The notes under the pieces: generated by a model
Seen by the model: the letters and a program-made list of their open reading frames with translations, nothing else
Database searches by the model: none
Told to the model about the DNA's origin: nothing
Assembly (NCBI GenBank): GCA_963755455.1
Contig: CAVWJH010000001.1
Span: 146,864-210,863, forward strand
Length of the DNA stretch: 64,000 nt
DNA from: an uncultured Verrucomicrobiae bacterium
GTDB lineage: Bacteria; Verrucomicrobiota; Verrucomicrobiia; Limisphaerales; UBA11358
Reading direction: 5' to 3'
Position numbers and translations under genes: made by a program
Shown here: positions 1-64,000 of the stretch, one piece after another
Layout: each line of letters opens with the position of its first letter
How positions within the stretch are numbered: position 1 is the first letter of the stretch

Positions 1-470
1 GCCACGACCGCTATTTTCTCAACCGCGTCTGCACGGACATTCTGGCGTTTGAAGGCGATGGCAAAATCCATCACAGCGTCGGCGACTACGATTATTATCT
101 GGAGAAGAAAAAGAAGGCGGAGGCAGCGGCGGCCCGGCAGAGCGCCGCCATCCTTGCCACGAACAAATCTGAAAAGTCAGCGGCACTCGCCCGCGAGGCC
201 GCTACGAAGACAAACAAGCCGCGCAAACTGTCCTTCAAAGAAACGCGCGAACTCGAAGGCATGGAAGCGCAAATTCACGCCGTCGAAGCCGAAGTCGCGC
301 GCATCGAAGGTTTGTTCGCCGACCCGGAATTTTTCCGCAAACACGCGGCGCAGGTGAACCAACTCACGGCCGAACTCGAAGCGGCGAAGGAAAACGTCAC
401 GAAGCTTTATGCTCGCTGGGAGGAACTGGAGGCGGTCCGGGCGGCTTCGACGGATGCAAAGGCTGGTTGA
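1..470 (+). CDS. ABC-F family ATPase (Uup-like), C-terminal part; 5' end outside the window
   Basis: Frame 3 reads HDRYFLNRVCTDILAFEGDGKIHHSVGDYDYYLEKKKK...KLSFKETRELEGMEAQIHAVEAEVARIEGLF...KLYARWEELE. This matches the end of the second ABC domain plus the charged linker and C-terminal coiled coil typical of ABC-F proteins. Stop at 468-470. Confidence 0.6.
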   Translation, partial: HDRYFLNRVCTDILAFEGDGKIHHSVGDYDYYLEKKKKAEAAAARQSAAILATNKSEKSAALAREAATKTNKPRKLSFKETRELEGMEAQIHAVEAEVARIEGLFADPEFFRKHAAQVNQLTAELEAAKENVTKLYARWEELEAVRAASTDAKAG

Positions 471-696
471 TGCGATGCGCCTTGAGTTCGGCGTAGATGG
501 ATTGCGCGAGGCCGGACTTCGCGAAGCCGACGGCCTTCGCGCCTTTGATGTTGAAAAACTTTTCAAAATCCGCCGCCGTGAAATGCTGCACGACCGGATA
601 ATGCGTGAAGTCTTTCAACACTTCCTCGCGGCTGGCTTCGGCGATGATGTCCGTGGTGATGAGAACAAAATGCAGATTGCTTTTGTTCGCGCGCAA
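397..696 (-). CDS. Hypothetical protein (about 80-99 aa)
   Basis: ORF with TTG start. Its last ~24 codons are antisense to the ABC-F 3' end, so the true stop or frame is uncertain. No family recognised. Confidence 0.25.
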   Translation of the reverse strand: MRANKSNLHFVLITTDIIAEASREEVLKDFTHYPVVQHFTAADFEKFFNIKGAKAVGFAKSGLAQSIYAELKAHRINQPLHPSKPPGPPPVPPSEHKAS

Positions 697-794
697 CGCT
701 GTCGCGGCCGACGAGCAGCAGCTCGGTTTTCAGCACGAAACGGAAATAATTGTTCGACCAGCGGAACTGGCTGGCGCTGGAACGTCGCCGTTCA

Positions 795-2800
795 TCACGC
801 CACTTTCACTTTGACCTTGTGGCCTTTGATTTCCGCGCGGTTCAGCTTGGCGATGATGCCGTTGGCGTGTTCGCTGGCCACGTCCACAAACGAATGCCGC
901 TCGCGCACGTCCACCGTGCCGACGACTTTGCCGGGCAGGCCGGTTTCGCCGGCGACGGAGTTCACGAAATCAATCGGCGCGACGCCTTGTTCCTTGCCGA
1001 CGCTGATCCAGAGGCGCGTCTGGTCGGCGGGCGTCGCGCGGCTGACTTTGGGTTTCGGCGCGGCGGCGGGCGCGGGCTTGGGCTTGAGAAATAATTTTGA
1101 TTCCGGCTTCGGTTCGGGCGTTTTCACCGAGGCCAGAATTTCCGCGTCGGAAAAAGTTTTTACAGCTTCGGTTTTCACTTCGACCGGCGGTTTGTGCATC
1201 CGGCGGCGGAACAATGTTTTTCACCGGCGCGCAGGGCGCGGCTTTCCACGGCGTCGGTTTTGGATTTTTTCGGCGCGGCGAATTTTGATTCGGCGCGCGG
1301 CGGACGGTCTTCAAACCGGCGCGGGCGTTCGTCGCGGCGGTTGTCAAAACTTGGCCGGCGGTCATCGCGGTAACGGGCGTTGCGCGGCGGCACGATCTTC
1401 AAAACGGCCCCGCGATCATCGCGTCGCTCGCGAAAGGCGGCGTTCTCGCGCTGCGGGCGTTCGTATTCTTCGCGTCTTCGGCGCGGGCTTGGCGCGCGCC
1501 TTCGCCGCTTTGCAACTGATGAATCAGCGCGGACGCGATGTCGGTGGAGCTGAAACCTTCCTCCAGCAGGCGTTCGACGAGGTGATCCTGTTTTTGATAT
1601 TCGCCGCTGGTGAGCAGCGACGCGGAGCTTGTCGAGAAACACATTTGCGCGCGCTTCGTGCGACTTCATCGGCGGTCGGGATTTTGCCGCGCTGAATCCG
1701 CACGTTCGTGAAACGCTCGATGTTGCGGATTTGAAACAGTTCGCGGCCGGACACGAACGAAATCGCGCGCCCGCTGCGTGCCCGCGCGTCCGGTGCGCCC
1801 GATGCGATGCACATAATCTTCCGCGTCGTAAGGCAGATCGTAATTGAACACGACCTGCACGTCGTCCACGTCAATGCCGCGCGCGGCGACGTCCGTGGCC
1901 ACGAGAAATTCCAGGCCGGACTTGCGGAATTTGTTCATCACGCGGTCGCGCATGCGCCTGCGTCATGTCGCCGTGCAACCGGTCGGCCATGATAACCCTG
2001 CGCTTCGAGATGATCCACAAGATCGTCCACCATGCGCTTGGTGTTGCAAAAAATGATGCCCAGCTTGAGGTCGTAAATGTCAATCAGCCGCGTGAGCAGT
2101 TCGATTTTGTAGCGGCGGTCCACTTCGTAATAAACCTGCTCGACGGTCGGCACGGTCATCGCCTTTTGCTCGATCTTCACGTTCTGCGGATCGCGCGAAT
2201 ATTTTTCGATCAGGTCGCGGATCGGCTTCGGCATCGTGGCGGAAAAGAAAACCGTCTGCCGTTCCTTCGGCGCGTCTTTCAAAATGGTTTCGATGTCGTC
2301 GCGGAAACCCATGTTCAGCATCACGTCGGCCTCGTCGAGGATGACCATCTTGATCGTTGTCGAGCCGCAGCGTGCCGCGCCGCATGTGATCCATCACGCG
2401 GCCCGGCGTGCCGATGACGATTTGCGCGCCCTGCCGCAGGCCGAAAAACTGGCGCTCGTAGGATTGCCCGCCGTAAATCGGCAGCGACGATGATGCCGCG
2501 CTTGAAAAACGCGAGCTTGTGGATTTCCTCGGCCACCTGCACGGCCAGTTCGCGCGTCGGGCAAAGGATCAAAACTTGCACGGCGCGTTCAGATTCGGAT
2601 CGTCTTTTTCAATCGGCCGGAATGCGCGAACGCCGCGGTCTTGCCGGAGCCGGTCTGCGACTGGCCGACGACGTCCGTCCGCTCATCAGCACGGGAATGG
2701 CCTCGGCCTGGATGGGCGCGGCCTGTTCAAAGCCCAGTTTGTCAATGGCCTTGAGCATTTCGGCGGAAAGGCCGAGTTCGGAAAAAAGTTTTGGTGTCAT
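795..2800 (-). pseudogene. deaD: DEAD-box ATP-dependent RNA helicase (DeaD/CsdA-like) with C-terminal DbpA-type RNA-binding domain; at least 5 frame disruptions
   Basis: Consecutive minus-strand ORF fragments carry FSELGLSAEMLKAIDKLGFEQAAPIQ (Q motif), [22 protein letters not shown] (DEAD), [20 protein letters not shown] and [10 protein letters not shown]. The tail ...LWISVGKEQGVAPIDFVNSVAGETGLPGKVVGTVDVRERHSFVDV... is a DbpA domain. Confidence 0.85.
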
Positions 2801-2901
2801 TCAATGTCTTGCGACGATTCCAGACTAGCGGAGTTTGGGATGGAATGAGAGCTATTTCTGCGGTGCAAAACCGGCGGAATTCATCACCTCGATTTTTTTG
2901 C

Positions 2902-2930
2902 TTGACATACATATAAAGTCTATGTATTGT
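2902..2930 (+). promoter_or_regulatory. Sigma70-like promoter (TTGACA-17-TATTGT) overlapping a TACATA-N7-TATGTA palindrome, 6 nt upstream of the padR ATG
   Basis: TTGACA at 2902-2907 and TATTGT at 2925-2930. Inverted repeat TACATA 2908-2913 / TATGTA 2921-2926. No Shine-Dalgarno before ATG 2937, so a leaderless transcript is possible. Confidence 0.35.
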
Positions 2931-2936
2931 GTCCCT

Positions 2937-3269
2937 ATGATTCGCAAAGAACTCGTCGCCGCCTCGGCTGAACCGTTGATTTTGTCGCTGCTCGCAAAGG
3001 GCGAGAGTTACGGTTACGCCATCATCCAGGAAGTCAAGGCGCGCTCGGACGGCAAATTGAACTGGACGGACGGGATGCTTTACCCAGTGCTGCACCGGAT
3101 GGAACATCGGGGCTTGATCAAATCACGCTGGGCGGAAAGCGAAACCGGGCGGAAGCGGAAATATTACTCGCTCAAAAAAGACGGCAAAACGGCGATGGCC
3201 AAACACCACGAACAATGGTCGCTGGTTCATTCCGTTTTGGCCGGATTGAAAAAGGAACAATATGTTTGA
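2937..3269 (+). CDS. PadR family transcriptional regulator
   Basis: LILSLLAKGESYGYAIIQEVKARSDGKLNWTDGMLYPVLHRMEHRGLIKSRW...GRKRKYYSLKKDG is a canonical PadR winged helix. Its stop overlaps the next ATG (ATGTTTGA). Confidence 0.9.
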   Translation: MIRKELVAASAEPLILSLLAKGESYGYAIIQEVKARSDGKLNWTDGMLYPVLHRMEHRGLIKSRWAESETGRKRKYYSLKKDGKTAMAKHHEQWSLVHSVLAGLKKEQYV

Positions 3270-3913
3270 CCTTGAAAAATCCATCGCGGACTGGCGAAAC
3301 CAAATGCTCGCCGCCGGAATCAAAACGCCCGTGCCGCTGGAAGAGTTGGAAATTCATCTGCGCGAAGAAATCGAGCGGCAAATGCAATCGGGGTTGAGTG
3401 CGCAACGGGCGTGCGACGTCGCCACCAGAAAAAATTGGCGGCGCATCCGAACTAAAAAAGGAATTCAAGAAAACAGCCGATCCGTTGGATATGTGGCTCG
3501 TGAAACGAATGGGAATCGCCTGTGGCGCCTTCTCGCTGTTATTTTCAATGTGGATCCTTTTTTTCCTTTTCACCGATGAAATAAGTTTCATCACGAAAAT
3601 CTGCGGCCTGGCCGCTGTTGCCGCCGCCGGATTAAGCTGGAGATACAGCCATACGTTTCTTCCGGTAATCCGTCGTCGGTGGATCCGGGCGGCGATCGGA
3701 GGACTGTGTTGTCTTGGCGGTATTGTTTGGATTCGGCTTTTTTGCATCCATTTAGCCCCCGATTTGCTGGTGCGGGCGTTCGAAACCGCCACCATGCGCG
3801 GTTGGTTTTTAGTTTTGTTTCTGTGGGCGTGGAGCGTGGTCGCCATGTTTGGCGGAATTGCATTTGGATTGGAAAAGGCCGCGCGCGGGAAAGACACCGT
3901 GACGGTTTCATAA
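3262..3913 (+). pseudogene. PadR-associated membrane protein (N-terminal MFDLEKSIADWRNQMLAAGIK helix plus multi-TM C-terminus); one frameshift at an A6 run near 3425
   Basis: ORF 3262.. and ORF 3398..3913 join as ...SAQRACDVATRK|IGGASELKKEFKK..., parallel to the intact paralog (AFEMAALQIGQADVLKTEFVK). The C-terminus is hydrophobic. Confidence 0.6.
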
Positions 3914-3924
3914 AACGAAACAAT

Positions 3925-4644
3925 ATGTTTGACCTTGAAAAATCCATCGCGGACTGGCGAAACCAAATGCTCGCCGCCGGAATCAAAACACCCGTGCCGC
4001 TGGAAGAGTTGGAAATTCATTTGCGCGAAAATATCGAGCAGCAGATGCAATCAGGCGCAAATGAGCAACGAGCTTTTGAAATGGCTGCCTTGCAAATTGG
4101 TCAAGCCGATGTCTTGAAAACGGAATTTGTAAAAGCTGGCGGAGAAATTCCCGAAAGATTGAAGCAGTTCTTTTTTACCCTCGCAGGCACTCCAAACTAT
4201 CAACTCGCTACTAATATGAATACGACCAATTCAAACATCGAACCGCGCTGGGCAACTTATGCCAAGGCTGGCACCTTCCTTTTTCCTACGGTTTTTCTAT
4301 GGCTTTTAACCGTTGTCTTTGTTTTGCCAAAGGCGAATGAAATTTGTTCAGTGGCGGGCACAACTGTTTTTAATTTTGCGCAGCCTGTTCCTGCCATATT
4401 AAGAGTTTGGGCTACAACTGGCCAGACCTTGGTTTTTCTAACGAGCCACGGTTTTTTAATCGGCGGCGCAATCGTCTTGGCGTTCATTTTGTTAGAACGG
4501 TATTTCAGCCAGTGGCCACGCTATCGCCGGACGGCAATTGGCATTGTGGTTTTTCTTTTGAACGCGGTCGTTCTTCTTTCGCTGACCCTGATGATTATTT
4601 CGATTCTCGACGCAGCGCCAGCTTTGTATCATCATGCCCATTAA
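3925..4644 (+). CDS. PadR-associated membrane protein, tandem paralog of 3262..3913
   Basis: ATG at 3925. The first ~100 nt are nearly identical to 3262-3360. The C-terminal half holds several hydrophobic segments (FLFPTVFLWLLTVVFVL, FLIGGAIVLAFILL, IGIVVFLLNAVVLLSLTLMIISIL). Confidence 0.65.
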   Translation: MFDLEKSIADWRNQMLAAGIKTPVPLEELEIHLRENIEQQMQSGANEQRAFEMAALQIGQADVLKTEFVKAGGEIPERLKQFFFTLAGTPNYQLATNMNTTNSNIEPRWATYAKAGTFLFPTVFLWLLTVVFVLPKANEICSVAGTTVFNFAQPVPAILRVWATTGQTLVFLTSHGFLIGGAIVLAFILLERYFSQWPRYRRTAIGIVVFLLNAVVLLSLTLMIISILDAAPALYHHAH

Positions 4645-4664
4645 CTGATGAAGGTTGACCGCGC

Positions 4665-4714
4665 GCCTCCAGAATTTTTTTCAATTCCTCCGCCGCCCTG
4701 CCGCCGAAACCGGC
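4665..4714. repeat. Degenerate duplicate of the uvrC 3' end (distal copy)
   Basis: Hand alignment with 5208-5257 gives 44/50 identical. The minus-strand translation AGFGGRAAEELKKILEAR compares with PGFGGKAAEELKKFLEARI* of the real uvrC. Confidence 0.7.
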
Positions 4715-4748
4715 TTGCGCAAAAGTGACAGCCGGTTAAACTTGTTCC

Positions 4749-4946
4749 ATGAGTTTTGAGCAGCTCAAACGCGAAGTGACGGCATTGAATGACCGCGAGC
4801 GGGCGGAGTTGATTCGCTACACGCTTCAACTACGTCACGAGCACGACGCGGAATATCGCCGCGAAGTCACCGAAAGTTTGAACGACCGCGACAAATCGCA
4901 CTGGCTCACGCCGGAAGAATTAGAGCGCCGCCTCGACAACAATTAA
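4749..4946 (+). CDS. Putative antitoxin (small helical addiction-module component)
   Basis: 65-aa ORF MSFEQLKREVTALNDRERAELIRYTLQL...LTPEELERRLDNN, 4 nt upstream of a RelE/ParE-like ORF. Confidence 0.5.
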   Translation: MSFEQLKREVTALNDRERAELIRYTLQLRHEHDAEYRREVTESLNDRDKSHWLTPEELERRLDNN

Positions 4947-4950
4947 GGCC

Positions 4951-5201
4951 ATGCGGCCTTATGCCATTTACATCAACGAAGCAGCGTCGAGTTTCGTGCC
5001 GCGTTACGGTTCGCAACGCGAAAGAGTGATGAATTTTGTCCGTTCGCTTGCCGAAAGTCCAAACACGTCCGGGGATTTTCAGAAAAGGACGCCGCCGGCC
5101 GGATTGTCCAGGTAAAAATCATTGGCCGTTATGCGGTGACGTTTTGGGCCGACCACGCCATTTCAGAAATCAAAGTGACGCACATCAAGCCAGCGGATTA
5201 A
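4951..5201 (+). pseudogene. RelE/ParE-superfamily-like toxin, one frameshift near 5085-5100
   Basis: MRPYAIYINEAASSFVPRYGSQRERVMNFVRSLAESPNTSGDFQ then, after a frame change, KDAAGRIVQVKIIGRYAVTFWADHAISEIKVTHIKPAD*. Absent from the ORF track because both halves are under 60 aa. Its stop overlaps the convergent uvrC stop. Confidence 0.45.
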
Positions 5202-6813
5202 ATCCGTGCCTCCAAAAACTTTTTCAATTCCTCCGCCGCCTTGCCGCCGAAGCCGGGCACTTCGGAGATTTGTTCAACCGTCGCCAGTTGCAATCGCCGC
5301 ACCGAGCCGAATTTTTTCAGCAACGCCGATTTGCGCCGCTCGCCGATGCCGGGAAATTCGTCCAGCACGCTCTCGGAAATCCGCTTGAGCCGCAACTGCG
5401 CGTTGTAGGAATTCGCCACGCGATGCGATTCGTCGCGGATGCGTTGCAACAATTTCACCGCCGGATGATCCAGTCCCAGCCGCAACGGTTCGCTTTTGCC
5501 CGGCAGATAAATTTCCTCAAATTCCTTGGCCAGCCCGATGACGGGAATTTTTTCGAGGCCGAGTTTTTCCAATTCAGCAACCGCCATGCCGAGCTGACCT
5601 TTGCCGCCGTCAATCAAAATCAAATCCGGCAGATTGGAATTGGCCGATGGAAATTGGGAAGTCTTGACCGGAATTCGCTGGCGAACTTTGCGGCTCGTTT
5701 CATTCAACGAGCGTTTGTAATTCCTCCGGCACAGCGTGACCGTCGTCGTCATTCTTTGTTTTTTGGGTTGGCGCGACGCTTTCATTCAGCAGCCGTGAAT
5801 AACGCCGCCGCACGACTTCCGCCATGCTCGCAAAATCGTCCTGGCCTTCGACGGTTTTGATTTTGAAGCGACGATAATTCGCGCGGTCGGGCCGGCCATT
5901 TTTGAAACTCACCAGCGACGCGACGGCGAACGTGCCGCTGATGTTGGAAATGTCAAAGCCTTCAATGCGCTGCGGCGGCGCCGGCAAATTCAGAACTTTC
6001 GCGAGTTGCGCCAAATCATTTTGCGGCTGGCACATTGCCCGGCAACGAATACGGAATGCGCGCAAATTTTTCCGTTTTCTTCCAAGTGTCTTTCAAGTCG
6101 CGAACCAAGTCGCGCAGGCTCGCGGCTTTTTCAAAATCCTGCGCCGCCGCCGCCTTTTTCATTTCGCCTTCGAGCTGTTCCTGCATTTCGCGGCATTGGC
6201 CTTCAAGAAAACCGCACGCGGCCTTGACCTGTTCGAGATATTGCTCGCGCGAAACATTTCCGACGCACGGCGCGGTGCAGTATTTCAGATGCGCGTAAAG
6301 GCAATGTTTGTAATCGCTCTCGCCCGGCGTGAACACGCGGCAGCCGCGCAGATTGAATTGCCGTTGCGCGAGCGTGACGACGTTCCGCGCCGCCGTCGCG
6401 TTGACGAACGGCCCGAAATAGCGCGCGCCGTCGTCTTTTTTGAAACGCGCAAAAGAAAAATTCGGGATCGGGTCGTTCAGATTCACTTTCAACATCAAAA
6501 ACCGTTTGTCGTCGCGGAAGCTGATGTTGTAGCGCGGCTTGAATTCCTTGATGAGTTTGCTTTCGAGCAGGAGCGCCTCGGGTTCGCTGCGGACGACGTG
6601 GAAATCGAAATCGTGAATCGCCTCGACGAGCGCGTTGAATTTCAAATCCCAGCCCATGCGCCGCGACGATTGAAAATACTGGCTGACGCGTTTGCGCAGA
6701 TTGAGCGCCTTGCCGACGTAAATGACCGTGCCGAAGCGGTCGCGGTGCAGATACACGCCCGGCTTGTGCGGCAACGCGCTGAATTTTTTGCGGATGGCTT
6801 CGGTCACAGGCAT
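5198..6813 (-). pseudogene. uvrC: Excinuclease ABC subunit C, two frame disruptions (near 6040 and 5760)
   Basis: GVYLHRDRFGTVIYVGKALNLRKRVSQYF (GIY-YIG), UVR-domain-like [43 protein letters not shown] and a C-terminal (HhH)2 GIGERRKSALLKKFGS...ISEVPGFGGKAAEEL. Confidence 0.9.
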
Positions 6814-6854
6814 GAAGAGAATTTCAACGCAAAGGCGCAAAGACGCAAAGGAAT

Positions 6855-7517
6855 TTATTCCGGCTTCTGGCTTCTGACTTCTGACTTCTGTTTCATGTGC
6901 CGGTGGACGAGGAAATAATACATTCCGCCGAAAACCAGCGCCGCGCCGCCGAGCCAGAGCGTGATGTGGTGTCCTTCGTCCTCGCCCATTTTCACGCCGA
7001 CATAGCAAAGCACGAAACACCAGATCACCGCGCCGAGCAGCGTGAAAATGGAAAACAGCCGGTAATCCATCCGCGTGATGCCGGTGGGAATGCCGACAAG
7101 CTGCCGCGCGCCGGGCAGCATCCGCGCAACGAGCACGCCCATCGCGCCGTAGTGCGACATCCACTGCTCGGCCTTTTCCAGTTTTTCCGGCGGAAACAAA
7201 ATAAATTTTCCGTAACGCAACACCAGCGGCCGTCCGGCGGCGCGCACCAGCCAATACATCGCCGATGCGCCGAGCCACGAACCGAACGCGCCCGCAATGA
7301 CGATGCCAATTTCAGCCGCCCAGCCGGAAAGATGAAGCTGAAAAATATTCAATCCATCCGTCCACGCCAGATGCGCGGCGGGCGGGATGATGAATTCGCT
7401 CGGCAGCGGCAGGAAGGAGCCTTCCAAAGCCATCAACAGCGCGACAAGCGCAAAGCCGCCGGTTTTGAGCGCGCCGAGATACCAGACGATGAGCGGCTGA
7501 AATAAATTTTTGAGCAT
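6855..7517 (-). CDS. DedA family membrane protein
   Basis: LMALEGSFLPLPSEFIIPPAA...YGKFILFPPEKLEKAEQWMSHYGAMGVLVARMLPGARQLVGIPTGITRM is a DedA/SNARE-associated signature. The last ~12 codons (KQKSEVRSQKPE) are encoded by a heptamer array. Confidence 0.85.
   Translation of the reverse strand: MLKNLFQPLIVWYLGALKTGGFALVALLMALEGSFLPLPSEFIIPPAAHLAWTDGLNIFQLHLSGWAAEIGIVIAGAFGSWLGASAMYWLVRAAGRPLVLRYGKFILFPPEKLEKAEQWMSHYGAMGVLVARMLPGARQLVGIPTGITRMDYRLFSIFTLLGAVIWCFVLCYVGVKMGEDEGHHITLWLGGAALVFGGMYYFLVHRHMKQKSEVRSQKPE
6859..6890. repeat. Heptanucleotide-periodic array (GGCTTCT/GACTTCT, about 4.5 units)
   Basis: ggcttctggcttctgacttctgacttctg. It is preceded at 6825-6855 by a REP-like caacgcaaaggcgcaaagacgcaaagg. 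Confidence 0.75.
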
Positions 7518-7528
7518 GAATTAAATTT

Positions 7529-7747
7529 TCATGCCGCAACTGGCGAAAGTAATGCCAATTCAGAATTTTCCAAAACGCGCCGGGTCAGATCACGAGTCAC
7601 GGACGGAAAACATTCGAGGAATTCGTCGAGCGTGTAATTGTTTTCCAGATACTCGAAGAGCGTCTTCACCGGCACGCGCGTGCCTTTGAACACCGGCGTC
7701 CCGCCGAGAATGTCCGAGTCAACCGTGATGAGGTCGTTCGACTTCAT
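7529..7747 (-). CDS. DUF433 domain protein (antitoxin-like), no partner ORF seen
   Basis: ITVDSDILGGTPVFKGTRVPVKTLFEYLENNYTLDEFLECFPSVTRD matches the DUF433 pattern. Confidence 0.8.
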   Translation of the reverse strand: MKSNDLITVDSDILGGTPVFKGTRVPVKTLFEYLENNYTLDEFLECFPSVTRDLTRRVLENSELALLSPVAA

Positions 7748-7749
7748 GC

Positions 7750-8330
7750 GAGGAATTTAACACATCTTGCCGCTGGCAGTAAATCTTCGATTCTTTGAAC
7801 CTGAAGGCTTGAACGCGCGCGGTTTGCTTGGAAATTTTTTTGGCCGGGCGCGCCGGCAAATTTGTGAAATCGCTGGCCGATACATGAAAACGATTTAGCC
7901 ACAGATGAAACACGGATTGAACACGGATTTTTGAAATCATTTTGCGATGGACGTTTGGGGCGATTGGCGGTTGAATTTTTTGTCGCGCGAAGGACGCGAA
8001 GGCGGCGAAGTCCGTAGGAGCGGAATCATCAGTGAAAGAATTAACGCAAAGACGCCAAGACGCAATGAGCGCAAAGCAAAAATTCCTTGCGACTTCGCGC
8101 CTTTGCGTCTTTGCGTTGAAAATTTCCCCGCCGAATATGCCGCCCCGACGGGGCTGAAATTTTATTTTGGTTTTGGTTCTACAAATATGCCGCGCCGACG
8201 GCGCTGGGGACGAACGCCGTGCCAAAATCATTTTGCGTTGGACGTTTGGGGGGAGCGCGCGCGTCTCGCGTGCGGATGCGGGCGTCGCGCCCGGAACATT
8301 GTTGGACAAATTAGTTTTGGGAACGGGTTC
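7750..8330. repeat. REP-rich intergenic region with at least four repeat families
   Basis: TTAGCCACAGATGAAACACGGATT (recurs at 23446). AATCATTTTGCG-TGGACGTTTGGGG at 7934 and 8224. Hairpin AACGCAAAGACGC.../...GCGTCTTTGCGTT at 8041-8117. AATATGCCGC-CCGACGG-GCTG at 8134 and 8184. GGGAGCGCGCGCGTCTCGCGTG (reverse copy near 52805). Confidence 0.55.
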
Positions 8331-8624
8331 ATGCTGCGTCAAGGCTGGGCGACGTTGGATTTCAAAGACGTGGAGGAACTGGCGCAATTGAAGAAGCTGC
8401 ATGAGACTTTGCAGAAGGAAATCGCGGCAATCACAGAATCGTTGAAGGAATTGCGCGCAAGTCCAGATTATGAACTTTGCCAGTTGGCGGAGCAGAAGCC
8501 GGGCATTTTAGACGAGCTTGCGGCGGAACGGACGAAGCAGCTTGAAGTTGAAAATGCGGAGTTGGAATTGCAGGCGGAACGGCTGGCGAAGGAGATCAAG
8601 CAATTGGACGGCAAGGTGGGTTAA
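8331..8624 (+). CDS. Hypothetical coiled-coil protein
   Basis: ATG at 8331. The 97-aa product (LKKLHETLQKEIAAITESLKELRA...LEVENAELELQAERLAKEIKQLDGK) is helical and charged. The part of the ORF upstream of the ATG is REP translation. Confidence 0.35.
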   Translation: MLRQGWATLDFKDVEELAQLKKLHETLQKEIAAITESLKELRASPDYELCQLAEQKPGILDELAAERTKQLEVENAELELQAERLAKEIKQLDGKVG

Positions 8625-8679
8625 TAATCGTTCGGGAATTCCCCAATCGCCAGCCAGGCACCGGAATGGCTGATTTTGA

Positions 8680-9000
8680 ACCCGGAACGTCAAAAATGGG
8701 CGGCAACAGCGTAAAATTTTGCGGAGGAACGGCTTGATTGCCGTTGGCCAGCCTAAAAACGGCGGTGCAATGCCCAAAAACACCGGGGGAAAGCGAAAAA
8801 TGGCCGGGGGAAATGGATAATTGCGCGGGGGAACACCAATTGTCCGGAGGGAAAGCGATAATTGGGCGGTGGAAATGGGAAATTGCCCGGGGGAAAGCGT
8901 CCGATGCGCGGGGGAACCGGATAATTGTGCGGGGAACGTCCCAAATCTGCGGGGGAAAAGGCGCGGTGGCGGGGGACAACCGGAAATCATCACGTCCAGC
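8680..9000. repeat. Degenerate tandem array, about 15-17 units of 20-22 bp (consensus roughly CGGGGGAAANNGNNAATTGNG)
   Basis: Units read by eye, e.g. cgggggaaagcgaaaaatggc / cgggggaaatggataattgcg / cgggggaacaccaattgtc / cggagggaaagcgataattggg / cggtggaaatgggaaattgcc / cgggggaaagcgtccgatgcg / cgggggaaccggataattgtg. Confidence 0.6.
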
Positions 9001-9053
9001 CACCGGAATGAAGCGGCATCCGCACGGGACATTCCGCTTTTACTTGAGAAAAT

Positions 9054-9125
9054 AATTCTGCTGCTTCTCGCTGACGGGCATTCCAAGTTTTTCCATCACG
9101 GCCAGCATATCTTCCAAGATTTTGC
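9054..9125. repeat. Degenerate duplicate of the udg 3' end (distal copy)
   Basis: Hand alignment with 9856-9927 gives 65/72 identical. The minus-strand frame gives [27 protein letters not shown], versus [28 protein letters not shown] in the real gene. Confidence 0.75.
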
Positions 9126-9197
9126 ACGAAGGCAAAAATAAAATCCGGCGCTGGAAATTCCATTCGCCAATCCCGCAAAAACGATTACATTGTTTCC

Positions 9198-9428
9198 ATG
9201 AGCTATCTCACGCTGGAAGTGGAGATTGACCACGGAAAAGTGGCCGCGAAAGAGCCGTCGAAACTGCCGGAAAAGGCCAGCGGCCTGCTCACAATTTTCC
9301 AGCCGGAAACTGCGGAGGCCGCCAGGTTCACGCCGCTCCAGGCGCTGGACGCCCTGCAAAAACATCTGCGCCTCGACGCCGCGCACGCCGCAGACTGGAT
9401 GGCGACCGTGCGCGAAGCGAGACGTTAG
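9198..9428 (+). CDS. Putative antitoxin paired with the downstream PIN toxin
   Basis: 76-aa ORF ending 20 nt upstream of a PIN-domain ORF. No family recognised. Confidence 0.5.
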   Translation: MSYLTLEVEIDHGKVAAKEPSKLPEKASGLLTIFQPETAEAARFTPLQALDALQKHLRLDAAHAADWMATVREARR

Positions 9429-9448
9429 CCGCGCGAAATGTTCGGAGC

Positions 9449-9820
9449 ATGATTCATTTCGACACTAATTGTCTGATTCAAACCGCCATCGCCGGATCGT
9501 TCGCGCATGAACGATTTCGCGCGTGGGCGTCTGCGCGGGAAAATTTCAACGTCAGTAGCGTCGCATGGGCGGAATTTTTGTGTGGGCCGCTGGATGCCAC
9601 CGCCGAATCCATCGCGCGGCAGATTTTTCCAAATCCCGAACCGCTGCTTCCGGCTGACGCCACGCTCGCGGCAAAATTATTCAACCAGACCGGACGCCGT
9701 TCCCGAAGTCTGGCGGATTGCATGATCGCGGCGGTGGCAATTCGTTGCGGCGCAAAACTGGCGACAATCAACGCGGCGGATTTTCAGCCGTTCGCCCAGC
9801 ATGGTTTGAATTTGGCTTGA
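9449..9820 (+). CDS. vapC: PIN domain toxin (VapC-like)
   Basis: [10 protein letters not shown]...[10 protein letters not shown]...[26 protein letters not shown] has the PIN acidic-residue pattern and the typical C-terminal motif. Confidence 0.8.
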
Positions 9821-9838
9821 GTCGCGGACGGTTTATTT

Positions 9839-10760
9839 TCACGCCTTCAAAAAGAAATTCCGCTGCTTCTCGCTGATGGGCATTTCGAGTTTTTCCATCA
9901 CGGCCAGCATGTCTTCCCAGACTTTGCGCTTCTCGCTCATCGCCTGGTTGCGCAGCAGATACGCCGGATGATACGTCGGCATGAGCGGCGTGCCGCGATA
10001 CGTCTGCCAGTTGCCGCGCAGCTTCGTGATGCCGACGGTCTTGCCAAGCAAACCTTCCACCGCCGTCGCGCCGAGCGCGACGAGAACTTTCGGGCCGGAT
10101 CAAATCAATCTGCTCGTGCAGATACGGAATGCACGTCGCCATTTCGTCGGGCGTCGGCTTGCGGTTGCCGGCGGACTGGCCGGGCGTGTCGGGCCGGCAT
10201 TTCAAAATGTTGGCGATGTAAACATCCGCGCGCGAAAGTCCGGTGGCCTGGATGATTTTCGTGAGCAATTGTCCGGCGCGGCCGACGAACGGTTCGCCCT
10301 GCTCGTCTTCATCCGCGCCCGGCGCTTCGCCGACGAACATCAGTTGCGCGTCAATGCTGCCGACGCCGAACACGACGTTCTTGCGCGACGACGCGAGGTG
10401 CGGGCATTTCACGCAGGACAAGGCGCGCTTTCGCAATTCGGCGAAGGCGGCGGCTTTTTCGGGCGAAGAACTGATGATTTGAGATTTGAGATTTTGAATT
10501 TCAGATGTTGGCGCGGTGGACGGAGGCGTGGCGGCGATTTTTTTTGCGGGCATGGAAATTGTGGTTTGAGTTTTAGAAGCGGGTGCGGCGGACGTTTTCT
10601 CAATTTCAGGTTTGAAATTTGAAATTTGAAATTTCGGCGCCGCCTGCGCAAGCGCGCGGAGCGTTTCTTTCGAGACGGCGACATTTCGCACGCCGCGCGA
10701 TTTCAATTCTTCGAGATGATGGATTGTCGCGTCGAGCAGTTCGTTGTAAGCAACGGCCAT
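9839..10760 (-). pseudogene. udg: Family 4 uracil-DNA glycosylase with a ~110-aa N-terminal extension; one frameshift near 10085
   Basis: [51 protein letters not shown]...ANILKCRP...IDLIRP then a frame change to ...[37 protein letters not shown]. Confidence 0.85.
10475..10636. repeat. Two heptamer-periodic arrays inside the udg N-terminal extension (10475-10506 and 10603-10636)
   Basis: gatttgagatttgagattttgaatttcag and aatttcaggtttgaaatttgaaatttgaaatttcg, translated in frame as [11 protein letters not shown] and [13 protein letters not shown]. Confidence 0.75.
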
Positions 10761-10908
10761 GTTTCCATCGTAGCGTGTGGAGCGGCGGCTGCACGAAAAA
10801 TTTCAGTGCGGCGCGCCGCCGGCGCGACGATGGCGCTCGCGGCGGGCGACAGTTTTCGCCGGGCCGGAGAAATGCCCAAGGTTCTTGCGTCGAAATTTAG
10901 AGTTAAAT

Positions 10909-11850
10909 TTACGGCGCGGCGGATGCCGGAATGGGAATTTCAGGACGGATGGAAGTTTTTTCCGCCGTGGGAAAATCTTTAGGCACGGGATAGGTGACGG
11001 GGCGGTTGGCGAGCCATTGCAACGCGCGGATGATCATCGTCTGGACGCCGGCGCAGCGCAGACTTTCGGGCTGCACGTCGCCTGCCCAGACGTGGCCGAA
11101 CGTGGCGATGTAGGCGCGGCCATTGCCGTATTTCACCGTCCACTCAACCGGCCAGTTCAAGCCGAATTGCGGATCGCGGGCGTAGGACAACACCTGAATG
11201 TTGGTCGCCGGGCCGCGCGCGTAGTAATAAACTTCCAGATGCGGCGTGAGCCACTCCTTCGGCACGCCGTCGTGGATCGGATGGTCGCCGAGCAGATGCA
11301 CCAGCACGTTGCCGTTCGGCGCGTGGCCGGTTCCCATGCCCTCGCCGGGCGGATGGAAGACGAGTTTTTCGTCGTCGCTGATGGAAATGGCCGTGCCGTA
11401 GGATTTCGGACGCCAGCCGAGGCCGATGATTTCATTGTATTCCGGCCAGTTGGCAAAAGCATTTTGCGCGGAGTGGTAAATATAAACGCCGCCGCCGTCG
11501 CGCACATAATTTGCGAAGTCCTCCTGCACCGGCTTCGGCCACGACGGGCCGCTGTGGTTGATGTCGTTGCAGGTCTGGATCACCACGTCGTAATCCTTGA
11601 ATTTCGGACGCCACTGATCCCAGCCGTTTGTGGACCTGGGCGGCGGGGTGGTGGAAACCGACACGTCGAAAAGTCCCGTCGGCTCGAGAATTCCCCGCAG
11701 CAGCGCGGTGTTATATTTCCAGGCGTGGTTGCTGTAGCCGTCCACGATGAGGACTTTGATTTTGCCGGAGGGCGCGGGCGCGTCGCCGGCGGCAATGGTG
11801 AACAGGGATGCCGCGCCGAGAAGGAGGGTGATGAGACGGATTTTTTTCAT
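10909..11850 (-). CDS. ThuA (trehalose utilisation) domain protein with signal peptide
   Basis: MKKIRLITLLLGAASLFTIAAG then KVLIVDGYSNH...YDVVIQTCNDI...VRDGGGVYIYHSAQNAF. Start taken at ATG 11850. Confidence 0.8.
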   Translation of the reverse strand: MKKIRLITLLLGAASLFTIAAGDAPAPSGKIKVLIVDGYSNHAWKYNTALLRGILEPTGLFDVSVSTTPPPRSTNGWDQWRPKFKDYDVVIQTCNDINHSGPSWPKPVQEDFANYVRDGGGVYIYHSAQNAFANWPEYNEIIGLGWRPKSYGTAISISDDEKLVFHPPGEGMGTGHAPNGNVLVHLLGDHPIHDGVPKEWLTPHLEVYYYARGPATNIQVLSYARDPQFGLNWPVEWTVKYGNGRAYIATFGHVWAGDVQPESLRCAGVQTMIIRALQWLANRPVTYPVPKDFPTAEKTSIRPEIPIPASAAP

Positions 11851-12024
11851 ACTGGTTTCAATGGTCAAACCGGAATTGCAAACGAATGTGGCTGTGTCCG
11901 GCCAATTAAACAAATTTTTGCGGGCGGCGCAACGGGAGAAGACAGCATTTTCAGTCGCCGGTTTCAACAAGCCGCCTTCTGGATATCATGGCCAGATTTT
12001 TTAACGCCTTCCGTTGCGCCCGTT

Positions 12025-13459
12025 TCACGGTTTCGACGGCAATTCTGGTTTATCGCCGCCGATTTGCGTGCGGAACTGCGGCAGGCTTTGCGGATGATGC
12101 TGCTGGATGTAGGCGATGAGTTTCTCACGGATGTCGCAGCGCAAGTCCCACGATTTCGAGGAATCTCGCCGAAGTGGCCAGCACGCGGATTTGCATGGTT
12201 TTTTCCGTGGCGTCGGTCACCTGCAGGTTCCAAAAGCGTTTGTCCCAAAGCGGATTTGGCTCGATGATTTCCTTGAGCGCCTTTCGGATTTCATCCAGCG
12301 GCATCGTGTAGTCCACCCACACAAACACCGAGCCGAGCAACTGCGCGGAGGCGCGCGTCCAGTTTTGAAACGGCTTTTCGATGAAGTAGCTCAGCGGAAT
12401 GATGAGCCGGCGGTCGTCCCAAATGTGAAGGGTCACATAAGTCAGCGAGATTTCCTCAATGCGTCCCCATTCGCCCTCGACGATGACGACATCGTCCAGG
12501 CGGATGGGCTGGGTCATGGCGAGCTGGAAGCCGGCGAAGAGATTGGCAATCGTTTTTTGCGCGGCGAATCCGAGGATGACGCCCACCACGCCGGCGGACG
12601 CGAGCAGGCTGGTTCCCAACCGCCGCACTTCCTCGAACAGCATCAGGATGGAAGCGATGGTGAAGAGGGCGATGACGGCGTAAAGCACCTTGCTGATGAC
12701 GTGGACCTGGGTGTAAATCTTGCGGGCCTGGAGATTGTCGGACGCCTTGATGTCGTATTCCGTGAGGACGGCTTTTTCGCCGAGGCTTACGGCCTGAAAC
12801 AGGATGACCGACACTGCGACGATCAGCAGGATGCTGGTGCCTCTGGCAAGGACGTCCGTGTATTCCGGCGGCAGGTTGAGAATGGGCAGCGCAAAAATAA
12901 TTCCCACGACCGGCACGATGACGCGCAGGCTTTTTCCAATCAGCGGCACGAACAAATCGTCCAGCTTGCTGCTGGTTTTGGCGGCCAAAGCCGCAAGCCG
13001 CGCCTCCAGCACGCGGGTGAACCGGAAGAACAGCCAGAACAGCACCGCGAAAACACCGAGATCAAACACCTTGTCAAAACCCGCCCGCACAGCGTCCAAT
13101 CCCTCGTCCGGCGGAATTTTCAGCAGCAGCGGCGTCGCGGCCAGATAGATGCCGTAAATCCAGATCAGTGCATACAGCGGCTTGCCGAGCGCGCCGAAGA
13201 CGTGGCGGTGCAGTTCCTTGCCGGCGGTCACCGTGGCCTGCCGCGTTTTGCGCCGCAGAAATGCGACGGCCAGACCGTTGACGAGCAGAACAAACAGCAC
13301 GAGGAACAAGACCGTTCCCAAGTCCGCCCAGGTGACGTCGCCAAGAACAGCGGCGTTGACGCCGGGGCCGAACAGGGTTTCCAGTCCGCTTGAAATGAGC
13401 GCGGTCAAGCCGGCGAAGAGCGGGTCCAGATAATTTTTTCCTGTCATCGTTGCATCCAT
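12025..13459 (-). pseudogene. Mechanosensitive ion channel (MscS family), one frameshift near 12160
   Basis: GVVGVILGFAAQKTIANLFAGFQLAMTQPIRLDDVVIVEGEWGRIEEISLTYVTLHIWDDRRLIIPLSYF. After VLATSA the frame changes to DSSKSWDLRCDIREKLIAYIQQHHPQSLPQFR..., the usual family C-terminus, with stop at 12025-12027. Confidence 0.8.
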
Positions 13460-13465
13460 ACAATT

Positions 13466-14002
13466 TCAGAGAACCGGCGGTGGAACAGTCGTTGAACTTT
13501 CGGGCGGCGGCGTCACGCGGGCCGGTTCCACACCGTTCAAAATGATCGGCACATCCTTGTGTTTCTGCGGGTCGTCGCTCCAGACATAGAAGTTCCGCCA
13601 GCGGCTGCCGGGCTTGGCGCGCCGGATGCTCTCAAACCACGGATGCTGGTCGGACGTGTGGTTCAACACGAGTTCCGTGATGACGCGCAGACCGCGCCAG
13701 TGCGCCTCGCGAAGAAAGGTTTTGAAATCGCCGAGCGCGCCATACATCGGATGCACGTCGCAGTAATCAGCGATGTCGTAACCGTCGTCACGCAGCGGCG
13801 ACGGATAAAACGGCAGCAGCCAGATCGCCGTCACGCCGAGATCCTTGATGTAATCCAGTTTTTGCGTCAGCCCGGCAAAATCGCTCGCGCCGTCACCGTC
13901 CGCGTTGTAAAACGCGCGGACATGGATCTCGTAAATGACGCCGCTTTTATACCAGAACGGCTCCTGGCCCAGACCGGCGCGGCTGCGTTTTGATTGCGTC
14001 AT
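13466..14002 (-). pseudogene. treS: Truncated trehalose synthase / alpha-amylase family gene (N-terminal ~150 codons only)
   Basis: [65 protein letters not shown]...[13 protein letters not shown]...[12 protein letters not shown]. Similarity is then lost, and the mscS-like gene starts 7 nt further on. Confidence 0.75.
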
Positions 14003-14233
14003 AAATCAAGAAATCAAATGACATTAAAATTCGGGGGCGCGAACCCGCTTGTCCTCAATTGAGGAAAAGTAAATTGTTTTGGCCCCCGGTGCAAATGTCT
14101 TATTGAGCTTGCGGAGTCGCTCGTCGGTCGGCGTGGCTCAACTTTGGATTGTTAGGAGAAGTTTTTTTATGGCCGGAGTGCTGCGATTCTTTCACGCGAA
14201 ATGAAATCAGCATTTATTACACGGCAGAAAATT

Positions 14234-15088
14234 TCACTGCGTCTTTCCCGCCGGTAATTCAACCACCATTCCCTCCTTCGCGGCGTCCACTTTCATTTTT
14301 GACTTCGCCTTCGCCACGAGTTTGCGCGCGTGCTTCACAAAGCCGTCAATTTTTTTGTCGTCGCTGTCGGGGTCGTGGTGAAAGAACAGCAGTTTTTTCA
14401 CGTTCGCCTTTAGCGCGAGCGCCACGGAATCGTCCACGCAGCCGTGCCCCCAGCCGATGTGTTTTTTGTATCCCGCCCGGTCGAATTGCGAGTCGAGGAT
14501 GAGCAGGTCGGAGTCGCGGACGAACTCGGCCATTTCCCGGTCCACGCCGCCGATGTGCGGCTCGGTGTCGGGGAAAAACGAGACGATGCCGTCGGGCGAA
14601 AACAGCCGGTAGCCGACGCACATTCCCGGATGGTTCGCGCGCAGCGCCCGCACGATGACCGGGCCGATGTCGAAGTTGAAGTCCTTGAGTTCCTCGATCT
14701 GGATGTTGCTCGGCAGCCTGTCGAACGCCACGGGAAAATAGGTGCTTTCCATCTGGCCGGTGAGCATGGCGGACAATCCCTTGCGCGCGTCCTGGCAGCC
14801 GATGATCCTCAACCGGCAGCGCGGATCGTAAATCGGCGGAAAAAACGGCAGCCCCTGGATGTGATCCCAATGCGTGTGCGTCAGCAGCATCGTCAGGTTC
14901 AGCGGCTTGTTCCTGTATGTCTTCAGCAGCGCGGCACCAAGCTGCCGCAATCCCGTGCCGGCATCCAGGATGATGATCTCGCCGCCCGCGCGGATTTCGA
15001 CGCAGGTCGTGTTGCCGCCGTAACGCACCGTGCCCGGCCCCGGCGTGGAGATCGAGCCGCGCACGCCCCAAAATTTAACGCGCATCAC
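14234..15088 (-). CDS. MBL-fold metallo-hydrolase
   Basis: VKFWGVRGS...ILDAGTG...LLTHTHWDHIQGLPFF...FFHHDPDSDD (HxHxDH motif). Confidence 0.85.
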   Translation of the reverse strand: MMRVKFWGVRGSISTPGPGTVRYGGNTTCVEIRAGGEIIILDAGTGLRQLGAALLKTYRNKPLNLTMLLTHTHWDHIQGLPFFPPIYDPRCRLRIIGCQDARKGLSAMLTGQMESTYFPVAFDRLPSNIQIEELKDFNFDIGPVIVRALRANHPGMCVGYRLFSPDGIVSFFPDTEPHIGGVDREMAEFVRDSDLLILDSQFDRAGYKKHIGWGHGCVDDSVALALKANVKKLLFFHHDPDSDDKKIDGFVKHARKLVAKAKSKMKVDAAKEGMVVELPAGKTQ

Positions 15089-15204
15089 GCGCGGATGAAA
15101 ACATCTTTCCGGGCGGCATGGAAGAAAAAACGTGGGACAGAATGATTTAACCGCCCTGTGATTTTTCTCCGCGCTTTTGCGCCTTTGCGCTAAAATCCGC
15201 GCCT

Positions 15205-15977
15205 ATGTCTGACGGCCCAAAAAAATTCCGCATCGGCTCGGTGCAATTATCTGAACGCCGTGCCGCTCACGCGCGGCATCGAAAGCGAACTCATTCTCGC
15301 CACGCCCGCCAAGCTCGCCGAAATGCTCCGGCGCGATGAACTGGACGCCGCGCTCGTCAGCATCACCGAGGTTTTGCTCAACGACCGCTACGACATTCTG
15401 GACGGCATCGCCATCGCGTCGCTCGGCGAAGTTTACAGCGTCCTGCTCGCGCACAAAAAGCCGCTCGCGGAGGCGAAGGAAATTTTCTGCGACACCGCGT
15501 CGCTCACGAGCGTGAATTTGCTGAAAGTTTTGCTCGCCGAGAAAAATCTGTTTCCGCAATTCGTGCCGCTGGAAAATTACGAAGCCGCGCCGGAAAAAGA
15601 TTTCGTCCTGCTCATCGGCGACCGCGCGATTGATTTCCAGCGCGCGCCGCATGCGCACGAAATTTTCGACCTCGGCTGCGGCGTGGACGGAATTGACGAA
15701 TCTGCCCTTTGTTTATGCGGTCTGGGCGCTGCGGCGCGGAATTGAAAACAAGGAATTGCGCCGCGAATTGCGCGAGGCGAAAAGTTTCGGCATGGAAACT
15801 TTGGATTACCTCATCGAAACCCGCGAGGAATATGACGAGGATTTCCGCCGCGATTATCTCGGCTGGCAGATCCATTATCATCTCGCGACGGACGAAAAGC
15901 GCGGCATCGCAAAATTCTGCGAACTCTTGCGGAAGCACAACCTCGGCCCGGTGTTTGAACCGAAATTTGTTTCGTAG
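15205..15977 (+). pseudogene. mqnA: Chorismate dehydratase MqnA-like (futalosine pathway), two frame disruptions (near 15245 and 15675)
   Basis: KFRIGSV|.YLNAVPLTRGIE...AKLAEMLRRDELDAALVSITEVL...GEVYSVLLAHKKPL...DTASLTSVNLLKVLL...|AAWTELTNLPFVYAVWALRRG. Confidence 0.7.
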
Positions 15978-16049
15978 GAGACGGAGGTGACAGAGTCTCA
16001 AACTTGTTTTTCTTGGGACAATAATGAGTCTCGTCACCTCGACTCCTAC
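15974..16049. repeat. REP-like hairpin GTAGGAGACGGAGGTGACAGAGTCTC / GAGTCTCGTCACCTCGACTCCTAC between convergent genes
   Basis: Arms of ~24-26 nt (15974-15999 and 16026-16049) around a 26-nt loop. The TAG of mqnA (15975-15977) and the CTA of the minus-strand gene stop (16046-16048) are both inside the arms. A related single copy TGTAGGAGCCGAGGTTACGAGGCTC lies at ~52255. Confidence 0.65.
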
Positions 16050-16805
16050 GTTTCCCTTTCCAACTTCGCCAGCGTTTCGGGATCACGCACATCCACCCAG
16101 CGGCCCTGGATTTCCAGACCGGCGAGTTTTTGTCCGGCGGCGATGAGCGCGCTGATGGCGTCGGTCAGTTCATATTCGCCGCGCGGGGATTTTTGCAGGC
16201 GCGACGTGAATTCAAAAATCGCCGGACGAAAAATATAAATGCCCGCGTTATACCACGCCGGAACGCCGGGCTTGAGCCAGCCTTCGCGGCGCAATTGCTC
16301 CAACTGTTCGGGCGACGGTTTTTCCACGAGCCGTTTCAGGCAGAATTGTTCGTCAAAAAAATTCAGGCCGCCCTTCGTCACGTCCTCGCCGGGCGTGACG
16401 GTGATGACGCCCGCAAAATCGCCCTCGCCAAAACGCCGAAGCATCTGCGGATACGTTTCGCGGCGCGACGAGGATGTCGCCGTAAGTCAGCAGAAACGGC
16501 GAGTCGCCGACAAAATCCTTCGCGAGTTCCGGCGCCTTGCCCGTGCCGTCCTGAACGAGCTGCCGGCCAAAGGAAATCTGCGCGCCGAATTTTTTGCCGT
16601 CGCCGAAATGATTTTCGATCACGTCCGCTCGAAAACCCGTGACAATGAAAATATCTTTGATTCCCGCCGCGACGACGCCGCCGACGATGTGTTCGAGGAT
16701 CGGTTTGCCCGACACGCGGAGCATGGGCTTGGGCAACTCACTGGTGAGTTCCCGCATGCGCGTGCCTTTGCCGGCGGCGAGGATGACGGCTTTCATTTCA
16801 ACCAC
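16046..16805 (-). pseudogene. Sugar-phosphate nucleotidyltransferase family protein, one frameshift near 16450
   Basis: MKAVILAAGKGTRMRELTSELPKPMLRVSGKPILEHIV...LLTYGDILV| then ...GVITVTPGEDVTKGG...WYNAGIYIFRPAIFEF...SPRGEYELTDAI. Confidence 0.75.
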
Positions 16806-16822
16806 AGATGAACAGCGTGAAC

Positions 16823-17605
16823 TTAATTCTGTGCAAATTTGATTATCTTTCGCTGAAAATCTTCCGTTGCATCCAGCGATGAAACCATCTCTCCACCCAC
16901 GTTTGATAGTCGTGCTAAATCTGTGCGGGGAATCACTTGTTGATCCTGAAATATGAGGAGCGAATCAAATTCCACCTTTGCACGCAGCCAATGCTCCAAA
17001 ATGATAGTTACGAGACGCGCTTTGTCACGGGTTGCAACGCCAAATAAAAACAAGGGCGCACGCTTGGCTTCGACTCGGAAATCAATTGGATAACTGTCAG
17101 CTTCCGCGTGATCCGGCAGAGTGTAGTCTTGTTTGATTTTTTCCGGGGCAACCAAACTATAAAGTCTCTCTTTCAAATCTTCGTAAAAAGTGCTCGCCAC
17201 CCATGAGCGATTCAAAAATGTCAGATCATAAATTCGCGCCAGAGCTTGACCAAACTGAAGAACATTCGTGCCTAAACTATCTAGGCTAGAGTCGAGGACA
17301 AGCCTGCCTTGTTCGTCCCGCAAACCTGAATCAGCCAAAACTTGATCCAATAATTTTCCACGAGTGCCTTCGCGAAATTTGGCGAGATCGTTTTCATAAC
17401 TCAAGTGCATGAAAGTGTGTCCAAAATCAGTAAGACGAACACTTCCTGCTGCCGCTTCTTCAAGATAAAGCTGAAACGTATCACCGTCAGGAAATGTAAA
17501 TGGGGTTACGATTTGCAGATAACCTTGGCGCGTGGTTCGCACTTGAACCTCGCCGCAAAGCGACTTGCACAGCCGCTCTTTTAATTTGGGCAGGTCAAAA
17601 GTCAT
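16823..17605 (-). CDS. Uncharacterised 260-aa protein (from memory resembles the DUF1828/DUF1829 architecture; needs an HMM check)
   Basis: Intact ORF. The N-terminus reads ...LQIVTPFTFPDGDTFQLYLEEAAAGSVRLTDFGHTFMHL. Its ATG overlaps the upstream stop (ATGA at 17602-17605). GC is lower than the flanks. Confidence 0.6.
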   Translation of the reverse strand: MTFDLPKLKERLCKSLCGEVQVRTTRQGYLQIVTPFTFPDGDTFQLYLEEAAAGSVRLTDFGHTFMHLSYENDLAKFREGTRGKLLDQVLADSGLRDEQGRLVLDSSLDSLGTNVLQFGQALARIYDLTFLNRSWVASTFYEDLKERLYSLVAPEKIKQDYTLPDHAEADSYPIDFRVEAKRAPLFLFGVATRDKARLVTIILEHWLRAKVEFDSLLIFQDQQVIPRTDLARLSNVGGEMVSSLDATEDFQRKIIKFAQN

Positions 17606-18123
17606 TGGAATAGTTCTGGATGATCAGGTTCTGCTTCGAGACCTGCAATGTTGCAATCTGCCATCAAGCGATGCAATGCGCCGCTACACGTTTGATAAGA
17701 ACCGGCAGCTTCGGCAAAGCCGTCAGGCTTCCTATTCGCTTGGATGTATCGCTCGGTTGTCCGATGAATATGGCAAACGAATTCAAGACGGATGCCTTCG
17801 AGTCGGTTTGGGTGACTGTGACTCGAACCGTTGTAACGCGCTAAAATCAATTCTTCGCCGCCAGCGGGCAACCACTGGAGGCCACAAGAAAAATCATCAC
17901 TAATTGTTTTGTTCTGTCGCACAAACAAACGAAACCGTTCGCTACCATCCAAACTTTCGACAATATACTCATGTTTGTCATGGTTCGCATCTGTGACATT
18001 TCTCGCAGTGGGATTTGAGACGCGCTTGGGCATGAGCAAAAGTTGCCCGATGCGCTCGTCTGTTAAAGATTCAAAAGCCATAACGCGATGACGGAGCGTA
18101 ACTAACTCATCCCGCACGGACAA
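17602..18123 (-). CDS. Uncharacterised 173-aa protein, first gene of a two-gene low-GC module
   Basis: Intact ORF with His-rich motifs ARYNGSSHSHPN and FVCHIHRTTERY. No family recognised. Confidence 0.6.
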   Translation of the reverse strand: MSVRDELVTLRHRVMAFESLTDERIGQLLLMPKRVSNPTARNVTDANHDKHEYIVESLDGSERFRLFVRQNKTISDDFSCGLQWLPAGGEELILARYNGSSHSHPNRLEGIRLEFVCHIHRTTERYIQANRKPDGFAEAAGSYQTCSGALHRLMADCNIAGLEAEPDHPELFQ

Positions 18124-18200
18124 TCAGAAATTAATCAGCCACAACATGGCTAAAATTCATTTGGCAAACAATAACTGTTCGTTTCGCGTCCGCGAGCGGC

Positions 18201-19102
18201 TTAAAACTTCGTCAGCTTTTCCAGTTCCTTCACGCGCTTTTCGATGTCGGCGCGTTTGATCTTGGTCGTGCGCGTTCAGGCCGAATCCTTCGCAGCAGAA
18301 CGACGCGGTGACGCTGCCGTAAATCATCGCGCGCCGGATGTTCGCGTCAATCGCGCCCTTGGCCGTCGCCAGATAATCCCATCATGCCGCCGACGAACGA
18401 ATCGCCCGCGCCGGTCGGGTCCACGACCTTGTGCAGCGGATACGCCGGGCAGATGAAAAATCCCTTCGGCCCGGACAAGATCGAGCCGTGCGAACCTTTT
18501 TTGATGATGACGTATTTCGGGCCGAGCTTGTGGATTTTTTTCAGCGCGGCGAAGACGTTGTCTTCCTTCGTCAGCTGATGCGCCTCGCTGTCGTTCAGCA
18601 CAAAGCCGTCAATGCGCGGCAGCAGTTTCAGCAAATCGGCGAGCGCGATGTTCAGCCACAAATCCATCGAGTCGGCCACGACGAATTTCGGCTTCTTCAT
18701 CTGGTCGAGCACGCGATGCTGGAGCGCGGGCGCGATGTTGCCGAGCAGCACGAACTGGCGAGTTTTGATACGACTGCGGCAGCGTCGGCGAAAAAGTTTC
18801 GATCACGCCGAGTTCGGTCGCAGCGTGCGGCGGTTGTTCATGTTCAATTCGTATTCGCCCGACCAGTGAAAAGTTTTGCCCGGCAAAATCTGCAGACCTT
18901 CGAGATCAATTTTGTGCCGGCGATAAAGCTCGATGTATTTTTTCGGAAAATCCTCGCCGACGCCGCCGACCAGTTTCACCGGCGAAAAAAAACTCGCCGC
19001 GACCGCCGCGTGGCTGGCCGAGCCGCCGAGCAGGCGCGGATTTTCCGCCGTCGGAGTTTTGATGGAATCGAGTGCGGTGGTGCCGACAATTAAAACGCTC
19101 AT
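18201..19102 (-). pseudogene. PfkB-family carbohydrate kinase, at least 2-3 frame disruptions
   Basis: MSVLIVGTTALDSIKTP...GGSASHAA..., LNDSEAHQLT..., VIIKKGSHGS..., VVDPTGAGDSFVGG (PfkB signature), then a tail ...ADIEKRVKELEKLTKF* in another frame. Confidence 0.75.
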
Positions 19103-19155
19103 GGATTAGTTGATAGTTTATGAGTTGAAAGTTGCGAGCAGGAAAATCGGGGCAT

Positions 19156-19540
19156 TTACTTTTTCTGGATCAATTCAATTTCATAGCCTTCCGGCGCGTC
19201 AATGAAGGCGAAGGTCGTGCCGCTGGAACTGGTCGTCGGGCCGTCGGAAAATTTCAGGCCGTGCTTGGCGAGGTGTTTGGCAAATTCGTCGAGGCTGTCC
19301 ACTTCAAACGCGAGGTGCGTCAGATCGGGCTGGCACTTTCACCGGCTCGCTGCCGGGAAAATAGCAGATTTCAATCTCTTCCTCGCTGCCGGGCGCTTTC
19401 AGAAAAACCAGTTCCGAGCCGCGCGGCGATTTGTGCCGCTTGACTTCTTCCAGGCCGAGAACGTCGCGGTAAAATTTCACCGTGCGTTCCAGATCATTCA
19501 CGCGGTAGCGCGTGTGCAGTAGTTTTCCAACTTTGCTCAT
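19156..19540 (-). pseudogene. VOC/glyoxalase family protein, one frameshift near 19335
   Basis: LLHTRYRVNDLERTVKFYRDVLGLEEV...ELVFLK...EIEICYF, then in another frame ...LTHLAFEVDSLDEFAKHLAKHGLKFSDGP...FIDAPEGYEIELIQKK*. Confidence 0.7.
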
Positions 19541-19553
19541 GCGCGAAATTTAA

Positions 19554-19640
19554 CCAGTCCAACAGTCCAAAGTCCAATGTCCAAAGTCGGCGCAGGTTGT
19601 TGACTTTGGACTTTAGACTTTGGACTTTAGACTTTAGACT
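19554..19640. repeat. Heptamer-periodic hairpin (AGTCCAA units / GACTTTG-GACTTTA units) in a divergent promoter region
   Basis: Left arm cagtccaacagtccaaagtccaatgtccaaagtc and right arm gactttggactttagactttggactttagactttagactt. It lies between the VOC start (19540, minus) and the nusB start (19647, plus). Confidence 0.85.
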
Positions 19641-19646
19641 TGATTT

Positions 19647-20145
19647 ATGGGCAAACGACGTGAAGCGCGCGAACGCGCGGTGCAATTTCTGTTTCAGCAC
19701 GACCTGAACCCGCCGGAAAATCTTGAACTGGAACTGGCGCACGTTCTGGAATTCCCAGCGCGCCGCCGCCATCGAGGACGAAAAAGGCGCGGCGCATTGG
19801 GGCGAAGAAATCGAACTGCCGCCGCCGACCGCCGAGGAGGCCGAGACGCGCCTGTTCGCCGAGCCGCTCATCCGCGGCGCGCTGGAACATCGCGACGCGA
19901 TTGACGAAAAAATCAAAAGCCACGCGAAGAACTGGGATTTTCACCGCATCGCCGCCGTGGACCGCAACATCATGCGGCTGGCGATTTACGAAATGCTGCA
20001 TCGCGAGGACATTCCGCCCGTCGTCAGCATCAACGAGGCGGTGGACATCGCCAAAAAATTTTCCACGCAGGACAGCGGCAAATTCGTGAACGGCATTCTC
20101 GACAAAATCCGCGGCGAAATTCTCCGGCCGGCGCGCAACTGTGAA
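19647..20145 (+). pseudogene. nusB: Transcription antitermination factor NusB, one frameshift near 19740; no stop before the next gene in the current frame
   Basis: MGKRREARERAVQFLFQHDL... then ...[50 protein letters not shown]. Confidence 0.8.
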
Positions 20146-20951
20146 ATGAAATTCGCCGATTTACATCTGCACACGCAGTTTTCCGACGGCACGTTCACGC
20201 CGGAGGAACTGGTCGGTGCACGGCGCAGAAGCTCGGCTTGGCGGCATCGCGCTGACCGACCACGACACGGTCGAAGGCTGCGCGCGCACGGCGGCGGCGT
20301 GCGCGGCGGTGAAGATGGAATTCATTCCCGGCACGGAACTCACCGCCGAACACGACGACACGGAAGTCCACATCTCTCGGCTATTTTCTCGACACGCAAA
20401 ACCAGAAATTGCTGGCGGAAATCGCCAAGTTCCAAGTCCGTCCGGCAGAACCGCATCCACGAAATGGTCGCGGCGCATGAACAAGCTCGGCGTGCCGCTC
20501 AAGGCCGAATCGGTTTTCGCGCTGGCCAATTGCAAATCGCCCGGCCGCCCGCACGTCGCGCGCGCGCTGGTGAAGGCCAGACTCGATCGGCAATCTGGAC
20601 GAGGCGTTTGAGCGGTTTCTGAAAAAAGGCCGGCCCGCGTGGGTGCCCAAGACCAAAATGTCCGCGCTCGAAGGCATCGAATTGATTCATCAGGCCGGCG
20701 GCCTCGCGGTCATGGCGCATCCCGGCTTGAACCGCACGGACGACATCATTCCCGACCTCGTGGACGCCGGGCTGGACGGCATCGAATGTTTTCACACGAA
20801 ACATTCCACCGTGATGTCCGAGCGTTATCTGGAAATTGCGGAAAAATATGATCTGCTCGTCACCGGCGGCAGCGACTGCCACGGCTTCAGCAAAAACAAG
20901 CCGCTCATCGGCACGGTGAAACTGCCTTACGAACACGTTGAAAGACTGTAA
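20146..20951 (+). pseudogene. PHP domain phosphoesterase (TrpH/YciV-like), at least 5 frame disruptions
   Basis: [23 protein letters not shown] / [12 protein letters not shown]...FIPGTELT / [13 protein letters not shown] / RQNRIHEMV / [12 protein letters not shown] / LIHQAGGLAVMAHP...GIECFH...VTGGSDCHG are spread over all three frames. Confidence 0.8.
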
Positions 20952-21000
20952 AGCCGCGAAAAAATCCGCCGATCGAAAAACGCGCAGCATCGCAAAATAG

Positions 21001-21033
21001 TTTCTTCATTCTGCATTCTTAATTCTTCATTTC
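21001..21033. repeat. Heptamer-periodic array (TTCTTCA/TTCTGCA/TTCTTAA) upstream of ftsY
   Basis: tttcttcattctgcattcttaattcttcatttc. Confidence 0.6.
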
Positions 21034-21037
21034 CAAC

Positions 21038-21953
21038 ATGGGACTTTTTGCCAAATTCAAAGCCGGCCTCGCCAAGACGCACGCCAAGCTCACGCACGAA
21101 ATCAAGCGCATCGTCACGCGCTCGCCCAAGCTGACCGCCGAGTCGCTGGAAGAAATCGAGCACGCGCTCATCGCCGCCGATCTGGGCATGGCGATGACCA
21201 CGCAAATCATCGCCGCCGTCAAGAAAGCTTACGAAACGCAGGGCGCGCGGGACTGGACTATCTCGCCATCGCGCGCGCGGAAATTGAGAAAAGTCTTTCC
21301 GCGAACAAACCCGAAGTCTGCGCGAAATTCCCGGCGGCACCTGCGTCGTTTCCATCGTCGGCGTGAACGGCACGGGCAAGACCACGACGAGCGCGAAGCT
21401 CGCGCATTATTTTCAGGCGCAGAAAAAATCCGTGCTGCTCGCCGCGTGCGACACGTTTCGCGCGGCGGCGATTGAGCAGATCAAATTGTGGGGCACGCGC
21501 CTCAAAGTCGAAGTCATCGCCGGCAGCTTACGGCGCGGACGCGGCGTCCGTGGCGCACGACGCCGTCACCGCCGCGCAGGCGCGCAAGGCGGATTATCTG
21601 TTCATTGACACGGCGGGACGCTTGCACACGAAGCACAATTTGATGCAGGAATTGCAGAAGTTGCATCGCGTCATCGGCAAGCAACTCGCGGGCGCGCCGC
21701 ACGAAGTGCTGCTGGTGCTCGACGCGCAGCGACCGGCATGAACGCGCTGAACCAGGCGCGCGAATTTCACAAGGCCGTGCCGCTCACCGGCCTCATCGTG
21801 ACCAAGCTCGACGGCACGAGCAAAGGCGGCATGGTCGTGGCGATTCAGAAGGAACTCGGCCTGCCCATCAAATTCATCGGCCTCGGCGAGCAGCCGGACG
21901 ATTTGCAGCCCTTCGACGCGAAACAATTCGCGCAGGCGTTGTTTGAGGAATGA
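21038..21953 (+). pseudogene. ftsY: Signal recognition particle receptor FtsY, 4 frame disruptions
   Basis: MGLFAKFKAGLAKT...LEEIEHALIAADLGM / [19 protein letters not shown]...[15 protein letters not shown] / [16 protein letters not shown] / TGLIVTKLDGTSKGG...IKFIGLGE. Confidence 0.85.
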
Positions 21954-22027
21954 AATTATTCACTTAATACCAAGGCACAAAGATTGTAGAAACATGGGTT
22001 TTCCTTTATCACAAAAGAGAAATAATT

Positions 22028-23385
22028 ATGTTCAAACACCTAACCCGGCCTGGGCTGATCACATTGTTGGCGTCCGTGTCATTTTCCGCGACCAGTTTTG
22101 GGGCGAATCCCTTCATCACCAGCATTTACACCGCCGATCCGTCCGCTCATGTGTGGGCGGATGGCCGGCTGTATGTCTATCCCTCGCGCGACATGGATCC
22201 GCCACGCGGCTGCGACCTGATGGACCGGTATCATGTGTTCTCAACGGACAACATGGTGGATTGGCGGGACGAAGGGGAAATTCTACGGGCGAGCCAGGTG
22301 CTCGTGGGGCAGGCCGGAAGGCGGTTTCATGTGGGCGCCGGATTGCGCGTATCGCGACGGAACATATTATTATTATTTCCCGCATCCGAGCGACACGAAA
22401 TGGAACGACTCCTGGAAAATTGGCGTGGCGACGAGCGAAAAGCCGGCGAGCGATTTCAAAGCCGGCGGTTACATCGAAGGCCTTGGCGGTTTCGCGATGA
22501 TTGATCCGGCGGTGTTCATGGATGACGACGGCCACGCTTATATTTATTTCGGCGGCGGCGGCCATTGCGCGGGCGTGAAATTGAAACCGGACATGACGGA
22601 AATTGGACGGAACGGTCCAGCCGATGACCGGCCTGGAGGATTTTCACGAAGCCACCTGGGTTTTCAAACGCAACGGCATTTATTACCTGACTTACGCGGA
22701 CAATCATCCTCGACACAACGAGATGCGCTATGCCACCAGCACCAACGCGCTCGGTCCGTGGACCTACAAGGGAGTCTATCTGGAAGGGACCGACTGCGAC
22801 ACCACGCACGGCTCCGTGGTGGAATACAAAGGTCAATGGTATCAGTTCTATCACAACTGCAGCATTTCCAGGCAGGGCAATCTGCGTTCGATATGCGTGG
22901 ATAAAATAAATTTCAATGATGACGGGACAATACAGATGATCGTGCAAACCAAGACCGGCGTGCCGTCCGTCGGCCCGGCTCCGGTGCCCAATCCGAACAC
23001 GGTCAAATATGTGGCCGGGAATGCCAGCGTCACCAATGGTGCGACCATCGAAAGCGACAGCGCGGCCTCCAGCGGCAAGAGCGTGCAGAATCTCAATTTC
23101 ACCAATTCCTGTTTGCAGTTTGACAATGTGGACGGCGGCGAAAATGGCGGCCGGGCCACGATTGACATCTATTACGCCACCGCCGAAAAGTCCGAGCTCA
23201 GGTTGAGCGTGAACGACGCCGATTATTCGTTCATCAACACGCTTTCCACCGGCGGCTGGACCAATTACACCGGCCATTCGTATCTGACCGTTCCATTGAA
23301 CTCCGGCAAAGCCAACACCATCAAGCTCACCGGCGGCCACGGCGGGGTCAACGTGGATTACATCACCGTCAGCCCGCTGCCGTGA
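22028..23385 (+). pseudogene. Secreted glycoside hydrolase family 43-like enzyme with C-terminal CBM6/35-like domain, 2 frame disruptions
   Basis: Signal peptide, then NPFITSIYTADPSAHVWADGRLYVYPSRD, WAPDCAYRDGTYYYYF, IDPAVFMDDDGHAYIYFGG, HEATWVFKRNGIYYLTYA and HGSVVEYKGQWYQFYH. The C-terminus reads ...GGWTNYTGHSYLTVPLNSGKANTIKLTG...VDYITV. Confidence 0.8.
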
Positions 23386-23401
23386 CGCGCTGCCGGCCGG
23401 C

Positions 23402-23445
23402 GCGAAGCAATTTGCGCAGGCGTTGTTTGAGGAATAAAAATTATT
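23402..23445. repeat. Duplicate of the ftsY 3' end (distal copy)
   Basis: gcgaagcaatttgcgcaggcgttgtttgaggaataaaaattatt versus 21918-21960 gcgaaacaattcgcgcaggcgttgtttgaggaatgaaattatt. It still reads AKQFAQALFEE*. The two coding differences seen are synonymous, and the stop codon differs (TGA vs TAA). Confidence 0.7.
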
Positions 23446-23511
23446 TTAGCCACAGATGAAACACAGATTTTGGAAGTTGTAACGTCGTGAATCAATTGCA
23501 CTAAAAGTAAA

Positions 23512-23673
23512 ATGAAAGCGATGGAACAAATCCAAAATCTTCTTCGCTCTGCGTTGAAGTCAAAGCCTGTAATTGATTGGGGAAAACTTGATTGGGAGAA
23601 ACTTCAGGCAGCTTACAAGAAAAACAACCCCAAGCCTGACACCGGACCGCGAGAAACCATTTTGATTTTTTAA
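23512..23673 (+). CDS. Small hypothetical protein (53 aa), low GC
   Basis: ATG..TAA ORF MKAMEQIQNLLRSALKSKPVIDWGKLDWEKLQAAYKKNNPKPDTGPRETILIF. Not in the ORF track because it is under 60 aa. No family recognised. Confidence 0.25.
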   Translation: MKAMEQIQNLLRSALKSKPVIDWGKLDWEKLQAAYKKNNPKPDTGPRETILIF

Positions 23674-23686
23674 TCCGTTTCAATTT

Positions 23687-24841
23687 GTGGCAAAAAAAGA
23701 TTTCCAATTCATGCGGCTCGCCCTCCGGCTCGCCCGGCGCGGCTATGGCGCAACGTCACCGAATCCGATGGTCGGCGCGGTGCTGGTGAAAGGCGGAAAA
23801 ATCATCGGGCGCGGCTGGCATCGGCGCGCGGGTTTGCCGCACGCGGAAATCGAGGCGCTCCGCGACGCGCAAAAGCGCGGCCACAATCCGCGCGGCGCGA
23901 CGCTTTACGTCACGCTCGAACCGTGCTGCACGCACGGCCGCACGCCGCCTTGCACGGACGCCATCATTGCCGCCGGAATAAAAAAAGTTGTCGTTGGCGC
24001 GACTGATCCGAATCCGAAACACGCAGGCAAAGGGTTTAAGATTTTGCAGCGCGCGGGAATTGAAGTCGTTCACGGAATTTTGGGCGGCGAATGCGCGAAG
24101 CTGAACGAGGCTTTCAATCACTGGATTGTCCACCGCACGCCGTTCGTCACCGTGAAGGCAGCAATGACATTGGACGGCAAAATTGCGACGGCCAGTGGCG
24201 AATCCAAATGGATCACCGGCGAAAAAGCCCGCGCGCAAGGAATGAAATTGCGGCAGGGCGCGGACGCGATTCTCGTCGGCGTGAATACAATTTTGGCGGA
24301 CGACCCGTCGTTGACGTTTCGGCCAGTCCAAAGCCCGAAGTCCAAAGTCCAAAGCCGGAAGCCGGTTCGACGAATTATTTTGGATTCAATGGCGCGGACG
24401 CCGTTAAACGCAAAAGTCGTCAGCGATGAATTTCCGGCGCTGACGACAATTGTTGTCGGCGAACGCGCGCCGAAAAAGCGCGTGGCAACATTGGCGAAAC
24501 TGACAAATGTTCTTGTTGCACCTACAACGAAAAACTTGTCACTTGTCACTCGTCACTCGTCACTCGATTTGCGCTGGCTGTTGGAAAAACTCGGTTCGGA
24601 AAACGTGACGAGCCTGCTGGTCGAAGGCGGCGGCGAGGTGAACGCGTCGTTTCTGCTCGGCGGTTTTGCGCAGCGCGTCGCATTTTTCTATGCGCCGAAA
24701 ATTCTGGGCGCACGCGACTCGCGAAAAGCCGTCGCGGGCGAAGGCGTGAAAGATCCGACTGACGCGATTCAATTGCGCGAAGTCGAATGGCGTCAGCTTG
24801 GCGAGGATTTGCTGCTGACGGCGTTGGTGGTTGCAAGTTGA
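23687..24841 (+). CDS. ribD: Bifunctional riboflavin biosynthesis protein RibD (pyrimidine deaminase / uracil reductase)
   Basis: MRLALRLARRGYGATSPNPMVGAVLV...HAEIEAL...TLEPCCTHGRTPPC (CMP/dCMP deaminase zinc site), then ...VTVKAAMTLDGKIAT...GESKWITG...ILVGVNTILADDPSLT...LLVEGGG. Start is GTG 23687 or ATG 23711. Confidence 0.9.
   Translation: MAKKDFQFMRLALRLARRGYGATSPNPMVGAVLVKGGKIIGRGWHRRAGLPHAEIEALRDAQKRGHNPRGATLYVTLEPCCTHGRTPPCTDAIIAAGIKKVVVGATDPNPKHAGKGFKILQRAGIEVVHGILGGECAKLNEAFNHWIVHRTPFVTVKAAMTLDGKIATASGESKWITGEKARAQGMKLRQGADAILVGVNTILADDPSLTFRPVQSPKSKVQSRKPVRRIILDSMARTPLNAKVVSDEFPALTTIVVGERAPKKRVATLAKLTNVLVAPTTKNLSLVTRHSSLDLRWLLEKLGSENVTSLLVEGGGEVNASFLLGGFAQRVAFFYAPKILGARDSRKAVAGEGVKDPTDAIQLREVEWRQLGEDLLLTALVVAS
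24325..24365. repeat. In-frame heptamer array inside ribD (AGTCCAA/AGCCCGA/AGCCGGA, about 6 units)
   Basis: agtccaaagcccgaagtccaaagtccaaagccggaagccgg encodes PVQSPKSKVQSRKP between LTFR and VRRIILDS. Confidence 0.8.
24535..24567. repeat. In-frame heptamer array inside ribD (CTTGTCA/CTCGTCA, about 5 units)
   Basis: cttgtcacttgtcactcgtcactcgtcactcga encodes NLSLVTRHSS just before LDLRWLLEKLG. The heptamer family matches the pilin-associated hairpins. Confidence 0.8.
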
Positions 24842-24894
24842 AGGTTGAAAGTTGCAGTGGAAAAACTTGCAACTTGCAACCTGCAACCTGCAAC
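24829..24894. repeat. Heptamer-periodic hairpin between ribD and ribE
   Basis: ggttgcaagttgaaggttgaaagttgcag / loop / cttgcaacttgcaacctgcaacctgcaac. The ribD stop codon (24839-24841) lies inside the left arm. Confidence 0.85.
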
Positions 24895-24902
24895 ATCACC
24901 TC

Positions 24903-25514
24903 ATGTTCACCGGCATCATTCAAGAAACTGGAAAGGTCGAGAAAATCGAACACGGGGAAAAATCAATCGCGCTGACGGTTCGCGCGAAAAATTCCGCGCG
25001 CGGCTTGAAAACCGGCGGCAGCCTTGCGGTCAACGGCTGCTGTTTGACGGCGGTGAAAAATTCCGCGCGCGGCAAGTTCAAACTGGTTCAATTTGATTTG
25101 CTGGCGGAAACGTGGAAACGGACGAATTTCCAGTTTCTCAAAACCGGCTCGCTGGTGAATCTGGAGCGGCCATTGCGCGCGGGCGACGAATTCGGCGGGC
25201 ATTTTGTGACGGGACACATTGACGGCGCGGGTAAAATTTCGCGCTGGGAAAAATCTGGCGCGGATCACGTCCTGGAAATCGCCGCGCTGGAAAACGTGAT
25301 GCGTTATGTCATCGAGAAAGGCTCGATTGCGATTGACGGCATCAGTTTGACGGTCGCGGGCGTCGGGCAAAAAAGCTTTCGCGTCTGGATCATTCCGCAC
25401 ACGTTCGATGTGACGGCGTTGCATGAAAAAAAAGTTGGCGACGCGGTGAATCTTGAGGCGGACCTGCTCGGCAAATACGCGGAGAAATTTTCACGGCGGC
25501 GGGCGGCGGGCTGA
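24903..25514 (+). CDS. ribE: Riboflavin synthase (alpha chain)
   Basis: MFTGIIQETGKV...GGSLAVNGCCLT...GHFVTGHIDG...KGSIAIDGISLTV...IIPHT. Confidence 0.9.
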   Translation: MFTGIIQETGKVEKIEHGEKSIALTVRAKNSARGLKTGGSLAVNGCCLTAVKNSARGKFKLVQFDLLAETWKRTNFQFLKTGSLVNLERPLRAGDEFGGHFVTGHIDGAGKISRWEKSGADHVLEIAALENVMRYVIEKGSIAIDGISLTVAGVGQKSFRVWIIPHTFDVTALHEKKVGDAVNLEADLLGKYAEKFSRRRAAG

Positions 25515-25733
25515 CCGGCCCGTGTCGGGCGTGACGGCGCGGATGTATTCGGAGGGAACTGAATTGGTCCGGCCTTGCAAATCAAGAAACACAAAATTGA
25601 AACCTTCCAGATGCGGTTTTTCCATGGCGACAACCTGCCGTCCGTTGGTGAGCAGGACGACGTAATGCTGCCGGGTGGCGCAGCCGGCAAGAAAAACCGG
25701 GACGAGCAGCAGGGCGGCCAAAAAATGTTTCAT
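25491..25733 (-). CDS. Small lipoprotein (YgdI/YgdR-like)
   Basis: MKHFLAALLLVPVFLAGC lipobox, then YVVLLTNGRQVVAMEKPHLEGFNFVFLDLQGRTNSVPSEYIRAV. Its 3' end overlaps ribE convergently. Confidence 0.55.
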   Translation of the reverse strand: MKHFLAALLLVPVFLAGCATRQHYVVLLTNGRQVVAMEKPHLEGFNFVFLDLQGRTNSVPSEYIRAVTPDTGRSARRPPP

Positions 25734-25759
25734 TGGATGCAGCGCGTTTTATTTTAATT

Positions 25760-25844
25760 TGGTGCGCGCGAGAGGACTTGAACCTCCAATCCTTGCGGAA
25801 CCAGATCCTAAGTCTGGCGTGTCTGCCAATTCCACCACGCGCGC
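25760..25844 (-). tRNA. tRNA-Leu (anticodon UAG), class II long variable arm, CCA encoded
   Basis: Reverse complement GCGCGCGTGGTGGAATTGGCAGACACGCCAGACTTAGGATCTGGTTCCGCAAGGATTGGAGGTTCAAGTCCTCTCGCGCGCACCA. The 7-bp acceptor stem pairs, the anticodon stem is CCAGA/TCTGG with loop CTTAGGA, and the T-loop is TTCAAGT. Confidence 0.9.
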
Positions 25845-25860
25845 GGCACGGACAGTTTCA

Positions 25861-25915
25861 GGATTCAAGTTTCAAGTTTCAAGTTTTCAATTGCGGAAGT
25901 TTGAAATTCATTTTC
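25861..25915. repeat. Heptamer-periodic array (TTCAAGT units) next to the tRNA
   Basis: ggattcaagtttcaagtttcaagttttcaattgcggaagtttgaaattca. Confidence 0.65.
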
Positions 25916-25961
25916 ATCGCGCGCAATTGCACGACGGCGGAAATTCGTTTAATTTCGCGCC

Positions 25962-26741
25962 ATGGATTTTCGGAGATGTTTTTTGCCCGGCGCAATTGTT
26001 TTGTGCCTCGGCGCCGTTTTGTGCGGCTGCGGGCCGGACGGCCAGGGTTCGCTGGACGACAAAATGGAGCCGCATTACATCCTCGGCGAAAACCGCGTCA
26101 ACGCGATGGATTACCAGGGCGCGGTCGAGGCGTTCGAGCAGTCGCTGGAGGTCAACCCGCACTCGGCGGCGGCGCACTTTGAACTCGCCTGCCTTTTCGA
26201 CGGAAAAATTTCCGACCCCGCCGCCGCGATTTATCATTACCAGCAATATCTGAAATACGATCCAAAGGCCGAGAACGCCGAGGTCGTCAACCAGCACATC
26301 GCCACCTGCAAACAGCAGCTCGCCGCCGACGTGATGGCCATGCCCAGCGCGCCCGCCGCGCAGCAGGAACTCGAAAAGCTCGCGGATCAAAACCGCCAGT
26401 TGCAGGATCAGATTGACCTGTTGAAAAAATGGAACGCCTATTACGCGGCGCAACTGGCGGCGTTGTCCAATTCAGTTCCCGCCCCAAATAATCCCGTAGT
26501 GCAGCAAGTTCAAAATCCGGTTCAACCTGCGCAAATTGCGCCCGCGCCCCCGCAAAATCCAACCGCCAGTCATCCCGTGATTCCCGCAGCGATGCGCACG
26601 CACGCCGTAGCCGCCGGCGAAACGGAAGCGGCCATCGCGCGCAAATACGGAATCAGGTTGAACTCGTTGCAGGCCGCGAATCCGGGCGTCAACCCCGAAA
26701 AACTCCATGTCGGGCAAATCCTGAAAATTCCGCCGACGTGA
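25962..26741 (+). CDS. Lipoprotein with TPR-like N-terminal region, coiled coil and C-terminal LysM domain
   Basis: LCLGAVLCGC lipobox; YQGAVEAFEQSLEVNPHSAAAHFELA; C-terminus HAVAAGETEAAIARKYGIRLNSLQAANPGVNPEKLHVGQILKIP (LysM). Confidence 0.8.
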   Translation: MDFRRCFLPGAIVLCLGAVLCGCGPDGQGSLDDKMEPHYILGENRVNAMDYQGAVEAFEQSLEVNPHSAAAHFELACLFDGKISDPAAAIYHYQQYLKYDPKAENAEVVNQHIATCKQQLAADVMAMPSAPAAQQELEKLADQNRQLQDQIDLLKKWNAYYAAQLAALSNSVPAPNNPVVQQVQNPVQPAQIAPAPPQNPTASHPVIPAAMRTHAVAAGETEAAIARKYGIRLNSLQAANPGVNPEKLHVGQILKIPPT

Positions 26742-26846
26742 TTCCTCCAGTTCCAGTTCACAATTTAACAATTTAACGCTCCCCGCACCGATGGATTTTC
26801 ATTTTCACACCTTGCGAAATGTCCGTTTCGGGTTCATGCTTTAGCC

Positions 26847-27083
26847 ATGCAATTGACATTGCCGGAAACCGTCGAAGCAGCGCTCTCGCCGCGCAAGGCC
26901 GCGTTGCATCTGGCGATCGGCCTGTTTGTCTCCGAGGAGGCGACGCTCGGCCAGGCGGCGGAAATCGCCGGGCTGACGCAGGCGGCGTTCCAGAAGGAAC
27001 TCGGCGCGCGGCACATTTCCATCCACTACGGCATGGATGAACTGGCCGAGGACTTGAAGGCGGTTGAATCTTTCCATCACTGA
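26847..27083 (+). CDS. UPF0175 family antitoxin-like protein
   Basis: LHLAIGLFVSEEATLGQAAEIAGLTQAAFQKELGARHISIHYG. Its stop overlaps the next ATG. Confidence 0.75.
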   Translation: MQLTLPETVEAALSPRKAALHLAIGLFVSEEATLGQAAEIAGLTQAAFQKELGARHISIHYGMDELAEDLKAVESFHH

Positions 27084-27544
27084 TGATTGTCGTTTCGGAC
27101 ACCTCGCCCATCACGGCTTTGCTGGCCGTGGAACAGGCGGAATTATTGCAACAACTTTTCGGAGAAGTCGTCGTTCCAGACGCGGTGAAAACAGAACTGC
27201 TGCGGACGCATCCAAAGTTGCCAGTTTGGTTGCACGTCCAACCGCTGCAAAATTCCGCCAAGGCGAATCTTTACGCGCGCAGCGTGGATCGCGGCGAGGC
27301 GCAGGCGATTGCGCTGGCCGAGGAACTGCGCGCCGACCATTTGTTGATTGACGAACGCAAGGGCCGGCGGCTGGCGCAGCAACAAGGTTTGCCGGTTCTG
27401 GGATTGCTCGGCGTCGTCCTGCTGGCGAGGCGGGCAAAATTAATTTCTTCCGCGCGGGCGTTGCTGGAAGAACTGGATCGCGAGGCGGGAATTTATCTGG
27501 CTGAAGAATTGAAGGACGCGGCTTTGAAAACAATTGGCGAATAA
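27083..27544 (+). CDS. DUF3368 (PIN-like) toxin-like protein
   Basis: MIVVSDTSPITALLAVEQAELLQQLFGEVVVPDAV...DRGEAQAIALAEELRADHLLIDERKGRRLA...GLPVLGLLGVVLLA. Confidence 0.75.
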   Translation: MIVVSDTSPITALLAVEQAELLQQLFGEVVVPDAVKTELLRTHPKLPVWLHVQPLQNSAKANLYARSVDRGEAQAIALAEELRADHLLIDERKGRRLAQQQGLPVLGLLGVVLLARRAKLISSARALLEELDREAGIYLAEELKDAALKTIGE

Positions 27545-27597
27545 AATTTGCGTGCTATTTTTCACGGCGATAACGGGGGTTGATTTTCAGGACAAAT

Positions 27598-27626
27598 CAA
27601 AAAACGCGAAGTTTTTGCTTCGCGCC
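27598..27626 (-). terminator. Rho-independent terminator candidate downstream of the TPR gene
   Basis: The minus strand reads gcgcgaagcaaaaacttcgcgtttttt: stem CGCGAAG/CTTCGCG, then a T-run. Confidence 0.5.
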
Positions 27627-27713
27627 TTGTTGCCATTGCTGTGGCCTTACTCCTTTTTGGTTATTTTTGTTTGCAGTGGTTCATGGAAATTTCTGCGGCC
27701 TTGGGTGCAGAAT

Positions 27714-28961
27714 TCAGTTTTTCAAAGCATTTAGCTTCATTTCGGCACTATTATACTCGAAATAACCGGTTTCAGGATAACCCACCTGTCCCATATCAAC
27801 GCATTTTTGGAGAAAATATATTGCGCCGCTCTTATCTCCGGCAATCAAGCGTTTCATTCCCGCATAATAATAAGCCATGCGAAGGTCTTGCTTTTGAATT
27901 ATTTGAGATAAAGCCGAATTGGTTGCAGACCGGAAAAAATCATTTTCAGAAATTAAGTTTGCAAGAAGTTCGTCAATCAAAGCAAACGAAAATGGCAGTG
28001 GCTCGCCTCGGGTATCTGACTGCATCTTAATCTCCCTATATTCCGAAGTGTTGGTAAATCGCCTCATTTCATCGGTCACTTCTTTTTGCTCGCCCAACTG
28101 TATGCGAATCAAGGTCACACGATTTTTGATGAAAGGTTCGGAACTTATTTCCTCTGCTTTATTAAAATTCGTTAGTGCTGGTCGCAATTCTGACAAATCA
28201 TTTTGCATCAAGGCAAGCATATCGTAGCTTGCTCCATTTTTTGGATTCAGTTCAATCGCCTTTGTGAAATCGCCAATCGCTCCGCTGTAATTTTTGGAAC
28301 TTCGCCTTAAAATGCCGCGTAAATCATAATAAAAGGAATTTCTAGGGTCTAACTCGATGGCTTTGTCCAGATCGGCAATTGCCCCAGTCAAATCTGCGTG
28401 CAATCTAAAATATATTGTAAAGCCACGGCTATAGTAGGCCGCTGCGTTTGTGGGATTGAATTCAATGGATTTTGTAAAGTCTGCAACAGCCCCATCATAA
28501 TCATTAAGGCGTAACTCCAAATTGGCCCGCAAGCCGTAGGGGTCATTGGGATTTTTAGGATTTAATTTAATCGCCATGCCATAGTCAACGATAGCATTTG
28601 TATAATCACCAATTTGCTCTTCTGCGTAACCGCGATGTAAGTAAGCACTGTCATTTGTTGGGTTTAATTTTATTGACTCTATAAAGTCATTGATTGCGAC
28701 ATCGAAATGTTTCAAATGGATCATCGCGCAGCCTCGAAGATAAATGGATTCGGCGGATTTCGGATCCAACTTACTGGCACGGTTGCAATCATCCAGTGCG
28801 CCGGCAAAATCTCCGGCGTCATCCTTGGCGCGTGCTGAGTGGTCAAGTGATTTAACTTCTTTCGACACATCAGTCCGTGAGCATGAAGAAAGAAGAACCA
28901 ATGCGGATAGTAAAATTACGCATATTGTCTTTTGAAAAATCGTCGTCACTTTGACAGGCAA
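27714..28961 (-). CDS. TPR-repeat lipoprotein, low GC
   Basis: LLSSC lipobox. About 7 TPR units (AINDFIESIKLNPTNDSAYLHRGYA; AIVDYGMAIKLNPKN; AVADFTKSIEFNPTNAAAYYSRG; AIADLDKAIELDPRN; AIGDFTKAIELNPKN) plus a ~140-aa unrecognised C-terminal region. Confidence 0.85.
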   Translation of the reverse strand: MPVKVTTIFQKTICVILLSALVLLSSCSRTDVSKEVKSLDHSARAKDDAGDFAGALDDCNRASKLDPKSAESIYLRGCAMIHLKHFDVAINDFIESIKLNPTNDSAYLHRGYAEEQIGDYTNAIVDYGMAIKLNPKNPNDPYGLRANLELRLNDYDGAVADFTKSIEFNPTNAAAYYSRGFTIYFRLHADLTGAIADLDKAIELDPRNSFYYDLRGILRRSSKNYSGAIGDFTKAIELNPKNGASYDMLALMQNDLSELRPALTNFNKAEEISSEPFIKNRVTLIRIQLGEQKEVTDEMRRFTNTSEYREIKMQSDTRGEPLPFSFALIDELLANLISENDFFRSATNSALSQIIQKQDLRMAYYYAGMKRLIAGDKSGAIYFLQKCVDMGQVGYPETGYFEYNSAEMKLNALKN

Positions 28962-29030
28962 TTTAATAATTAGTCCTTAATAATTTCGCAAAGACACGCG
29001 CTGCTTCTATTTGCGGACTTTCAATTGAAC

Positions 29031-31091
29031 TCAAGCCGCCGTGGCAATGCCCGAATCCACCGGCAGCAGGACGCGCACGATGCCAGGCTGGCCCGGCTGC
29101 GGCGGGACGATCTCCAGCTTGCCGTGGTGCGTCTCGATGATTTTGCGGCTGACGGTCAGGCCGAGTCCTAGCCCCACGGCGCGCGTGGTGAAAAATGGCG
29201 ACGGCACTTTTTCGGCGGCCTCGGCGGTGAACCCGTCGCCGTTGTCCTGAACCTCAATCTCCAGATTCTGTTTCCCGTCGTCGCCGGCCGCCAGCCGCAG
29301 GCGCACGAGGATTTTCGGCTCCTTGGGATTCGCCTGAAGCGCGTTCAGGATGATTTCCGACAGCGCGTGCTTGAGCGCGGCACGGTCGCCGGTGATGACG
29401 ACCGGCTTGCCGCCATCTTCAATCTGCAACTTCGCGTTTTCGGCGGGCAGATGCTTGCGCGCCTCCTGATAAGATTCGTTGACGAGTTCGCCGACGGAGA
29501 CCGCCTCCTGTTCGATGTGGCCTTCGCGCGCGAGAAAACGCATCTGGCTGACCAGCCGCGAGACGCGCTTGACGCCGTCGGCAAGCGCGTGGTCGAGCGA
29601 TTCGCGGAATTCCTTGTCCTTGTATTTTTCCACGAGCAACTGCTGGTGCGTGGAGAGCGGAACCATCGCGTTGCCGATCTCGTGCGCCATGCGGTCGGCC
29701 ATGGAGCGGATGAGCCGCAGGTTCGCGGCCTCGGCCTCGAGGTTCCGCAACTGTTCGGCCTGCGTGAGGTCGTCGGCGGTGAGCAGCGCGGAAATCGGCA
29801 CGGTGGAATTCGCGCGCTGAAACGGCACGACGCTGATGCTGTAAATCGTGCCGGGCGCATTTTCCGGCTCGTAACGATACGGACCCATCACCGCGCCGGT
29901 TTTAAGAACCTGGTAAATTTTCGCGCCGAGCGCCTGCGGCAAATCGCTGAATTCCAAGCCGCCGGTCTGCTTGTTTTTGTGGCCGAAATGCCGCCGCGCC
30001 GCCTTGTTCGCGTGCAACACTTTCAAATCGCGCCCGACGACGATGCACGCGCTGCTCAATTCGCGCAGCACGTCGGTCATCATCTCGTGGTTTTCGGAAA
30101 GCTGGTCGTGCAGCCAGATGTTGCCCATGCCGAGGCCGACCTGTCCGAGCAGATGGAAAATCAATTCCAATTCCGCATTCGTCAGCGGCTCGCCCGTCAC
30201 GCGCCCGTCGAAAACGGCGACGCCGATGATGGTCTCGCGGTTGAGGATCGGCACGGCGACCTGCGCGCGGAGCAGTTCAAATTCCTTTTGCGCCTCGACA
30301 TCCGCGCGCGCCTCGTCGCTGTCGCGGCGCAGAATCCGGCCAAGCCGCGCAAGCTGTCCGCCGATGCCGGAGTCCAGCGACAGTTCAAAATGTTCGAGCA
30401 GCCCGGACGCAAGCCCGATGGCGGCGGCGGAACGCAGCGATTTTGTGTCGTCCGGCGAAAAATTCTCGGCCATTGGCGAGAACGGACGGTTCAGGAAAAT
30501 CGCCGCGCGGTTGACGCTCAAGATTTCACGCAGGAACATCAGGAATTGCTTCAGCATCGCCTCCGCGTCGAGCGAGTGCGTGAGGATGGACGAGAAATCG
30601 CGCAGCACGTCGAGCGTGTGCTCCGCGTTGACGAACCGCTCGGCCGGGGAAATCTCCTGCTGGCGGAACGGCGGCATTTGCGACGGTGAAACCGGAGGCG
30701 GTTGCGACGGGCGCGAAGCCGTTTGCGGCGATGGCGCGCTTTCGGTGCGTTCCAGCAGCGACGCCAGCAGCCGCGTGCGGACGGGTTTTGTCAGGATGTG
30801 CGTGAGGCCGTGCAGAAACGCCTCCTCTTCCCACGCCGACTCGCTGTAGGCGGTGTAGGCGATGATGGCGCACTTGGGATCGCGGCGGCGGAGACGTTCG
30901 ATGACCCAGACCAGCTCCACGTCCATCATGTCCGTGTCGAGGATGCACGCGGCGACCAGGCCGTGGACGAGCAACGGCTCGGCCTCGTCCACGTTGAGCC
31001 GGTGGACGACGCGGTATTGCTCGGGACTCAACCCCGCGCGTATCGTCTCTGCGAAGGCGGGATGATTGGACAATGCCAGGATCGTTTTCAT
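29031..31091 (-). CDS. Sensor histidine kinase with N-terminal receiver-like domain, GAF and PAS-like regions
   Basis: N-terminus ...ACILDTDM...IIAYTAY...ILTKP, lacking the N-terminal acidic pair. H-box MADRMAHEIGNAMVPL. N/G boxes IILNALQA, VQDNGDGF, GLGLGLTVSRKI. Confidence 0.85.
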   Translation of the reverse strand: MKTILALSNHPAFAETIRAGLSPEQYRVVHRLNVDEAEPLLVHGLVAACILDTDMMDVELVWVIERLRRRDPKCAIIAYTAYSESAWEEEAFLHGLTHILTKPVRTRLLASLLERTESAPSPQTASRPSQPPPVSPSQMPPFRQQEISPAERFVNAEHTLDVLRDFSSILTHSLDAEAMLKQFLMFLREILSVNRAAIFLNRPFSPMAENFSPDDTKSLRSAAAIGLASGLLEHFELSLDSGIGGQLARLGRILRRDSDEARADVEAQKEFELLRAQVAVPILNRETIIGVAVFDGRVTGEPLTNAELELIFHLLGQVGLGMGNIWLHDQLSENHEMMTDVLRELSSACIVVGRDLKVLHANKAARRHFGHKNKQTGGLEFSDLPQALGAKIYQVLKTGAVMGPYRYEPENAPGTIYSISVVPFQRANSTVPISALLTADDLTQAEQLRNLEAEAANLRLIRSMADRMAHEIGNAMVPLSTHQQLLVEKYKDKEFRESLDHALADGVKRVSRLVSQMRFLAREGHIEQEAVSVGELVNESYQEARKHLPAENAKLQIEDGGKPVVITGDRAALKHALSEIILNALQANPKEPKILVRLRLAAGDDGKQNLEIEVQDNGDGFTAEAAEKVPSPFFTTRAVGLGLGLTVSRKIIETHHGKLEIVPPQPGQPGIVRVLLPVDSGIATAA

Positions 31092-31225
31092 CGCGTTCCG
31101 AATTTACGGCGACTGTTCTCGAATGCCGTTACTAGCCGTCTAGTTTCCACACCCACGCGAAAAGGTCAATGCAATCTTGTTACGGCAATGTTAATTTTCA
31201 AACGATCCTGCCAATTTCAGGCAAA

Positions 31226-32170
31226 TCAGCCTCCCATCGTGTCAACCGAAGTCATCCGGCGGATTTCCAGTTCGTCGTAGCGCCTTTGGATTGAAGGCAG
31301 CGTCAGCGAAAAAACCAGCGTGAGAATGACTCCGGGCAGGAGCAGCGCATACCAGACGGCGTAAGGCTGGCTGGACACGACGGCGGCAAATCCCGCAATC
31401 GTCAGCAGAATTCCCAGCGCGATGAAAATTTTCATCGTGGTCAGGACGAAACTGCGCGCTTTGCCTTTTGAGGCAAGCAAGCCGAGCAGCGCGCCAAAGC
31501 AGCCGATGACCGAACCGCCGATTCCGCCGATCAAGCCGATTTGTTCCGGAGACCACCAACTGCCTGAGACTCCAAAAAATCTTATCGGGCGAAGATAAAC
31601 TGTTCCGGTGGATGGCAAAAAGATTTCAAGTTTTAATTCATCGGAGCGAGTTTGATTGTCATAAGGTGCGCGACGAAGGCTGAAATAATATTTGTCCCAA
31701 TTTTGTGTGCCATCAAAGTAGTCGCCATGATAATTGGTGATATTGTCTCCGCCTGCCGCTTGTGGAGGAAATTTTTCAAAAAAGCAGACGTTTGGATAAT
31801 TGGTGGAATTGTCCACGCCGAAAAGCTCGTTATCTAAAGATGTGAAAAACATTTGAGGTGGCAAACGGAAACCATTAGGTAAACGAACGTTCTCGCATTT
31901 CATTTCCCACTCAATTGTGTTCGCCTTTTGAATCAATGACGAATTTGTAATCGTCAAAAGTAAAACTTTCAACGGCTTGTCGTTAGTATTCTCAATTTTC
32001 AAAATGGATATGCCGTCCATCGAAACGATCTGACAGTTGGTGAATTGCACCGACAAATCTTTCCAATTATAAACGTGCAAGGTTTTTGGCAGTTGGCGCG
32101 GAGACGATTCCTGCGCCATCGCTGATGAAATGAGCAGCAGCAACAAGTTCAGTTGAATTAACCTTTTCAT
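31226..32170 (-). CDS. Uncharacterised membrane protein: signal peptide, ~190-aa extracytoplasmic domain, three C-terminal TM helices; low GC
   Basis: MKRLIQLNLLLLLISSAMAQ; TM candidates IGLIGGIGGSVIGCFGALLGLLA, IFIALGILLTIAGFAAVV, VWYALLLPGVILTLVFSLTL. ATGA overlap with the upstream ORF. Confidence 0.7.
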   Translation of the reverse strand: MKRLIQLNLLLLLISSAMAQESSPRQLPKTLHVYNWKDLSVQFTNCQIVSMDGISILKIENTNDKPLKVLLLTITNSSLIQKANTIEWEMKCENVRLPNGFRLPPQMFFTSLDNELFGVDNSTNYPNVCFFEKFPPQAAGGDNITNYHGDYFDGTQNWDKYYFSLRRAPYDNQTRSDELKLEIFLPSTGTVYLRPIRFFGVSGSWWSPEQIGLIGGIGGSVIGCFGALLGLLASKGKARSFVLTTMKIFIALGILLTIAGFAAVVSSQPYAVWYALLLPGVILTLVFSLTLPSIQRRYDELEIRRMTSVDTMGG

Positions 32171-32472
32171 TTTGTTCCTTTCTTTTGGTTTTGATAGGCG
32201 GTCAGAAGTTTTTTGAAAACCTGCGAGTCCAGCTTGCCGTCGGCAAAGTGCGCGCGGAGCTGGCGCTCGAAATCGTCGTCAATCTTCTGGCTGTCGAGGA
32301 TTTTGATCTTCTCAATCAGCCGGTCCAGCCGCAGCCGGAGCGTCGGATAGGAAACATTGTAGGCGTCCGCCAAATCCTTGAGCGAGCCGGAAAACAGGAT
32401 GAACCGCTTGACGAAGGCCACGTCCTCGTCTTCAAGAAAATTCATCCAATGCTTTTTGTCGGGATCGCTCAT
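32167..32472 (-). CDS. Small HTH protein resembling the C-terminal half of DUF2089 (no zinc ribbon)
   Basis: LEDEDVAFVKRFILFSGSLKDLADAYNVSYPTLRLRLDRLIEKI resembles the DUF2089 pattern (..FI..FL...GN(I/L)KE.....(I/V)SYPT(V/L)R.RLD). This call is from memory. Confidence 0.55.
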   Translation of the reverse strand: MSDPDKKHWMNFLEDEDVAFVKRFILFSGSLKDLADAYNVSYPTLRLRLDRLIEKIKILDSQKIDDDFERQLRAHFADGKLDSQVFKKLLTAYQNQKKGTK

Positions 32473-32588
32473 TTAATAAAATTCAATCGTTCTTTCGTTT
32501 TATACAACTAAACAAAGTTAAAGTCAACATAAATTTTATTAAAAAGACGCGGCACAATTTAAGGCTGCATTGGGCGGGAATTTGCCCG

Positions 32589-33344
32589 ATGATGCCTTCC
32601 ATGATTCGCCTTGATCAAGCGCTGGTGGAACGCGGCCTTTGCGAAAGCCGCGAACGCGCCAAGCGCGCCATCCTCGCCGGACAAGTCCGCGTCAATTCCC
32701 AGACCGCGCGCAAGGCCAGCGATTCCGTCAAGGCCGGAGATGAAATTTCCCTGGCCGCGCCGGAAAAATTCGTCAGCCGCGGCGGGCACAAGCTCGAACA
32801 CGCGCTCAAGCATTTTCAACTGGACGTTGCCGGAATGACTGCGATTGACATCGGCGCGTCAACCGGCGGTTTCACGGACTGCCTTTTGCAACATGGCGCG
32901 GCGAAAGTTTTTGCAATTGACGTTGGCCAAGGCCAGCTTGCATGGAAACTGCGCAAGGACAAGCGCGTCGTCGTCATGGAAAAAACCAACGCGCGGCATT
33001 TGAAGCCGGGGCAAATGCCGGAAACATTTTCGCCCGCCGACCTAGTGGTGATTGACTGCTCGTTCATTTCGCTGCGAAACATTTTGCCAGCGGCGGTTGC
33101 TTTGTTAAAATCAAACGGCAAAATCGTGGCGCTCGTCAAACCGCAGTTCGAGGCCGGCAGGGCCGAGGCGGACAAGGGCCGGGGCGTCATCACGGATTCC
33201 GCCGTGCATGAGCGGGTGCTGAAGGAACTGGAAAATTTTGCCGCCGCGCAAAAAAATCTGGCCTGGCGCGGCGTGGTGGAATCGCCGCTGACCGGCCCGG
33301 CGGGCAACAAGGAATTTTTGGCATTGATTGAAAGAACAAGCTGA
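32589..33344 (+). CDS. tlyA: TlyA family 16S/23S rRNA (cytidine-2'-O)-methyltransferase
   Basis: IRLDQALVERGLCESRERAKRAILAGQVRVN (S4 domain)...VSRGGHKLEHAL...AIDIGASTGGFTDCLLQHGAAKVFAIDVG...LVKPQFE. Confidence 0.85.
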   Translation: MMPSMIRLDQALVERGLCESRERAKRAILAGQVRVNSQTARKASDSVKAGDEISLAAPEKFVSRGGHKLEHALKHFQLDVAGMTAIDIGASTGGFTDCLLQHGAAKVFAIDVGQGQLAWKLRKDKRVVVMEKTNARHLKPGQMPETFSPADLVVIDCSFISLRNILPAAVALLKSNGKIVALVKPQFEAGRAEADKGRGVITDSAVHERVLKELENFAAAQKNLAWRGVVESPLTGPAGNKEFLALIERTS

Positions 33345-34170
33345 CAAAATAAAACGCATCGGGCTGATCGGTAATACTGGCAAGGCCGCGTGCGCCCAAA
33401 TCGTCCGCAAGGCCGCGCGGCTCATCGAGGCCGCCGGGCGCAAGGCTGTCGTGGACGGTGACATCGCGACACTCGCGCGCGGGTCGGACTTGCTGCTGGT
33501 TTTCGGCGGCGACGGCACGATGCTGCGCGCCGCGCGCGACATCGCCGGGTCGCCCACGCCGATTCTCGGCATCAACATCGGCGGCCTCGGTTTTCTCACC
33601 GCCCTGCCGTCAGGCAAGCTCGCGCACGCGCTGGAACAAATCTGGAGCGGCAATTTCAAATTTGAATCGCGCGCGTTGATTGAGGCCGTCGGCGTCTGCA
33701 ACGGGGAAAAAATCCACGAAACCGCGCTCAACGACATTGTCGTCAGCCGCGGCGCGGTGTCGCGGCTCATCACGCTGGACGTGGGCGTGGACGGCGAGCT
33801 GATCACGCGCTACCGCTGCGACGGGCTGATCATCAGTTCGCCGACCGGCTCGACGGCGTATTCGCTTTCGGCGGGTGGCGCGGTGTTGTTGCCGACGGCG
33901 GAAGTTTTTGCGCTCACGCCGATCTGCCCGCACGCGCTGTCGAACCGTTCCATCATTCTGCCGCTGTCCTCGAAAATTTCCGTGAAGGCCGTCAGCCCGC
34001 ATCCCGCGACGATTTTGAGCGTGGACGGCCAGGTTGTCGCGGAGCTTGACGCGGATGATGAAGTCACCATCCGCCGCAGCCGCCGCAAAATCCGTTTGAT
34101 GCACCTGGCGGACAATTCTTTTCTGGAGGCGCTGCGCCGGAAGCTGCAATGGCGCGGGGCGTATCTCTGA
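33328..34170 (+). CDS. nadK: NAD(+) kinase
   Basis: DLLLVFGGDGTMLRAAR...GINIGGLGFLT...NDIVV...YRCDGLIISSPTGSTAYSLSAGG. TTG start, overlapping the tlyA end. Confidence 0.85.
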   Translation: MKEQADKIKRIGLIGNTGKAACAQIVRKAARLIEAAGRKAVVDGDIATLARGSDLLLVFGGDGTMLRAARDIAGSPTPILGINIGGLGFLTALPSGKLAHALEQIWSGNFKFESRALIEAVGVCNGEKIHETALNDIVVSRGAVSRLITLDVGVDGELITRYRCDGLIISSPTGSTAYSLSAGGAVLLPTAEVFALTPICPHALSNRSIILPLSSKISVKAVSPHPATILSVDGQVVAELDADDEVTIRRSRRKIRLMHLADNSFLEALRRKLQWRGAYL

Positions 34171-34254
34171 AATGAAAAATGCGAAATTAAAAATTAAAAA
34201 TGGCCGCCAACGAACCGTGGCCGCATTCATTTTGCATTTTTAATTTTTAATTTC
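34171..34254. repeat. AT-rich heptamer-periodic hairpin (AAATTAA units) between nadK and the LacI gene
   Basis: aatgaaaaatgcgaaattaaaaattaaaaatg / ggccgccaacgaaccgtggccg / cattcattttgcatttttaatttttaatttc. Confidence 0.8.
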
Positions 34255-34262
34255 TTATTCCC

Positions 34263-35279
34263 ATGGTCCGACTCAAAGACATTGCCCGGCACGCCGCCGT
34301 TTCCGTGATGACGGTCTCGAAGGCGCTGCGCGACGCGCCGGACGTTTCCGCCGCGACGAAGGCCAGGATCAAACTGCTCGCGCAGCAGATGGGCTACGTC
34401 CCGGATTCCAGCGCGCAGGGCTTGCGGACGAAGACGACGAAACTTTTCGGCCTCGTCATCCCGTCCATCACAAACCCGATTTACGCGCGGATCGTTTTTG
34501 CAATTGAAGAGCGTGCGCACGATCTCGGCTACGACGTGCTGCTCGGCCATTCGCTCAACAAGCCGGAGCGCGAGGAGCATTGCATCCGCCATTTTCTTTC
34601 GCGGCGCGTGGACGGGCTTTTCATTTCGCCGGTTTATCGTTTTGAGGCCGAGGCGCGGATTTACCAGGAAATTCTGGCGCGCAACACGCCGACGGTTTTG
34701 CTCGGCTCACCCGCGCCGTTCTGCAAAAATTTTCCGAGCGTCGAGATTGATGAACTCATCGCTAGCTACAATGTGACGCAGCATTTGTTGAAGCTCGGCC
34801 ACAAGCGAATCGCCTATTTCACCGGTCCGCAGGTTGCGCCGTGGGCGCACGAGCGCTTCAACGGCTACCGCCGCGCGCTGCGCGAGGCCGGGATGGACGT
34901 GGACGACAAGCTGATTTTCCAGTCCGGCAACACGATTGAGGACGGCACGAACACCGCGCTACAGATGCTTAATGAAAATTGCAACGCGACCGCAGTGCAG
35001 GCCGTCAGCGATCTCGTGGCCATCGGCTGCGCGGACGCGCTGCTCTCGCAGGGGTTGAAAATTCCAGAGGACATTTCCGTCGTCGGCTTTGGAAACATTC
35101 TGACCTCGGCACATTTCCGCGTGCCGCTGACGACGGTGCGCCAGCCGAAATTCCGGCTGGGCATCGCCGCCGTGGAGATGATGACGGGCTTGATTCGCGG
35201 CGAGCCTGTCCAGTCCAGACGCCTGCCCGCCGAACTGCTTGAACGGAAAAGTTCCGCGCCGCCAGCCACTCTGCATTGA
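34263..35279 (+). CDS. LacI family transcriptional regulator
   Basis: VRLKDIARHAAVSVMTVSKALRDAPDVSAATKARI (HTH), then a periplasmic-binding-like fold (FGLVIPSITNPIYA..., RIAYFTGP...). Confidence 0.9.
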   Translation: MVRLKDIARHAAVSVMTVSKALRDAPDVSAATKARIKLLAQQMGYVPDSSAQGLRTKTTKLFGLVIPSITNPIYARIVFAIEERAHDLGYDVLLGHSLNKPEREEHCIRHFLSRRVDGLFISPVYRFEAEARIYQEILARNTPTVLLGSPAPFCKNFPSVEIDELIASYNVTQHLLKLGHKRIAYFTGPQVAPWAHERFNGYRRALREAGMDVDDKLIFQSGNTIEDGTNTALQMLNENCNATAVQAVSDLVAIGCADALLSQGLKIPEDISVVGFGNILTSAHFRVPLTTVRQPKFRLGIAAVEMMTGLIRGEPVQSRRLPAELLERKSSAPPATLH

Positions 35280-35346
35280 CATTTGGCGGATAAGATGAAA
35301 ACTTCTCTGCGCGTTCCAGAATAAAAAACATTTGCTGTAAAACATT

Positions 35347-37056
35347 GTGGCGGAAAAAGACGATTATCTGTTGGATCTGCTGGTTGACCTCGGCTTCACA
35401 AACGCCGGGGAGGTCGCCAAGGCGCGTGCGGAGGCCGGAGCGGCCAACGTGGGCGTGGTGGACTTTCTTGTCGCCAACAAAATCATCCGCCCGACGGACG
35501 TGGCGCAGGCCAAGGCCGCGCAGTTCGGCGCGGAAGTCGTCCACCTCGGCGCGATGCAAATCGAGGACGACGTCATCTCCATCATCCCTCGCAACGTCGC
35601 AAAAAAATACCGCGTCATCCCGCTCTTCAAAGCCGACGGAAAAGTCGCCGTCGCCCTCGCCGACCCCTCCGACCTCAACACCATAGATTCTCTGACACAC
35701 CTGCTCGGCGCGGAAGTTGAAGTGCGCGTCGCCTCCGAACCCGACATCGAAGCCGCGCTCGGCAAGTATTACGGCGGCGAGAAAAAGCGCGTGGACGACG
35801 GTGTCTTCAAGGACGTGATGCAAGAACTCACCGAGTCCGACGTCCACATCGGCGCGCTCGAAGACGACGGCGGCGCCATCGAGGCCGACGCCCCCCTCAT
35901 CCGGCTCGTCAACCAGATCATCACCGATGCCTTCAAACTGCGCGCCTCCGACATCCACCTCGAACCGATGGAAAAGCGCTTCCGCCTGCGCTACCGCATA
36001 GACGGAATGTTGCAGGAAATCAAAGCCCCGCCAAAACGGCTCCAGGCGGCCATCATCGCGCGGCTGAAAATCCAGTCGAACATGGTCATCTCCGAACACC
36101 GCATCCCGCAAGACGGACGCATCCAGACCAAAGCAGGAAACAAATTCATAGACCTGCGCGTTTCCTGCCTGCCCACCAACCACGGCGAAAGCATCGTCAT
36201 GCGCATCCTGGACAAGGAAGGACTGAAACTCGGCCTGCCCGAACTCGGATTTTTCCAGGACGACCAGCAGACATTTGAAAAAGTCATCGGTCTGCCCGAC
36301 GGCATCCTGCTCGTCACCGGACCTACCGGCTCTGGCAAGACCACCACACTTTACTCCTGCCTCCACTTCATCAACCGGCCCGACCGCAAAATCATCACCG
36401 TCGAAGACCCCGTCGAATACGTCCTGGCTGGCATCAACCAGGTGCAAGTCAGCGAACAGGTCGGCCTCACCTTCGCCGCCGCCCTGCGCGCCATATTACG
36501 CCAGGCACCCAACGTCGTCATGCTTGGGGAAATTCGCGACTTCGAGACCGCCTCCATTGCCATCAACGCCTCACTCACCGGGCACCTTGTTTTTTCCACC
36601 CTGCACACCAACGACGCGCCCGGTGCCGTCGCGCGCCTGGTTGACATGGGAGTAAAGCCATTTCTGGTCGCCTCCTCCACGCGCTGCCTTATGGCGCAAC
36701 GGCTCGTGCGCAAAGTGTGCAAGAAATGCGGGCAGGCCTACGCGCCCACGGAAAATGAAATGCGCGCCCTGCAACTCACGCCGGACATGATGAAGAGCGC
36801 CACGCCCATGAAAGGGAGCGGCTGCGGCAACTGCGGCAACACCGGCAACCGCGGACGCTTCGGCATCTTTGAAATTTTTCTGATAGACGACGAGGCTCGG
36901 AAATTGATTTACGACCGCGCACCCACGAGCGTGCTGCGCTCGCGCGCCCGCGAAATGGGGATGCGGACATTGCGCGAAGACGGCATCCGCAAAGTCCTTG
37001 CCGGCCTGACCACGCCCGATGAAGTCATCCGCGCCACCATCGGCGATGAAGCGTGA
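35347..37056 (+). CDS. pilB: Type IV pilus / T2SS assembly ATPase (PilB/GspE family), copy 1
   Basis: N-terminal T2SSE_N-like domain (LLDLLVDLGF...IPRNVAKKYRVIPL), [23 protein letters not shown] (Walker A), VMLGEIRD (Walker B region), LTGHLVFSTLHTND, and a tetracysteine CKKC...CGNCGNTG. Confidence 0.9.
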   Translation: MAEKDDYLLDLLVDLGFTNAGEVAKARAEAGAANVGVVDFLVANKIIRPTDVAQAKAAQFGAEVVHLGAMQIEDDVISIIPRNVAKKYRVIPLFKADGKVAVALADPSDLNTIDSLTHLLGAEVEVRVASEPDIEAALGKYYGGEKKRVDDGVFKDVMQELTESDVHIGALEDDGGAIEADAPLIRLVNQIITDAFKLRASDIHLEPMEKRFRLRYRIDGMLQEIKAPPKRLQAAIIARLKIQSNMVISEHRIPQDGRIQTKAGNKFIDLRVSCLPTNHGESIVMRILDKEGLKLGLPELGFFQDDQQTFEKVIGLPDGILLVTGPTGSGKTTTLYSCLHFINRPDRKIITVEDPVEYVLAGINQVQVSEQVGLTFAAALRAILRQAPNVVMLGEIRDFETASIAINASLTGHLVFSTLHTNDAPGAVARLVDMGVKPFLVASSTRCLMAQRLVRKVCKKCGQAYAPTENEMRALQLTPDMMKSATPMKGSGCGNCGNTGNRGRFGIFEIFLIDDEARKLIYDRAPTSVLRSRAREMGMRTLREDGIRKVLAGLTTPDEVIRATIGDEA

Positions 37057-37154
37057 TGACAAAAATGACCAAACCATAATGACGAATGACCAAAGAATTT
37101 CCAAATGTCCGAATGACAAACAAATTAGTCATTAGGATTTAGTAATTAGTCATT
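37055..37154. repeat. Heptamer-periodic arrays (AATGACC/AATGACG units and their partial complement TTAGTCATT) between pilB and pilT
   Basis: gatgacaaaaatgaccaaaccataatgacgaatgaccaaag ... aatgtccgaatgacaaacaa attagtcattaggatttagtaattagtcatt. Confidence 0.65.
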
Positions 37155-37163
37155 TTATTTTTT

Positions 37164-38288
37164 ATGTCCTATCAAATGTCAGACCTGTTGCAGTTGGTGG
37201 TGGCCGAGGGCGCCTCCGACCTGCACATCCGCGTGGGCATCCCGCCGACAATCCGCGTCCACGGCATATTGCATCGCATCGAAGGACCGCCGCTCAAGCC
37301 GGAGGACGCGGAGGAAATTATGCGCAGCATCACGTCGGAAGAGCATATCCAGAGCACGCGCGAACGCGGCGGCGCGGACTTTGGATTTGCGTTTGGCGAC
37401 GCCGCGCGCTTCCGCGTGAGCGTCTTCAAGGAAAGGGGAAATTTCGCGATGGTGTTGCGGCAGATTCCCAGCAAGCTGCTGACGATGGAGCAGATCGGAA
37501 TTCCGCCCAGCGCCAAGGAACTGCTTTACAAGCCGCGCGGACTTGTTCTTGTCACAGGCCCGACGGGTTCGGGAAAAACGACGACGCTCGCCTCGATGAT
37601 CAACATCATCAACGAAGAGCGCGAAGAGGCGCACATCATCACCGTCGAAGACCCGATTGAGTATTATCACAAGCATAAAAAAGCCGTCGTCACGCAGCGC
37701 GAAATCGGCGTGGACGTGCCGAACTTTGCCGAGGCGCTGCGCCGCGCTTTGCGCCAGGACCCGGACATCATCCTCGTCGGCGAAATGCGCGACCTGGAAA
37801 CGATTGAAGCGGCCATCACGGCGGCGGAAACCGGCCACTTGGTTTTCGGAACGCTGCACACGACGGGCGCGGCGAAAACGATTGACCGCATCACGAACGC
37901 ATTTCCGACGAACCAGCAGGAAATGGTTCGCATCCAGCTCTCGACCGTCATGCAGGCGGTCATTTCGCAACTGTTGATTCCGCGCGTGGACAAGCCGGGC
38001 CGCGTGGCCGTTTTTGAAATCATGGTCAACACGCCGTCCATCGCCGCGCTCATCCGCGACAACAAGACGTTCCGAATCCAATCCGACATCCAAACCGGAT
38101 CGAAATGGGGCATGGTGACGCTCGACTCTTTTCTGATGGACAAATACCAGCAGGGTTTGATCGCGCGCGAGGAAGTGATCACGAAGGCGCAGGACCCGAC
38201 CACAATCCAGGCGAAGTTGCAGGAACTCGAACTGGCGCAGTCCATCAGCGGCGGCGGCAAAAATCCGCCGCAGAACCCGGGCAAATGA
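37164..38288 (+). CDS. pilT: Twitching motility (retraction) ATPase PilT
   Basis: [12 protein letters not shown]..., [57 protein letters not shown] and AIRNLIRE-like AALIRDNK. Confidence 0.9.
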
Positions 38289-38303
38289 TTTTTTATTGAT
38301 AAC

Positions 38304-40010
38304 ATGGCGGAAGAAATTTCAGATCCGTTGCTGTCGCTCATCAGGGAGCGGGACTTGATTGACGACCTGCAATACGAGGATGTTGTTGCCGAACACCAGC
38401 GCAACGCCACGCCCATCATCCAGATTTTGCAGGACATGGGCGTGATGAAGCTCCACGACATCCTGCAGGTGATGGCCGGGGCGCTCGGCACGGAAATTGT
38501 CTCGCTGCGCGACCGGGAATTCCCACCCGAACTCCTGAACATGGTTCCGGCGAACGTCGCGCAGATGTATCGCTGCGTCCCCGTTTCGTGGAGCGGCGAC
38601 ATTTTGCAGATCGCGCTGGCCAATCCGCTGGATCCGGCGCGCGCGGACGAAATCCATTTTGCCGTCAAGCGCGACTTGCAGGTGGTTGTCGCCGATCCGG
38701 CGGAGATTGACAAGACGATTGAACGGCTTTACGGCCAGAGCGAGTCGGAAAATTTTTCCGCAATCCTCAAGGAACTCGGGGCGGACACCGACATCGGGCG
38801 CGAAGCCGCCGAAGCCGGCGACGACGCGGCGGCGGCCGAGGCGCTGGCCGACGCGGCACCGATCGTGAAGTTCGTCAATCTGGTTTTGCAGCAGGCCGTG
38901 CAGGACCGCGCGAGCGACATCCACTTCGAGCCGTTTGAGACGGAATTCCGCATCCGCTACCGCGTGGACGGCGCGCTGTATGAAATGGCTCCGCCGCCCA
39001 AACACCTCGCGCTGCCGGTGATTTCTCGCCTGAAAATCATGGCGAACCTGAACATCTCCGAAACGCGCCTGCCGCAGGACGGACGCATCAATTATCCGAT
39101 GCCCGGCGGACGACAAATTGATTTGCGTATGTCCACGCTGCCGACGCAGTTCGGCGAATCCGTCGTGCTGCGCGTGCTGGACCGTTCGTCCGTGAATCTG
39201 GAACTGGAGTCGCTCGGATTTCCCAAGAGCGTTTTTGATTTTGTGTCCGAGGTGATCCAGCGGCCCAACGGGATTTTTGTGGTGACGGGGCCGACGGGCT
39301 GTGGCAAGACGACGACGCTTTATTCCTGCCTCCGGCGGGTCAATGTGATTGATTCCAAACTGCTCACGGCGGAAGACCCGGTGGAGTTTGACATCGAGGG
39401 CATCATGCAGGTGGCCATCAACGACGCGGCGGGCATGACGTTCGGCAAGGCGCTGCGGTCGTTTTTACGCCAGGACCCGGATATAATAATGGTGGGTGAA
39501 ATGCGCGATCTGGAGACAGCGCAGATTTCGGTGCAGGCGTCGCTCACGGGGCATCTGGTGCTCTCGACGCTGCACACGAATGATTCGCCGGGTGCGGTCA
39601 CGCGCCTGGTGGACATGGGCGTGGAGCCGTTTTTGATTTCGAGCACGCTGATGGCGGTGCTGGGCCAGCGGCTGGTGCGCACGGTTTGCAAAAATTGCCG
39701 GACGCCTTTTGAGCCGACGGAGAGCCAGTTGGAATTGCTGAACCTCTCGCCGCATGATCTGGGGGACAAGACGTTTCATTACGGGCGTGGCTGTTCGACG
39801 TGCAATGACACGGGTTACAAGGGGCGCAAGGGCATTTTTGAGCTGCTGGTTGTCAGCGAGGCGATCCGGACGCTTATCAATGAGCGGGCACCCACGGTGG
39901 TGCTGCGCCAGAAGGCAGTGGAACTGGGCATGGTGACGTTGCGTGAGGACGGGTTGCGCGCGATTTTTGAGGGTGATACGACGATTGAAGAGGTGGTGAA
40001 ATATACCTAG
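38304..40010 (+). CDS. Type IV pilus / T2SS assembly ATPase (PilB/GspE family), copy 2
   Basis: Same architecture as copy 1 ([49 protein letters not shown]...CSTCNDTG) but clearly divergent in sequence. Confidence 0.9.
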
Positions 40011-40168
40011 CGGATGCGGGATATTGGCGAGAACACCGCGAATTTTCATTCCGCATTCAGCACTCGACTTTCCGCGTTTGTAAATTCCAGATTTTGACTT
40101 GCAAGTTGACAGGAGATGGTTGAATGTCAATCATCAGCCAATTGTCAACTGTTTATATTTATTGACTT

Positions 40169-41513
40169 ATGCCTAGATACGATTATGTGGCGCTGGACGG
40201 GCGCGGCAAAGAGCAGAAGGGTTCGATTGATGTCGCCAGCCAGAATGAGGCGATCAGCCGCGTGAAGGACATGGGCTTGTTCCCGACGAAGATCGCGGAG
40301 GGCGCGAAGGTGCAGGACAAGTCGGCGAAGAAGAAGGCGAAGTCCAAGCCGGCGGCCAAGGGCGGCAAAAAGGGCGGCGGGATGAGCATGGAGATCAAAA
40401 TCCCGGGCTTGAGCGGCAGGGTCAAGCCGAAGGTGCTGACGACTTTTACGCGGCAACTGGCGACGTTGGTGGATGCAGGTCTGCCGTTGCTGCGAGGGTT
40501 GCGTGTGCTGGAGAAACAGGAGCGCAATGTGACGCTCAAGAGGATTTTAAGTGAACTGGCTCTGGCGATTGAGGGTGGCAGCACTTTCTCGGAGGCGCTG
40601 GCGCAGCATCCCAAAGTGTTCAACCGGCTGTTCATCAACATGGTCAAGGCGGGCGAGCTGGGCGGCGTGCTGGAAGTTGTGCTTAAACGCCTCGCCGAAT
40701 TTTCCGAAAAGGCGCAGAAGATCAAGGGCAAGGTCAAGGCGGCGATGTTTTATCCCGTGGCCGTGTTGATCGTCGCCACCGGCATCATGATCCTGCTGAT
40801 GGTGTTTGTCATTCCCCGGTTCAAGGACGTTTTTGCCGGCATGAACATCAAGATGCCGTGGTTCACGACGTTTGTGCTGGCCATCAGCGACGCCATCCGG
40901 CTCCACATTTTGCAGGTGTTGGGCTGGCTTGTGGTGGCCGTCGTGATTTTCCTAATCATCATAAAAAAAACAAAATCGGGCCGCTATGTCTGGGACAAGT
41001 TCAAGCTCAAGATGCCCGCGCTCGGCCCGGTCATCAGCAAGGTCGCCATCTCGCGCTTCACGCGCACGCTTGGCACGCTCGTCAGCAGCGGCGTCCCGAT
41101 TTTGCAGGCGCTGACGATCGTGAAGGAAACCGCCGGCAACGTCATCATCAGCAACGCCGTCAGCAAAGTCCACGAAAGCGTGAAGGAAGGCGAAACCATC
41201 ACCGCGCCACTCGAGGCCTCCGCCGTTTTTCCGCCGATGGTCGTCAGCATGGTGGACGTCGGCGAACAGACCGGTGCCCTGCCCGAAATGCTTTTGAAAA
41301 TCGCCGACAACTACGACGAAGAGGTGGACAACGCCGTCGCTGCCATGACTTCGCTGCTCGAACCCATCATGATTGTGCTTTCTGGCAGTCATCGTCGGCA
41401 GCATCGTGATCGCCATGTTTTTGCCCCTGATTGCGATGATCACGCAAATGAGCGGCGACAATGGCGGCAGTGTCGTGGCGGAGATTAAACGTCGCATCAT
41501 CATATTTTCTTAA
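40169..41513 (+). pseudogene. pilC: Pilus/T2SS platform protein PilC/GspF, one frameshift in a T-run near 41380
   Basis: Two GspF repeats (FTRQLATLVDAGLPLLRGL...; FTRTLGTLVSSGVPILQAL...). After LLEPIMIV the frame changes to LAVIVGSIVIAMFLPLIAMI..., with stop at 41511-41513. An unusual Lys-rich insert (KSAKKKAKSKPAAKGGKKGGG) sits near the N-terminus. Confidence 0.85.
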
Positions 41514-41530
41514 AAAGCCGCAGAAATCCG

Positions 41531-41575
41531 TTGACAAACACCATGCTCAAGTGTAAATACAATGTAATTACATTG
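41531..41575 (+). promoter_or_regulatory. Sigma70-like promoter (TTGACA-17-TAAATA) followed by a perfect 16-bp palindrome CAATGTAATTACATTG upstream of brnT
   Basis: TTGACA at 41531-41536, TAAATA at 41554-41559, palindrome at 41560-41575. This is the position expected for an autoregulatory TA operator. Confidence 0.45.
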
Positions 41576-41605
41576 CATGGGCGTATTAAATACAATTAGC
41601 TCGCC

Positions 41606-41890
41606 ATGGAGTTTGATTGGAATAATCCGCCCTTTGAAATGGATGGTTCTTTGACTCAACGGGAAATTGAAGAATCCTTTGAAGACCCGTTTGCCGTCCG
41701 GCTGCTGCCCGACTCGCCGAGGTTTGGCGTGCAGGCGCGGTTTTTCAATCTTGGAATGTCCGCCGGCGGCATCGGGGTTTTCAGCGTGTATCGGACAAAC
41801 GGCCGCTCCGTCCGCGTTTTGCACGCGCGCACGTTTGCTCCGGAAGAAAGATTTTTTTACCAGCGAAAAATGGACCAGACGCTTTCGTGA
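41606..41890 (+). CDS. brnT: BrnT family toxin (DUF497)
   Basis: FDWNNPPFE...TQREIEESFEDPFAVRLLPD...RFFNLGMSAGGIGVFSVYRTNGRSVRVLHARTFAPEERFFY. Confidence 0.8.
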   Translation: MEFDWNNPPFEMDGSLTQREIEESFEDPFAVRLLPDSPRFGVQARFFNLGMSAGGIGVFSVYRTNGRSVRVLHARTFAPEERFFYQRKMDQTLS

Positions 41891-41895
41891 AAAAT

Positions 41896-41971
41896 CATTC
41901 TCGTCGTCATTCTCGTCCTCGTCCTCAAATTTTTGGTTTGAAGATGAGGATGACGATGAGTGCGGGAATGA
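41896..41971. repeat. Imperfect periodic hairpin (CTCGTC/TCATTCT-type units) in the brnT-brnA spacer
   Basis: tcattctcgtcgtcattctcgtcctcgtcctca ... tgaagatgaggatgacgatgagtgcgggaatga. By hand, about 24/33 arm positions are complementary. Confidence 0.55.
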
Positions 41972-41983
41972 GATGCAAAACAG

Positions 41984-42259
41984 ATGCGAACTTTTGCCAA
42001 CTGGGAAGACGTGCCGATTTTCGACAGCGAAAACGCGGAGTCGGATTTCTGGTCGGAGAACCGGCCCGACCTGCGGCTGATGGAGGCGGCCACGGCGGGC
42101 AGCGCCGAGGCGTCCGAGTCCGTGACCATCACGCTGCGGATTGACCCGCGGATGCTCGCGCGCATCAAGCGGCTCGCGCGCGCGCGGTATCTGAACTACC
42201 AGAGCATGATCAAGCAATGGTTGAGCGAGCGGATGGAAGACGAATTGCGCGACAAATAA
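41984..42259 (+). CDS. brnA: BrnA-like antitoxin (CopG/RHH-type C-terminus)
   Basis: ...ESVTITLRIDPRMLARIKRLARARYLNYQSMIKQWLSERMEDE. Confidence 0.7.
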   Translation: MRTFANWEDVPIFDSENAESDFWSENRPDLRLMEAATAGSAEASESVTITLRIDPRMLARIKRLARARYLNYQSMIKQWLSERMEDELRDK

Positions 42260-42269
42260 TTATATGAAA

Positions 42270-42299
42270 AGTGACAAGTGGCGAGTGACAAGTGGCGAG
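42270..42299. repeat. Heptamer array (GTGACAA/GTGGCGA) upstream of the first pseudopilin
   Basis: agtgacaagtggcgagtgacaagtggcgag. Confidence 0.75.
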
Positions 42300-42302
42300 A
42301 AA

Positions 42303-43011
42303 ATGATGAGCAACAAGCGGCAAGTGATGCGCCTGAACAAAGCTCATCACTCCGGCTTTCACCCTCATTGAACTGCTCGTCGTCATCTCCATCATCGGCG
42401 TGCTGGCCGCGTTCACCCTCACGGTTTTGAAATCGGTGAAAAGGCACCAATACATTTCCCACACGCAGGCGGAAATGGGGCTGCTGGAAACCGCCATCCA
42501 GCGCTACCACGACGCCTACGGATTTTATCCGCCGGGCAATGGCAGCGGCGATCCACGGGTCAACCAGCTTTATTACGAACTGGAAGGGACGACTTTTAAT
42601 CCGGCAAATAATTCATACACAACCCTGGATGGCGGCTTGCAAATCAGCTCCAACAACCTGAACAAGGCGTTTGGCGTCGGCGGCTTCATCAATTGCACCA
42701 GGCCCGGCTCCGCTGAAGACGCTCATTCCGCCCAAAATTTTCTGCCCGGCTTGAAACCAAGGCAATATAATGCGGTTACAAACCCGTCGCCTGGCGGTCC
42801 GCTCGTCACCATCCTCACCGGTTCGGTTGGCGGGCCGGATCAAAATTACAAGCCGTTCGGTGCGTCTGGCCTGAATCCCTGGCGCTACGCTTGTCCCGGA
42901 ACGAACAACCCCAGCTCGTATGATTTGTGGATTCAACTGGTGATCAATGGGCAAACCAACCTCATCTGCAACTGGAGCGGGCAGGTGCGGATCAACAGCC
43001 CGCTGCCGTGA
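42303..43011 (+). pseudogene. Prepilin-type N-terminal cleavage/methylation domain protein (pseudopilin 1), one frameshift in a T-run near 42357
   Basis: MMSNKRQVMRLNKAHHSG|FTLIELLVVISIIGVLAAFTL... is restored by removing one T from ggctttcacc (compare ggcttcaccctcatcgaactg at 43325). Confidence 0.75.
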
Positions 43012-43037
43012 AAATTTTTATGCGCGACGATAAAAAA

Positions 43038-43126
43038 AGTGACAAGTGGCAAGTGACAAGTGACGGGAAAATGGTGCGCCGGGGAAAAAACCCGTCACTC
43101 GTCACTCGATCACTCGATCACTTGAC
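43038..43126. repeat. Heptamer-periodic hairpin (GTGACAA/GTGGCAA arm and CACTCGT/CACTCGA arm)
   Basis: agtgacaagtggcaagtgacaagtgacggg ... cccgtcactcgtcactcgatcactcgatcacttgac. Confidence 0.85.
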
Positions 43127-43294
43127 AATGCGCGGCCAAATCCCGTGGCCGTGGACTGGCACGACTGCGCGTGGTCGCCGCAAATCGTCGTTCAGACGCC
43201 GTCGCGAACGCAAAACTGGTTCGAGACAAAACAATTGCCCGCACCGCCGCAAATTCTCCATACTCCGCGCCGCAACCGGACCGATTTCAAAACC

Positions 43295-44093
43295 ATGAAA
43301 ACCATCCTGCCATCGTCACGCCGCCATCGCGCCGGCTTCACCCTCATCGAACTGCTCGTCGTCATTGCCATCATCGCAATTCTGGCGGCGATGCTGCTGC
43401 CGGCCATCCCGTATGCCGTGAACCTCGCAAAGAAGAAAAAGGCGCTTATCGAAGAACAGGGGATTGTCACGGCCATCGAAGGTTACGATTCGGAATATGG
43501 CCGCTTTCCGGTTTCGACCAACGCGCAAAATCAGGCCGAATCAAACGCGAGGTCTCCCAAAAACAACCCGGATTTTACTTATGGGGGAACGTTATTAGCG
43601 GAACGACGGTAGGCACTCAAATTTCCGGCGTAGTCTTAACGAATAACGAGGTGATCGCCATTTTGATGGATATGCAAACTTATCCCGGCAGCGGAGCTCC
43701 AACCATAAACAACAATCACGTCAAAAATCCGAAGCAGACAAAATTCCTGAACGCCACGATGACAAGCGACCCGACGTTGCCGGGTGTCGGCCCGGATCTG
43801 GTCTATCGCGACCCGTGGGGCAATCCCTATGTCATCAGCATGGATCTGAATTACGACGACCAGTGTGAGGATGCGTTTTATTGCCAATGGGCTGTTTCTG
43901 AGAATCCACCGGGAGGCAGCAGCCAGTCTGGTTACAATGGACTGGTCAATCCATATCATGGGCCGCAGGGGTGAAGGATCGTTTTCAATATCACGGCAAG
44001 GTCATGGTCTGGTCCGCCGGTCCGGACAAAAAAATTGTTAATGGGCCGGCAAATCAAGGTGTCAACAAAGACAATGTTTTGAGCTGGCAGTGA
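43295..44093 (+). pseudogene. GspG-like major pseudopilin (pseudopilin 2), two frame disruptions (near 43590 and 43970)
   Basis: MKTILPSSRRHRAG|FTLIELLVVIAIIAILAAMLLPA..., later DPWGNPYVISMD and a tail ...VMVWSAGPDKK...VLSWQ*. Confidence 0.8.
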
Positions 44094-44100
44094 AACTTCC

Positions 44101-44121
44101 ATTTACGATTTACGATTCATA
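44101..44121. repeat. Short heptamer array (ATTTACG, about 3 units)
   Basis: atttacgatttacgattcata. Confidence 0.5.
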
Positions 44122-44136
44122 CTGAGGTTTCACGAT

Positions 44137-45016
44137 TTGCAGAAAATCGTCGGAGTCCGTTTCCATCAATCATCAACATTCCCGCGCGCCTTCACGCTGA
44201 TTGAACTGCTGGCTGTGATTACGATTTTGGGCATCATCGCGGGGCTGGCGGTTCCGGCACTGAAGGAGCTCGGCAAATCAAACGGAAACATCGGCGCGTC
44301 ACGGCAGTTGCTCGCCGACGTCGGGCGTGCGCGGCAACTGGCCATGGCCGACCACACGACAGTCTATATGATTTTCGTCAAAACAAATTTTTGGATGACG
44401 CCCAATTTTCCAAATTTTTGGTGGAACAATCCGTTGATGACCACCGCCGAGAAAACCGTGGCGACCAACTTGTGCGACAAGCAATTGACGGGTTACACCT
44501 TTGTCAGCCTGCGTTCGGCGGGAGACCAGCCGGGGCGCGTCACGGTGCGTTATCTGGCACCGTGGCAAAATCTGCCGGCCGGCACCTTCATCGCGCCGCA
44601 AAAATTTCAGCCTCCCTCCAGTCCGCCGTTCCACATTCCGGGTTATGATCCAGCCATCCAATATTTACGGCTTCAACATCACCAACAACATTCCGTTTCC
44701 AACCGAAGACAGCCCGAAGTCGCCGGTTTTATATCTTCCGTATATCGCCTTTAATTATCTTGGACAGCTTACATCCGACGGGCAGAACCTTGCCGCCAGC
44801 GATGAATACATTCCCCTCGCGCAGGGCAGTGTCTTGCCGGCGATAAACCCGGCAACCAAGGCATTGATCCTCGAGGCCGCTCCCGCCGGTTCGGCGTCCA
44901 TTTTAGAAACTCCGCCCGGCAACAGCGGCATTGGTAACAACAACCTTTCCTACAACATCGTCCACATTGACCGGCTGACGGGGCGGGCCACCTTGGAATT
45001 CTACAAAATGAAATAA
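44137..45016 (+). pseudogene. Pseudopilin 3 (GspH/FimT-like), one frameshift near 44645
   Basis: ...SSTFPRA|FTLIELLAVITILGIIAGLAVPAL...SRQLLADVGRARQLAM, then a frame change to ...IYGFNITNNIPFP...RLTGRATLEFYKMK*. TTG start. Confidence 0.7.
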
Positions 45017-45030
45017 TTCAGGAACTCAAT

Positions 45031-46386
45031 ATGAAAAAAACATCGCAATTGATCATGGGGTTGATTTTGTGCGGGGTTCTGACTACCTCCGCCACGGCGC
45101 AATCCATCTATTCCACACCTTACACTTTTACCACCATTGCCGGAACCGCCGGAAACAACGGCGGCAATGACGGCACAAATGGCACGGCGCAACTCTACTG
45201 GCCGGAGGGCATCGCCGTGGACACCAATGGCAATCTCTATGTGGCGGACAACTATGAGGACACCATCCGCAAGGTCGCGCCGTCCGGCACAAACTGGGTG
45301 GTGACCACCATCGCTGGAACTGCTGGAACCAGCGGTGGCAATGACGGAACAAATGGCGCCGCACGCTTCATCGAACCGGTCGGCATCACGATTGACGGAA
45401 CAGGCAACCTGTATGTGGCGGATTCTGGCAACGACACCATTCGTGAAATCACGCCGTCGGGGACGAACTGGGTGGTGACCACCATTGCCGGAACCGCCGA
45501 GATTGGGGGTTTTGCCGACGGGACGAATGGCAGCGCACAATTCAACGACCCATCCGGCATCGCGGTGGATACCAACGGCATCCTTTATGTGGCCGATGCT
45601 TACAACTGCACCATCCGTGAAGTCGCGCCGTCGGGGACGAACTGGGTGGTGACCACCATTGCCGGGACGGCGACGAACATTGACGGGATGGTGCCGAACT
45701 ATGGCAGCGCCGACGGGACAAATGGCGCCGCGCAGTTCTCCGGGCCGTCCAGCATCACGGTTGACGGGTCGGGCAATCTGTATGTGGCGGACACCTACAA
45801 CGACACCATCCGCAAGATTGCACCGTCGGGGACAAACTGGGTGGTGAGCACGATTGCGGGCCAGGTTGGAAACAGCGGCATCGCCGACGGGACGAATTTT
45901 GCCGCGCAATTCTACTATCCATCCGGAATCGCATCAGATCGCTCCGGCAATTTATATGTGGCCGATACCTACAACTACACCATCCGCAAGATTACGCCGT
46001 CGGGGACGAACTGGGTGGTGAGCACGCTGGCGGGGGTGGCTGGCATCAATGGCAGCAACGACGGCACCGGAACCAACGCGCTGTTTTACTATCCTTATGC
46101 CGTTGCGGCGGACGGCGCGGGACATCTTTTTGTGGGAGACACCATCAACGGCACCATCCGGCAGGGCTGGATCGCGGCGATTCCAAATCTGAAGGTTGTC
46201 CTGACCGCAACGAACAGCGTGGTTGTTTCCTGGCCCAATCTGGGCGGCTACACGCTGCAAACCAATTCGGATTTGACGGCGACCCACTGGGCCGGTTACG
46301 GCGGCTCTGTCACGACCGTCAACGGCACAAACAGCGTCACCCTCTCGCCGCCGTCCGGGAAACTGTTTTTCCGTTTGACGAATTGA
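45031..46386 (+). CDS. Secreted six-bladed NHL-repeat beta-propeller protein with a ~70-aa C-terminal beta-sandwich-like domain ending FFRL
   Basis: Signal peptide MKKTSQLIMGLILCGVLTTSATA. Six units of ...G(I/L)AVDxxGNLYVAD..NDTIRK(I/V)xPSGTNWVV(T/S)TIAGTAG..G..DGTN.... The C-terminus reads VVVSWPNLGGYTLQTNSDL...WAGYGG...GKLFFRLTN. Confidence 0.85.
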   Translation: MKKTSQLIMGLILCGVLTTSATAQSIYSTPYTFTTIAGTAGNNGGNDGTNGTAQLYWPEGIAVDTNGNLYVADNYEDTIRKVAPSGTNWVVTTIAGTAGTSGGNDGTNGAARFIEPVGITIDGTGNLYVADSGNDTIREITPSGTNWVVTTIAGTAEIGGFADGTNGSAQFNDPSGIAVDTNGILYVADAYNCTIREVAPSGTNWVVTTIAGTATNIDGMVPNYGSADGTNGAAQFSGPSSITVDGSGNLYVADTYNDTIRKIAPSGTNWVVSTIAGQVGNSGIADGTNFAAQFYYPSGIASDRSGNLYVADTYNYTIRKITPSGTNWVVSTLAGVAGINGSNDGTGTNALFYYPYAVAADGAGHLFVGDTINGTIRQGWIAAIPNLKVVLTATNSVVVSWPNLGGYTLQTNSDLTATHWAGYGGSVTTVNGTNSVTLSPPSGKLFFRLTN

Positions 46387-46392
46387 AGATCA

Positions 46393-47199
46393 ATGAAATT
46401 TCGCCCGCAACATTATCATCCGCAATCGGCCTTCACGATGATCGAGGTCGCCATCAGCCTGGCGATCATCGGCATCGCGCTCGTCGGCATCATCGGCGTG
46501 CTGCCGCTGGGATTGAACACGCAGCGCGTCAATCGCGAGCAGACCGTCATCAACCAGGACGCGACCGTTTTCATGGAGGACATCCGCAACGGCGCACGCG
46601 GCGCGGATGATTTGACGAATTATGTTTATGCCATCGTGATTACGAAAGCCGCCAGTCAAAACGTCTATATCAACCCGACGCTTGCCGGCGCGATGGGTTT
46701 TTCCACTGCCATTTTGCCTACGACGCCGCCCATTCAATCGTATCCCATACTGACCAACGGCGCGAACATTGTCGGCCTGTTGAGCACGCCGGAATTTTTG
46801 AACGTGGACGGCGGGATTGCGGACAGCACTTACACGGCGGCGATGAGCAATCACATTGTGGCCAGCGTCCGCTCCATCAACGGGCCGGCGTTTGAAAAAC
46901 CGCCGCAGGACAACGCCATTTTGAAGCAGGATTCATTCAGCTACCGCATTTATTGCGTCAACGCGCCGGTGGCGGTTGATACCAATGCAGTCGCCAATCC
47001 CGGTTACACGCGCCAGCTCGCCGCCAACCTGCACGACCTGCGCCTGACGTTTCTCTGGCCGGTGCTGCCAACCGGCAAACTGCCGGCGCAGCCCTTCCTT
47101 GCGACGTATCGAACCCTCGTCGCCGGGCAGGTTGCGCAGGACGCCGTCAACACCAATTTGTTTTTTTACCAGCCGCAATCATTCACCACCGCGCCGTGA
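46393..47199 (+). CDS. Pseudopilin 4 (prepilin-type N-terminal domain, GspI-position)
   Basis: MKFRPQHYHPQSA|FTMIEVAISLAIIGIALVGIIGVLPLGL. Confidence 0.8.
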   Translation: MKFRPQHYHPQSAFTMIEVAISLAIIGIALVGIIGVLPLGLNTQRVNREQTVINQDATVFMEDIRNGARGADDLTNYVYAIVITKAASQNVYINPTLAGAMGFSTAILPTTPPIQSYPILTNGANIVGLLSTPEFLNVDGGIADSTYTAAMSNHIVASVRSINGPAFEKPPQDNAILKQDSFSYRIYCVNAPVAVDTNAVANPGYTRQLAANLHDLRLTFLWPVLPTGKLPAQPFLATYRTLVAGQVAQDAVNTNLFFYQPQSFTTAP

Positions 47200-48152
47200 A
47201 AACAAAAACAACAGTGGCAAGTGGCAAGTGGCAAGTGGCAAGAGCCTCGTCGCGAGGATTTTGTCTTGTCACTCGTCACACGTCACTTGTCACCCGCTCC
47301 GCCTTCACTCTCATCGAGGTGATGGTGGCGGTGGCGCTGCTCTCGCTCATCGTCATCGCGCTGATGGCGGTGTTCAACAGCACGCAGGCGGCGTTCCGCG
47401 CGGGCGTCACGCAGGCGGGCATTCTGGAGGGCGGGCGCGCGACGATGGATTTGATCTCGCAGGATTTGAAGGAGATGGCGCCGTCGGACGGTGTCAGCAA
47501 TGGCGTGGTGAATTTTTACGCCTACGTCGTCAGTTCGCCCGGCCCGCTTGTCCAGACGCTGACCGCCAGCAGCCGGTCGCGGACAAACGTCCTGGAAACA
47601 ATTTTTATCTTGAGCCGCGACAACCAGACTTGGATCGGCACGGGCTATGTCGTGGACACTTCGGCCACGGCGTCCATCAATCCGCTCTACCGTTTCACCC
47701 CCGCCGATTTGCCGCCGCGTCCAGCCCCGTGGCAGATTTTTACCAATTTTCTCGCCAACAGCACGCTTCCGATTTCGCAAAACAACACCAACATGAGCCA
47801 TCTGCTGGACGGCGTGGTGGATTTTCGCGTGCGCGCCTTTGACACCAACGGCGGGCGGATGAACAATCAAGTTGTTTTTACCAGCGGTCAGTTCACCACC
47901 AACGAAAATGTTTATTATCTGCCGTCCGGTTCCGGCTCCGGCTTTGGCGAGACGGGCTTTGTCATGTTCAGCAACACGCTGCCCGCGTCCGTGGAGATTG
48001 ACATGGCCACGCTCGAAGACCGCACCTTGCAGCGCGCCGAATCGCTGCCGAACAACCTGCGCACATCCTATTTGCAGGGTCAGGCAGGCAACGTCCAGGT
48101 TTTCCGCCAGAGCGTTTCCATTCCCAATGTTGACCCGTCCGCCTATCAATGA
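47196..48152 (+). CDS. Pseudopilin 5 (GspJ/PulJ-like) with an unusually long leader
   Basis: GTG overlaps the upstream stop (GTGA). MKTKTTVASGKWQVARASSRGFCLVTRHTSLVTRSA|FTLIEVMVAVALLSLIVIALMAVFNSTQAAFR. Confidence 0.8.
   Translation: MKTKTTVASGKWQVARASSRGFCLVTRHTSLVTRSAFTLIEVMVAVALLSLIVIALMAVFNSTQAAFRAGVTQAGILEGGRATMDLISQDLKEMAPSDGVSNGVVNFYAYVVSSPGPLVQTLTASSRSRTNVLETIFILSRDNQTWIGTGYVVDTSATASINPLYRFTPADLPPRPAPWQIFTNFLANSTLPISQNNTNMSHLLDGVVDFRVRAFDTNGGRMNNQVVFTSGQFTTNENVYYLPSGSGSGFGETGFVMFSNTLPASVEIDMATLEDRTLQRAESLPNNLRTSYLQGQAGNVQVFRQSVSIPNVDPSAYQ
47213..47293. repeat. Heptamer-periodic hairpin (GTGGCAA x4 arm / TTGTCAC-type arm) lying inside the pseudopilin 5 leader-coding region
   Basis: agtggcaagtggcaagtggcaagtggcaag agcctcgtcgcgagg attttgtcttgtcactcgtcacacgtcacttgtcacc. 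Confidence 0.85.
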
Positions 48153-51100
48153 AAATAAAAAGTGACAAGTGGCAAGTGACAAGTGATAAGCGCCGTTGCC
48201 CGGCGCGCGGTGGAACTTTTGCCGCCCATCACTCGTCACTTATCACTCGCCACTCCGAAAACGGCGTCGCGCTGATCATCACGCTCATCCTGCTGGCCGT
48301 GACACTCGTCATGGCGCTCGCGTTCCTGGCCATCAGCCGCCGCGAAAGCGGTTCCGTGACGACCGCCGGCGAGACCGCCACCGCGCGCCTTGCCGCCGAC
48401 GCCGCGCTTGCCAATGCCGAGGCGCAGGCCGTGGCCGGCATCCTCTCCACGACCAATCCCTACGATTTCGGCCTGCTCGTCTCGACGAACGCCCCGCCGT
48501 TGAATTTCAACAACGGTTTGGGCGACTACACCAGTTTGCAAATCAGCCCGCGCCCGCCGGTGTTCATTCCGCAAAACGGCACGAACGATTTTCGTTTTTA
48601 CCTCGACCTGAACCGCAACGGGCATTTTGACTCCAACGGCATCGTGGCGGATGTGGACAACACGGGAGTGACGAATGGAAATTTCTCCTTTGAAACCGGC
48701 GACCCCGAATGGATCGGCGTGCTGGAGCATCCCGACCAGCCGTATGGGCCGGACAACCTGTTCATCGCGCGCTACGCCTTCATCGCCCTGCCCGTCGGCA
48801 ACGCGCTCGACTTGAATTACATTCACAATCAGGTTCTTGATGAACGTTCTTCGACGGTAAATCCACCGAAAGGAATTAACAACAATCCTGAAAATGATTT
48901 ATATTTTCGCAACCAAGATATTGGTTCCTGGGAATTGAACCTCGCGGCATTTCTAGCCGATGTAAACACGAATCAGTGGGGAAGAATTATTGATCCGCCG
49001 AACATCATCGGCAACGGCAGTGGCTATTACACTTACAACGAAACTTCAGGAAATCCGAATCATGGCGCTGCCTTTGACGACGCCCGCGCGCTGCTCGCGT
49101 ATCGTTACGCGAACAATTACAACACGCTTGCCTGGGTCCAGACCCTTTTCGGCAACACCGGCGCGACGGCGTTTCGGAACGATGGCATTGACGGCTATTC
49201 CGACGGGCCGCTGCAGACGACTTTTGACACCAATGAGGATTTTGTTTTCAGTAGCGCCAAGGACATTCCCACACTGCCGTGGGCGGGCGCGGACAGCACC
49301 AACCATTTCTTCACGCCGTCGGATTTGTTCGACCCGGCGAAAAGCTCGCCGGCTTTCACCAACCGACTGCTCATTGCCGACGCGCAAACGGACACCTACG
49401 ACCGCTACACCTATTACCGGCTGCTCTCGCAGCTTGGCACGGACTCCGATCCGGAATCGGGGCAAGATGAATTTGAACTACGACAATCTCGATCGCGGCT
49501 TCAACGGCGTTTTGAACACCAACGGAACCGCGAGCGCGACGAATTTTGTTCCCTGGACGCCGCTGGGATTTTTCACCAACGCCGCCGACCGGATGCTGCG
49601 CGAATATACTGCGAACTGGATCAATCAAAACTACGCCGGTTTCACCAACACTTTCGGCGTCTCGACGACCAGCGCCTTTGGCGTGACGAACATCCCGGTT
49701 TATGTCAATGGACGGTTTGTCTATACACCCGCCGTTCACCGCATCCTCCAACTGGCCGCGAACATTTACGACGCGACGGTGAGCAACAGGAAGAACGGCT
49801 CGCCCGATTATCCCGATGTCTTCCGTCCGCTGTTCAGCAAGGATGCGGCGGGCGATGTTTTCATCTCCGGCTACACGAACTTGAACAATGGCGGCGTTCC
49901 CAATACTGTTTCAGGGCCGGGCGATCCACAGCTTTCCCAGCCATTTGATGTAGCGTATATTTCCGGCTTGTCCGGCGTCATTACCAACGTGCCGGACAAC
50001 ATCTACGGCGTGCCGTGGATCATCGGCGCGAAGAAAGGCTTCCCGAACTTCAACGAAATTTCGATGGAGAACAGTCTGGCCGTCACGCGGCGGCTTCAAC
50101 TGACCCGCACGACAAATAGTTATGTGCCGGTCATCACCGGCACGAACCAGATGTATACGATGAGTTTGAGCAGTTCAATCGGGGTCGAGCTGTGGAATTC
50201 TTACAGCTCCAATTATCCCGGCACGATCCAGATTGACGTGAATGAAAATGCTTGGACGATGATCACCAATTACGATCGGGGTGCGCGTGAATGGAAAGTG
50301 AATCCATTTCCATTTACAACCAACAATTTTATTGCTCCCTATGTTCCTTATGTAATCAATTCATGGCCGGGATCCGGCGTGGGTTGGAGAAGCAGTGGCA
50401 GTCCGAATACCGCCTCATTTGTCCCTTTTGTTTTTACCGGCCCCACTCTGACCAACTCGGTTTATTATTCGTCTTATTATGCAGGCGCGCCAGGCGTGCC
50501 TGCCGGGACTGATTTGTTTTCCACAAACAGCTTGCCGAGTCCCGTTCCTTGGGAACCTACTTCGACGGATGGGAACGGTTTTCATTTCCCGCAGTTTGGA
50601 GTGCTGATAACGAACCGGTTGCAGGTCTTCATGCTGGATGTCAGTGGCGGCGTGTATCACGTCATTGATTATGTCCATTTTGAAGGGCCGGACAGCCCCT
50701 TCAACGTGAATGCAAGTCTGGTTGATAATGACGGCCTGAATAATTATGTGGGCGTGTGGGATACAAATTATCCAACTGGCAGCGTGCCGCCAGCCGGAGT
50801 GACTTATGGCATCTTGAATCAAATCAGGATTTCAAAAAGTGGTGCGCCAGATCAGGATTTAGATGGTTTGTGGCAGGCAGATCCCGAAGCGGTTCCCCTT
50901 GGCGGAACCATAGCCCAACAGCAGGCATTTTTTCAGGCATTTTTCCTGCCGGGCAATCATTCTGGCAGCACAACGAATTTGGAATTAAGCGTGGAAGCGC
51001 CTTACGCGCCGACTCGTTATATTTCACAATATACCACCTGGCAGGTTAATGATCCGCTCGTGCATTATCTGGCCAGCGACATTGATGCGCCGCCACTAAA

Positions 51101-52211
51101 TAACACATCCATACCGCAACCCGGTTTGAATCACTACAATTTCCCCATCACGAACGGATTGACGAGCCTTAACTTGGGGCAATTGAATGATCGTTATATG
51201 CCGTGGGGTGGCAACTCGAAGCTGGCGGCTGAAGGACAGGCGTTGCAATTTGACCCAAATGCCTACAATTCGGCGGAGCGCGATCCGCTGGCGTCTTCAT
51301 CGGACAACTGGGATTTTCCGACGAACAAACTGCCGACGACCGGCTGGCTGGGTCGCGTGCATCGCGGCACGCCGTGGCAGACGGTCTATCTCAAGTCGTC
51401 GCCGATAGACACCGCCACATGGGCGACGTGGACGGGCGATACGCAGACAAGTTTCAACCAATACTTCGACGCGGCCAATTCCGCGCCGGCGCAGGACCGT
51501 CTGCTGTTCGATCTTTTCACGACGGCGTTCAACGACAACGCCACGCGCGGCCAGCTTTCGGTCAACGTCGCCGCCAACGATCCCGATCCGGCGGCGGGAC
51601 TCGCGGCGTGGTCGGCGTTGTTGAGCGGCGTCGTTGCGCTGACAAACAATCCGTTTGCCGGAACCGTGACCAACACAATCATCCAGCCTGCCGGGATTTA
51701 CGATGCGACATTGCCGCTGACCAACCAGCCGCCGCTCGCGCAAATTGTCGAGGGCATCAACAGCGGGCGGACAAACTTTGTGGGCGCGGACAGATTGCGC
51801 GGCTCGTTTGAGCACGTCGGCGACATTTTGTCCGTGCCGCAATTGACGGACAAGTCGCCATTCATTTCCATCATTCCGCAAACCGTTGACGGCGCTGGAC
51901 AGATCATACCGCCAGTTTATCCCAACGACGAAGTCATGGAATGGCTGCCGCAGCAGGTGATGTCGCTGCTGCGCGTGGGCACGCCGCGCTATGTGATTTA
52001 CAGCTACGGCCAGGCGCTCAAGCCCGCGCCCTCTCCAAACGGCATTTATACGGCGAATGGGTTGCTGATCACGAATTACCAGATCGTGTCGGAAGCCGCC
52101 ACGCGCGCGGTGGTGCGCTTTGACAGCACGGTGACGAACATCAACGGCACGCTCTCCGTGACGAACAACCGCGCGGTGATCGAGAGTTATAACATTTTGC
52201 CGCCGGATTGA
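48149..52211 (+). pseudogene. Giant GspK/PilX-like minor pseudopilin (~1350 codons), one frameshift in a G-run near 49465
   Basis: ATG overlaps the upstream stop (ATGA). ...HSENG|VALIITLILLAVTLVMALAFLAISRRE... The ORFs 48149..49948 and 48990..52211 join at ...GTDSDPESG|KMNLNYDNLD. Confidence 0.7.
48161..48254. repeat. Heptamer-periodic hairpin inside the GspK-like leader-coding region
   Basis: agtgacaagtggcaagtgacaagtgata ... catcactcgtcacttatcactcgccact. Confidence 0.85.
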
Positions 52212-52214
52212 ACA

Positions 52215-52920
52215 ACCGCCAAGACGCAAAGGCACAAAGATGAAGACAATATTTTGTAGGAGCCGAGGTTACGAGGCTCAAATTAAAAAGTTGGAGACTC
52301 CTTGCGTGGTCTTCTGCATAGCGACGGACTTTGTAAGGAAAACGGTCAAAAACCGCCATTTTGGGATGAATTGCCTCAAAACAACGGGATTATCCAGATG
52401 ACAAACATATTAAAACGCCAATTTCGCTTGGCCGGATGGTCGGGCAACTTGGCCGGATGGTCGGGCAACTTGGCCGGATGGTTGGGCAACTTGGCCGGAT
52501 GGTTGGGCAACTTGGCCGGATGGTCGGACGACTTGGCCGGATGGTCGGGCGACTTGGCCGGACGGTCGGACGACTTGGCCGGACGGTCGGGCGACTTGGC
52601 CGGACGGTCGGACGACTTGGCCGGATGGTCGGGAAACTTACCCGAACGGTCGGGAGATTTAGCTGGAGGGTCGAGCAATATGCGGCTGCGGTTCGATGCG
52701 CCCTGCGCCGAACACTTCGTGCGGACAACTCGTTTGCGGAAGGCGGACGAATTGCTCCGGTCATGCGCGCCAGAAAGTCAACGACGTGGCGTCGTTGACG
52801 GCACGCGAGGCGCGTGCGCTCCCAAAAATTTTAAGGTTTCAATTTTGAAAAATGGCATACAGAGGGTAGTCTATACCAGTAATAATGCCGACTCTTGGCG
52901 CTCTTTGCGTCTTGGCGGTT
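52215..52920. repeat. Intergenic repeat block bounded by a perfect 18-bp inverted repeat (AACCGCCAAGACGCAAAG / CTTTGCGTCTTGGCGGTT)
   Basis: Left copy at 52215-52232 and right copy at 52903-52920. The interior holds a GTAGGAG-type REP (~52255), a 21-bp minisatellite and a CACGCGAGGCGCGTGCGCTCCC REP (~52805). Confidence 0.6.
52428..52679. repeat. Tandem minisatellite, 12 x 21 bp (TTGGCCGGATGGTCGGGCAAC and variants)
   Basis: Twelve head-to-tail units counted by hand. The first ten are near-identical, with patterned variants (GGCAAC, TTGGGCAAC, GGACGAC/GGGCGAC alternation). The last two are degenerate. Confidence 0.9.
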
Positions 52921-52933
52921 AAGTGTTTTATTT

Positions 52934-55900
52934 ATGCGTTCGAGAACGACAATCTGGATTGCGCTGAGTCTGCTGCTGGCGGCGGGCGCGTGGTTTTTCT
53001 GGCCGCACGCAAAGCGCGTGGCGGTGGAAAAATTCATGCCGCCCATCGCCGGCGCGTTTCATTCCGCCTCGACCGCGCCGCAGATCTTTCCGTTGAATGC
53101 CGTTTCCAAAAATTCCGCCAAAATAGTTGCGGCGGCGGCGGAGACAAACCGGTTCGCATATCGTTTGAGCAACACGACGAAGTCCATCGGCGAACTGATG
53201 AACGACCGTCATGCGATCCTGCTGGAGAACGCGCTGATTGACACGAGCGCGAAGCTGGATTTTTCCATTCCCAAAAATTTGCAGGCGCAGGGCGATCCGG
53301 GCGCGTATTTCGTGCAGGCGGACGGGACGATTGGCCCGGCGTTCCGCGCAATGCTGTCGGCGGCGGGCGCGCAGATCGTTTCCTACTTCCCGAACAACGC
53401 GTATCTCGTCCGCGTTTCGGCGGGCGGCGCGGGCGCGCTGGCCGCGAATCCGCTGGCGCAGTCGGTGATTCCCTACGAGCCGTATTACAAGGTGCAATCG
53501 CCGCTGATCGCGTATGACCAGACCACTTTGCCGGCGGGCGCGACGTTGAACCTCGGATTGTTCGCGGATAATCCGGCGGCGACCATCAAGCAGATTGAGA
53601 AGCTCGGCGGAACCATTTTGTCGCAAGAAAGCGAGCCGTTCGGACTGGAAGTGCGCGTGCGTCCGCCGTCGGACTGGACGGCACTGGCGCAACTGCCCGG
53701 CGTGCAGATCGTCGAGCAGAGCCGCACGCGCGAACTGGCCGACGACCTGTCGCGCGTGACAACGGGCGTGGCCGTGAACACGACCACCAATGCGAATTAT
53801 CTCGGACTGACCGGCAAGAACGTGGTCGTGGCGGAGGACGATTCGGGCGTTGACGCGACGCATCCTGATTTTGCGACGGGGCGCGTGATTGGCGACGCGG
53901 CGGGAAGTTTGGTGGATACGAACGGCCACGGCACATTTGTAGCGGGCATCATCGCGGGCAACGGCGCGGAATCAATGACCGTGACGAACGCGCAAGGTTC
54001 GATCAATCCCGGGACAAACGGGCAATATCGTGGCATGGCGCCGCTGGCGACGTTGTATTCCGTCGGCGGCATTGATGGCGGCGCGGACACGAATGTGATT
54101 TCCGACCGTTACCTTCAGGAATCCGCTGCGCGGACAAACGCGCTGATTGCCAACGAGAGCTGGGGCTACGGCGGCGACAATTTATACGACCTGGCGGCGG
54201 CGAGCTACGACGCGGCGACGCGCGATGCCCTGATGCAAGTCACCGGCCCGCAGCCGGTGTTGTTTGTGTTTGCGGCGGGCAATGACGGCCAGATTGGCAG
54301 AAACGGTGCCAACGGTGACGACTCCGGCGGCGGCGGCACGCCGGACACGATCACGTCGCCCGGCACGGCGAAGGACGTGCTCACGATCAGCGCGCTGGAG
54401 CAGGATCGCGGCATCACCAACACTTACGACCCGCGCGGCACCACCAATCCGGTTGAGGCATGGAATGCGGGGACGGATTCGAGTTCGGAGGTGGCGGATT
54501 ATTCGAGCCGTGGCAACGTCGGCATCGGCACGGAAGGGCAGTGGGGGCGGTTCAAGCCGGACGTGGTCGCGCCGGGATCGTTCGTGATCTCCACGCGCTC
54601 GCAGCAATGGGACCAGCAGGCGTATTACAATCCGAGCAATACTTATGTCAATGACGCGACCTTCCAGTTGGTGGACACGAACGCGCTGAATTATTACAAC
54701 TTCCCGTTTGTCGTCCAGAACAACGCCGTCAGCGTCAGCCTCCGGGTCCAGCCGAACGATTTGTCGCCCGTGCCATTTCCGCCGGATATGCCGATTTATG
54801 TTTCGCTGAACAATTATCCCGACCCGGCGAATCCGGGGACGTATGATTTCGTGTCCGAATAATATCGTGACGATTCCGCCGGCTGGTATTCCAGACGGCC
54901 CGACATATCTTCAGAGCATCATCAACAATCTGGGCGGCTTCAACTTTGCGGTCGGCGACGGCACGAACATTCCGGTCAATTACGATTTGGTGGCGGAAAT
55001 GGTCACGACCAACGACATGGGCGATTATTACACGGTGTTGAGCAATTTGAACAACTCGCTGGATGGCGACGTGCCGCCGCATTATTACCGCTACGAGAGC
55101 GGCACGAGCATGGCGGCGGCGGGCGTGTCTGGCGTGCTGGCCTTGATGCAGGATTATTTCACGAACACGCTGCATCTTACGCCCAGCCCGGCGCTGCTCA
55201 AGGCGATGCTCATCAACGGCGCGCGTCCGACCGGCTACTACAATTTGCAGGTGGACAACAGCATCAACCCCGAAGGCTGGGGACTGGTCAACCTGCCCAA
55301 TTCCATTCCGGCGGGAATCACCAACACGGCGGCCACCGCCACCAATTCATTTTTCTATGTTGACCAAAGCCCGACCAACGAGCTGGCCACGGGCGACAGC
55401 CGGACATATACCATTTCCCTCTCGGCGGGCGCGATGTCCGTGCCGTTGCGTTTCACGCTCGCGTGGACCGATCCGCCCGGCAACCCCGCCGCCGCCATCA
55501 AGCTCGTCAACAACCTTGATCTGATCGTCACCAACATGGACAACACGAATGTCTATTACGGCAACGACATCGGTCCCAACCAGGTCTTCAACACGCCGGA
55601 AAGCTCCACCAACGCGGCACCCAGCCTGGACGGCATCAACAATGTTGAAAATGTTTTCCTGCCCGCAAACGCCGGAACGAACTTCACGGTCGTCATCCGG
55701 GCAACCGCCGTGAACGTCAACGCCGTTTCCGAGCAGACGAACAATGCGGCGGGAGTTTTTGCGCCGAACATCGTGCAGGATTTTGCGTTCGTCATTTCCA
55801 GCGGCAACGGGTCGAACACCAACGGCTTTGCCATCACGGGCAGTTCGCTGGTGTCAAATCCCACCGGCGATCAGCGCATTACGATTGACAGCGCCACAAA

Positions 55901-58900
55901 CGCCACGCCGTTGATGAACCAGTTCGTCGGCGCGAGTTCGCCGCTGCTCGGCACAAATACCGTTAGCTTCGGGGCGAACACAAATGAACTCGTCACTGTG
56001 GGCCAGACCAACCAGTGGCATTTCTATGTTGTCACCAATTACGGCGCGTCCAGCGACTTCACCAACGCGGCATTCGTCACTTTCCTGCCGCCGACGGCGG
56101 CGATTCCGCGCGGGGGGGTTTTCGCAAATTCCGACGCCAATTCCACGCGGCCCGAGGCGGACATTGACCTGTTTGTGACAACCGATCCCGGTTTGACGAA
56201 TCTTGATCCGAACGTGATTTCCAACTGCATCATCAATCCGCAAGTCGGGAAGTCGTCGCCAGTCGGAGTGAATGGGACATTTTACGGTGCGGCTTTGGAT
56301 CGCGGCGGCTCGGAATTTGTCGTGGACACCAATTCCACGCCGGGACAGGTTTATTACGTCGGGGTTCAATCCGAAGATCAGATGGCTTCTGAATACGCCT
56401 TTCTGTCGGAGTTCAGCAACATTCCGTTCAGCAGTCTGGACAACAATGGAAACGAATCCGCTGTGTTTTATCCGGTGAACATTCCCGACGGCGATGCGAC
56501 GCATCCGGGATACACGAACAGCCTCGCCCTGACCATCTTCCCGGTGGAAATCGAGCGCGTCGTGGTGACCAACACCCTCACGCAGCAAAATGCCGGCGAC
56601 CTCGTGATCTCGGTGAACCATTCCACCGTGGCGAACGGCGACGGCTCGGTGGTCCTGTTGAACCACGATTCGCCAAATGCAGCCGGCACCTACACGACCA
56701 TTTATGACGACAGCGGCCAGAACGACATTTTGAACTCGCAGCCTTCGGACGGGCCCGGCTCTTTGGGCGCGTTCACCGGGCAGGAAGGAATGGGAGTATG
56801 GCTGCTGCACGTTTCGGACAACGCGCCCAGCTTCGTCGGCAGCGTCCAGGGCAGCCTGTTCATCCAGCCGCACATTCCTCTTGGAAGTGGCACGACCAAC
56901 ACGGTCGCGCCGGGCAAGTGGTATTACAACTTCGTAGACGTGCCGCCGGGCGCGACAAACCTGACCATCAGCGTGACGAACTTGACTTCCCCGCCGCTGC
57001 CTCTGGATGTGTATGTCAAATTAGGCGCACAGCCGACGACCAACGATTTTGACAAGATGATGGTGACTCCCACCGTGCCGTTGCCAAATCCGGGCGGTTC
57101 GCTGTCCATCGGGCCGACGGACGTGCCGCCGATTCAGCCCGGGCGTTATTACGTCGGCGTCTATAATCCAAACCCGGTCGGCAGCGCGGATCAAAGATTT
57201 TCACTTTTTGCGGCCATTCTGCCGCCGTCGCCCAGCGCGACGCCGGTGGATTTTGCCGCCGCCGGCCCGGTGCCGCTGCTCGATGACGCGATAACCATCT
57301 CCAGCAATTCGATCATTACCATGACCAACACCGAACCGATCGTGTCGGTCAACGTCGGCATCGTCGTGGATCATCCACGCATCTCGGATCTGGCGTTCAC
57401 ACTCATCAGCCCGGACGGCCGGCGCATTCTGCTCATGGAAAATCGCGGCGGCACCACCACCAACGGCGCGGGCGCAAGTGCTCTTGTCACGAATTCTATC
57501 ATCGTGTCGAGCAATGACTTTGAAGGATTGACGGCGACAAATTATATTGCGGGTCAAACCGTGGGTGGATGGAGTGTGGCATCAGGCCAAGTCAGCGTCG
57601 TCACCAACCCTGCGAACGCCTACGAAGGCAGCAACTTTCTGGCGCTGGCCAGCGGTTCGATTTCAACCAACCTGCCCACGGTGGCGGGACAGACTTATAC
57701 GTTGACGTTCGCTTATCGCGGGCCGGGAATCGCCGGCTGGTGGCGCGGGGAAAACAATGTCAACGATGCCATCTACGGAAATAATGGCACGGTTCAAAAT
57801 GCCGGTTTTACCAACGGTGTTGTCGGCCGGGCATTCTCAAATGATCCTGAAAATTATCCATATGGGACATACAATGGTTTTGACGTTCCAGACCAGCCAG
57901 CTTACCAACTGACCAACTCGTTGTCCATTGAAGGATGGGTCAGACCGCGTGGTGATGGCTACGCCATCTTCTGGCGCGGAGACAGCACGCCGGGGTATGA
58001 CCCTTATTTCCTTGGGATGCAGGGAAACAATACCGCCGGTTTCTACATTACAGACGCGGCCAACAACTCCACCAATGTGAACGGCACACTGACTTACAAT
58101 GTATGGCATCATGTTGCTGCCACGCTGGATGGCACTTCCGGCAATATGTCGCTCTATGTTGATGGCGTGCTCACCAGTCAAATCAATACTCCATTGAGGC
58201 CCTTCGGAGCGTTGAATCCCGGGATGTCTCCGGGTATCGGCATTGCGAATGTGAACGATGGTCAAAACAATTTCCCGTTCACTGGTGACATTGACGAGAT
58301 CTCGCTTTACTCGCGCGCTATAAGCGCCAGCGAGGTCAAGGCGATTTTCAACGCTAGAGCAGGCAAGTTCGATCAGGCTGAATTTGCCAATTCGCCATCT
58401 TTAAGCCTGGCCGAAGCCCAAGTCAGCGTGAATGGCAGCGATTCACCCGCTTTCTTCGGTAGCAACACCGTATGGCAGACTTATACAAACACATTCACCG
58501 CCACTTCGACCGGCACGCCGCTGGTCATCAGCGGCATCGAGCCGGGGATGTTGCTTGACGCGATCAACTTGACGACGGTGCAGACAAATACTCAATATCA
58601 ATATCTCACTTTCACCGAGGACACGAACCTGACCACGACGCCCATCAAGTTCGCCGTGCCGCCGTTCGTGCCGGATACTAATACGGCTGTTTTGTTCACC
58701 AACAGTTTTGAAGGAACAGCCGCTGCGGATTATGCCAGTGGTCAAACTGCGGCTGGGTGGACGGTGGAAACGAATCAGGTCAGCGTTGTCGCCGACGCCA
58801 ACACAACTCCGTATGGCAGCAACTTCCTGGCACTGGCAAATGGAACAATTTTGACCAATCTGCCGACCGTCGCGGGACGGACATACACGTTGTCATTTGC

Positions 58901-60587
58901 CTATCGCGGGCCGGGAATCGTCGGTTGGTGGCGTGGTGAGACCAACACGCTTGATTCTATCGGCGGCAATAATGGTTCGTTCCTTGGCTCTGCCAGCTAC
59001 ACCAATGGAGAAGTGGGAAACGCCATGTCATTCAATGGCGTCAACAACGGAGTGCTCGTTCCGGCGTCTGCAAATCTGAATGTAGGCGCGGACAATGGAT
59101 TAACCATCGAAGCCTGGGTCAATCCTTCCGAGATCACCCCCGGTGGCAAAGCTAACCCAGTGGTTGAATGGAATGAAGGCGACGGTTATAATTTTGGATC
59201 GGCTTTCTGGTTGACCCATCCGACTGACCCCAGCGGCAATTTCTTTGCAAATCTCGTTGATACTGGTGGAACTTGGCATACAATCTTTTCACCGTCAGGA
59301 CTTATCCAGACAAATGTTTATCAGCACGTTGCCGTGACGTATAATAAAATAACCGGCAACGCGGCACTTTTCTACAATGGTGTGCAGGTGACTAACATGA
59401 ATCTTGAATCTTTTACGCCTCAAACGAGCTATCCACTTTATATTGGTGAGAGACCTCCAGGTGATATCAATAGCTGGGTATTTTCCGGATCCATTGATGA
59501 ACCATCTATTTATAACCGCGCGCTTTCCGCAAGTGAGATTGCAGCCATTTACAGTAACGGCATTGCAGGCAAATTCAATCCCGTTGAATTCAGCACTTCA
59601 CCTGCGCAGAGCCTTGCCGAAGCCCAAGTCAGCGTGAATGGCCAGACATCTGCCACCCTTTACGGAAACAACACCAGTTGGCAGACGGAAACCATCACTT
59701 TCACAGCGACGCAAAACGGAACGCCGTTGCAAATCTCCGGCATCGAGCCGGGAATGTTGCTGGACGATTTTGTGCTGACCCAGGAGCCGGGAAATCTTTA
59801 TTACCTGCCCGAGCAATCGCTCGCTCCGCTCGACGGCGAGAGCGCCGCCGGCGAATGGCAGTTGGAAATCCAGGACGACCGCGCCGGTGCCTATGCCTCG
59901 AACAATCCGCCCGCGCTCGTAAGCTGGGAGTTGCAGTTTGTCTTTGCTGACACCAACGCGGTGCCGTCAGTCTTGAGCGGCGGCATCGGTCAATCCAATC
60001 AATTCATCCCGGCCGGCGACATCGCGTGGTATCAAATTAGTGTGCCGGCAAATGCGAATTACGCGACGAACATCCTTCGCTTTGCCAGCGCGCCGGTCAA
60101 CGTCTGGTTCAGCACGAATTCGCCGCCGACAATCACGAATACCGGCGATGTGGATTTGATTTCTGATTCAACCGGCAATTCCGTGTTGTTGGGCACGAAC
60201 GGTTCGCCGGTCAACACAACGTGGGCTTACATCGTCCCCGGCTTGACTTATTATCTCGGCGTGCAAAACGCGGGCAGCTCCACCGTCAATTACGGGATTG
60301 AAGTGGATTTTGACCGCGGCAACTCGACAAATTCAACCTTGCCTCAAATTGTTGTTAGCAAAGTCGCGCAAACTGGCGGCGGCACGATTCAATTCCAATG
60401 GACGGCTTCATCCAGTTCGCCAGTCGAGGTGCAATGGACGACGAATCTCGCGTCGCAGGTTTGGAACACGATCACCAACCCCGCCACGACCACCAGCAAC
60501 GGCGTGTCCACGTTCACGGACGACGGCTCGCAGACCGCGCCATTGGGCGCAGTGCGCTTCTACCGGCTCGTGCAGCCGTCGCCATAA
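52934..60587 (+). pseudogene. Giant S8 (subtilisin-family) peptidase (~2550 codons) with P-domain-like and duplicated LamG-type modules; one frameshift near 54858
   Basis: Signal anchor MRSRTTIWIALSLLLAAGAWFFW. Asp VVVAEDDSGVD (~53836), His NGHGTFVAGI (53927) and Ser SGTSMAAAGVSG (55107) are split between ORFs 52895..54862 and 54843..60587. HPRISDLAFTLISPDGRRILLMENRGG is P-domain-like. There are two LamG_3-like modules, and the C-terminus ends RFYRLVQPSP. Confidence 0.85.
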
Positions 60588-61449
60588 GGCAAACATAAAC
60601 TCTTCGTTGCGGGTTTTGTTTTCTGAAATTTTCCGCGCGCAATCCATCTTTGCTTTCCCGCCGGTTTTGGAATATCCTTGCCGATTGTCTGATTTGGAAA
60701 ATTCGCAATTGTGAGCAAAGAATTCATCAAGATCGGCGGCGCGCGTGAGCACAATCTCAAAAATCTCACGCTCGCAAATTCCGCGCGACAAGCTGGTGGT
60801 CGTCACCGGCTTGAGCGGCAGCGGCAAATCGTCGCTCGCGTTCGACACGATTTACGCCGAGGGCCAGCGCAAATACGTCGAATCGCTTTCCGCCTACGCG
60901 CGGCAGTTTCTGGACCAGTTGCAGAAGCCGGACGTGGATTTCATCGAGGGACTTTCGCCGGCCATTGCGATTGAGCAGCGAAGTTCCGGCAGCAGCCCGC
61001 GCTCGATCATCGCCACGACGACGGAAATTTACGATTACCTGCGCCTGCTTTACGCGCACATCGGCCAGGCGCATTGTCCCGGAAACCGGCGTGCCCATTT
61101 CCACGCAAAGCACCAGCGACATCGTGGACAAAATCCTCGCGCTGCCGCCGAAAACGAAAGTCATGCTGCTCGCGCCGGTCGTGCGCCGGCAGAAAGGCGA
61201 GTTCCGCGACGTGTTTGAACGCCTCGCCCGCGAAGGCTTTGTGCGCGCGCGCGTGGACGGCGAATTGGTCGAACTCGGCGAAAACATCGCGCGCGTCAAA
61301 GCTCGACAAAAAGAAATTTCACAACATCGAAGCCGTCGTGGACCGGCTCGTGATTGACGACAAAATCCGCGTCCGGCTCGGCGATTCCGTCGAGACCGCG
61401 TTGCGCTGGGGCGAAGGCGTGATGTTCACGCTGCATCAAATGCCTGACG

Positions 61450-61531
61450 AGTCCAAAGCCCAAAGTCCAAAGTCCAAAGTTGCCGAAACGGGAAATCAAT
61501 CGGCAATCGGCAATCGACAATCGGCAATTGG
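61450..61531. repeat. Two adjacent heptamer arrays inside uvrA (AGTCCAA/AGCCCAA units, then AATCGGC units)
   Basis: agtccaaagcccaaagtccaaagtccaaag ttgccgaaacggga aatcaatcggcaatcggcaatcgacaatcggcaattgg. The uvrA frame changes from 0 to 2 somewhere across this stretch. Confidence 0.8.
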
Positions 61532-62105
61532 ATCGAAACGCTGCACTCGAACAAAATGTGTTCGCCCGCGACCGGCAAAAGTTTTGATCCGCCGACGCCG
61601 AAACATTTTTCCTTCAACGCGCCCGCCGGCGCGTGTCCGGTCTGCCACGGCCTCGGCCAGAAAATGGTTTTCGACGAGCATCTGGTCGTGCCGAATTTTG
61701 ACGAGCCGCTGGAAAGCGCCATCCAGCCGTGGCGGCGCGCGGGCAAGCGGATGAACATTTATTACAAGGCGATGCTGCGCTCCGTCGCCGCGCATTTCAA
61801 CGTGGACTTGCAAACGCCGTGGAAGGATTTGCCGGAGGATTTCAAAAAAGTTTTGCTGAACGGTTCCGGCGAGGACGAAATTGATTTCAAATTCTGGCGC
61901 GCGGGCAAGGTCAGCAAAATTTCCCGTCCGTTTGAAGGCGTGCTGCCGAATCTCGAACGGCTACGCGACCGAAAGCGAAAGCGAATTCATCCGCAACCGG
62001 CTCAAAGCATACATGAGCCCGCAGTTCTGCGACGCGTGCAAAGGCAAACGGCTGAAGCCGGAAATTCTCGCGGTGACGCTGGGCGGTGAGGAATTTGTTT
62101 CCCAG

Positions 62106-62145
62106 TTAAAAACTAAAAATTCAAAACTCAAAACCCTTAAAATTC
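62106..62145. repeat. In-frame AT-rich heptamer array inside uvrA (AAAAACT/AAAAATT/CAAAACT units)
   Basis: ttaaaaactaaaaattcaaaactcaaaacccttaaaattc encodes QLKTKNSKLKTLKI between LGGEEFVS and PGLSIMDV. Confidence 0.75.
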
Positions 62146-63744
62146 CCGGCCTGTCCATCATGGACGTTTGCGGTTTGTCCGTGGAAAAGGCGGATGAATT
62201 TTTTGCCGCGCTCAAGCTGACGGAGTTCGAGCTGAAAATCGCCGCCGAAGTCATCAAGGAAATCCGCGCGCGGCTCGGCTTTCTGAAAAATGTCGGCCTC
62301 GGTTATCTCACGCTGGACCGCGAAAGCGGCACGTTGAGCGGCGGCGAGGCGCAGCGCATCCGGCTGGCCACGCAGATCGGCGCGGCGCTCGTCGGCGTGC
62401 TTTACGTTTTGGACGAGCCGAGCATCGGCCTGCATCAGCGCGACAACGACCGTTTGCTTGCCACGCTGAAAGGCCTGCGCGATTTGGGCAACACGGTTCT
62501 GGTCGTCGAGCACGACGCGGACACGATTCGCAGCGCGGATTACATTTTGGATTTGGGGCCGGGCGCGGGCGTTCACGGCGGCGAACTGGTGGCGGCGGGC
62601 ACGTTGCCGGAAATTTTGCAGAGCAAAAATTCGCTCACGGCGCAATATCTGACGGGCGAATTGCAAATTCCGGTTCCGAAAAAACGAATTTTGCCGTCGG
62701 AAGAAAAGGGCTGGCTGGAAGTCCTCGGCGCGAAGGAAAACAATTTGCAGAACATTGACGTGCGGATTCCGCTCGGCACGTTCACCTGCGTCACCGGCGT
62801 GAGCGGCTCCGGCAAAAGCACGCTGGTCAACGACATTTTGCAGCGCGCGCTGTTCCGCAAATTTTACGGCTCAAAGGAACGTCCCGGCGACGCATCGCGC
62901 GCTGAAGGGTTTTGAAAGTCTCGACAAGGTCATCGTGATTGACCAGTCGCCGATTGGCCGGACGCCGCGCAGCAATCCGGCGACTTACACCGGCATGTTC
63001 AATCACATCCGCGATTTGTTCGCGCGACTGCCGGCGGCGAAAGTGCGCGGCTACGAGCCGGGCCGTTTCAGCTTCAACGTCAAGGGCGGCCGCTGCGAAA
63101 AATGCGAGGGCGACGGCGTGCTGAAAATTGAAATGAATTTTCTGCCGGCGGTTTATGTGACGTGCGAGGCGTGCAACGGCAAGCGATACAATCGCGAGAC
63201 GCTGGAAATTTCCTACAAGGGCAAAAACATCGCCGATGTTCTGGACATGACGGTGGACGAGGCGGTGGATTTTTTCCGCGCCGTGCCGAAGATTTACGAT
63301 CCGCTGCTGACGCTGGCGGAAGTCGGCCTCGGTTACATCCATCTCGGCCAGCAGGCGACGACGTTGAGCGGCGGCGAGGCGCAGCGCGTGAAGCTGGCGA
63401 CGGAACTCTGCCGCAAGGCGACGGGCCGGACGCTTTACATTCTGGACGAGCCGACGACCGGCCTGCATTTTCACGACGTGGCGAAATTGCTGGAAGTGCT
63501 GTTCAAACTGCGCGCGACGGGCAACACGCTGCTCATCATCGAGCACAATCTGGACGTGATCAAAACGGCGGACTGGATCATTGACCTCGGCCCGGAAGGC
63601 GGCGCCGGCGGCGGAAAAATTGTCGCGGAAGGTCCGCCGGAGAAAATTGCCGGGTGCGCCGGAAGTTTTACGGGGCATTATTTGAAAGGCGTCTTGGGGT
63701 GAAGCATGGATTGACACAACTGTAAAATCTGATAATCTGATTTT

Positions 63745-64000
63745 ATGAAATTGAAGGAAATCACGGTGACGGAAGCCGCGCGCAGCTTTGCCCACTGCGT
63801 CAATCAAGTCCGTTACCAAAATGCGGGTTTCGTTTTGGTAAAGAACGGCAGGCGGTTTGCGCGGCTGGTTCCCGACGGTGAAAAAACCTGCACGGGCCGC
63901 AACCTGGCGGAAGCGATTGGCCGTTTCCGTCTTTCCGGGTCTGAAGCGGGCGCGTGGCAAAAAGACCTGGCGAAGGCGCGCAAATCCCTGAAACCCGCAA
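63745..64000 (+). CDS. Phd/YefM-like antitoxin, 3' end outside the window
   Basis: MKLKEITVTEAARSFAHCVNQVRYQNAGFVLVKNGRRFARLVPDGEK... The ORF is open to the window end. Confidence 0.55.
   Translation, partial: MKLKEITVTEAARSFAHCVNQVRYQNAGFVLVKNGRRFARLVPDGEKTCTGRNLAEAIGRFRLSGSEAGAWQKDLAKARKSLKPA

Follow-up and report, generated by a model that had tools for sequence, protein, structure and literature searches.

In the window, by which we mean the whole analysed stretch of 64 kb, the 3' end of uvrC is present in two copies with a pair of small genes between them (Table 1).

The uvrC end, its second copy and the genes between them

Positions 4665-4714 are identical to the true uvrC 3' end (5208-5257) at 44 of 50 positions, a count made in an earlier sequence-only reading of this DNA and reproduced in our recount. 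A blastn comparison of the window with itself gave 88.5% identity over 52 nt (4662-4713 versus 5205-5256, E=1.4e-11). Both copies have in common a 21-mer core, TTTTTCAATTCCTCCGCCGCC, with 2 occurrences in 64 kb and 0 expected. On the minus strand the distal copy still translates, as had been claimed, reading AGFGGRAAEELKKILEAR with a frame that continues past this point without a stop, and the proximal copy reads VPGFGGKAAEELKKFLEARI* with its stop kept. The distal copy is 79-92% identical to the uvrC ends of many relatives (given here by L numbers), among them 47/52 identical to those of L085 and L103, and 92% identical to the second relic of L164. It is a real, uvrC-derived relic, the fossil of the original last 18 codons of the gene, and this displaced end is presumably non-functional.

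The uvrC frame is interrupted twice in the assembly. The gene is 84% identical to uvrC of L089 over 1.6 kb, an alignment too divergent to place the frameshifts inside or outside homopolymers. Among relatives the gene order udg-dedA-uvrC is kept, and one to five membrane-protein paralogues lie between PadR and uvrC. The membrane-protein gene on the left flank is convergent to the old uvrC end and showed no Pfam match; its ortholog (228 aa) adjoins relic 2 in L164.

Table 1. Coordinates of the genes, gene ends and relics discussed in the text, counted from the first letter of the window
Feature	Position	Strand	Basis or remark
Membrane-protein gene, left flank, a PadR-linked paralogue	3679-4644	+	ORF list; stop 4642-4644
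Distal uvrC 3'-end relic, 18 codons, AGFGGRAAEELKKILEAR	4661-4714	-	Stop missing at homologous place; orthologous relics in L175, L176, L164, L167
Upstream element of predicted TA operon, cTTGCGCaa-N17-TAAACT, then 7 nt to ATG	4715-4748	+	Directly abuts relic
Antitoxin-like gene, 65 aa	4749-4946	+	Intact ORF
Toxin gene, predicted RelE/ParE fold, ~83 aa once frame repaired	4951-5201	+	Predicted structure and 5 intact homologues
uvrC, working copy of repeat at 5205-5256	5198-6813	-	Start at 6813; ORFs 5198-5785, 5700-6065, 6016-7278
Distal udg 3'-end relic, 27 protein letters	9043-9125	-	Runs into ancestral downstream DNA
Second cassette: antitoxin-like (9198-9428) and PIN-domain VapC (9449-9820)	9198-9820	+	Pfam PIN, E=1.4e-10
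Proximal working udg 3' end, tail FFLKA*	9845-9927	-	Allele as in other lineages
Working ftsY 3' end, proximal copy, stop and ~7 nt past it	21914-21960	+	89.6% to distal copy
Third insert: GH43 glycoside hydrolase and CBM35 module	22028-23385	+	Pfam Glyco_hydro_43, CBM_35_2
Distal ftsY 3'-end relic (FAQALFEE*)	23398-23445	+	Repeat comparison

The only genes between the uvrC copies are the two on the plus strand, so that the description of an exact two-gene cassette was correct, and the toxin stop (5199-5201) overlaps that of uvrC (5198-5200). The motif of the upstream element was kept in 7 homologous cassettes across three genomic contexts. The element is probably a promoter/operator, a function that we infer, and a simple sigma-70 consensus scan did not flag it. 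For the antitoxin-like protein 193 homologues were found, nearly all of 65 aa, and a toxin gene of 83-85 aa always comes next, with a spacing of 4-7 nt in all contexts. A 1-nt deletion within a run of T (5076-5079) interrupts the toxin ORF in the window; the 5/5 intact homologues aligned have T5 at this place.

The pair had been called RelE-like. Searches against Pfam, NCBIfam and PDB sequence profiles assigned neither protein to a family; the name finds its backing in the fold. Foldseek comparison of an AlphaFold2 model of the toxin (pLDDT 80.6, built with database homologues) against the PDB returned RelE/ParE toxins for all of the top 20 matches, the best with a TM of 0.75 to 1wmi_A; probabilities were 0.82-1.00 (at least 0.94 for the top 17), but E-values only about 7e-3. 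By fold comparison alone the toxin is a predicted member of RelE/ParE, and the 65-aa and ~83-aa proteins form a predicted type II toxin-antitoxin (TA) operon of this superfamily. The cassette had no match in plasmid, phage or IMG/VR viral-contig collections.

Corresponding inserts at udg and ftsY

The same layout had been reported from udg and ftsY, with all copy pairs 88-93% identical. Both repeat pairs were found (86.7% over 83 nt at udg, 89.6% over 48 nt at ftsY), which places the three pairs at 87-90%; the cargo at ftsY is GH43 with CBM35 and not a TA pair. Inserts measure 0.49 (uvrC), 0.72 (udg) and 1.44 kb (ftsY) and contain TA or GH43 genes only. A search for 50-mer pairs with at least 44 matches at a spacing of 300-1600 nt found 6 clusters in the window and 0 in each of 5 shuffles. 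At the thresholds used there were 32 direct and 0 inverted repeat pairs in the window, and the cassette flanks showed no inverted repeats. In agreement with the earlier reading, neither ORF inspection nor a Pfam search of selected ORFs (to ~41 kb) showed an integrase or transposase in or next to the cassettes. The cassettes have a G+C content of 0.53-0.57, like that of the window (0.56), and donors were therefore probably relatives.

At udg (9839-10760, minus strand) a VapBC cassette sits between the relic and the working gene end. The cassette is missing from 19 of 19 related loci containing udg. A relative, L089, presents an empty site at the nucleotide level: its single udg end, to which both copies align, is contiguous with the DNA found beyond the distal copy in the window, with 83% identity between L089 1220-1699 and window 9115-8638. 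Relic and cassette are confirmed by an independent contig, L081, which matches the window at 100% over 8246-9865.

The two udg copies differ in a way that bears on their origin. In the proximal copy the last 22 nt are identical (22/22) to the allele of L112 (FFLKA*), and the relic keeps the L089-type tail (YFLK*) together with L089-type downstream DNA; several substitutions and a 3-nt indel separate the proximal tail from the relic/L089 allele. The remaining half of each copy does not tell donor from resident allele. The copies are different population alleles. Since the working end differs in allele from the relic, the replacement end came from outside, as had been proposed. A foreign proximal tail and a resident distal tail are what Campbell-type integration predicts, at this one locus, and the allele evidence for an imported end comes from udg only. 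The same pattern could also come from later allelic replacement, given a donor with the same cassette. A sliding-identity comparison with L089, L111, L112 and others located no upstream crossover, because sequence conservation immediately before the repeat is too high. At uvrC both copies are 44-50/52 identical to many lineages, and at 46-47/52 they are as similar to each other as to the uvrC ends of other lineages, values with which allele comparison is uninformative for this pair and an imported end cannot be separated from in-situ duplication and decay.

At ftsY, 41 nt through the stop codon (CGACGCGAAA...GAGGAATGAA) are identical in L173, as compared by eye on printed sequences. The proximal copy equals L173, whereas the relic differs at 4-5 sites. 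The GH43 gene is frameshifted in the assembly. L173 carries other cargo at the same ftsY-ribD junction, a DUF2971 gene with a ParE-type pair, and L174 is not syntenic, so that ftsY gave no empty site at the nucleotide level.

Occurrence among related Limisphaerales

Informative relatives were found via the genomic contexts of antitoxin and toxin homologues. Contigs matched by an MBL-fold gene of the window (14234-15088; Limisphaerales) lost synteny beyond that gene. Window 4662-5492, comprising relic, TA pair and adjoining uvrC, aligns continuously with L175 at 82.8%. The same block is found in L164/L165 and L176, and two further contigs have the same gene order; L167/L168 contain the relic-TA part without adjoining uvrC body, and L166 the relic-TA part only. 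A block common to several lineages indicates that the uvrC insertion is old and neither private nor recent. Relic-to-relic distances are additive, so that the 88% identity of the uvrC copies mostly reflects age. Concerted evolution, with substitutions shared by relic and true end within a lineage, was considered and dropped, as the distance matrix was simply additive.

Relics in series are found in L164, in the order uvrC, TA, 44-nt relic, 440-aa gene, 141-nt relic and membrane gene, and L167 has a TA pair with a uvrC relic on either side. This TA family is found upstream of ribH as well, where copies of the ribH start enclose it; the duplication is at least 31 nt long in L162 and measures 53 nt (94% identity) in L177. 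Five of five TA cassettes have one geometry, relic-antitoxin-toxin-intact gene end, and the junction between relic and predicted promoter is kept across lineages. Cassette copies without a relic occur in L093, L169 and L171; in L093 the arrangement is uvrC-TA and the distal copy is missing. In L087 and other relatives uvrC adjoins membrane-protein genes and the TA pair is missing. The empty site at uvrC is accordingly one of gene order only, the left flank being too variable for nucleotide alignment; this is the outcome of the check for an empty uvrC site that had been proposed, and the nucleotide-level empty site is that at udg. Among 80 related uvrC loci, no second copy of the uvrC end was found downstream.

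Housekeeping gene termini had been named as the target. Core-gene ends are indeed affected, but the phenomenon is neither specific to TA cargo, as GH43 at ftsY shows, nor restricted to 3' ends, since duplicated 5' ends occur elsewhere, at ribH, ruvX and dprA. Together with the 3' ends of uvrC, udg and ftsY and with intergenic sites, the targets number at least 7 and are unrelated in sequence. Overall, repeat pairs are 84-97% identical with duplications of 31-141 nt; none of about 12 candidate pairs is 100% identical, and the best young pairs reach 94-97%. We conclude that integrase-free insertion with terminus duplication recurs at core-gene ends in these soil Verrucomicrobia. A 38-nt repeat in L134 is ambiguous and was set aside; it is part of a palindromic element kept upstream of dedA in several relatives.

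Proposed integration by homology, its alternatives and known systems

Targets without a common sequence, the variable length of the duplications and the fact that no recombinase was seen favour homology-driven integration. We give about an even chance to an additive, integrase-free integration driven by homology, in which the incoming, probably circularised DNA brings a gene end together with a cassette; the recombination mechanism, the circularisation and the direction of transfer are what we infer. DNA of a related cell carrying a gene terminus plus cassette would recombine with the resident gene terminus. From a circularised fragment, a single (Campbell-type) crossover would leave the homology segment in direct duplicate, one copy on each side of the insert; in a sibling variant, a one-sided homologous event would be combined with an illegitimate join, as in homology-facilitated illegitimate recombination (HFIR). 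At uvrC, a compact TA operon with its own upstream element, antitoxin and toxin would have been added with a fresh uvrC end, and the resident end would have been left stranded beyond the cassette. The proximal copy would then be under selection as part of the gene while the distal copy decays. Further cassettes might join at the working end, giving relics in series, and recombination between relics might remove cassettes.

Laboratory insertion-duplication mutagenesis is another Campbell-type integration. In such integrations the insert ends up between direct copies of the homology segment, whose length depends on the incoming arm; they work without a site-specific recombinase, and recombination between the repeats can reverse the process. 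The inserts described here resemble this product. In an E. coli lacZ assay, 56 of 60 one-arm integrants carried a duplication of the 109-950-bp arm, which was attributed to a single crossover of a re-circularised molecule, and 4 clones were HFIR products carrying deletions (PMC3240628). The arms in that assay were identical, whereas those here would be 31-141 nt long and 84-97% identical. Arms of 31-52 nt at ~90% identity are near or below the efficient range of RecA. In E. coli the threshold is ~30 bp, as cited in PMC2884548. The homology model also presupposes a first adjacency of gene end and cassette, which it leaves unexplained.

A rather unlikely alternative is a long target-site duplication in situ, in which widely staggered nicks (tens of nt) were filled in and copies identical at birth diverged afterwards. 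The footprint is that of a published class, 'insertion with long target duplication', described for restriction-modification (R-M) gene complexes (Nobusato et al. 2000, Gene 259:99; Furuta, Abe & Kobayashi 2010, PMC2853133), and arm duplication is known from single-crossover integration (PMC3240628), so that the suggestion of an undescribed route does not hold. The R-M insertions come with no other mobile element and with direct repeats >30 bp of variable length, to which one single-copy target corresponds in a related genome; the repeats in part overlap a gene 3' end, and the mechanism is without experimental proof (PMC2853133). An addiction-type unit, no mobility gene, variable direct repeats and a single target sequence are common to both sets. 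In the terms of the Furuta et al. 2010 search, we found an empty site, direct repeats >30 bp (52, 83, 48 nt) to one target and, within the 64 kb covered of a 794-kb contig, no mobility gene seen, an insert <20 kb and a repeat that is not dispersed; R-M cargo, also part of that search, is not what these inserts carry. Decay from identical copies fits the uvrC and ftsY cases (additive relic distances; ftsY proximal copy equal to L173), and the one geometry in all five TA cassettes also fits duplication in situ.

Against duplication in situ, fill-in would begin with two identical copies, and the distinct udg alleles with their indel therefore speak for an imported end; to yield them, a second recombination with a donor of the same cassette would be needed. 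Nor is any of the candidate pairs fully identical. RelE and PIN toxins are RNases and, unlike restriction enzymes, give no DNA-breaking activity. The break-based idea put forward for restriction-modification genes (PMC2853133) does not transfer to toxins of RNase fold. Further differences from the R-M insertions are the cargo (RelE/ParE-fold TA, VapBC, a GH43 gene), the host, an uncultured member of the Limisphaerales (Verrucomicrobiota), the duplicated segments, which are coding termini of housekeeping genes with 5' ends included, the relics that pile up in series at one gene, and the udg copies that differ in allele. The loci are TA and glycosidase additions to this known but mechanistically unsolved class.

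We consider it quite unlikely that HFIR of linear transforming DNA produced the inserts. The donor cassette would already lie beside the same gene, and homologous recombination of one end would take place inside the gene, with the illegitimate joint of the other falling a few dozen bases before the end of the resident gene. A relic-free arrangement of the donor type does exist (uvrC-TA in L093), and the imported allele in the proximal udg tail fits. Jackson et al. 2009 reportedly belong to the sources on a comparable displacement in T6SS effector-immunity, Rhs and CDI systems. For these systems sequential or C-terminal displacement has been described, and HFIR was invoked for it in T6SS effector-immunity and Rhs arrays (Kirchberger et al. 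2017, PMC5361080). As in these systems, an incoming module with a replacement 3' part would push the old 3' end downstream, in those systems along with its partner gene; orphan relic arrays are seen, and an integrase-free, homology-anchored mechanism is proposed. There, however, a functional toxin domain is displaced and selection acts on the retained immunity gene. The relics here comprise 16-47 codons of a housekeeping gene, show no evident function, and lie beside cargo that bears no relation to the target gene. HFIR is defined by 3-10-bp microhomology at the illegitimate joint and usually a recipient deletion, generally of similar size (reviewed in PMC3240628), but the products here are duplications. 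Every detectable case has a short duplication, so that the illegitimate joint would repeatedly have to fall within the last 30-140 nt of the paired gene.

Very unlikely, and less likely than homology-driven integration, are site-specific integrative elements or their remnants, with an attP that mimics the gene end and a tyrosine or serine recombinase acting in trans or since deleted. Elements of this kind that integrate at gene 3' ends, cis-mobilisable elements (CIMEs) and tandem accretion are exemplified by ICESt1/ICESt3 at fda and by islands at tRNA genes. The classic attL/attR footprint consists of direct repeats of a gene 3' end together with a replacement end; relics in series resemble the tandem arrays of accretion, and the identical 21-nt core in both uvrC copies and the relic-to-promoter junction kept across lineages would also fit. 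In contrast to such elements, the inserts here comprise one operon, have many unrelated targets and show repeats of variable length without a common att core. The trans-mobilised system of the sequence-only reading is disfavoured by these targets and lengths, and among the ORFs inspected (to ~41 kb) no recombinase was seen in or beside any cassette. One TA family occurs at two different targets, and the plasmid, phage and viral-contig collections gave no match. The inserts (0.45-1.4 kb) are tight against gene ends, a result that repeated internal deletion of larger islands would rarely yield.

The probability that the similarity is due to chance, to the assembly or to a dispersed repeat with no link to uvrC is practically negligible: many apparent frameshifts do point to limited base-level quality, but the E-value of the uvrC pair speaks against chance, other results speak against a repeat (21-mer core twice in the window, relic matching uvrC ends in dozens of relatives) and against an artefact (the same relic-TA-uvrC block in independent assemblies from other samples), and the copies differ by substitutions, not by the indels typical of the assembly's errors.

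Transposons or IS elements would be expected to show terminal inverted repeats, a transposase and a short target duplication of fixed length; neither such inverted repeats nor a transposase were seen, and the duplications here, of 31-141 nt, are of no fixed length. Chromosomal integrons often contain TA cassettes (PMC2654758). The small TA cassettes described here, with a predicted promoter, resemble those of integrons, and so do arrays that grow at one end while older units are pushed back. Unlike in integrons, no IntI, attI or attC-like inverted repeats were seen at the thresholds used, and the units are bounded by a copy of the host gene end and not by a cassette-borne site.

Homology-driven integration might extend, although we think this unlikely, to an integrase-free, self-propagating cassette system in Limisphaerales. 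The terminal 30-140 nt of a conserved host gene would act as an attachment site that travels with the cassette. When relic and working end recombine, a circle of cassette plus one hybrid repeat would be looped out, and homologous recombination of the host could bring it back in at that gene end or at a relic, either in the genome it left or in a related one. If true, the arrays at uvrC and ribH would be integron-like without a dedicated recombinase, and the constant geometry of relic, antitoxin, toxin and intact gene end would be a property of the unit.

To our knowledge, the movement of chromosomal TA modules outside plasmids, phages, integrons and transposons is poorly understood. With these loci, a 25-year-old R-M observation now also covers another class of addiction modules, in an uncultured phylum. 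They provide a concrete, recurrent footprint, made up of duplicated gene termini, serial relics, an empty site and two alleles in one pair, which can be counted across metagenome-assembled genomes and is experimentally testable. As datable fossils, the relics preserve the order in which genes were gained at core-gene boundaries. They offer potential substrates on which cassettes could be lost or amplified, and gene callers and assemblers can be misled by them.

The displaced uvrC end and its age

Recomputing the 50-nt match between 4665-4714 and 5208-5257 returned the 44 identical positions given in the sequence-only reading. The proximal copy is the true uvrC end (VPGFGGKAAEELKKFLEARI*). The distal copy, or relic, reads AGFGGRAAEELKKILEAR on the minus strand and then remains open without a stop, and is indeed a displaced uvrC end, with 79-92% identity to uvrC ends from dozens of relatives. 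The 21-mer core common to both copies was found at 2 sites in 64 kb, against a chance expectation of none; this and the match to uvrC ends contradict a dispersed repeat unrelated to uvrC. An assembly artefact, also considered earlier, is contradicted by the same block in independent assemblies from other samples: two contigs of relatives (L175 and L176) aligned without a break to 4662-5492, L175 at 82.8%, two (L164, L165) carried relic, toxin-antitoxin (TA) pair and uvrC, and L166 carried the relic-TA part. Two more contigs showed the order membrane genes, antitoxin, toxin, uvrC.

Only two genes lie between the copies, both on the plus strand (4749-4946 and 4951-5201), and the stop of the second overlaps the uvrC stop. 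Pfam and NCBIfam searches gave no model for their products of 65 and about 83 aa. Each product belongs to a tight family with about 190 members, and members of the two families are invariably neighbours. The toxin family was modelled with AlphaFold2 (pLDDT 80.6); the 20 best PDB matches of this model were RelE/ParE toxins without exception, with a best TM-score of 0.75 to P. horikoshii RelE and modest E-values. Because of these matches the designation RelE-like holds for the predicted fold. In the window, the toxin frame is broken where one nucleotide is missing from a T-run (T4 at 5076-5079, T5 in five homologues).

Relics of different lineages agreed at 33-36 of 44 positions, and relics versus conserved true uvrC ends at 36-40 of 44, so that relic-relic differences approximate the sum of the distances to the true ends. 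Orthologous relics that decay independently would give such additivity. The window, L164, L167 and L175 also have a homologous junction between relic and predicted promoter. The 88% identity of the pair therefore mainly measures age, and the uvrC event is ancient and common to several lineages.

Repeated additions at this gene end are shown by two loci. L164 has the order uvrC, TA pair, 44-nt relic, 440-aa gene, a second relic of 141 nt in which ...GFGGKAAEELKKFLEARS... is still encoded, and orthologous membrane gene, and in L167/L168 the TA pair is flanked by two uvrC relics without an adjoining uvrC body. In the window's relic, the left portion and the tail resemble the outer L164 relic (92%; 40/44) and the right-hand junction corresponds to that of the inner L164 relic, which fits a presumed loss of the intervening gene by recombination between relics. 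No relic was detectable at the cassette copies of L093, L169 and L171. In L093 (3668-3710) the TA pair without relic is accompanied by a longer uvrC tail, which a tandem repeat, (GCGGAAT)x4, makes up. The extreme uvrC end is a hotspot of change: across 80 relatives, the residues past ...LEAR are different in nearly every case.

An imported udg end and further targets

The same layout was found again at udg and ftsY, all three pairs being 87-90% identical instead of the 88-93% first reported. At the thresholds used, the window held 32 direct and 0 inverted repeat pairs. TA cargo was present at uvrC and at udg (antitoxin-like gene and PIN-domain VapC, by Pfam) but not at ftsY, where the insert is a GH43 + CBM35 gene (Pfam). 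The ftsY-ribD junction is a hotspot, with another cargo in L173, DUF2971 together with a ParE-type pair.

An empty site for the udg case exists in L089. Its positions 840-1292 aligned to the window udg at 89% identity and 1220-1699 to window 9115-8638 at 83%; therefore it has a single udg end, contiguous with the DNA beyond the window's distal copy. Compared with it, the window has gained the cassette and a further copy of the 83-nt segment at udg. The udg locus, too, is no artefact: L081, an independent contig of 1.6 kb, was 100% identical from the udg relic through the cassette into the start of the proximal copy. In the relic the tail is ...AATTATTTTCTCAAGTAA (YFLK*) and leads into downstream DNA, as in L089. 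The tail of the working copy is ...AATTTCTTTTTGAAGGCGTGA (FFLKA*); over its last 22 nt it equals L112, and L121 and L107 come close. Several substitutions and a codon-sized indel separate the two tails and converge on an existing allele, which rules out decay of two copies that began identical; the working end was therefore imported.

In most relatives udg directly abuts dedA, unlike in the window, where dedA is separated from the udg relic by about 1.5 kb of extra DNA (7520-9040). This DNA contains a DUF433 gene (7529-7747), a coiled-coil ORF, a 30-nt direct repeat (7934-7963 and 8225-8254, 93%) and a G-rich repeat of 21-nt period (8740-8934); L089 has this G-rich repeat too.

Such additions are restricted neither to TA cargo nor to 3' ends. 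Gene 3' ends are targets at uvrC, udg and ftsY as proposed, but the 5' ends of ribH and, in other Verrucomicrobia loci, of ruvX and dprA are used also. The TA family found at uvrC occurs between ribBA and ribH as well, bracketed by a duplicate of the ribH start (about 20 codons); ruvX and dprA were identified by reading the sequences. The antitoxin ORF of L023 appears to be fused to the start codon of the relic. Direct repeats of 38-115 nt bracket the genes in L134, L099 and L009; the L134 case is ambiguous because its repeat belongs to a palindromic element conserved upstream of dedA. In this size class, 1.78 Mb contained 37 direct versus 9 inverted repeat pairs, many of the direct ones being tandem paralogues. 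All five TA cassettes with duplications are arranged as relic, then antitoxin and toxin, then intact gene end; for independent events, 5 of 5 corresponds to a two-sided p of roughly 0.06.

Duplicated gene termini and other bracketing direct repeats in the window and in contigs of other genomes (L-numbers)
Feature	Locus	Positions	Length and identity
uvrC end pair	window	4662-4713 / 5205-5256	88.5% over 52 nt, E=1.4e-11 (blastn, window against itself)
udg end pair	window	9043-9125 / 9845-9927	86.7% over 83 nt
ftsY end pair	window	21914-21960 / 23398-23445	89.6% over 48 nt
uvrC relic series	L164	1083-1256, 2651-2694, 3207-3257	
uvrC relic series	L167	3909-3952, 4467-4510	
ribH-start duplicate (L162/L163)	L162	3898-3928 / 4465-4495	at least 31 nt, 90%
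ribH-start duplicate (L177-L181)	L177	3107-3159 / 3811-3863	53 nt, 94%
ruvX-start duplicate around UPF0175/DUF3368 pair	L023	12093-12135 / 12953-12995	
dprA 5'-segment duplicate around MazE-type antitoxin + PIN-like pair	L148	11385-11440 / 12374-12429	
Direct repeat, GNAT gene before xerC-like gene	L099	9970-10028 / 10631-10687	
Direct repeat, 497-aa gene between udg and dedA	L134	1140-1177 / 2792-2829	
Direct repeat, 1273-aa gene	L009	6024-6138 / 10153-10267	

Route of addition and known systems

The observation was confirmed and its first interpretation is partly supported. The cassette is an addition with a replacement gene end, brought along or acquired, that left a relic behind. Homology-driven additive integration is the best-supported route on our analysis: DNA of a relative carrying a gene terminus and cassette would add in by homology, probably through a Campbell-type single crossover with circular DNA, with homology-facilitated illegitimate recombination (HFIR) kept as a sibling variant. 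In E. coli given DNA with one homology arm, 56/60 integrants had 109-950-bp duplications of the arm, attributed to single crossover with a re-circularised molecule, and the 4 true HFIR events had deletions (PMC3240628), which is why the crossover is favoured. Fill-in of a staggered break, a simple target duplication in situ, is possible for uvrC and ftsY; against it stand the imported udg allele and the fact that no pair is 100% identical (best 94-97%). A self-propagating, integrase-free cassette system using gene termini as portable attachment sites seems unlikely to us. The trans-acting site-specific route first suggested is not indicated: targets share no common sequence, duplications vary in length (31-141 nt), the cassettes lack terminal inverted repeats, ORF inspection and Pfam on selected ORFs to about 41 kb saw no integrase or transposase in or beside any of them, as already noted, cassette G+C equals host G+C, and a search for related plasmid, phage or viral contigs found none, all of which argues against transposition as well.

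Nor is the route undescribed, since the footprint is of a known, mechanistically unsolved kind. The cassettes fall under 'insertion with long target duplication', defined by a single-copy target in a related genome and direct repeats >30 bp of variable length, and by the absence of mobility genes; it was described for restriction-modification units of Helicobacter, Haemophilus, Neisseria, Microcystis and others (PMC2853133). A parallel is the displacement, sequential or C-terminal, that has been proposed for Rhs loci and T6SS effector-immunity arrays (PMC5361080). The defining features of integrons and transposons, and as far as testable of integrase-borne elements, are absent here. What these loci add is another class of cargo (type II TA operons, a glycosidase), another phylum, duplications made from the 3' as well as the 5' termini of housekeeping genes, serial relics at uvrC, and direct evidence that one pair can hold two different alleles.

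Host and neighbourhood

The organism is a Limisphaerales bacterium (Verrucomicrobiota) with closest relatives mainly from peat, bog and soil metagenomes. Relatives keep the backbone udg, dedA, uvrC, a variable part, 1-5 paralogous membrane-protein genes, PadR and DEAD helicase, and cassette neighbours are housekeeping or ordinary accessory genes. Apparent frameshifts split the DEAD helicase (795-2800), uvrC (5198-6813), udg (9839-10760), ftsY (21038-21953), GH43 (22028-23385) and toxin genes, which probably reflects an indel-prone long-read assembly rather than mass pseudogenisation.

Two tandem membrane-protein genes behind PadR (3249-3410 and 3912-4073; core 3256-3389 and 3919-4052) share a 134-nt 5' segment at 95.5%, including the last padR bases, and have unlike 3' parts; the same additive process could have acted on this conserved segment. 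Probable accessory units without flanking repeats lie at 16823-18123, 26769-27544 and 27714-28961; in the same order they are a DUF1828 + DUF6978 pair of low third-position G+C, a possible antitoxin + DUF3368 (PIN-like) pair, assigned by eye and not confirmed by Pfam, and a TPR-repeat gene (by eye), again of low third-position G+C. A GTGACAAGTGGC-type repeat precedes several prepilin-like genes (42267-42311, 43030-43079, 47205-47268, 48153-48202) and may be a common regulatory element. About 11 copies of a 21-nt unit stand in tandem at 52385-52718, and a short AGTCCAAAG-type repeat is scattered between genes (19557-19586, 24325-24354, 61450-61479). KSEVRSQK-like tails of several ORFs in the window and in relatives seem, by eye, to derive from a related repeat.

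Follow-up and report, generated by a model that had tools for sequence, protein, structure and literature searches.

The window, the whole stretch of 64,000 nt analysed here, contains a udg gene on its minus strand and, directly beyond the 3' end of this gene, a compact VapBC-like cassette of about 720 bp (Table 1). The cassette is made up of its own upstream block, a partner gene of 76 codons and a PIN toxin gene. On its far side lies a second copy of the udg 3' end, truncated at the 5' side; there is no further content within the bracket formed by gene end, cassette and truncated gene end. The udg product is 85-98% identical in amino acid sequence to those of Limisphaerales udg genes. The gene is split into two frames by a +1 nt frameshift at about 10091 (10088-10095), as three-frame translation shows. 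It is a frameshift relative to all relatives, and amounts to one extra base compared with related loci L095 and L092. This frameshift is missing from the preliminary description of the window. Isolated 1-nt frameshifts are found in the window in both udg and uvrC.

Table 1. Features of the bracketed cassette at udg (positions in the window)
Feature	Position	Strand	Remarks
Distal repeat copy	9043..9125	-	5'-truncated relic of the udg 3' end; 27 codons and TAA at 9040-9042
Cassette left arm	9126..9197	+	Upstream block, retained together with the cassette wherever it occurs (window, L092, L086 and L082 aligned)
76-aa partner, presumed antitoxin	9198..9428	+	PIN gene 20 nt downstream
PIN-domain (VapC-like) toxin gene, 123 aa	9449..9820	+	Pfam PIN (PF01850) 1.4e-10, 42.3 bits against a cut-off of 23.6
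Spacer between convergent PIN and udg stop codons	9821..9838	.	18 nt; kept in all cassette-bearing relatives
udg, family-4 uracil-DNA glycosylase with low-complexity N-terminal extension	9839..10760	-	Pfam UDG on both pieces
Proximal repeat copy	9845..9927	-	Working last 27-28 codons of udg, stop 9839-9841

The PIN toxin has 931 homologues in metagenomes and matches VapC15 and VapC11 in the PDB (E 1e-4 to 5e-4). Residues D5, E42, D90 and D111 are present by eye; the alignment to VapC15 covers residue 28 onward only. Its score of 31 bits lies below the cut-offs of the curated VapC equivalog models (80 and 73.6 bits; NCBIfam NF047959 / TIGR00028), and it is a PIN toxin-like protein outside these models. 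In every related locus the partner gene precedes the PIN gene by 20-30 nt; it has no Pfam or NCBIfam match. By sequence the pair is a candidate type II toxin-antitoxin (TA) system of the VapBC (PIN) class, with a VapC-like toxin and a presumed antitoxin. The left arm is presumed to be a promoter/operator. By eye it contains TTCGCC (9163-9168), a 17-nt spacing and TACATT (9186-9191), and the ATG follows 6 nt on; a scan of the arm with the sigma-70 consensus gave no match. An Rfam and terminator scan of the locus found nothing, and a repeat search found no terminal inverted repeats at the cassette ends. Among the ORFs in or beside the window cassette there is no integrase or transposase, nor is there one among the neighbour genes of related loci.

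A repeat search and MAFFT alignment give a direct repeat of 83 nt with 72/83 positions identical and 802 nt from start to start. The overall identity is 87%, and the longest exact identity is 23 nt. The preliminary description had reported 65 matches in 72 nt; this count is exact, with 7 mismatches between 9054-9125 and 9856-9927. It was also correct in the two C-terminal translations, both on the minus strand and each ending at the stop listed in Table 1, and in placing nothing but the antitoxin/PIN pair between the copies, the antitoxin role being presumed. Neither of the objections it had anticipated holds. The repeat is not a common dispersed one: the 23-mer core occurs in the 64 kb only at these two sites, and 0 chance matches are expected. 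Nor is the arrangement mis-assembled. It is scarcely conceivable that the layout is an assembly artefact, or a chimeric contig fusing two strains at the udg end. The frameshifts in udg and uvrC do suggest an error-prone assembly, but 87% identity is too low to confuse an assembler. An independent Logan contig (L081), 100% identical to window positions 8246-9865, spans the distal copy and both its junctions, and the same architecture is present in at least three other metagenomes (L092, L094, L097/L098).

A single clade holds three states of the site: empty, cassette without relic, and cassette with relic. The preliminary description had called for a search for empty sites, and uninterrupted sites do exist in relatives. 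In L006 and L011, udg is followed by about 60 nt and then DedA; in L001 and L002, it is followed by about 90 nt and then a 514-aa ORF. Homology of the flank downstream of the relic to that downstream of udg at the empty sites was considered and set aside, the two being too diverged or rearranged to align. The window, L092, L094 and L097, as well as loci at other target genes, have an intact gene and, past the insert, a copy of its 3' end that is truncated at the 5' side. In the four relic-bearing lineages, the relic begins within a few nt of a common boundary (GCAAAGTCTGG), and the stop is kept in all. The relic is missing from five cassette-bearing lineages. These relic-free relatives retain 'GCAAA' at the cassette edge, a motif common to the cassette edge and the udg boundary; it could be a 5-nt microhomology junction rather than the stump of a relic.

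The two copies differ in their relation to other udg genes, a comparison which the preliminary description had proposed. The proximal copy resembles the udg ends of relatives and has no unique states; each of its states at the sites where the copies differ also occurs in relatives. In the distal copy, three non-synonymous changes are unique; they fall at sites that do not otherwise vary, one of them the invariant Trp. L092 has a relic at the same place. Because this relic and that of the window have derived changes in common (W to L, V to I/T, I to V), the event is old and inherited, predating the split of the window and L092 lineages. The two relics show 9/86 differences, and dS is 0.09-0.14 for the adjacent antitoxin and udg. 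The cassette and its flanks are equally diverged between the window and L092; cassette, gene and relic have been passed on as a unit since the event. This equal identity rules out a recent horizontal arrival of the window cassette, and mobility of the window copy is therefore not demonstrated.

The distal copy is a real and old relic, best regarded as non-functional, and its drift is close to neutral in rate. The preliminary description held that it had been displaced by the insertion, and took its preserved frame and stop as a sign that it had once been the working end. The first part stands insofar as a 5'-truncated copy of the udg 3' end does lie beyond the inserted cassette. The second part does not: divergence of the relic is close to the local synonymous rate, and preservation of frame and stop is not evidence on its own. 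Divergence is so low that no indel is expected in 83 nt, so a preserved frame is uninformative. Resident and incoming copies are not separable, because after a single crossover both would be chimeras of donor and recipient. Purifying selection on the relic ORF, at first suggested by a dN/dS of about 0.1 for the relics of the window and L092, was rejected: the polarised changes came to about 6 non-synonymous and 6 synonymous, L094 and L097 lack a start codon, and divergence matches the local dS. The window relic keeps the state common in the clade ('NYFL'), from which the working copy of the window differs. In L097, the proximal copy is of an 'RRFF' type which matches its own gene body, and the relic is of the 'NYFL' type. 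In L094, derived changes in the relic are 4 synonymous to 1 non-synonymous, and this relic looks like a recently working end. The two allele types of L097 and the synonymous bias of L094 mean that the copies need not have begun identical.

Similar brackets are widespread in this cassette family. A direct repeat across the cassette was found in 22 of 61 non-redundant metagenomic loci (36%), compared with 5/181 mismatched-locus controls and, for inverted repeats, 3/61. The repeats are 26-169 nt long and 77-100% identical. They derive from the target and are different at each locus; targets include ABC-F, histidine kinase, PGM/PMM, PfkB and MidA-like genes and the 5' end of an exonuclease gene, and one cassette family uses more than ten unrelated targets. 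The repeat boundary mostly lies 0-12 nt past the stop codon of the adjacent gene. A family-wide bracket of target-gene ends around a TA cassette is new here. Successive displaced ends form arrays at two loci, L165 and L104; the window has one relic only. L165 has the order X, PIN TA, X, RelE-like TA, X, where X is the repeat, and thus has three repeat copies and two different TA cassettes. L104 also has three repeat copies, and its target is a promoter/5' end. Pooled differences between relic and gene copies are distributed 26:27:52 over the three codon positions, which is significant against a uniform spectrum; 46 codons differ synonymously and 47 non-synonymously. These counts were discarded as a discriminator between models, since 26:27:52 is predicted both if the copies were identical at birth and if they descend from two working alleles. 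In L110 and L114 the copies differ almost only at third positions. The bracket of L114, with copies 97% identical, is an example of a young one, as is that of L104.

One pair of loci bears on movement of the cassette itself. L138 and L139 are 93% identical over 5.2 kb, but between about 3500 and 4500 they differ at 3 positions in about 1 kb (0-2 mismatches per 100 nt). This tract holds the cassette, from the antitoxin ATG at 3746 to the PIN stop at 4372, with about 250 nt upstream and about 130 nt downstream. It shows homologous recombination exchanging the cassette between diverged genomes.

On balance, the cassette was probably placed 18 nt after the udg stop by a homology-driven insertion-duplication, which also made the relic. 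DNA carrying the cassette beside a short copy of the udg end would recombine once with the chromosomal udg end. The donor could be circular; an 'ends-in' or one-sided homologous fragment would be equivalent. On one side the gene would be rebuilt intact; on the other a 5'-truncated copy would be left, still terminated by its stop. The repeat would end at the stop codon because only duplications which span the gene end leave the gene working. TA addiction might then guard the cassette from loss via recombination between the repeat copies, and the relic might serve as a second homology arm for further spread. Because relatives of the pair are bracketed alike at many unrelated genes, the arrangement suggests that these pairs enter genomes with no enzyme of their own. 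A single crossover covers spread at a given gene; the first capture of a new target's end needs an illegitimate step. Two observations should be set beside this account. The plasmid and viral collections contain no copy of the cassette, and no circular or donor molecule was seen in them. The codon spectrum counts against a single crossover in that it gives just as good a fit to a duplication that began with identical copies, one of which then decayed neutrally.

That fit would also be expected of a true target-site duplication, in which a staggered double-strand break, or template switching during replication, takes up the cassette. A stretch of 26-170 nt separating the two nicks would be filled on both sides, the copies would be identical at birth, and selection would retain the events that span a gene boundary. 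Such an origin is possible, though rather unlikely. It needs no prior homology and accounts for the X-cassette-X layout at many unrelated targets, including the promoter/5' end in L104; the spectrum matches one neutral and one constrained copy, and retention of 'NYFL' by the window relic while the working copy differs is also in its favour. However, the length varies from 26 to 169 nt, with no transposase, Cas1 or terminal inverted repeat. Nearly always one boundary is 0-12 nt from a stop codon, a regularity not expected of random nick pairs, and arrays re-use one repeat. The mostly synonymous changes in L094 and the third-position differences in L110 and L114 look as if both copies had worked in different genomes. 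A transposon or insertion sequence can be rejected: there is no transposase ORF, there are no terminal inverted repeats, and the repeats (26-169 nt) are not of fixed length.

Insertion by an integrase classically leaves a duplicated gene 3' end behind. The copies could accordingly be attL and attR of a tyrosine or serine recombinase acting in trans, with the cassette as a cis-mobilisable remnant, and the constant relic boundary in four lineages is in keeping with this. It is nevertheless improbable: no integrase lies in or adjoining the bracket, which has only two small ORFs between the repeats; more than ten unrelated targets with differing repeat lengths are used instead of one specific site; and the window copies are 87% identical with no exact run above 23 nt. 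It is a little more improbable still that the distal copy is kept for a function, whether as a small peptide corresponding to the UDG C-terminal tail or as a regulatory element acting on the divergent TA promoter. Frame and stop are kept in four lineages, and TTG-initiated ORFs of 31-32 aa occur in the window and L092. Against this, neither L094 nor L097 offers a canonical in-frame start codon before the first internal Met (that of EDM), the window and L092 have lost the invariant Trp, and divergence equals the local dS. The relic is also absent in five cassette-bearing lineages and has no Pfam, Rfam or terminator signal.

Insertion-duplication of this kind resembles several known systems. In Campbell-type integration of circular DNA that carries a gene fragment, one crossover leaves two copies of the homologous fragment flanking the insert, and a fragment containing a 3' end yields one intact and one truncated gene copy. 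Single crossovers of circular plasmids in E. coli conjugation produced lacZ-end duplications of 109-950 bp (PMC3240628). That work, like suicide-vector genetics, uses laboratory constructs with long and perfect homology, whereas the repeats described here are natural, 26-169 nt long and 77-100% identical. Homology-facilitated illegitimate recombination usually deletes recipient DNA (PMC3240628); here the outcome is a duplication. In the 'C-terminal displacement' of Rhs and CDI genes (Jackson et al. 2009, PMC2935791) and in T6SS effector-immunity displacement (Kirchberger et al. 2017, PMC5361080), a new 3' end arrives with a linked selfish module and the old end becomes a downstream 5'-truncated 'tip', as may have happened at the udg locus. 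Displaced tips build arrays, as in the cassette family. For those systems, the proposals are homologous recombination by way of circular intermediates, or illegitimate recombination facilitated by homology. However, their tip consists of a variable toxin domain with an immunity gene, and diversity is the point; here ordinary genes such as udg, ABC-F and PGM supply a conserved end as the duplicated segment, a VapBC-like pair standing on its own is the cargo, and the working protein does not change.

The TA 'islets' of Photorhabdus are likewise minimal, TA-only insertions without mobility genes, set snugly between core genes (PMC13617665). They spread by homologous recombination at flanking core genes (PMC13617665), and L138 and L139 directly show exchange of this type. 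A term search of that study (PMC13617665) returned no mention of direct repeats and no gene-end duplication around TA cassettes, compared with 36% of loci here. Prophages, ICEs, IMEs and CIMEs are also flanked by direct repeats of the 3' end of their target, a tRNA or protein gene, and leave the gene intact; unlike in integrase-mediated 3'-end integration, there is no integrase here, the targets are many and unrelated, and repeat copies match imperfectly and vary in length. Integron arrays are similar in that small, promoter-poor cassettes, often TA pairs, are arrayed between repeated elements. They differ in that the repeat here is a relic of the neighbouring gene and not an attC hairpin, there is no IntI/attI, and every cassette has its own upstream block.

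The duplicated gene end might be more than a scar and might itself be the means of mobility of an enzyme-free selfish cassette; this is a doubtful reading. Flanked by the gene body with its working end and by the relic, the cassette would have homology to every cassette-free allele. RecA of the host might then suffice to copy it into the same gene of any related genome, whatever lies downstream. Every transfer would renew the stop-proximal part of the relic, and repeats would build integron-like arrays without an integrase. If the bracket does promote spread, site-specific mobility would here be reduced to a minimum and need only host recombination, and the accumulation of such cassettes immediately behind the stop codons of conserved genes would be explained. 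Small genes would then be gained generally by this route in soil Verrucomicrobia.

For the entry of TA pairs and other single-gene 'islets' without mobility genes into chromosomes, current accounts invoke recombination at flanking core genes. This cassette family leaves a measurable footprint, the duplicated end of a neighbouring gene, at about one third of its loci. Such a footprint places limits on the mechanism, allows events to be dated and can be looked for across whole genomes. It also matters for annotation; relics yield spurious small ORFs and apparently 'duplicated' gene ends. An extra ThuA gene (10909-11970) in the window was found to have no direct-repeat bracket, and the bracket is therefore not universal for insertions in the window. 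Three different cargos with a like bracket are present in the 64 kb.

The 3' end of udg is present twice in the window, as an 83-nt direct repeat (9043-9125 and 9845-9927) with 72 identities (87%) and a spacing of 802 nt. The preliminary description gave 65 identities over a narrower 72-nt span, and realignment returns exactly that number. An exact 23-nt core of the repeat occurs at two sites only in the 64-kb window, both of them in the repeat copies; the number expected by chance is zero. The proximal copy is the working end of the gene and the distal copy is a 5'-truncated relic. The interval was said to hold an antitoxin/PIN pair only, and a partner ORF and a PIN ORF are what is found there. 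The PIN ORF has weak matches to curated VapC models, under their cut-offs; VapC15 and VapC11 are its neighbours in the PDB. By its sequence, the cargo looks like an ordinary VapBC-like toxin-antitoxin (TA) pair in which the partner protein, the presumed antitoxin, has no known family. The cassette opens with a conserved upstream block that begins 40-70 nt ahead of the first ATG, and it ends 0-20 nt past the PIN stop. It contains no recombinase, transposase or terminal inverted repeats, and searches of the plasmid and viral collections returned no copy of it. Mis-assembly, raised earlier as a threat to the reading, is excluded: positions 8246-9865 are identical in an independent Logan contig, and copies at 87% are too unlike to mislead an assembler. 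The UDG C-terminus (9842-9870) resembles a C-terminal beta-clamp-binding motif, Qxx[LF]F; QQNYFL is retained in the relic.

Gene ends and cargo at the bracketed sites of the window
Feature	Position	Strand	Location	Basis or family match
udg 3' end, working copy	stop 9839-9841	minus		translation
udg 3' end, relic (distal copy)	stop 9040-9042	minus		translation
76-aa partner ORF	9198-9428		between udg-end copies	no family match
PIN-domain ORF, 123 aa	9449-9820		between udg-end copies	Pfam PIN, 42.3 bits
Small ORF	4749-4946		inside uvrC bracket	no family match
Small ORF	4951-5115		inside uvrC bracket	no family match
Frameshifted GH43 + CBM35 gene	22028-23385		inside ftsY bracket; stop 3 nt from distal copy	

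Searches with the udg protein match Limisphaerales (Verrucomicrobia subdivision 3) genomes at 85-91% identity, and the order udg, DedA-like (VTT domain) gene, uvrC is conserved. The search for empty sites that had been suggested yields cassette-free udg loci: DedA follows ~60 nt after udg in L006 and L011, and in L001 and L002 udg is followed by ~90 nt, an ORF of 514-539 aa and then DedA. There are no PIN or partner protein matches among 80 genome loci and no second udg end among the 40 genome loci listed. Metagenomes contain 931 homologues of the PIN protein. Those with at least 85% identity all adjoin udg and are convergent with it, with ~20 nt between the stop codons; of those with 83% or less, none adjoins udg. 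The cassette loci form one clade in a neighbour-joining tree of udg (no bootstrap), and the cassette-free L001 and L002 are nested within it. Beyond the window, a distal udg end is found in three further lineages (L092, L094 and L097/L098), and the cassette is present without it in five (L082, L086, L093, L095, L099). All udg relics start at the same boundary within a few bases (GCAAAGTCTGG, codons K-V-W) and keep frame and stop. At relic-free cassette loci only 'GCAAA(T/A)' is left at this edge, which is either a relic stump or 5-nt microhomology.

The udg-DedA spacer varies from 0.06 to 4.6 kb and collects TA remnants. A DUF433 gene and a truncated partner (first 14 codons) lie between the udg relic and the PIN cassette in L094 (3440-3700); the spot therefore took several cassettes. 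In the window, an orphan DUF433 gene (7529-7747) lies 12 nt from the DedA start. A ThuA-family gene (10909-11970) with no direct repeat around it lies between udg and MscS; it is missing in L092 and L099, and there udg lies directly beside MscS.

Synteny between L092 and the window extends over both flanks, with MscS and amylase upstream and DedA and uvrC downstream. The two relics share derived changes (Trp to Leu, Val to Ile/Thr, Ile to Val, GAC to GAT), so the udg-end duplication is older than the split between these loci. Identity is 89-96% in the cassette and 86-96% in uvrC and MscS, and the window's cassette copy has been passed on vertically. With 17 relatives used to polarise the changes, none of the states in the proximal copy is unique; three non-synonymous changes at invariant sites are found in the distal copy alone, whose remaining differences are polymorphic among relatives. 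The proximal copy is thus the one nearer to the udg ends of relatives, a comparison proposed beforehand. The window and L092 relics differ at 9/86 sites, and synonymous divergence is 0.09 in the adjacent antitoxin and 0.14 in the udg body. Relic divergence is close to local synonymous divergence and the relic thus drifts neutrally; its open frame does not speak for function. Retention of the relic for a function is unlikely. In the L094 and L097 relics, no canonical start codon lies in frame ahead of the first internal Met (the one in EDM).

Direct repeats flank the cassette at 22 of the 61 non-redundant loci with usable flanks. Controls give 3/61 for inverted repeats and 5/181 when the upstream flank is paired with another locus's downstream flank. 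These repeats are 26-169 nt long, 77-100% identical and different at each locus. They derive from the neighbouring gene: ABC-F ATPase, histidine kinase, PGM/PMM, PfkB kinase, MidA-like methyltransferase or a secreted repeat protein. In one case, an exonuclease gene, the repeat is the promoter and first codons. One boundary of the repeat lies 0-12 nt beyond the stop codon in almost all cases, with the cassette edge at the same point. L165 carries an array (1154-2872) of repeat, PIN pair, repeat, RelE-like pair, repeat; the repeat is the end of a helicase-like gene (…QPSRFLSEIPGDLLNQWNL…), of which there is no intact copy near the array. Three repeat copies are found in L104. L161 and L172 are tandem cassettes, in which the upstream block of the cassette itself is what is repeated.

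This geometry would be produced if DNA carrying the insert and a fragment with a gene's 3' end met the chromosome in a single crossover; the product would be an intact gene, the insert and a 5'-truncated gene end. Repeats would end at the stop codon because only such events keep the gene. The model accounts for this boundary, the constant boundary in the udg clade, mixed allele types and arrays, and leaves open how the cassette first joins a new gene's end. Duplications of the lacZ end of 109-950 bp with the same arrangement of gene, insert and truncated end are known from E. coli experiments (PMC3240628). The single-crossover geometry has also been put forward to explain Rhs C-terminal displacement (PMC2935791), and a related scheme to explain T6SS effector displacement (PMC5361080).

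The main competing model is a true target duplication arising from a staggered break or template switch. It easily explains new targets, and the pooled codon-position spectrum (26:27:52) fits both models equally. Target duplication explains neither the stop-codon boundary nor the copies in L094, L110 and L114, which differ almost only at synonymous sites. There are hints in the sequences that relic and working copy need not begin identical. The working udg end of L097 is of the 'RRFF' type, as in its gene body and L094, and its relic carries 'NYFL', the type of the other subclade. Judged against L097, the L094 relic has four synonymous and one non-synonymous derived changes of its own, the pattern expected of a recently working gene end (p ~0.016, five changes). 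An integrase acting in trans is unlikely, given the many targets, the imperfect repeats and the absence of an integrase.

This cassette family is indeed moved by homologous recombination. L138 and L139 are 93% identical over 5.2 kb, with only 0-2 mismatches per 100 nt from ~3500 to 4500 (3 in ~1 kb). This tract spans the cassette (antitoxin ATG 3746 to PIN stop 4372), which lies between alanine racemase and the next gene, as well as the last 200 nt of the former and the first 100 nt of the latter; it marks a recent recombinational transfer or sweep.

The footprint at the window's cassette is of the known insertion-duplication or C-terminal displacement kind. No account of such a footprint for TA cassettes at housekeeping genes was found in the literature. 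A recent study (PMC13617665) proposes that TA islets spread by recombination at flanking core genes; a term search of its text turned up neither direct repeats nor duplicated gene ends at TA cassettes. The repeat is real, and the preliminary description was broadly right but incomplete. More than in the single old relic, the interest lies in the family-wide, testable footprint to which it led.

Two further gene ends in the window bracket other cargo, and the process is therefore not restricted to the PIN cassette. The uvrC 3' end (5205-5256 and 4662-4713; 52 nt, 88% identical) has a working end …GFGGKAAEELKKFLEARI followed by the stop and a distal copy …GFGGRAAEELKKILEARG…; L092 carries this bracket too (1122-1166 and 1670-1714). 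The ftsY 3' end (21905-21955 and 23389-23439; 51 nt, 84% identical) reads …KQFAQALFEE and stop in both copies, and has non-TA cargo with the same footprint. Isolated 1-nt insertions split udg (one surplus base near 10091 compared with all relatives) and uvrC (~5707, ~6031), and ftsY (21038-21953) and the GH43 gene are broken into overlapping ORFs; these breaks are either assembly errors or several pseudogenes.

A 162-nt direct repeat (3249-3410 and 3912-4073; 90%), with copies ~500 nt apart, is made of the 5' end of the gene that follows a PadR regulator (MFDLEKSIADWRNQMLAAGIKTPVPLEELEIHLRE…) and is possibly a 5'-end version of the bracket process. A REP-like dispersed motif (…AGCCACAGATGAA/ACACAGATT…) follows the ftsY relic (23440-23470); it is also repeated around the cassette in L173 (3180-3440 and 4800-4860). 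About 10 degenerate 21-nt units form a tandem array (8740-8960, consensus CGGGGGAAAGCGATAATTGCG) ~80 nt beyond the udg relic; no Rfam family matches the array, no coding role is obvious, and it is absent at the equivalent place in L092. A second, unrelated 21-nt array is found at 52385-52718, best resolved at 52427-52654 (10.9 copies, 91% matches, consensus CTTGGCCGGATGGTCGGGCAA).

Follow-up and report, generated by a model that had tools for sequence, protein, structure and literature searches.

A diverged, PDC-M24-like gene pair between housekeeping genes of an uncultured Verrucomicrobiae bacterium, a candidate defence or toxin-antitoxin module

PDC-M24, the described system closest to the locus reported here, is a widespread gene pair and one of the 145 PDC phage defence candidates of PADLOC, thus far a catalogue entry only; it corresponds to the cassette CAS_00098 (FAM_00129>>FAM_00065), in which a DUF6978 gene is followed by a DUF1828-DUF1829 gene, and its nomination rested on its occurrence inside BREX, DISARM or type I R-M loci (Payne et al., 2024, 10.1101/2024.01.29.577857). 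Among systems with a DUF1829 protein, a single one has been tested, namely HipA combined with a DUF3037-DUF1829 partner, which is known as DS-6/HipAD, PDC-M66 and the Retron-Sda1 operon; in HipAD, the toxin is encoded by the first gene and is neutralised by the DUF1829-bearing product of the second, whose deletion is toxic (PMC13092281, PMC12548924). Another system relevant to the present comparison is TumE-TumA, a toxin-antitoxin (TA) superfamily (DUF6516/PF20126) in which TumE has been proven to be a translation-inhibiting toxin (Durairaj et al., 2023, PMC10584680).

We have analysed a 64,000-nt stretch of DNA (hereafter the window) from an uncultured Verrucomicrobiae bacterium, whose genome is represented by 4 contigs with a marker completeness of 65.6%. 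The pair of genes A and B found in this window is, according to sequence and profile comparisons, a divergent subfamily of the known PDC-M24 candidate cassette, and we regard true homology between the two cassettes as almost certain. The first-pass annotation had described two minus-strand ORFs, 16823-17605 (260 aa) and 17602-18123 (173 aa), with a 4-nt overlap of ATGA. Both ORFs and their overlap were recovered, but the start of the 173-aa ORF was not upheld. This length is that of the maximal gene A ORF, which opens with TTG at 18123; because every one of the approximately 30 homologues of A starts with MAFESLTD and gene callers assign 159 aa to A on sister contigs, the real start is most likely the ATG at 18081 and the TTG an over-extension. 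Gene A terminates within the start of gene B, so that translation of the two genes is presumably coupled. The features are collected in Table 1.

Table 1. Features of the gene pair and its surroundings, in positions of the window
Feature	Position	Strand	Description
Gene A	17602..18081	(-)	159 aa, diverged DUF6978-family protein (predicted); start from homologues and sister-contig gene calls
Gene B	16823..17605	(-)	260 aa, DUF1828 N-terminal half and helical region, alpha/beta C-terminal domain
ATGA overlap	17602..17605	(-)	gene A stop codon within gene B start
Transferable cassette	16812..18107	(-)	segment common to the copy at a different site in genome G581 (blastn)
Leader	18082..18200	(-)	119 nt, from PfkB stop codon to gene A ATG
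PfkB-family sugar kinase, upstream flank	18201..19102	(-)	4 single-base indels (alignments to genome G017 and sister contig L054)
Nucleotidyltransferase (NTase), downstream flank	16046..16805	(-)	start about 26 nt past gene B stop; one inserted base near 16460

The transferable cassette consists of genes A and B with 26 nt upstream and 11 nt downstream. The leader contains a hairpin at 18135-18153 with a T-rich run after it, and a scan of the leader against the sigma-70 consensus gave no convincing promoter; its identity to the sister strain is 80%, versus 96% for the A/B genes. The first-pass annotation had also contrasted this intact module with frame-disrupted flanking genes. The disruptions do exist in the assembly, those of PfkB being located near 18276, 18374, 18759 and 18819, but the biological contrast did not survive comparison with relatives. 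PfkB is intact (299 aa) in the sister contigs L054-L057 and also in genus relatives, NTase is intact at 249 aa in the sister strains, and in these strains, whose B protein is 99% identical, the locus is the same and all of its genes are whole. Because PfkB and NTase are intact at the same locus in the sister strains, the breaks are most likely assembly indels. When a sister contig is taken as the reference, the cassette has 0 indels versus about 4 per kb in the flanks, and the flank indels are nearly all single-base insertions in a GC-rich context; unbroken genes of 0.85-1.3 kb are also found near the cassette. Single-base insertions, presumably errors as well, are present in nusB and a PHP gene. 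An intact module with broken flanks was thus ruled out as a biological feature, since the sister assemblies are whole and the indel pattern is that of an assembly artefact.

Protein A is, as judged from profile comparisons, a diverged DUF6978 protein. Its score against the Pfam model (PF22398) is 22.2 bits (E = 1.9e-4), which is under the gathering cut-off of 29.6, and hhalign aligned it with canonical DUF6978 across 136 columns (Prob 94%, E = 9e-8), the motifs falling in register. One homologue from a phage, which shares 49% identity with A, reaches 46 bits for DUF6978, above the Pfam cut-off, and close homologues of A are mostly tagged PF22398 in a precomputed table. The His-rich motifs of A, to which attention had been drawn from the letters alone, turned out to be the most conserved part of the family (RYNGSSHxHPNxLE...CHIHxATERY): among approximately 30 homologues H88, E95, H104 and H106 are invariant, and H90, N92 and C103 are near-invariant. 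This His/Glu cluster with its near-invariant Cys looks like a metal site, and the His/Cys cluster may bind zinc for structural and not for catalytic purposes. The AF2 model of A (pLDDT 90.8) has a compact alpha+beta fold, for which Foldseek found no match in PDB (best E = 0.66), the sole match in BFVD being an uncharacterised siphovirus protein; phmmer and profile searches of PDB with A and B likewise found nothing. Among PADLOC families, none matched A at E <= 1, the PDC-M24A models included, and a Gillisia homologue of A matched no PADLOC family either. NCBIfam gave no match for the pair, and HTH, RHH or AbrB domains are absent from both A and B in Pfam and NCBIfam. No informative domain fusion of A was found; its longer versions result from over-called starts or, in one case, from a deletion that fuses A with B.

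Protein A and TumE are both small (~140-160 aa) and of alpha+beta type, have an antiparallel sheet and lack a solved relative, and in a by-eye reading A loosely shares with TumE an acidic/polar residue, then His, then (P)HxH. Unlike TumE, its partner is a 260-aa DUF1828 protein and not a small HTH antitoxin. A gave no match to PF20126 in Pfam at E <= 1, and hhalign did not reproduce a relationship to TumE, its Prob being 0.2-0.3% for both window-type and canonical DUF6978 alignments with a TumE profile so thin (Neff ~3) that a very remote link could go undetected; the TumE alignments were built from 6 genome loci and 20 database homologues.

For protein B, the first-pass annotation had noticed a DUF1828-like beginning, and Pfam bears this out with 73 bits for DUF1828 (PF08861; E = 2e-20) against a cut-off of 22, residues 34-125 spanning the whole model. 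B is also matched by the PDC-M24B models PDLC04540 (E = 1.2e-17) and PDLC04539 (E = 4e-17), about residues 8-196 only, and hhalign aligned its residues 4-150 with canonical B (Prob 98.7%, E = 4e-16), finding no match for its C-terminal part (Prob 1%). DUF1829 was detected by Pfam at E <= 5 neither in B nor in its isolated C-terminal half. In the AF2 model (pLDDT 84), the last ~110 aa make up an alpha/beta domain, which looks like a restriction-endonuclease-like fold not recognisable as DUF1829; its Foldseek probabilities are 0.99 for Cdn1, 0.98 for SfsA, 0.95 for AF1548, 0.91 for R2 RLE and 0.7 for Can2, these being weak matches (TM-scores 0.25-0.38, E = 4e-3 to 0.1). Of the conserved residues, D143 and D175 never vary and E142, E146, D/E194 and K195 hardly do; D175 opens strand 2, D143 lies in the helix before it, and strand 3 reads PLFLFG with no canonical (D/E)xK, the D194-K195 pair coming after it. 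B has no recognisable DNA-binding antitoxin domain, and the likeness of the pair to type II TA modules is confined to the operon form, that is, two small coupled genes that are mobile.

The window pair resembles PDC-M24 in having two genes in A-B order (~150-160 aa and then ~255-260 aa) with a 4-nt overlap, in the homology of A to DUF6978 and of the first 150 residues of B to PDC-M24B, and in being low-GC, sporadic and phage-borne. It differs from PDC-M24 in that A is unseen by all PDC-M24A models and stays under the Pfam DUF6978 cut-off, in that the C-terminal 110 residues of B carry no recognisable DUF1829, and in that the window copy is located outside R-M or BREX loci. HipAD is also a two-gene defence module of the same PDC catalogue, and the second protein of canonical PDC-M24, as in HipAD, is the larger one and carries DUF1829. 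Unlike in HipAD, in which a HipA-type kinase with no relation to A is the toxin and the partner has DUF3037 as its N-terminal domain, the N-terminal domain of B is DUF1828 and a DUF1829 signature is not detectable in the window B. The analogy with HipAD is therefore indirect, because the C-terminal domain of B has no sequence similarity to DUF1829.

The two genes have been kept together. B follows A on the same strand, abutting or overlapping it, in 19 of 19 related loci, so that pair conservation, which had been proposed as a check, was found, and the divergence of A parallels that of B (Mantel r = 0.82, 0 of 2000 permutations). Their distribution is sporadic: the pair is present in 3 of 101 genomes of the genus (98 have no A homologue) and in 8 of 401 genomes of the phylum. 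The window-type clade comprises ~80 clusters (50% identity) at E <= 1e-30 and is found in Verrucomicrobiota, Bacteroidota and Pseudomonas phages. Homologues of A occur in 4 of 50,697 phage records and in none of 72,556 plasmids.

The low GC content pointed out from sampled lines was confirmed with systematic counts. GC is 45-50% within the pair versus 57-62% in the flanks (300-nt windows), and the whole cassette has 46.7% versus a genome mean of 55.5% (z = -2.4), which places it among the lowest 2.2% of the 1.3-kb windows of the genome; GC3 is 0.41-0.45 in A/B versus 0.77-0.83 in adjacent genes. In G581, which belongs to another species of the genus, the cassette is present at a different site and is 89.6% identical over 1297 nt, the adjacent core genes being 76.4% identical (blastn). 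The insertion site itself is occupied by other cargo in relatives: the spacer between PfkB and NTase contains a DUF433/DUF5615 TA pair in G003 and an IS1 transposase in G011, a DUF433 gene is located between PfkB and a duplicated PfkB end at the same site in G017, and several genus relatives have PfkB and NTase side by side, separated by different cargo or by hardly any. Horizontal acquisition of the pair, as originally supposed, is well supported by this foreign GC and codon usage, the patchy occurrence, the second site and the other cargo of the spacer in relatives. Neither direct or inverted repeats at the cassette ends, a recombinase inside the cassette, nor a duplicate of the PfkB 3' end around it was found. 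VapBC-like genes adjoin the locus in the sister strain.

Phage genomes provide further context. In the temperate Pseudomonas phages 5399, phita81A and 5371, the pair is located directly after cI (HTH + S24 peptidase) on the same strand. Phage lambda has in RexAB an abortive-infection module of two genes, which are co-transcribed with cI in lysogens, and the pair in the three phages occupies the equivalent post-cI slot on the same strand. Whereas RexB resides in the membrane, there is no sign of membrane association in A or B, and the two have no sequence or predicted-structure relation to RexAB. Neighbours of other homologous pairs include AIPR, HinfI, Uma2 and an MmeI-type R-M gene, and canonical PDC-M24 copies in the phylum adjoin an MmeI-type R-M gene. 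An association with defence islands, which had been named as a check, was not found for the present locus, which is flanked by PfkB, NTase, mqnA and nusB; most window-type copies are similarly situated amid housekeeping genes.

On the basis of homology to PDC-M24 and the post-cI position in temperate Pseudomonas phages, we consider that the pair probably functions as an anti-phage defence or TA-type conflict module. A self-contained, horizontally moving two-gene operon would have entered the PfkB-NTase spacer without a recombinase of its own, and A and B would be co-produced by coupled translation and work as a complex. In the division of labour that we propose tentatively, the effector role falls to A and that of neutraliser or sensor to B: A, with its invariant His/Glu cluster, would be a toxic or effector enzyme that B holds in check, and phage infection would cause B to release or assist A, resulting in an abortive-infection-type defence together with a TA-like stabilisation of the cassette. 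The reverse polarity, which appears somewhat unlikely, is that B is a sensor-nuclease effector whose DUF1828 part senses or regulates and whose C-terminal domain cuts DNA, A being a small metal-binding regulator that activates or inhibits it. B could be such an effector because its conserved acidic residues (D143, D175, D/E194), to which E142, E146 and K195 may be added, are set in a nuclease-like fold, which Foldseek places near PD-(D/E)xK nucleases and two-domain sensor-nucleases; in type II TA operons, moreover, the antitoxin gene is usually first, and this order is matched by the small first gene. The weakness of these structural matches and the strand 3 that lacks the canonical motif argue against it, as does A itself: antitoxins are typically labile, and A is rigid, globular and highly conserved and has an invariant cluster of enzyme-like character. 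In HipA/DUF3037-DUF1829, furthermore, it is the DUF1829-bearing protein that neutralises (PMC12548924).

Other readings concern the role of the cassette as a whole. That it is a plain addiction (TA) or selfish cassette with no anti-phage role, kept only since its loss is harmful, seems unlikely to us; it would accord with a compact cassette lacking a recombinase, with a site that accepts TA pairs in relatives (DUF433/DUF5615 in G003 and G017, VapBC-like genes adjoining in the sister strain) and with the solitary position of most copies amid housekeeping genes, but not with the place of the pair in the lysogeny operon of three phages, nor with the embedding of the canonical family in R-M and BREX loci and its MmeI-type neighbour in the phylum. 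This reading overlaps with that of defence, because many TA modules have proved to be defence systems. The pair might alternatively serve the phage (anti-defence, superinfection exclusion or help to lysogeny), its chromosomal copies being prophage remnants. We judge this to be very unlikely: intact temperate phages do carry the pair, A and B both belong to PHROG families (phrog_27326, E = 1e-50, and phrog_5059, E = 2e-35) and the top BFVD structural match is a phage protein, but phage genes were found neither beside the window copy nor beside several other copies, the number of phage records with an A homologue is very small, and genes expressed from the cI operon as a rule shield the lysogen and so amount to defence. 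A housekeeping role linked to the adjacent sugar kinase and NTase genes is hardly conceivable, although the three genes are co-directional and the gap of only ~26 nt between B and NTase makes their co-transcription likely. It is already contradicted by the distribution, that is, by the many genus genomes without A, several of which keep PfkB-NTase with other or almost no cargo, and by the unrelated contexts of homologous pairs and the foreign codon usage of A/B; across phyla, the pair was not seen to accompany PfkB/NTase consistently.

At present, the locus represents one further copy of the catalogued candidate PDC-M24, and it also documents the entry of small, recombinase-free conflict cassettes into the ends of core genes in soil Verrucomicrobiota. 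If PDC-M24-type pairs are defence systems, the window-type clade would extend the family to members missed by detectors, and their confirmation would provide a compact soluble pair suited to mechanism work, including a fold of A with no solved relative. A more far-reaching proposal, which we offer with considerable reserve, is that the window-type clade is a distinct branch of the PDC-M24 superfamily, currently undetectable and missed by PADLOC, in which A would be a toxic effector enzyme of new fold with a His/Cys/Glu metal centre and the DUF1828 partner would have an exchanged C-terminal domain; the two would make up an abortive-infection system, spreading as a 1.3-kb cassette that is poor in promoters and lacks a recombinase. 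Detectors miss this clade for two reasons, the failure of the A models and the lack of a DUF1829 signature. Elsewhere, the source genome also holds a canonical PDC-M24 pair, which carries DUF6978, DUF1828 and DUF1829 in Pfam and matches the PADLOC models with E = 3e-60 for A, the paralogue on contig C4, and E = 1e-105 for B.

The two genes that lie between the PfkB-family sugar kinase gene upstream and the nucleotidyltransferase (NTase) gene downstream are a real, horizontally acquired two-gene operon. Judging from sequence, this pair is a divergent variant of PDC-M24, a catalogued phage defence candidate of PADLOC, in which a DUF6978 protein (hereafter A) is followed by a DUF1828-DUF1829 protein (hereafter B); we call the catalogued form canonical and the clade found here window-type. 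PDC-M24 is cassette CAS_00098 (FAM_00129>>FAM_00065) of the guilt-by-embedding study, which singled out genes lying inside BREX, DISARM, and type I R-M loci and lists 145 candidates (10.1101/2024.01.29.577857). Both ORFs of the first-pass annotation were confirmed, with ATGA as their four common bases, and for the upstream one the product is probably shorter: because the homologues in the alignment (n=29) all open with MAFESLTD and gene callers on the sister contigs assign 159 aa, the most likely start of A is predicted to be the ATG at 18081.

Locations of the gene pair and of related features
Feature	Location	Strand	Remark
Cassette	window 16812-18107		both genes
ORF of B	window 16823-17605	minus	260 aa
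ORF of A	window 17602-18123	minus	173 aa
Leader hairpin	window 18135-18153	minus	TTAGCCA-TGTTG-TGGCTGA, then T-rich run
Second, canonical pair, same genome	C4:686956-688088 (L008 1165-2375)	minus	ATGA overlap
B-like protein	L073 1309-2100 (G307:C1)		264 aa
Interrupted A, intact B	L029/L063 (G259:C95:37-1144)		TGA in frame inside A
HTH protein downstream of cassette	L059 2892-3329 (G581:C10)		145 aa
PfkB/NTase spacer, G003	L019 1701-2359 (G003:C9)		DUF433 + DUF5615 (PIN-like) TA pair
PfkB/NTase spacer, G017	L022 1780-2215 (G017:C5); site at window 16806-18200	opposite	lone DUF433 antitoxin-like gene
PfkB/NTase spacer, G011	L020 2830-3429 (G011:C3)		IS1-family transposase
VapBC-like pair, sister strain	L054 3695-4329; site at window ~19103-19160		84 aa + 127 aa (PIN)

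A (159 aa) scores 22 bits on Pfam DUF6978, under the cut-off of 29.6, and no model of PADLOC or NCBIfam matches it; a clade with an A component that the PADLOC models miss is new. It matches phrog_27326 with E = 1e-50, and its profile found 1381 clusters at E <= 0.001 among 1.8 billion representatives, the best 150 of which are mostly about 150-170 aa long. The window-type profile aligned with eight canonical DUF6978 proteins by hhalign (Prob 94%, E = 9e-8, 136 columns) with motifs in register, and a homologue from a phage, sharing 49% identity with A, exceeds the Pfam cut-off for DUF6978. The His-rich strings flagged earlier in this protein turned out to be the core of the family in the alignment of homologues, with H88, E95, H104, and H106 invariant even when the paralogue is included and H90, N92, and C103 nearly so, which at the sequence level makes a conserved His/Cys/Glu cluster. 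The confident AlphaFold model (pLDDT 90.8) has a mostly antiparallel sheet and three helices; no solved structure comes close to it (best E = 0.66), and its sole match in BFVD is an uncharacterised phage protein. A relationship between DUF6978 and the toxin TumE (PMC10584680), which has a loose His motif in common with DUF6978/A, was not supported by hhalign, the probabilities with the shallow TumE profile being below 1%.

The suspected DUF1828 resemblance of B was borne out by a full domain at residues 34-125 (Pfam, 73 bits); the PDC-M24B models of PADLOC match residues 8-196 (E = 1e-17), phrog_5059 matches with E = 2e-35, and residues 4-150 align with nine canonical B proteins (hhalign, Prob 98.7%). 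The last 110 residues gave no alignment to these nine, and the Pfam search found no DUF1829 in this part; the C-terminal domain is diverged or replaced relative to canonical B, and such a B protein is likewise new. In the structure model (pLDDT 84), this part has an alpha/beta fold that is matched best, among PDB entries, by PD-(D/E)xK nucleases and sensor-nucleases (Cdn1, Can2, SfsA, AF1548, and the R2 endonuclease domain), with probabilities of 0.7-0.99 and weak E values (4e-3 to 0.1). Acidic residues are conserved in this modelled, nuclease-like fold of B: D143 and D175 never vary in the family and D194-K195 hardly do, and the third strand of the domain bears no classical ExK.

When conservation of the pair was checked, B directly followed A on the same strand in all 19 loci, spanning 96% down to about 25% identity. 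Divergence of the two is correlated (Mantel r = 0.82; 0 of 2000 permutations), and since the compared sequences are related to each other, this shows joint inheritance and nothing beyond that; A and B are co-inherited proteins with predicted translational coupling. Profile matches occur in 8 (A) and 13 (B) of the 401 genomes of the phylum; in three of the five extra B cases a canonical A was missed by the profile, one is truncated by a contig end, and one is an apparently solitary B. At L073, no A gene is recognisable within 400 nt upstream of the 264-aa B-like protein, possibly a B without partner. The interrupted A beside an intact B is a single case at a contig edge; if recurrent, it would agree with a toxic role of A. 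The canonical pair in the genome holding the window lies between ThiS/MoaD-like and threonine synthase genes, with a GC content of 41.8% against 55-58% in its flanks; its A (149 aa) matches DUF6978 (E = 6e-48) and PDC-M24A (E = 3e-60), and its B (254 aa) has DUF1828 and DUF1829 and matches PDC-M24B (E = 1e-105).

Window-type copies are mostly alone among metabolic genes, some being near an AIPR, HinfI, or Uma2 gene, and canonical copies in the phylum are preceded by an MmeI-type R-M gene; among 72,556 plasmids no A homologue was detected. The most telling context is that of the temperate Pseudomonas phages 5399, phita81A, and 5371, in which the pair, with 49% (A) and 39% (B) identity to the window proteins, comes directly after cI (HTH + S24 peptidase) and shares its strand. 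The position after cI is occupied by lysogen-protecting genes, e.g., lambda rexAB.

A and B would form a complex in which one partner acts as toxic effector and the other restrains it or serves as the sensor. We tentatively favour A as the effector, because it looks like a rigid enzyme and not like a labile antitoxin. The same polarity is seen in HipA with DUF3037-DUF1829 (PDC-M66/DS-6), the one relative of the partner class that has been tested: there the toxin comes from the first gene and is neutralised by the product of the second, which bears DUF1829 (PMC12548924, PMC13092281), but the analogy is weakened because DUF1829 is undetectable in the B protein of the window. The reverse assignment, with B as the effector, seems somewhat less likely to us than A in this role, neither of the two being more likely than not.

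Horizontal acquisition, as the first-pass annotation proposed, is supported by foreign composition, a patchy distribution in the genus, and a different site in a relative. The low GC of the pair was reproduced in 300-nt windows (45-50% inside vs 57-62% outside); the cassette has 46.7%, where the genome averages 55.5% (z = -2.4), and GC3 is 0.41-0.45 in the pair vs 0.77-0.83 in neighbouring genes. An A homologue is present in only 3 of the 101 species genomes of the genus, and in one of these, G581, the cassette lies after mqnA, not between PfkB and NTase, with 89.6% identity over exactly its extent in the window and 76% in adjacent core genes. Because of this exact span, the moving unit is taken as the two genes with flanks of 26 nt (upstream) and 11 nt (downstream), and has neither a recombinase nor terminal repeats. 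The HTH protein downstream of the cassette in G581 has weak PAX and HTH_28 matches and looks like the N-terminal portion of a transposase of the IS630 type. Within the genus, the PfkB/NTase spacer is a hot spot for cargo, and a clean example of cassette transfer between species at such a site is new. The spacer of G003 holds two further genes, one encoding a 242-aa lipoprotein-like protein, and the DUF433 gene of G017 has a copy of the final 33 nt of PfkB on either side, GTGAAGGAACTGGAAAA(G/A)CTGACGA(A/G)GTTTTAA; G010, G012, G006, and G009 have no NTase at this position. The VapBC-like pair of the sister strain, between glyoxalase and PfkB genes, is absent from the window.

The frame disruption of the flanking genes, earlier set against the intact module, exists in the assembly, but the biological contrast does not hold. 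On contigs from other samples with the same locus and a B protein 99% identical, the PfkB (299 aa), NTase (249 aa), nusB, PHP, and glyoxalase genes are all intact. Against the sister-strain contig L054, the flanking genes of the window have about four single-base indels per kb, almost all insertions in GC-rich context, and the cassette has none. Between 14100 and 21000 of the window, comparison with a sister contig (86-96% identity) gave about 25 single-base indels, nearly all insertions in GC-rich context (e.g., GCGC[A]CG and GGCG[C]AT) and concentrated in the PfkB and nusB/PHP genes, which suggests systematic long-read error and not pseudogenes. Since the sister genes are intact, the indels are almost all GC-context insertions, and intact genes of 0.85-1.3 kb are present near the cassette, we read the broken flanks as a property of the assembly, probably context-dependent sequencing error and not selection. 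Marker completeness of this genome is only 65.6% despite 4 contigs. The hairpin in the leader between PfkB and A may serve as terminator of PfkB or as operator.

Follow-up and report, generated by a model that had tools for sequence, protein, structure and literature searches.

The first reports of tandem heptanucleotide arrays date from 1990, and that many bacteria have them in excess is said to have been recognised since 2007. Among them are the STRRs or tandem heptameric repeats of cyanobacteria, said to have been described from Calothrix, Anabaena and Nostoc by Mazel et al. in 1990 and Elhai et al. in 2008. The classical units STRR1-3 of heterocystous cyanobacteria are CCCCAGT, TTGGTCA and CAACAGT. 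To our knowledge, neither a mechanism nor a function has been established for heptanucleotide arrays. A further system of intergenic repeats is that of the REPs of Enterobacteria and Pseudomonas (REP/BIME/REPIN), which follow a genome-wide consensus, are present in many copies and are linked to RAYT transposases.

In Xanthomonas, GGGAATC heptamers form 70-75 convergent pairs per genome that are capable of forming stem-loops; they are over-represented in intergenic regions and 7-11% overlap ORFs (Rehm et al. 2015, PMC4692102). TAACTGA direct repeats of 2-6 copies are present in marine Beggiatoaceae, cyanobacteria and some Bacteroidetes, mostly in intergenic regions, where they often end just upstream of start codons, and a few lie within ORFs; one unit dominates and only one of 170 sets is inverted (MacGregor 2015, PMC4679880). 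The survey by Mrazek et al. 2007, as summarised in these two papers, showed that in many genomes heptanucleotides outnumber every other class of long-unit SSR, and the summaries do not extend to the phylum considered here, to paired arms or to turnover at orthologous sites (PMC4679880, PMC4692102). Slippage of the replicative polymerase, with a footprint of about 7 nt, was proposed as the cause of heptamer arrays (PMC4692102, PMC4679880).

The 64-kb stretch of DNA analysed here (the window) comes from a Limisphaerales-like Verrucomicrobiota MAG of peat or soil origin, that is, from a PVC-type genome. Our results confirm that its heptamer arrays and hairpins are real, and a first-pass annotation that had described them as STRR-like repeats in a PVC-type host was right in this respect. 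They are of a kind already known, and the phylum is new: a literature search in a limited collection revealed no description of heptamer arrays for Verrucomicrobia. The novelty that the annotation implied for the layout of an array followed by its complement did not hold, since this layout is known from Xanthomonas (PMC4692102) and was also found by us in Nostoc. In 150 kb of the plasmid pNPUN01 of Nostoc punctiforme we detected 10 period-7 arrays, compared with 0-3 at other periods, and eight of the ten form four inverted pairs with differing units.

As in the cyanobacterial STRRs, the units in the window are tandem and 7 nt long, several different units occur per genome and the arrays are mostly intergenic. 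STRR2 (TTGGTCA), complemented and rotated, equals the window unit AATGACC. In the strict sense the arrays are not STRRs, the host being a member of the Verrucomicrobiota and only the degenerate AATGACC array at 37057 matching an STRR unit; in-frame insertions in housekeeping enzymes and replacement of the unit at orthologous sites, documented here by comparison, may be further differences from the STRRs. Whereas Xanthomonas has one G-rich, quadruplex-forming unit, the arrays described here have many units, mostly of lower G+C than their genome and lacking G-tracts. Unlike the TAACTGA repeats, they have units that vary, and roughly one in two of the arrays in spacers belongs to an inverted pair. 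The hairpins resemble REP, BIME and REPIN elements as imperfect palindromes between co-directional genes that may form stem-loops in mRNA, but they are single-copy and without consensus, and their arms are internally periodic.

Arrays and their period

Tandem Repeats Finder (TRF) gave 26 period-7 rows for the window and our own scan 21-23 arrays. Altogether there are about 24 period-7 arrays at about 19 loci, so that the first-pass figure of at least 20 loci was slightly generous because a hairpin pair is counted here as one locus, although the arrays and all of the named units are present. Both TRF and our scan showed 7-nt units standing head-to-tail in tandem and differing from locus to locus, as had been stated. 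An excess of period 7 over shuffled sequence had been set beforehand as the test, and 21-23 arrays were found against none, at any period, in 20 dinucleotide shuffles of the window. Among periods 2-15, enrichment in the window is seen for 7 alone (and its multiple, 14); between periods 4 and 12 there are 21 arrays at period 7 and 0-4 at each of the others. The same holds for 865 kb of related contigs from independent assemblies, with 162 period-7 arrays and 2-19 at any other period. The arrays are thus members of the heptanucleotide long-unit SSR class, STRR-like in the broad sense: they are tandem, in excess at period 7, mostly intergenic and variable by whole units.

Arrays outside the hairpins are the following, with the strand of neighbouring genes in brackets; the arrays themselves have no strand.
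6828-6890: period-8 (CGCAAAGG)x3 and period-7 (TTCTGRC)x4.7, located where a VTT-domain gene (-) ends, on the upstream side of uvrC (-)
10476-10634: arrays upstream of a UDG-family gene (-) placed by Pfam; 10476-10506 (GATTTGA)x4.4 by TRF, with about 2.7 clean copies, and 10611-10634 (TTTGAAA)x3.4
21002-21031: (TTCTKMA)x4.3, whose end lies 6 nt upstream of the ftsY start codon
25854-25886: (AGTTTCA)x4.7, 13 nt upstream of tRNA-Leu(tag) (25760-25844, -)
42270-42299: unpaired (AGTGACAAGTGGCG)x2.1, of the unit family of the 43037 and 48160 hairpin arms
44101-44117: short (ATTTACG)x2.4, 20 nt upstream of a pseudopilin gene

Two period-8 modules, which had not been mentioned before, are also present in the window (6828-6851 and 8044-8116).

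A crude gene caller assigns about 89% of the DNA to genes; nevertheless, by a strict two-flank test of coding status (n=214), 158 of the 214 arrays of the clade are not in strict coding frames. The remaining 56 are in open, coding-like frames and just 4% of these are paired. Dozens of different units occur, none with G-tracts, and arrays in complementary pairs have a G+C of about 40%, compared with 56% for the window. An AAGT core common to all units was considered, as many window arrays fit it, and was dropped because only 39 of the 214 arrays across the clade contain it. A unit repertoire specific for each genome, as expected from spread between loci, was likewise rejected: unit sharing was 8.75% within and 7.6% between loci (permutation p = 0.15).

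If the arrays were periodic sites bound by a protein whose footprint is 7 nt, be it on single strands of RNA or DNA (cold-shock/OB-fold) or on duplex DNA, the number of units would matter most and their sequence little. In B. subtilis, CspB binds direct repeats of heptamers with one protein per heptamer and weak sequence specificity (PMC4679880). The fairly constant number of units (3-6) and the many arrays that stop a few bases short of start codons (21002-21031, 34228-34253, 44101-44117) would suit such sites. However, no unit motif is shared beyond the AAGT subset, translation of about one array in four gives a protein loop, half of the non-coding ones would be tied up in duplex stems and no particular protein is linked to the arrays, so that we regard this explanation as quite improbable.

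Array pairs and hairpins

The following pairs, all without strand, were detected in the window.
8044-8116 (folded as 8035-8125): period-8 hairpin in surroundings of doubtful coding status, arms (ACGCAAAG)x4 and (TTGCGTCT)x3.8; z -5.8/-7.1
19556-19641: hairpin between divergent genes, left arm (AGTCCAA)x4.6 at 19556-19588, loop 19589-19601, right arm (GACTTTR)x5.7 at 19602-19641; -42.2/-45.1 kcal/mol, z -6.8/-8.1
24830-24894: hairpin in the ribD-ribE spacer, arms (GTTGMAR)x3.6 and (AACYTGC)x4.4, left arm overlapping the ribD stop codon; z -5.2/-7.9
34170-34253: hairpin that fills the spacer between NAD kinase and LacI-type regulator genes (NADK-LacI site), arms (AAATKAA) and (ATTTTTA)
37057-37163: array pair in eroded form, AATGACN ... 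AATTAGT/AGTCATT, in the spacer flanked by two genes for type II secretion ATPases
43037-43122: hairpin between the gene 42400-43011 (no Pfam match) and the pseudopilin (N_methyl) gene 43145-43612, left arm (AAGTGRC)x4, right arm (CGTCACT)/(TCACTCGA) with mixed period 7/8; z -4.7/-6.8
47213-47293: hairpin between pseudopilin genes, arms (AGTGGCA)x4.3 and (GTCACNY)x3.7; z -6.6 on the + strand
48160-48254: hairpin 3' of a pseudopilin gene, arms (AAGTGAY)x4.4 and (CATCACT/CGCCACT)x3; z -5.6/-8.1

Seven spacers of the window fold as hairpins of 85-113 nt with z between -4.7 and -8.1 on the strands tested, with the exception of one strand of 47205-47300 (z just -3.1), and none of 200 shuffles folded as well. 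The six hairpins listed in the first-pass annotation are all among those that fold. Coupling between arms is clear. Of 33 adjacent array pairs, 26 consist of mutual reverse complements, 32% of the arrays have a complementary partner, compared with 3% in controls, and about half of the non-coding arrays sit in inverted pairs. There are also modules in which both arms have the rare period 8. Inverted, closely spaced pairs of the convergent type defined in Xanthomonas occur in the window and in its relatives. Of the proposal that the pairs are templated, the coupling of the arms is borne out, while copying of one arm from the other is one candidate route, beside selection for pairing and descent from an older palindrome.

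Stem-loops between genes could be selected cis-elements, i.e. REP-like stem-loops, terminators or attenuators, or cruciforms in the DNA, with roles in mRNA stability, termination or insulation of genes, the 7-nt period being merely the way in which stems grow. Most window hairpins are indeed flanked by co-directional genes that belong to secretion and pilin operons, and at the centre of 47213-47293 a small GC stem precedes a T-rich run; it is the only centre that resembles an intrinsic terminator, for which a short GC-rich stem, a loop of 3-8 nt and a T-run immediately behind the stem are typical. A scan for consensus terminators between 19 and 39 kb, however, flagged none of the hairpins and gave fewer terminator-like sites than shuffled sequence, and with Rfam 15 at gathering score only the tRNA-Leu was matched in the window and no family was assigned to a hairpin. 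The arrays are, as had been noted, not confined to terminator positions. Furthermore, the fold of the sense strand is weaker than that of the antisense strand in 37 of 50 modules (p = 9e-4) and in six of the seven window hairpins, which is the opposite of what is expected under selection on mRNA. Selection for stability of the sense-strand RNA was rejected for this reason. Similar 7-nt arrays are also found unpaired within coding sequences. Taking these observations together with the comparison of relatives given below, we consider selected cis-elements a rather unlikely, although substantial, alternative.

A replication-strand cause of the fold asymmetry was also considered and set aside: with a GC skew of about 0, the window gives no indication of the direction of replication. 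Small strong hairpins are not a consistent feature of the module centres (mean z -0.6), which does not support stalling at a central hairpin as a trigger.

The hairpin at 19556-19641 occupies the whole spacer between a glyoxalase gene (- strand, start at 19540) and nusB (+ strand, start at 19647), in agreement with the reported position between divergent genes. The nearest relatives, L102 (95% NusB identity) and L103 (93%), have a spacer of 76 nt and no array, and no independent assembly carries the hairpin, which thus appears to be lineage-specific. Its left end (GCGCGAAATTTAAC) and middle (GGCGCAG..TT) are retained from the array-free spacer of L102 and L103, and the loop therefore looks like the middle of the ancestral spacer.

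In this region (18.3-22 kb) the assembly has about one single-base indel per 220 nt in comparison with two relatives. The apparent 8-nt units of the hairpin may be sequencing errors because the segment is so rich in indels. Dense indels of this sort, which recur in uvrA, and a hairpin without match elsewhere are what one would expect if the arrays were artefacts of the assembly or polishing of noisy long reads. We hold this to be extremely improbable: the errors are indels of 1-2 nt and not periodic insertions of 7 nt, the period-7 excess in independent assemblies shows that the arrays do not stem from one assembly, and these arrays, or others in the same positions, are present in independent assemblies from JGI (contigs L001-L003), ENA and NCBI (contigs L004 and L005), among them short-read contigs (k141-named). 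The sites 34171-34262 and 37057-37163 were confirmed in this way in L001-L003. In L004 and L005 the confirmed arrays are 24830-24894, those of ribD and the one upstream of the tRNA gene, with a hairpin homologous to 24830-24894 in L004 and none in L005 or L103.

Arrays within genes

The presence of further arrays inside CDSs, also stated in the first-pass annotation, was verified for ribD and uvrA.
24325-24365, + strand: ribD site 1, in-frame (AAGYCNN)x5, encoding ...QSPKSKVQSRKP...
24534-24566, + strand: ribD site 2, in-frame (ACTYGTC)x4.7
61450-61528, + strand: uvrA double array, (AGTCCAA)x4.4 at 61450-61480 and (CAATCGG)x4.6 at 61497-61528
62107-62134, + strand: uvrA, in-frame (TMAAAAY)x4, encoding ...LKTKNSKLK...

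Compared with PDB 2b3z, ribD site 1 is an insertion of 6 residues and site 2 an insertion of 8+2 residues, and in each of the four assemblies the ribD arrays keep the reading frame. At site 1 the relatives carry other units (AAGTCCA in L004, AAGTCAG in L005, AAATCAA in L103). At site 2, L004 and L005 have (TCAAAAT)x4 and L103 a single seed copy (AAAATTCAAAAGTGG). A further array lies within a continuous Methyltransf_28 domain match. About a quarter of the arrays are in frame within genes, as loop insertions. Because coding arrays are almost all unpaired, with insertions in RibD and Methyltransf_28, the period cannot result from selection for RNA hairpins.

In uvrA the reading frame breaks within 61497-61528 and would be restored by one added unit; this segment is noisy, with many unrelated indels, and the gene is split over several frames in the assembly, an error pattern like that at 18.3-22 kb. 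In ribD, uvrA and Methyltransf_28 the arrays lie within the gene and the length of their unit is not divisible by 3, both of which are traits of contingency SSRs.

Turnover among relatives

Orthologous sites retain the array while the sequence of the unit changes. At ribD site 1 the units within an array are 0.74-0.93 identical in three of four lineages (0.62 in L103), whereas for units at the same position the identity is 0.50-0.68 in five of the six pairs of lineages (0.82 between the window and L004). The units of an array thus evolve in concert. Whole-unit differences of +7 and -21 nt between near-identical flanks were detected by a k-mer index comparison of loci, in few informative pairs, and answer the copy-number comparison of strains that had been proposed. 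The unit of the array upstream of tRNA-Leu is kept in four relatives, with 3.3-5 copies overall and 4-5 in L001, L004 and L005, and the array before ftsY was found in L102 and as a degenerate 30-nt form in L103. The module at 34170-34253 is the same in L001-L003. At 37057-37163, L004 has a well-formed hairpin with another unit and a length of 113 instead of 112 nt.

At the NADK-LacI site, 75 orthologous loci carry other unit families or no module. The spacer length is bimodal, with 5-23 nt in the 21 of 76 loci that lack the module, or 72-145 nt, mostly near 90-110 nt, and none between. About two units per arm are present in L055, and 3.6 and 5.6 in L047 and L058; in L033, L047 and L058 the arms are not complementary. 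Lineages without the module have 2.7-fold fewer arrays elsewhere (0.59 versus 1.60 per 10 kb; p = 1e-4, for lineages that are not phylogenetically independent). Whole modules (arms and loop, together with the first ~15 nt of the downstream gene) form families that are common to lineages with flanks just ~80% identical, whereas the family differs between sister lineages whose flanks are 94-99% identical. Such crossing of module families over flank divergence suggests replacement or exchange and not drift in place alone. The period-8 modules are about as conserved as the adjoining coding DNA.

For selected cis-elements it speaks that the same spacer is occupied in most lineages at similar lengths (97/98/98 and 112/108/113 nt), that the range of 72-145 nt is narrow, that period-8 modules diverge no faster than flanking coding DNA and that the unit upstream of tRNA-Leu is kept. 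The NADK-LacI loci without a module, the absence of the nusB-spacer hairpin from close relatives and the non-complementary arms in the three lineages do not fit such elements.

A module of roughly 90 nt that is wholly present or wholly missing, without intermediates, and families shared by diverged lineages also call to mind miniature mobile elements (MITE-, REPIN- or RPE-like) of about 100 nt that insert near stops and starts and in genes. Rickettsia palindromic elements likewise insert in frame into genes, and 30 nt of the left arm of the 43037 hairpin (43034-43063) are identical to 48157-48186. But in a BLAST search of 12 modules against about 1.3 Mb (the window and 1.2 Mb of relatives, with ~20 kb per genome), no second copy of a whole module was found; all matches were orthologous sites or arm arrays, which alone recur. 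Conserved termini or target-site duplications were not seen in these contigs of ~20 kb per genome, arrays in coding sequences are direct repeats without pairing and not palindromes, unit sharing is no higher within a genome than between genomes and the loop in the nusB spacer is probably ancestral sequence. We therefore judge mobile elements to be very improbable, in line with the earlier statement that the arrays do not represent a single mobile sequence.

Origin of the arrays

With modest confidence, we lean towards locally seeded, slippage-driven heptanucleotide microsatellites of the STRR/long-unit SSR class, with coupled arms in spacers. An array would be born by tandem duplication of a seed of 7 nt (rarely 8 nt) that is already in place, and continued slippage or unequal exchange would keep it homogeneous. 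Such homogenisation would make the units within an array change in concert and would allow one unit to give way to another in the course of time. Seeding is local, as seen in the single copy at ribD site 2 of L103, the short arms in L055 and the spacer remnants in the nusB hairpin. The tendency to form arrays would be a property of the lineage. Arrays would survive where extra DNA is tolerated, in spacers, especially right after stops or before starts in operons, and in frame within surface loops of proteins. Empty NADK-LacI spacers and the missing hairpin in relatives of 93-95% NusB identity indicate that arrays are dispensable, and they may be nearly neutral.

In spacers, paired arrays are usually reverse complements around a centre of 10-40 nt, which gives imperfect hairpins of 70-110 nt. 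We infer that intrastrand template switching at a quasi-palindrome may copy one arm from its partner or correct it to match; each arm would then be homogenised separately, leading to stems with one mismatch per unit. A function, e.g. as a REP-like stem-loop between cistrons, would be secondary and not required. The bimodal length of the NADK-LacI spacer is not obviously predicted by gradual growth through slippage. The conservation of the period-8 modules hints at some constraint, which stands against this origin.

Shared families, spacers that are empty or filled with ~100 nt, period 8 in both arms and the array load of lineages could also be read as the hairpin modules being exchangeable cassettes that are written or swapped by a dedicated process and not by ordinary slippage. 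This we think improbable. If it were true, a lineage-restricted, trans-acting activity, e.g. a specialised polymerase or primase or a site-directed system of short-patch conversion, would make or replace periodic palindromes at gene boundaries, and it might be common to cyanobacteria and Xanthomonas.

Returning to the microsatellite origin, this lineage offers exceptionally good comparative material: hundreds of related environmental contigs, a given spacer that is empty or variously occupied, and arrays that are tolerated within ribD, uvrA and a methyltransferase gene. The material shows the 7-nt step to be a mutational property and not the product of selection on RNA structure. Since the step is mutational, the arms are coupled and the propensity differs between close lineages, the question of why seven becomes approachable by association with gene content. 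For annotation, arrays mislead gene callers, give strain-specific loops in conserved proteins and are hot spots of frameshift and assembly error.

A separate observation concerns NusB, whose 166 aa become 201-210 aa in gene calls that extend the ORF through the upstream spacer; the one such locus examined (L102) has an array-free spacer.

Heptanucleotide arrays in the window

The tandem arrays in this verrucomicrobial window are best explained as heptanucleotide microsatellites which are seeded locally, maintained by slippage and, in spacers, coupled as the two arms of a hairpin. Tandem Repeats Finder returned 26 period-7 rows across the 64 kb. A simple periodicity scan of periods 2-15 detected nine high-scoring runs at period 7 and four at period 14, with no runs at the other periods in the window and none at all in 20 dinucleotide-preserving shuffles; a more sensitive scan found 21-23 arrays of 2.4-5.7 units each. 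Period 8 occurs in two window modules, at 6828-6851 and in the hairpin 8044-8116. In 865 kb of related metagenome contigs, 162 arrays of period 7 were counted versus 2-19 for each other period between 4 and 12.

These data confirm the first-pass annotation, which had described pervasive STRR-like arrays: all units named there were found in the window, and its six hairpins all fold. Together with the period-8 hairpin they reach -27 to -59 kcal/mol, with z-scores mostly from -4.7 to -8.1 (-3.1 for one strand of 47205-47300), and for every one of the seven none of 200 shuffles folded as stably. Pairing in the stems is usually interrupted about once per unit by a mismatch, e.g. AAGTGAC opposite GTCACTC. 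The plus strand of the focal hairpin (19554-19640) reads CCAGTCCAACAGTCCAAAGTCCAATGTCCAAAGTC - GGCGCAGGTTGTT - GACTTTGGACTTTAGACTTTGGACTTTAGACTTTAGACTT.

Source lineage and assembly quality

A 686-aa histidine kinase (29031-31091) matches a protein of a 794-kb contig at 100% identity and is 77-98% identical to proteins of metagenome-assembled genomes (MAGs) named Limisphaerales, Verrucomicrobiia or Verrucomicrobiota, all of soil origin, bog and palsa among them, so the earlier assignment to a PVC-type genome was right. Beside this conserved gene, the related contig L001 carries a defence island (12071-22061) with a DarT/Macro pair, an MmeI-type methylase and an SNF2/PLD helicase; the matching position of the window (26742-29030) holds a UPF0175/DUF3368 pair and a TPR protein.

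Compared with two relatives, the region from 18.3 to 22 kb shows a single-base indel roughly every 220 nt, some 16 over 3.5 kb, and pfkB, the glyoxalase gene, nusB, the PHP gene and ftsY are thereby broken into several frames (18340-21960). Dense single-base indels also scatter uvrA (60745-63702) across four or five frames. The assembly is clean elsewhere, e.g. at 29-41 kb, and both regions look like poorly polished long-read segments, not pseudogenes. Since the focal hairpin lies within such a segment, its unit details are uncertain. As a class the arrays are not artefacts: identical or orthologous arrays are present in independent JGI, ENA and NCBI assemblies, and period 7 prevails in the 865 kb of relatives.

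Gene context

Genes were mapped by Pfam matches and the gene calls of relatives, which placed the arrays as follows.

Positions of arrays and hairpins relative to genes
19556-19641, focal hairpin, occupying the 106-nt divergent spacer of the glyoxalase gene (minus strand) and nusB (plus strand)
21002-21031, array ending 6 nt ahead of the ftsY start codon
24830-24894, hairpin in the ribD to ribE spacer
25854-25886, array 13 nt upstream of tRNA-Leu
34170-34253, hairpin in the spacer from the NAD kinase gene to a LacI-type regulator gene (NADK-LacI)
37057-37163, array pair in the spacer of two secretion ATPase genes
43037-43122, 47213-47293 and 48160-48254, hairpins in or beside the pseudopilin (N_methyl) gene cluster

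The divergent setting claimed earlier for the focal hairpin holds, as does the claim that some arrays lie inside coding sequences: five do in the window, two in ribD and three in uvrA. Among all loci, 56 of 214 arrays lie in a frame whose two flanks are open and coding-like. A complementary partner accompanies 4% of these versus 42% of the remainder, and S, K, Q, P, N and R are frequent residues of the encoded peptides. The two ribD arrays add 6 and 8+2 residues to the protein when it is aligned with the sequence of the solved B. subtilis RibG structure (2b3z). The Methyltransf_28 (NDUFAF7-like) gene of relatives (L073 4394-5470, with orthologues in L030, L037, L068, L070 and L072) carries up to three in-frame arrays, at the same loop positions and with lineage-specific units; here, three arrays fall within one continuous domain match. 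In uvrA, the frame shifts within a (CAATCGG) array (61497-61528) and would be put right by one more copy of the 7-nt unit; the repair gene may be phase-variable, or the assembly may just be wrong here.

Coupling of the arms

A reverse-complement match (score at least 10) was found within 130 nt of 32% of arrays, versus 3% in a control using an array taken from another locus, and among 33 neighbouring pairs of arrays with 8-70 nt between them, 26 are complementary. Both arms share the rare period 8 in the window hairpin 8044-8116 and in the NADK-LacI modules of four related loci (L004, L025, L031 and L068). The arms are thus coupled, though pairing is not a strict requirement: L033, L047 and L058 have well-developed, non-complementary arrays on both sides, and L048 has lost three units from one arm only.

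Evolution at orthologous sites

The glyoxalase/nusB spacer of two relatives, L102 (95% NusB identity) and L103 (93%), is 76 nt long and free of arrays; its stretch upstream of nusB, TTTTTCATTTCCCGCCGC...GGCATGATG, is conserved also in L105 and L110. The window retains the left end and the middle of this ancestral spacer, the middle (GGCGCAG..TT) being the present loop, and the arrays replace the remainder. The focal hairpin is thus recent, lineage-specific and evidently dispensable. Judged from the retained sequence, it would have been formed in place around ancestral DNA and not by insertion of a ready-made element. Five NusB homologues (P0122, P0124, P0140, P0157 and P0204) are listed in public gene calls with 201-210 aa versus 166 aa, the ORF having been carried upstream into the spacer; at L102, the single over-called locus examined, this spacer has no array.

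Between the window and L004, the array-free spacer from lacI to the ATPase gene is about 96% identical, and the two array-bearing spacers are unalignable yet almost equally long in both genomes, with lengths of 97/98 and 112/113 nt. Copy number does vary between strains, by whole units: loci with identical flanks differ by +7 and -21 nt. At ribD site 1, the units of four lineages are AAGTCCA, AAGTCCA, AAGTCAG and AAATCAA. Within an array, unit identity is 0.62 in L103 and 0.74-0.93 in the other three lineages; same-position units compared between lineages reach 0.82 for window and L004 and 0.50-0.68 in the other five pairs. This greater likeness within arrays is a signature of concerted evolution. 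At ribD site 2, L103 has one seed copy versus four copies in L004 and L005; the window has a different unit at similar total length.

The NADK-LacI spacer, compared at 76 loci, measures 5-23 nt in 21 and 72-145 nt in 54; one further locus, L080, has 284 nt, about 190 of which are an insertion in the right arm; GC-rich and strongly self-pairing, this insertion resembles a small palindromic element of its own that sits within the array. Gradual slippage alone does not predict such all-or-nothing lengths. The long spacers are hairpins, whose units group into families.

Unit families of the NADK-LacI modules
AAATTAA
CGTTNAAT, period 8
GAAGAAT with CATTCTN
AAGGCT with AGCCTT
GTCGAGA with CGCCACA
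GAAACCT

These follow clade mostly, not wholly. Families are formed by whole modules, together with their loops and with some 15 nt at the start of lacI (AGATTA beside period-8 modules, CGNCTN otherwise). One module family is common to lineages with about 80% identical flanks, and a different one occurs in each of the three sister lineages, namely the window, L004 and L022, whose flanks are 94-99% identical. The pattern may result from short-patch exchange primed on conserved gene ends, or from repeated derivation from a common ancestral module. Hairpins also occur in the PHP to ftsY spacer: 165 nt in L109 (1431-1595, -99 kcal/mol) and 122 nt, GC-rich, in L105 (5356-5477); in L103 and L110 this spacer has 30 nt.

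Function and mobility

A consensus scan for terminators and promoters (19-39 kb) flagged no hairpin, and an Rfam search yielded tRNA only. Selection for mRNA structure would favour the sense strand. The opposite was observed: in 37 of 50 distinct NADK-LacI modules the antisense RNA folds better (p = 9e-4; -29.5 vs -26.2 kcal/mol; G.U pairs 187 vs 112), as in six of seven window hairpins. The GC skew of the window is too flat for reading replication direction.

Two cases argue for some constraint. In period-8 modules, conservation is about equal to that of the coding DNA on either side, and the (GTTTCAA)n array ahead of tRNA-Leu(tag) (tRNA on the minus strand; tRNA and array together 25760-25886) keeps its unit in four relatives, in contrast to most other arrays; L001, L004 and L005 have 4-5 copies. 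The latter array may belong to the tRNA promoter region.

The earlier exclusion of a single mobile sequence was correct. When eight modules of the window and four from relatives were compared by BLAST with the window and related contigs (1.3 Mb), the hits were orthologous sites and isolated arm arrays, never a second copy of a whole module, and a mobile element was rejected. Units are not shared more within a genome than between genomes. The only local sharing concerns AAGTGAC/AAGTGGC arms in or beside the pseudopilin cluster, within less than 6 kb: an identical 30-nt left arm at 43034-43063 and 48157-48186, and a related array at 42267-42305. Such near-identical arms in neighbouring spacers suggest local duplication or conversion.

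Away from the NADK-LacI spacer, array density per 10 kb is 0.59 in loci where the module of that spacer is missing and 1.60 where it is present (p = 1e-4, uncorrected for phylogeny), and arrays are absent from several 14-22-kb loci belonging to related MAGs, which points to an array-forming propensity that differs between lineages. Such a mutational propensity would generate arrays that are tolerated in spacers and protein loops.

Relation to known repeats

Heptanucleotide repeats are described as the commonest long-unit simple sequence repeats in many prokaryotes, and a polymerase footprint of about 7 nt has been put forward to explain them (Mrazek et al. 2007, as summarised in PMC4679880 and PMC4692102). 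Xanthomonas genomes carry about 185 GGGAATC arrays each, including 70-75 convergent pairs able to form stem-loops (Rehm et al. 2015, PMC4692102), and TAACTGA arrays lie by start codons in Beggiatoaceae, cyanobacteria and Bacteroidetes (MacGregor 2015, PMC4679880). In our own scan of 150 kb of the Nostoc punctiforme plasmid pNPUN01, ten arrays had period 7 versus 0-3 for other periods, and eight of the ten sit in four inverted pairs of four unit families. Arrays followed by their complement, with variable units, thus already exist in the organisms where STRRs were defined, and the novelty implied earlier for this arrangement is not supported, given Nostoc and the convergent pairs of Xanthomonas. 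A full-text search of a limited literature library gave no prior description of tandem heptanucleotide repeats in Verrucomicrobia. A new kind of system is not demonstrated; what is found is a feature of an already known type, in a phylum for which this search gave no earlier description. Two questions are brought into sharper focus by this set of comparisons: what fixes the step at 7 nt, and what links the two arms.

Longer tandem repeats also occur. A 21-nt repeat at 52427-52654 (10.9 copies, 91% matches) would encode (LAGWSGN)n in an ORF that matches no Pfam family and closely precedes two subtilase genes, and a weaker 21-nt repeat of 7.2 copies lies at 8784-8934.
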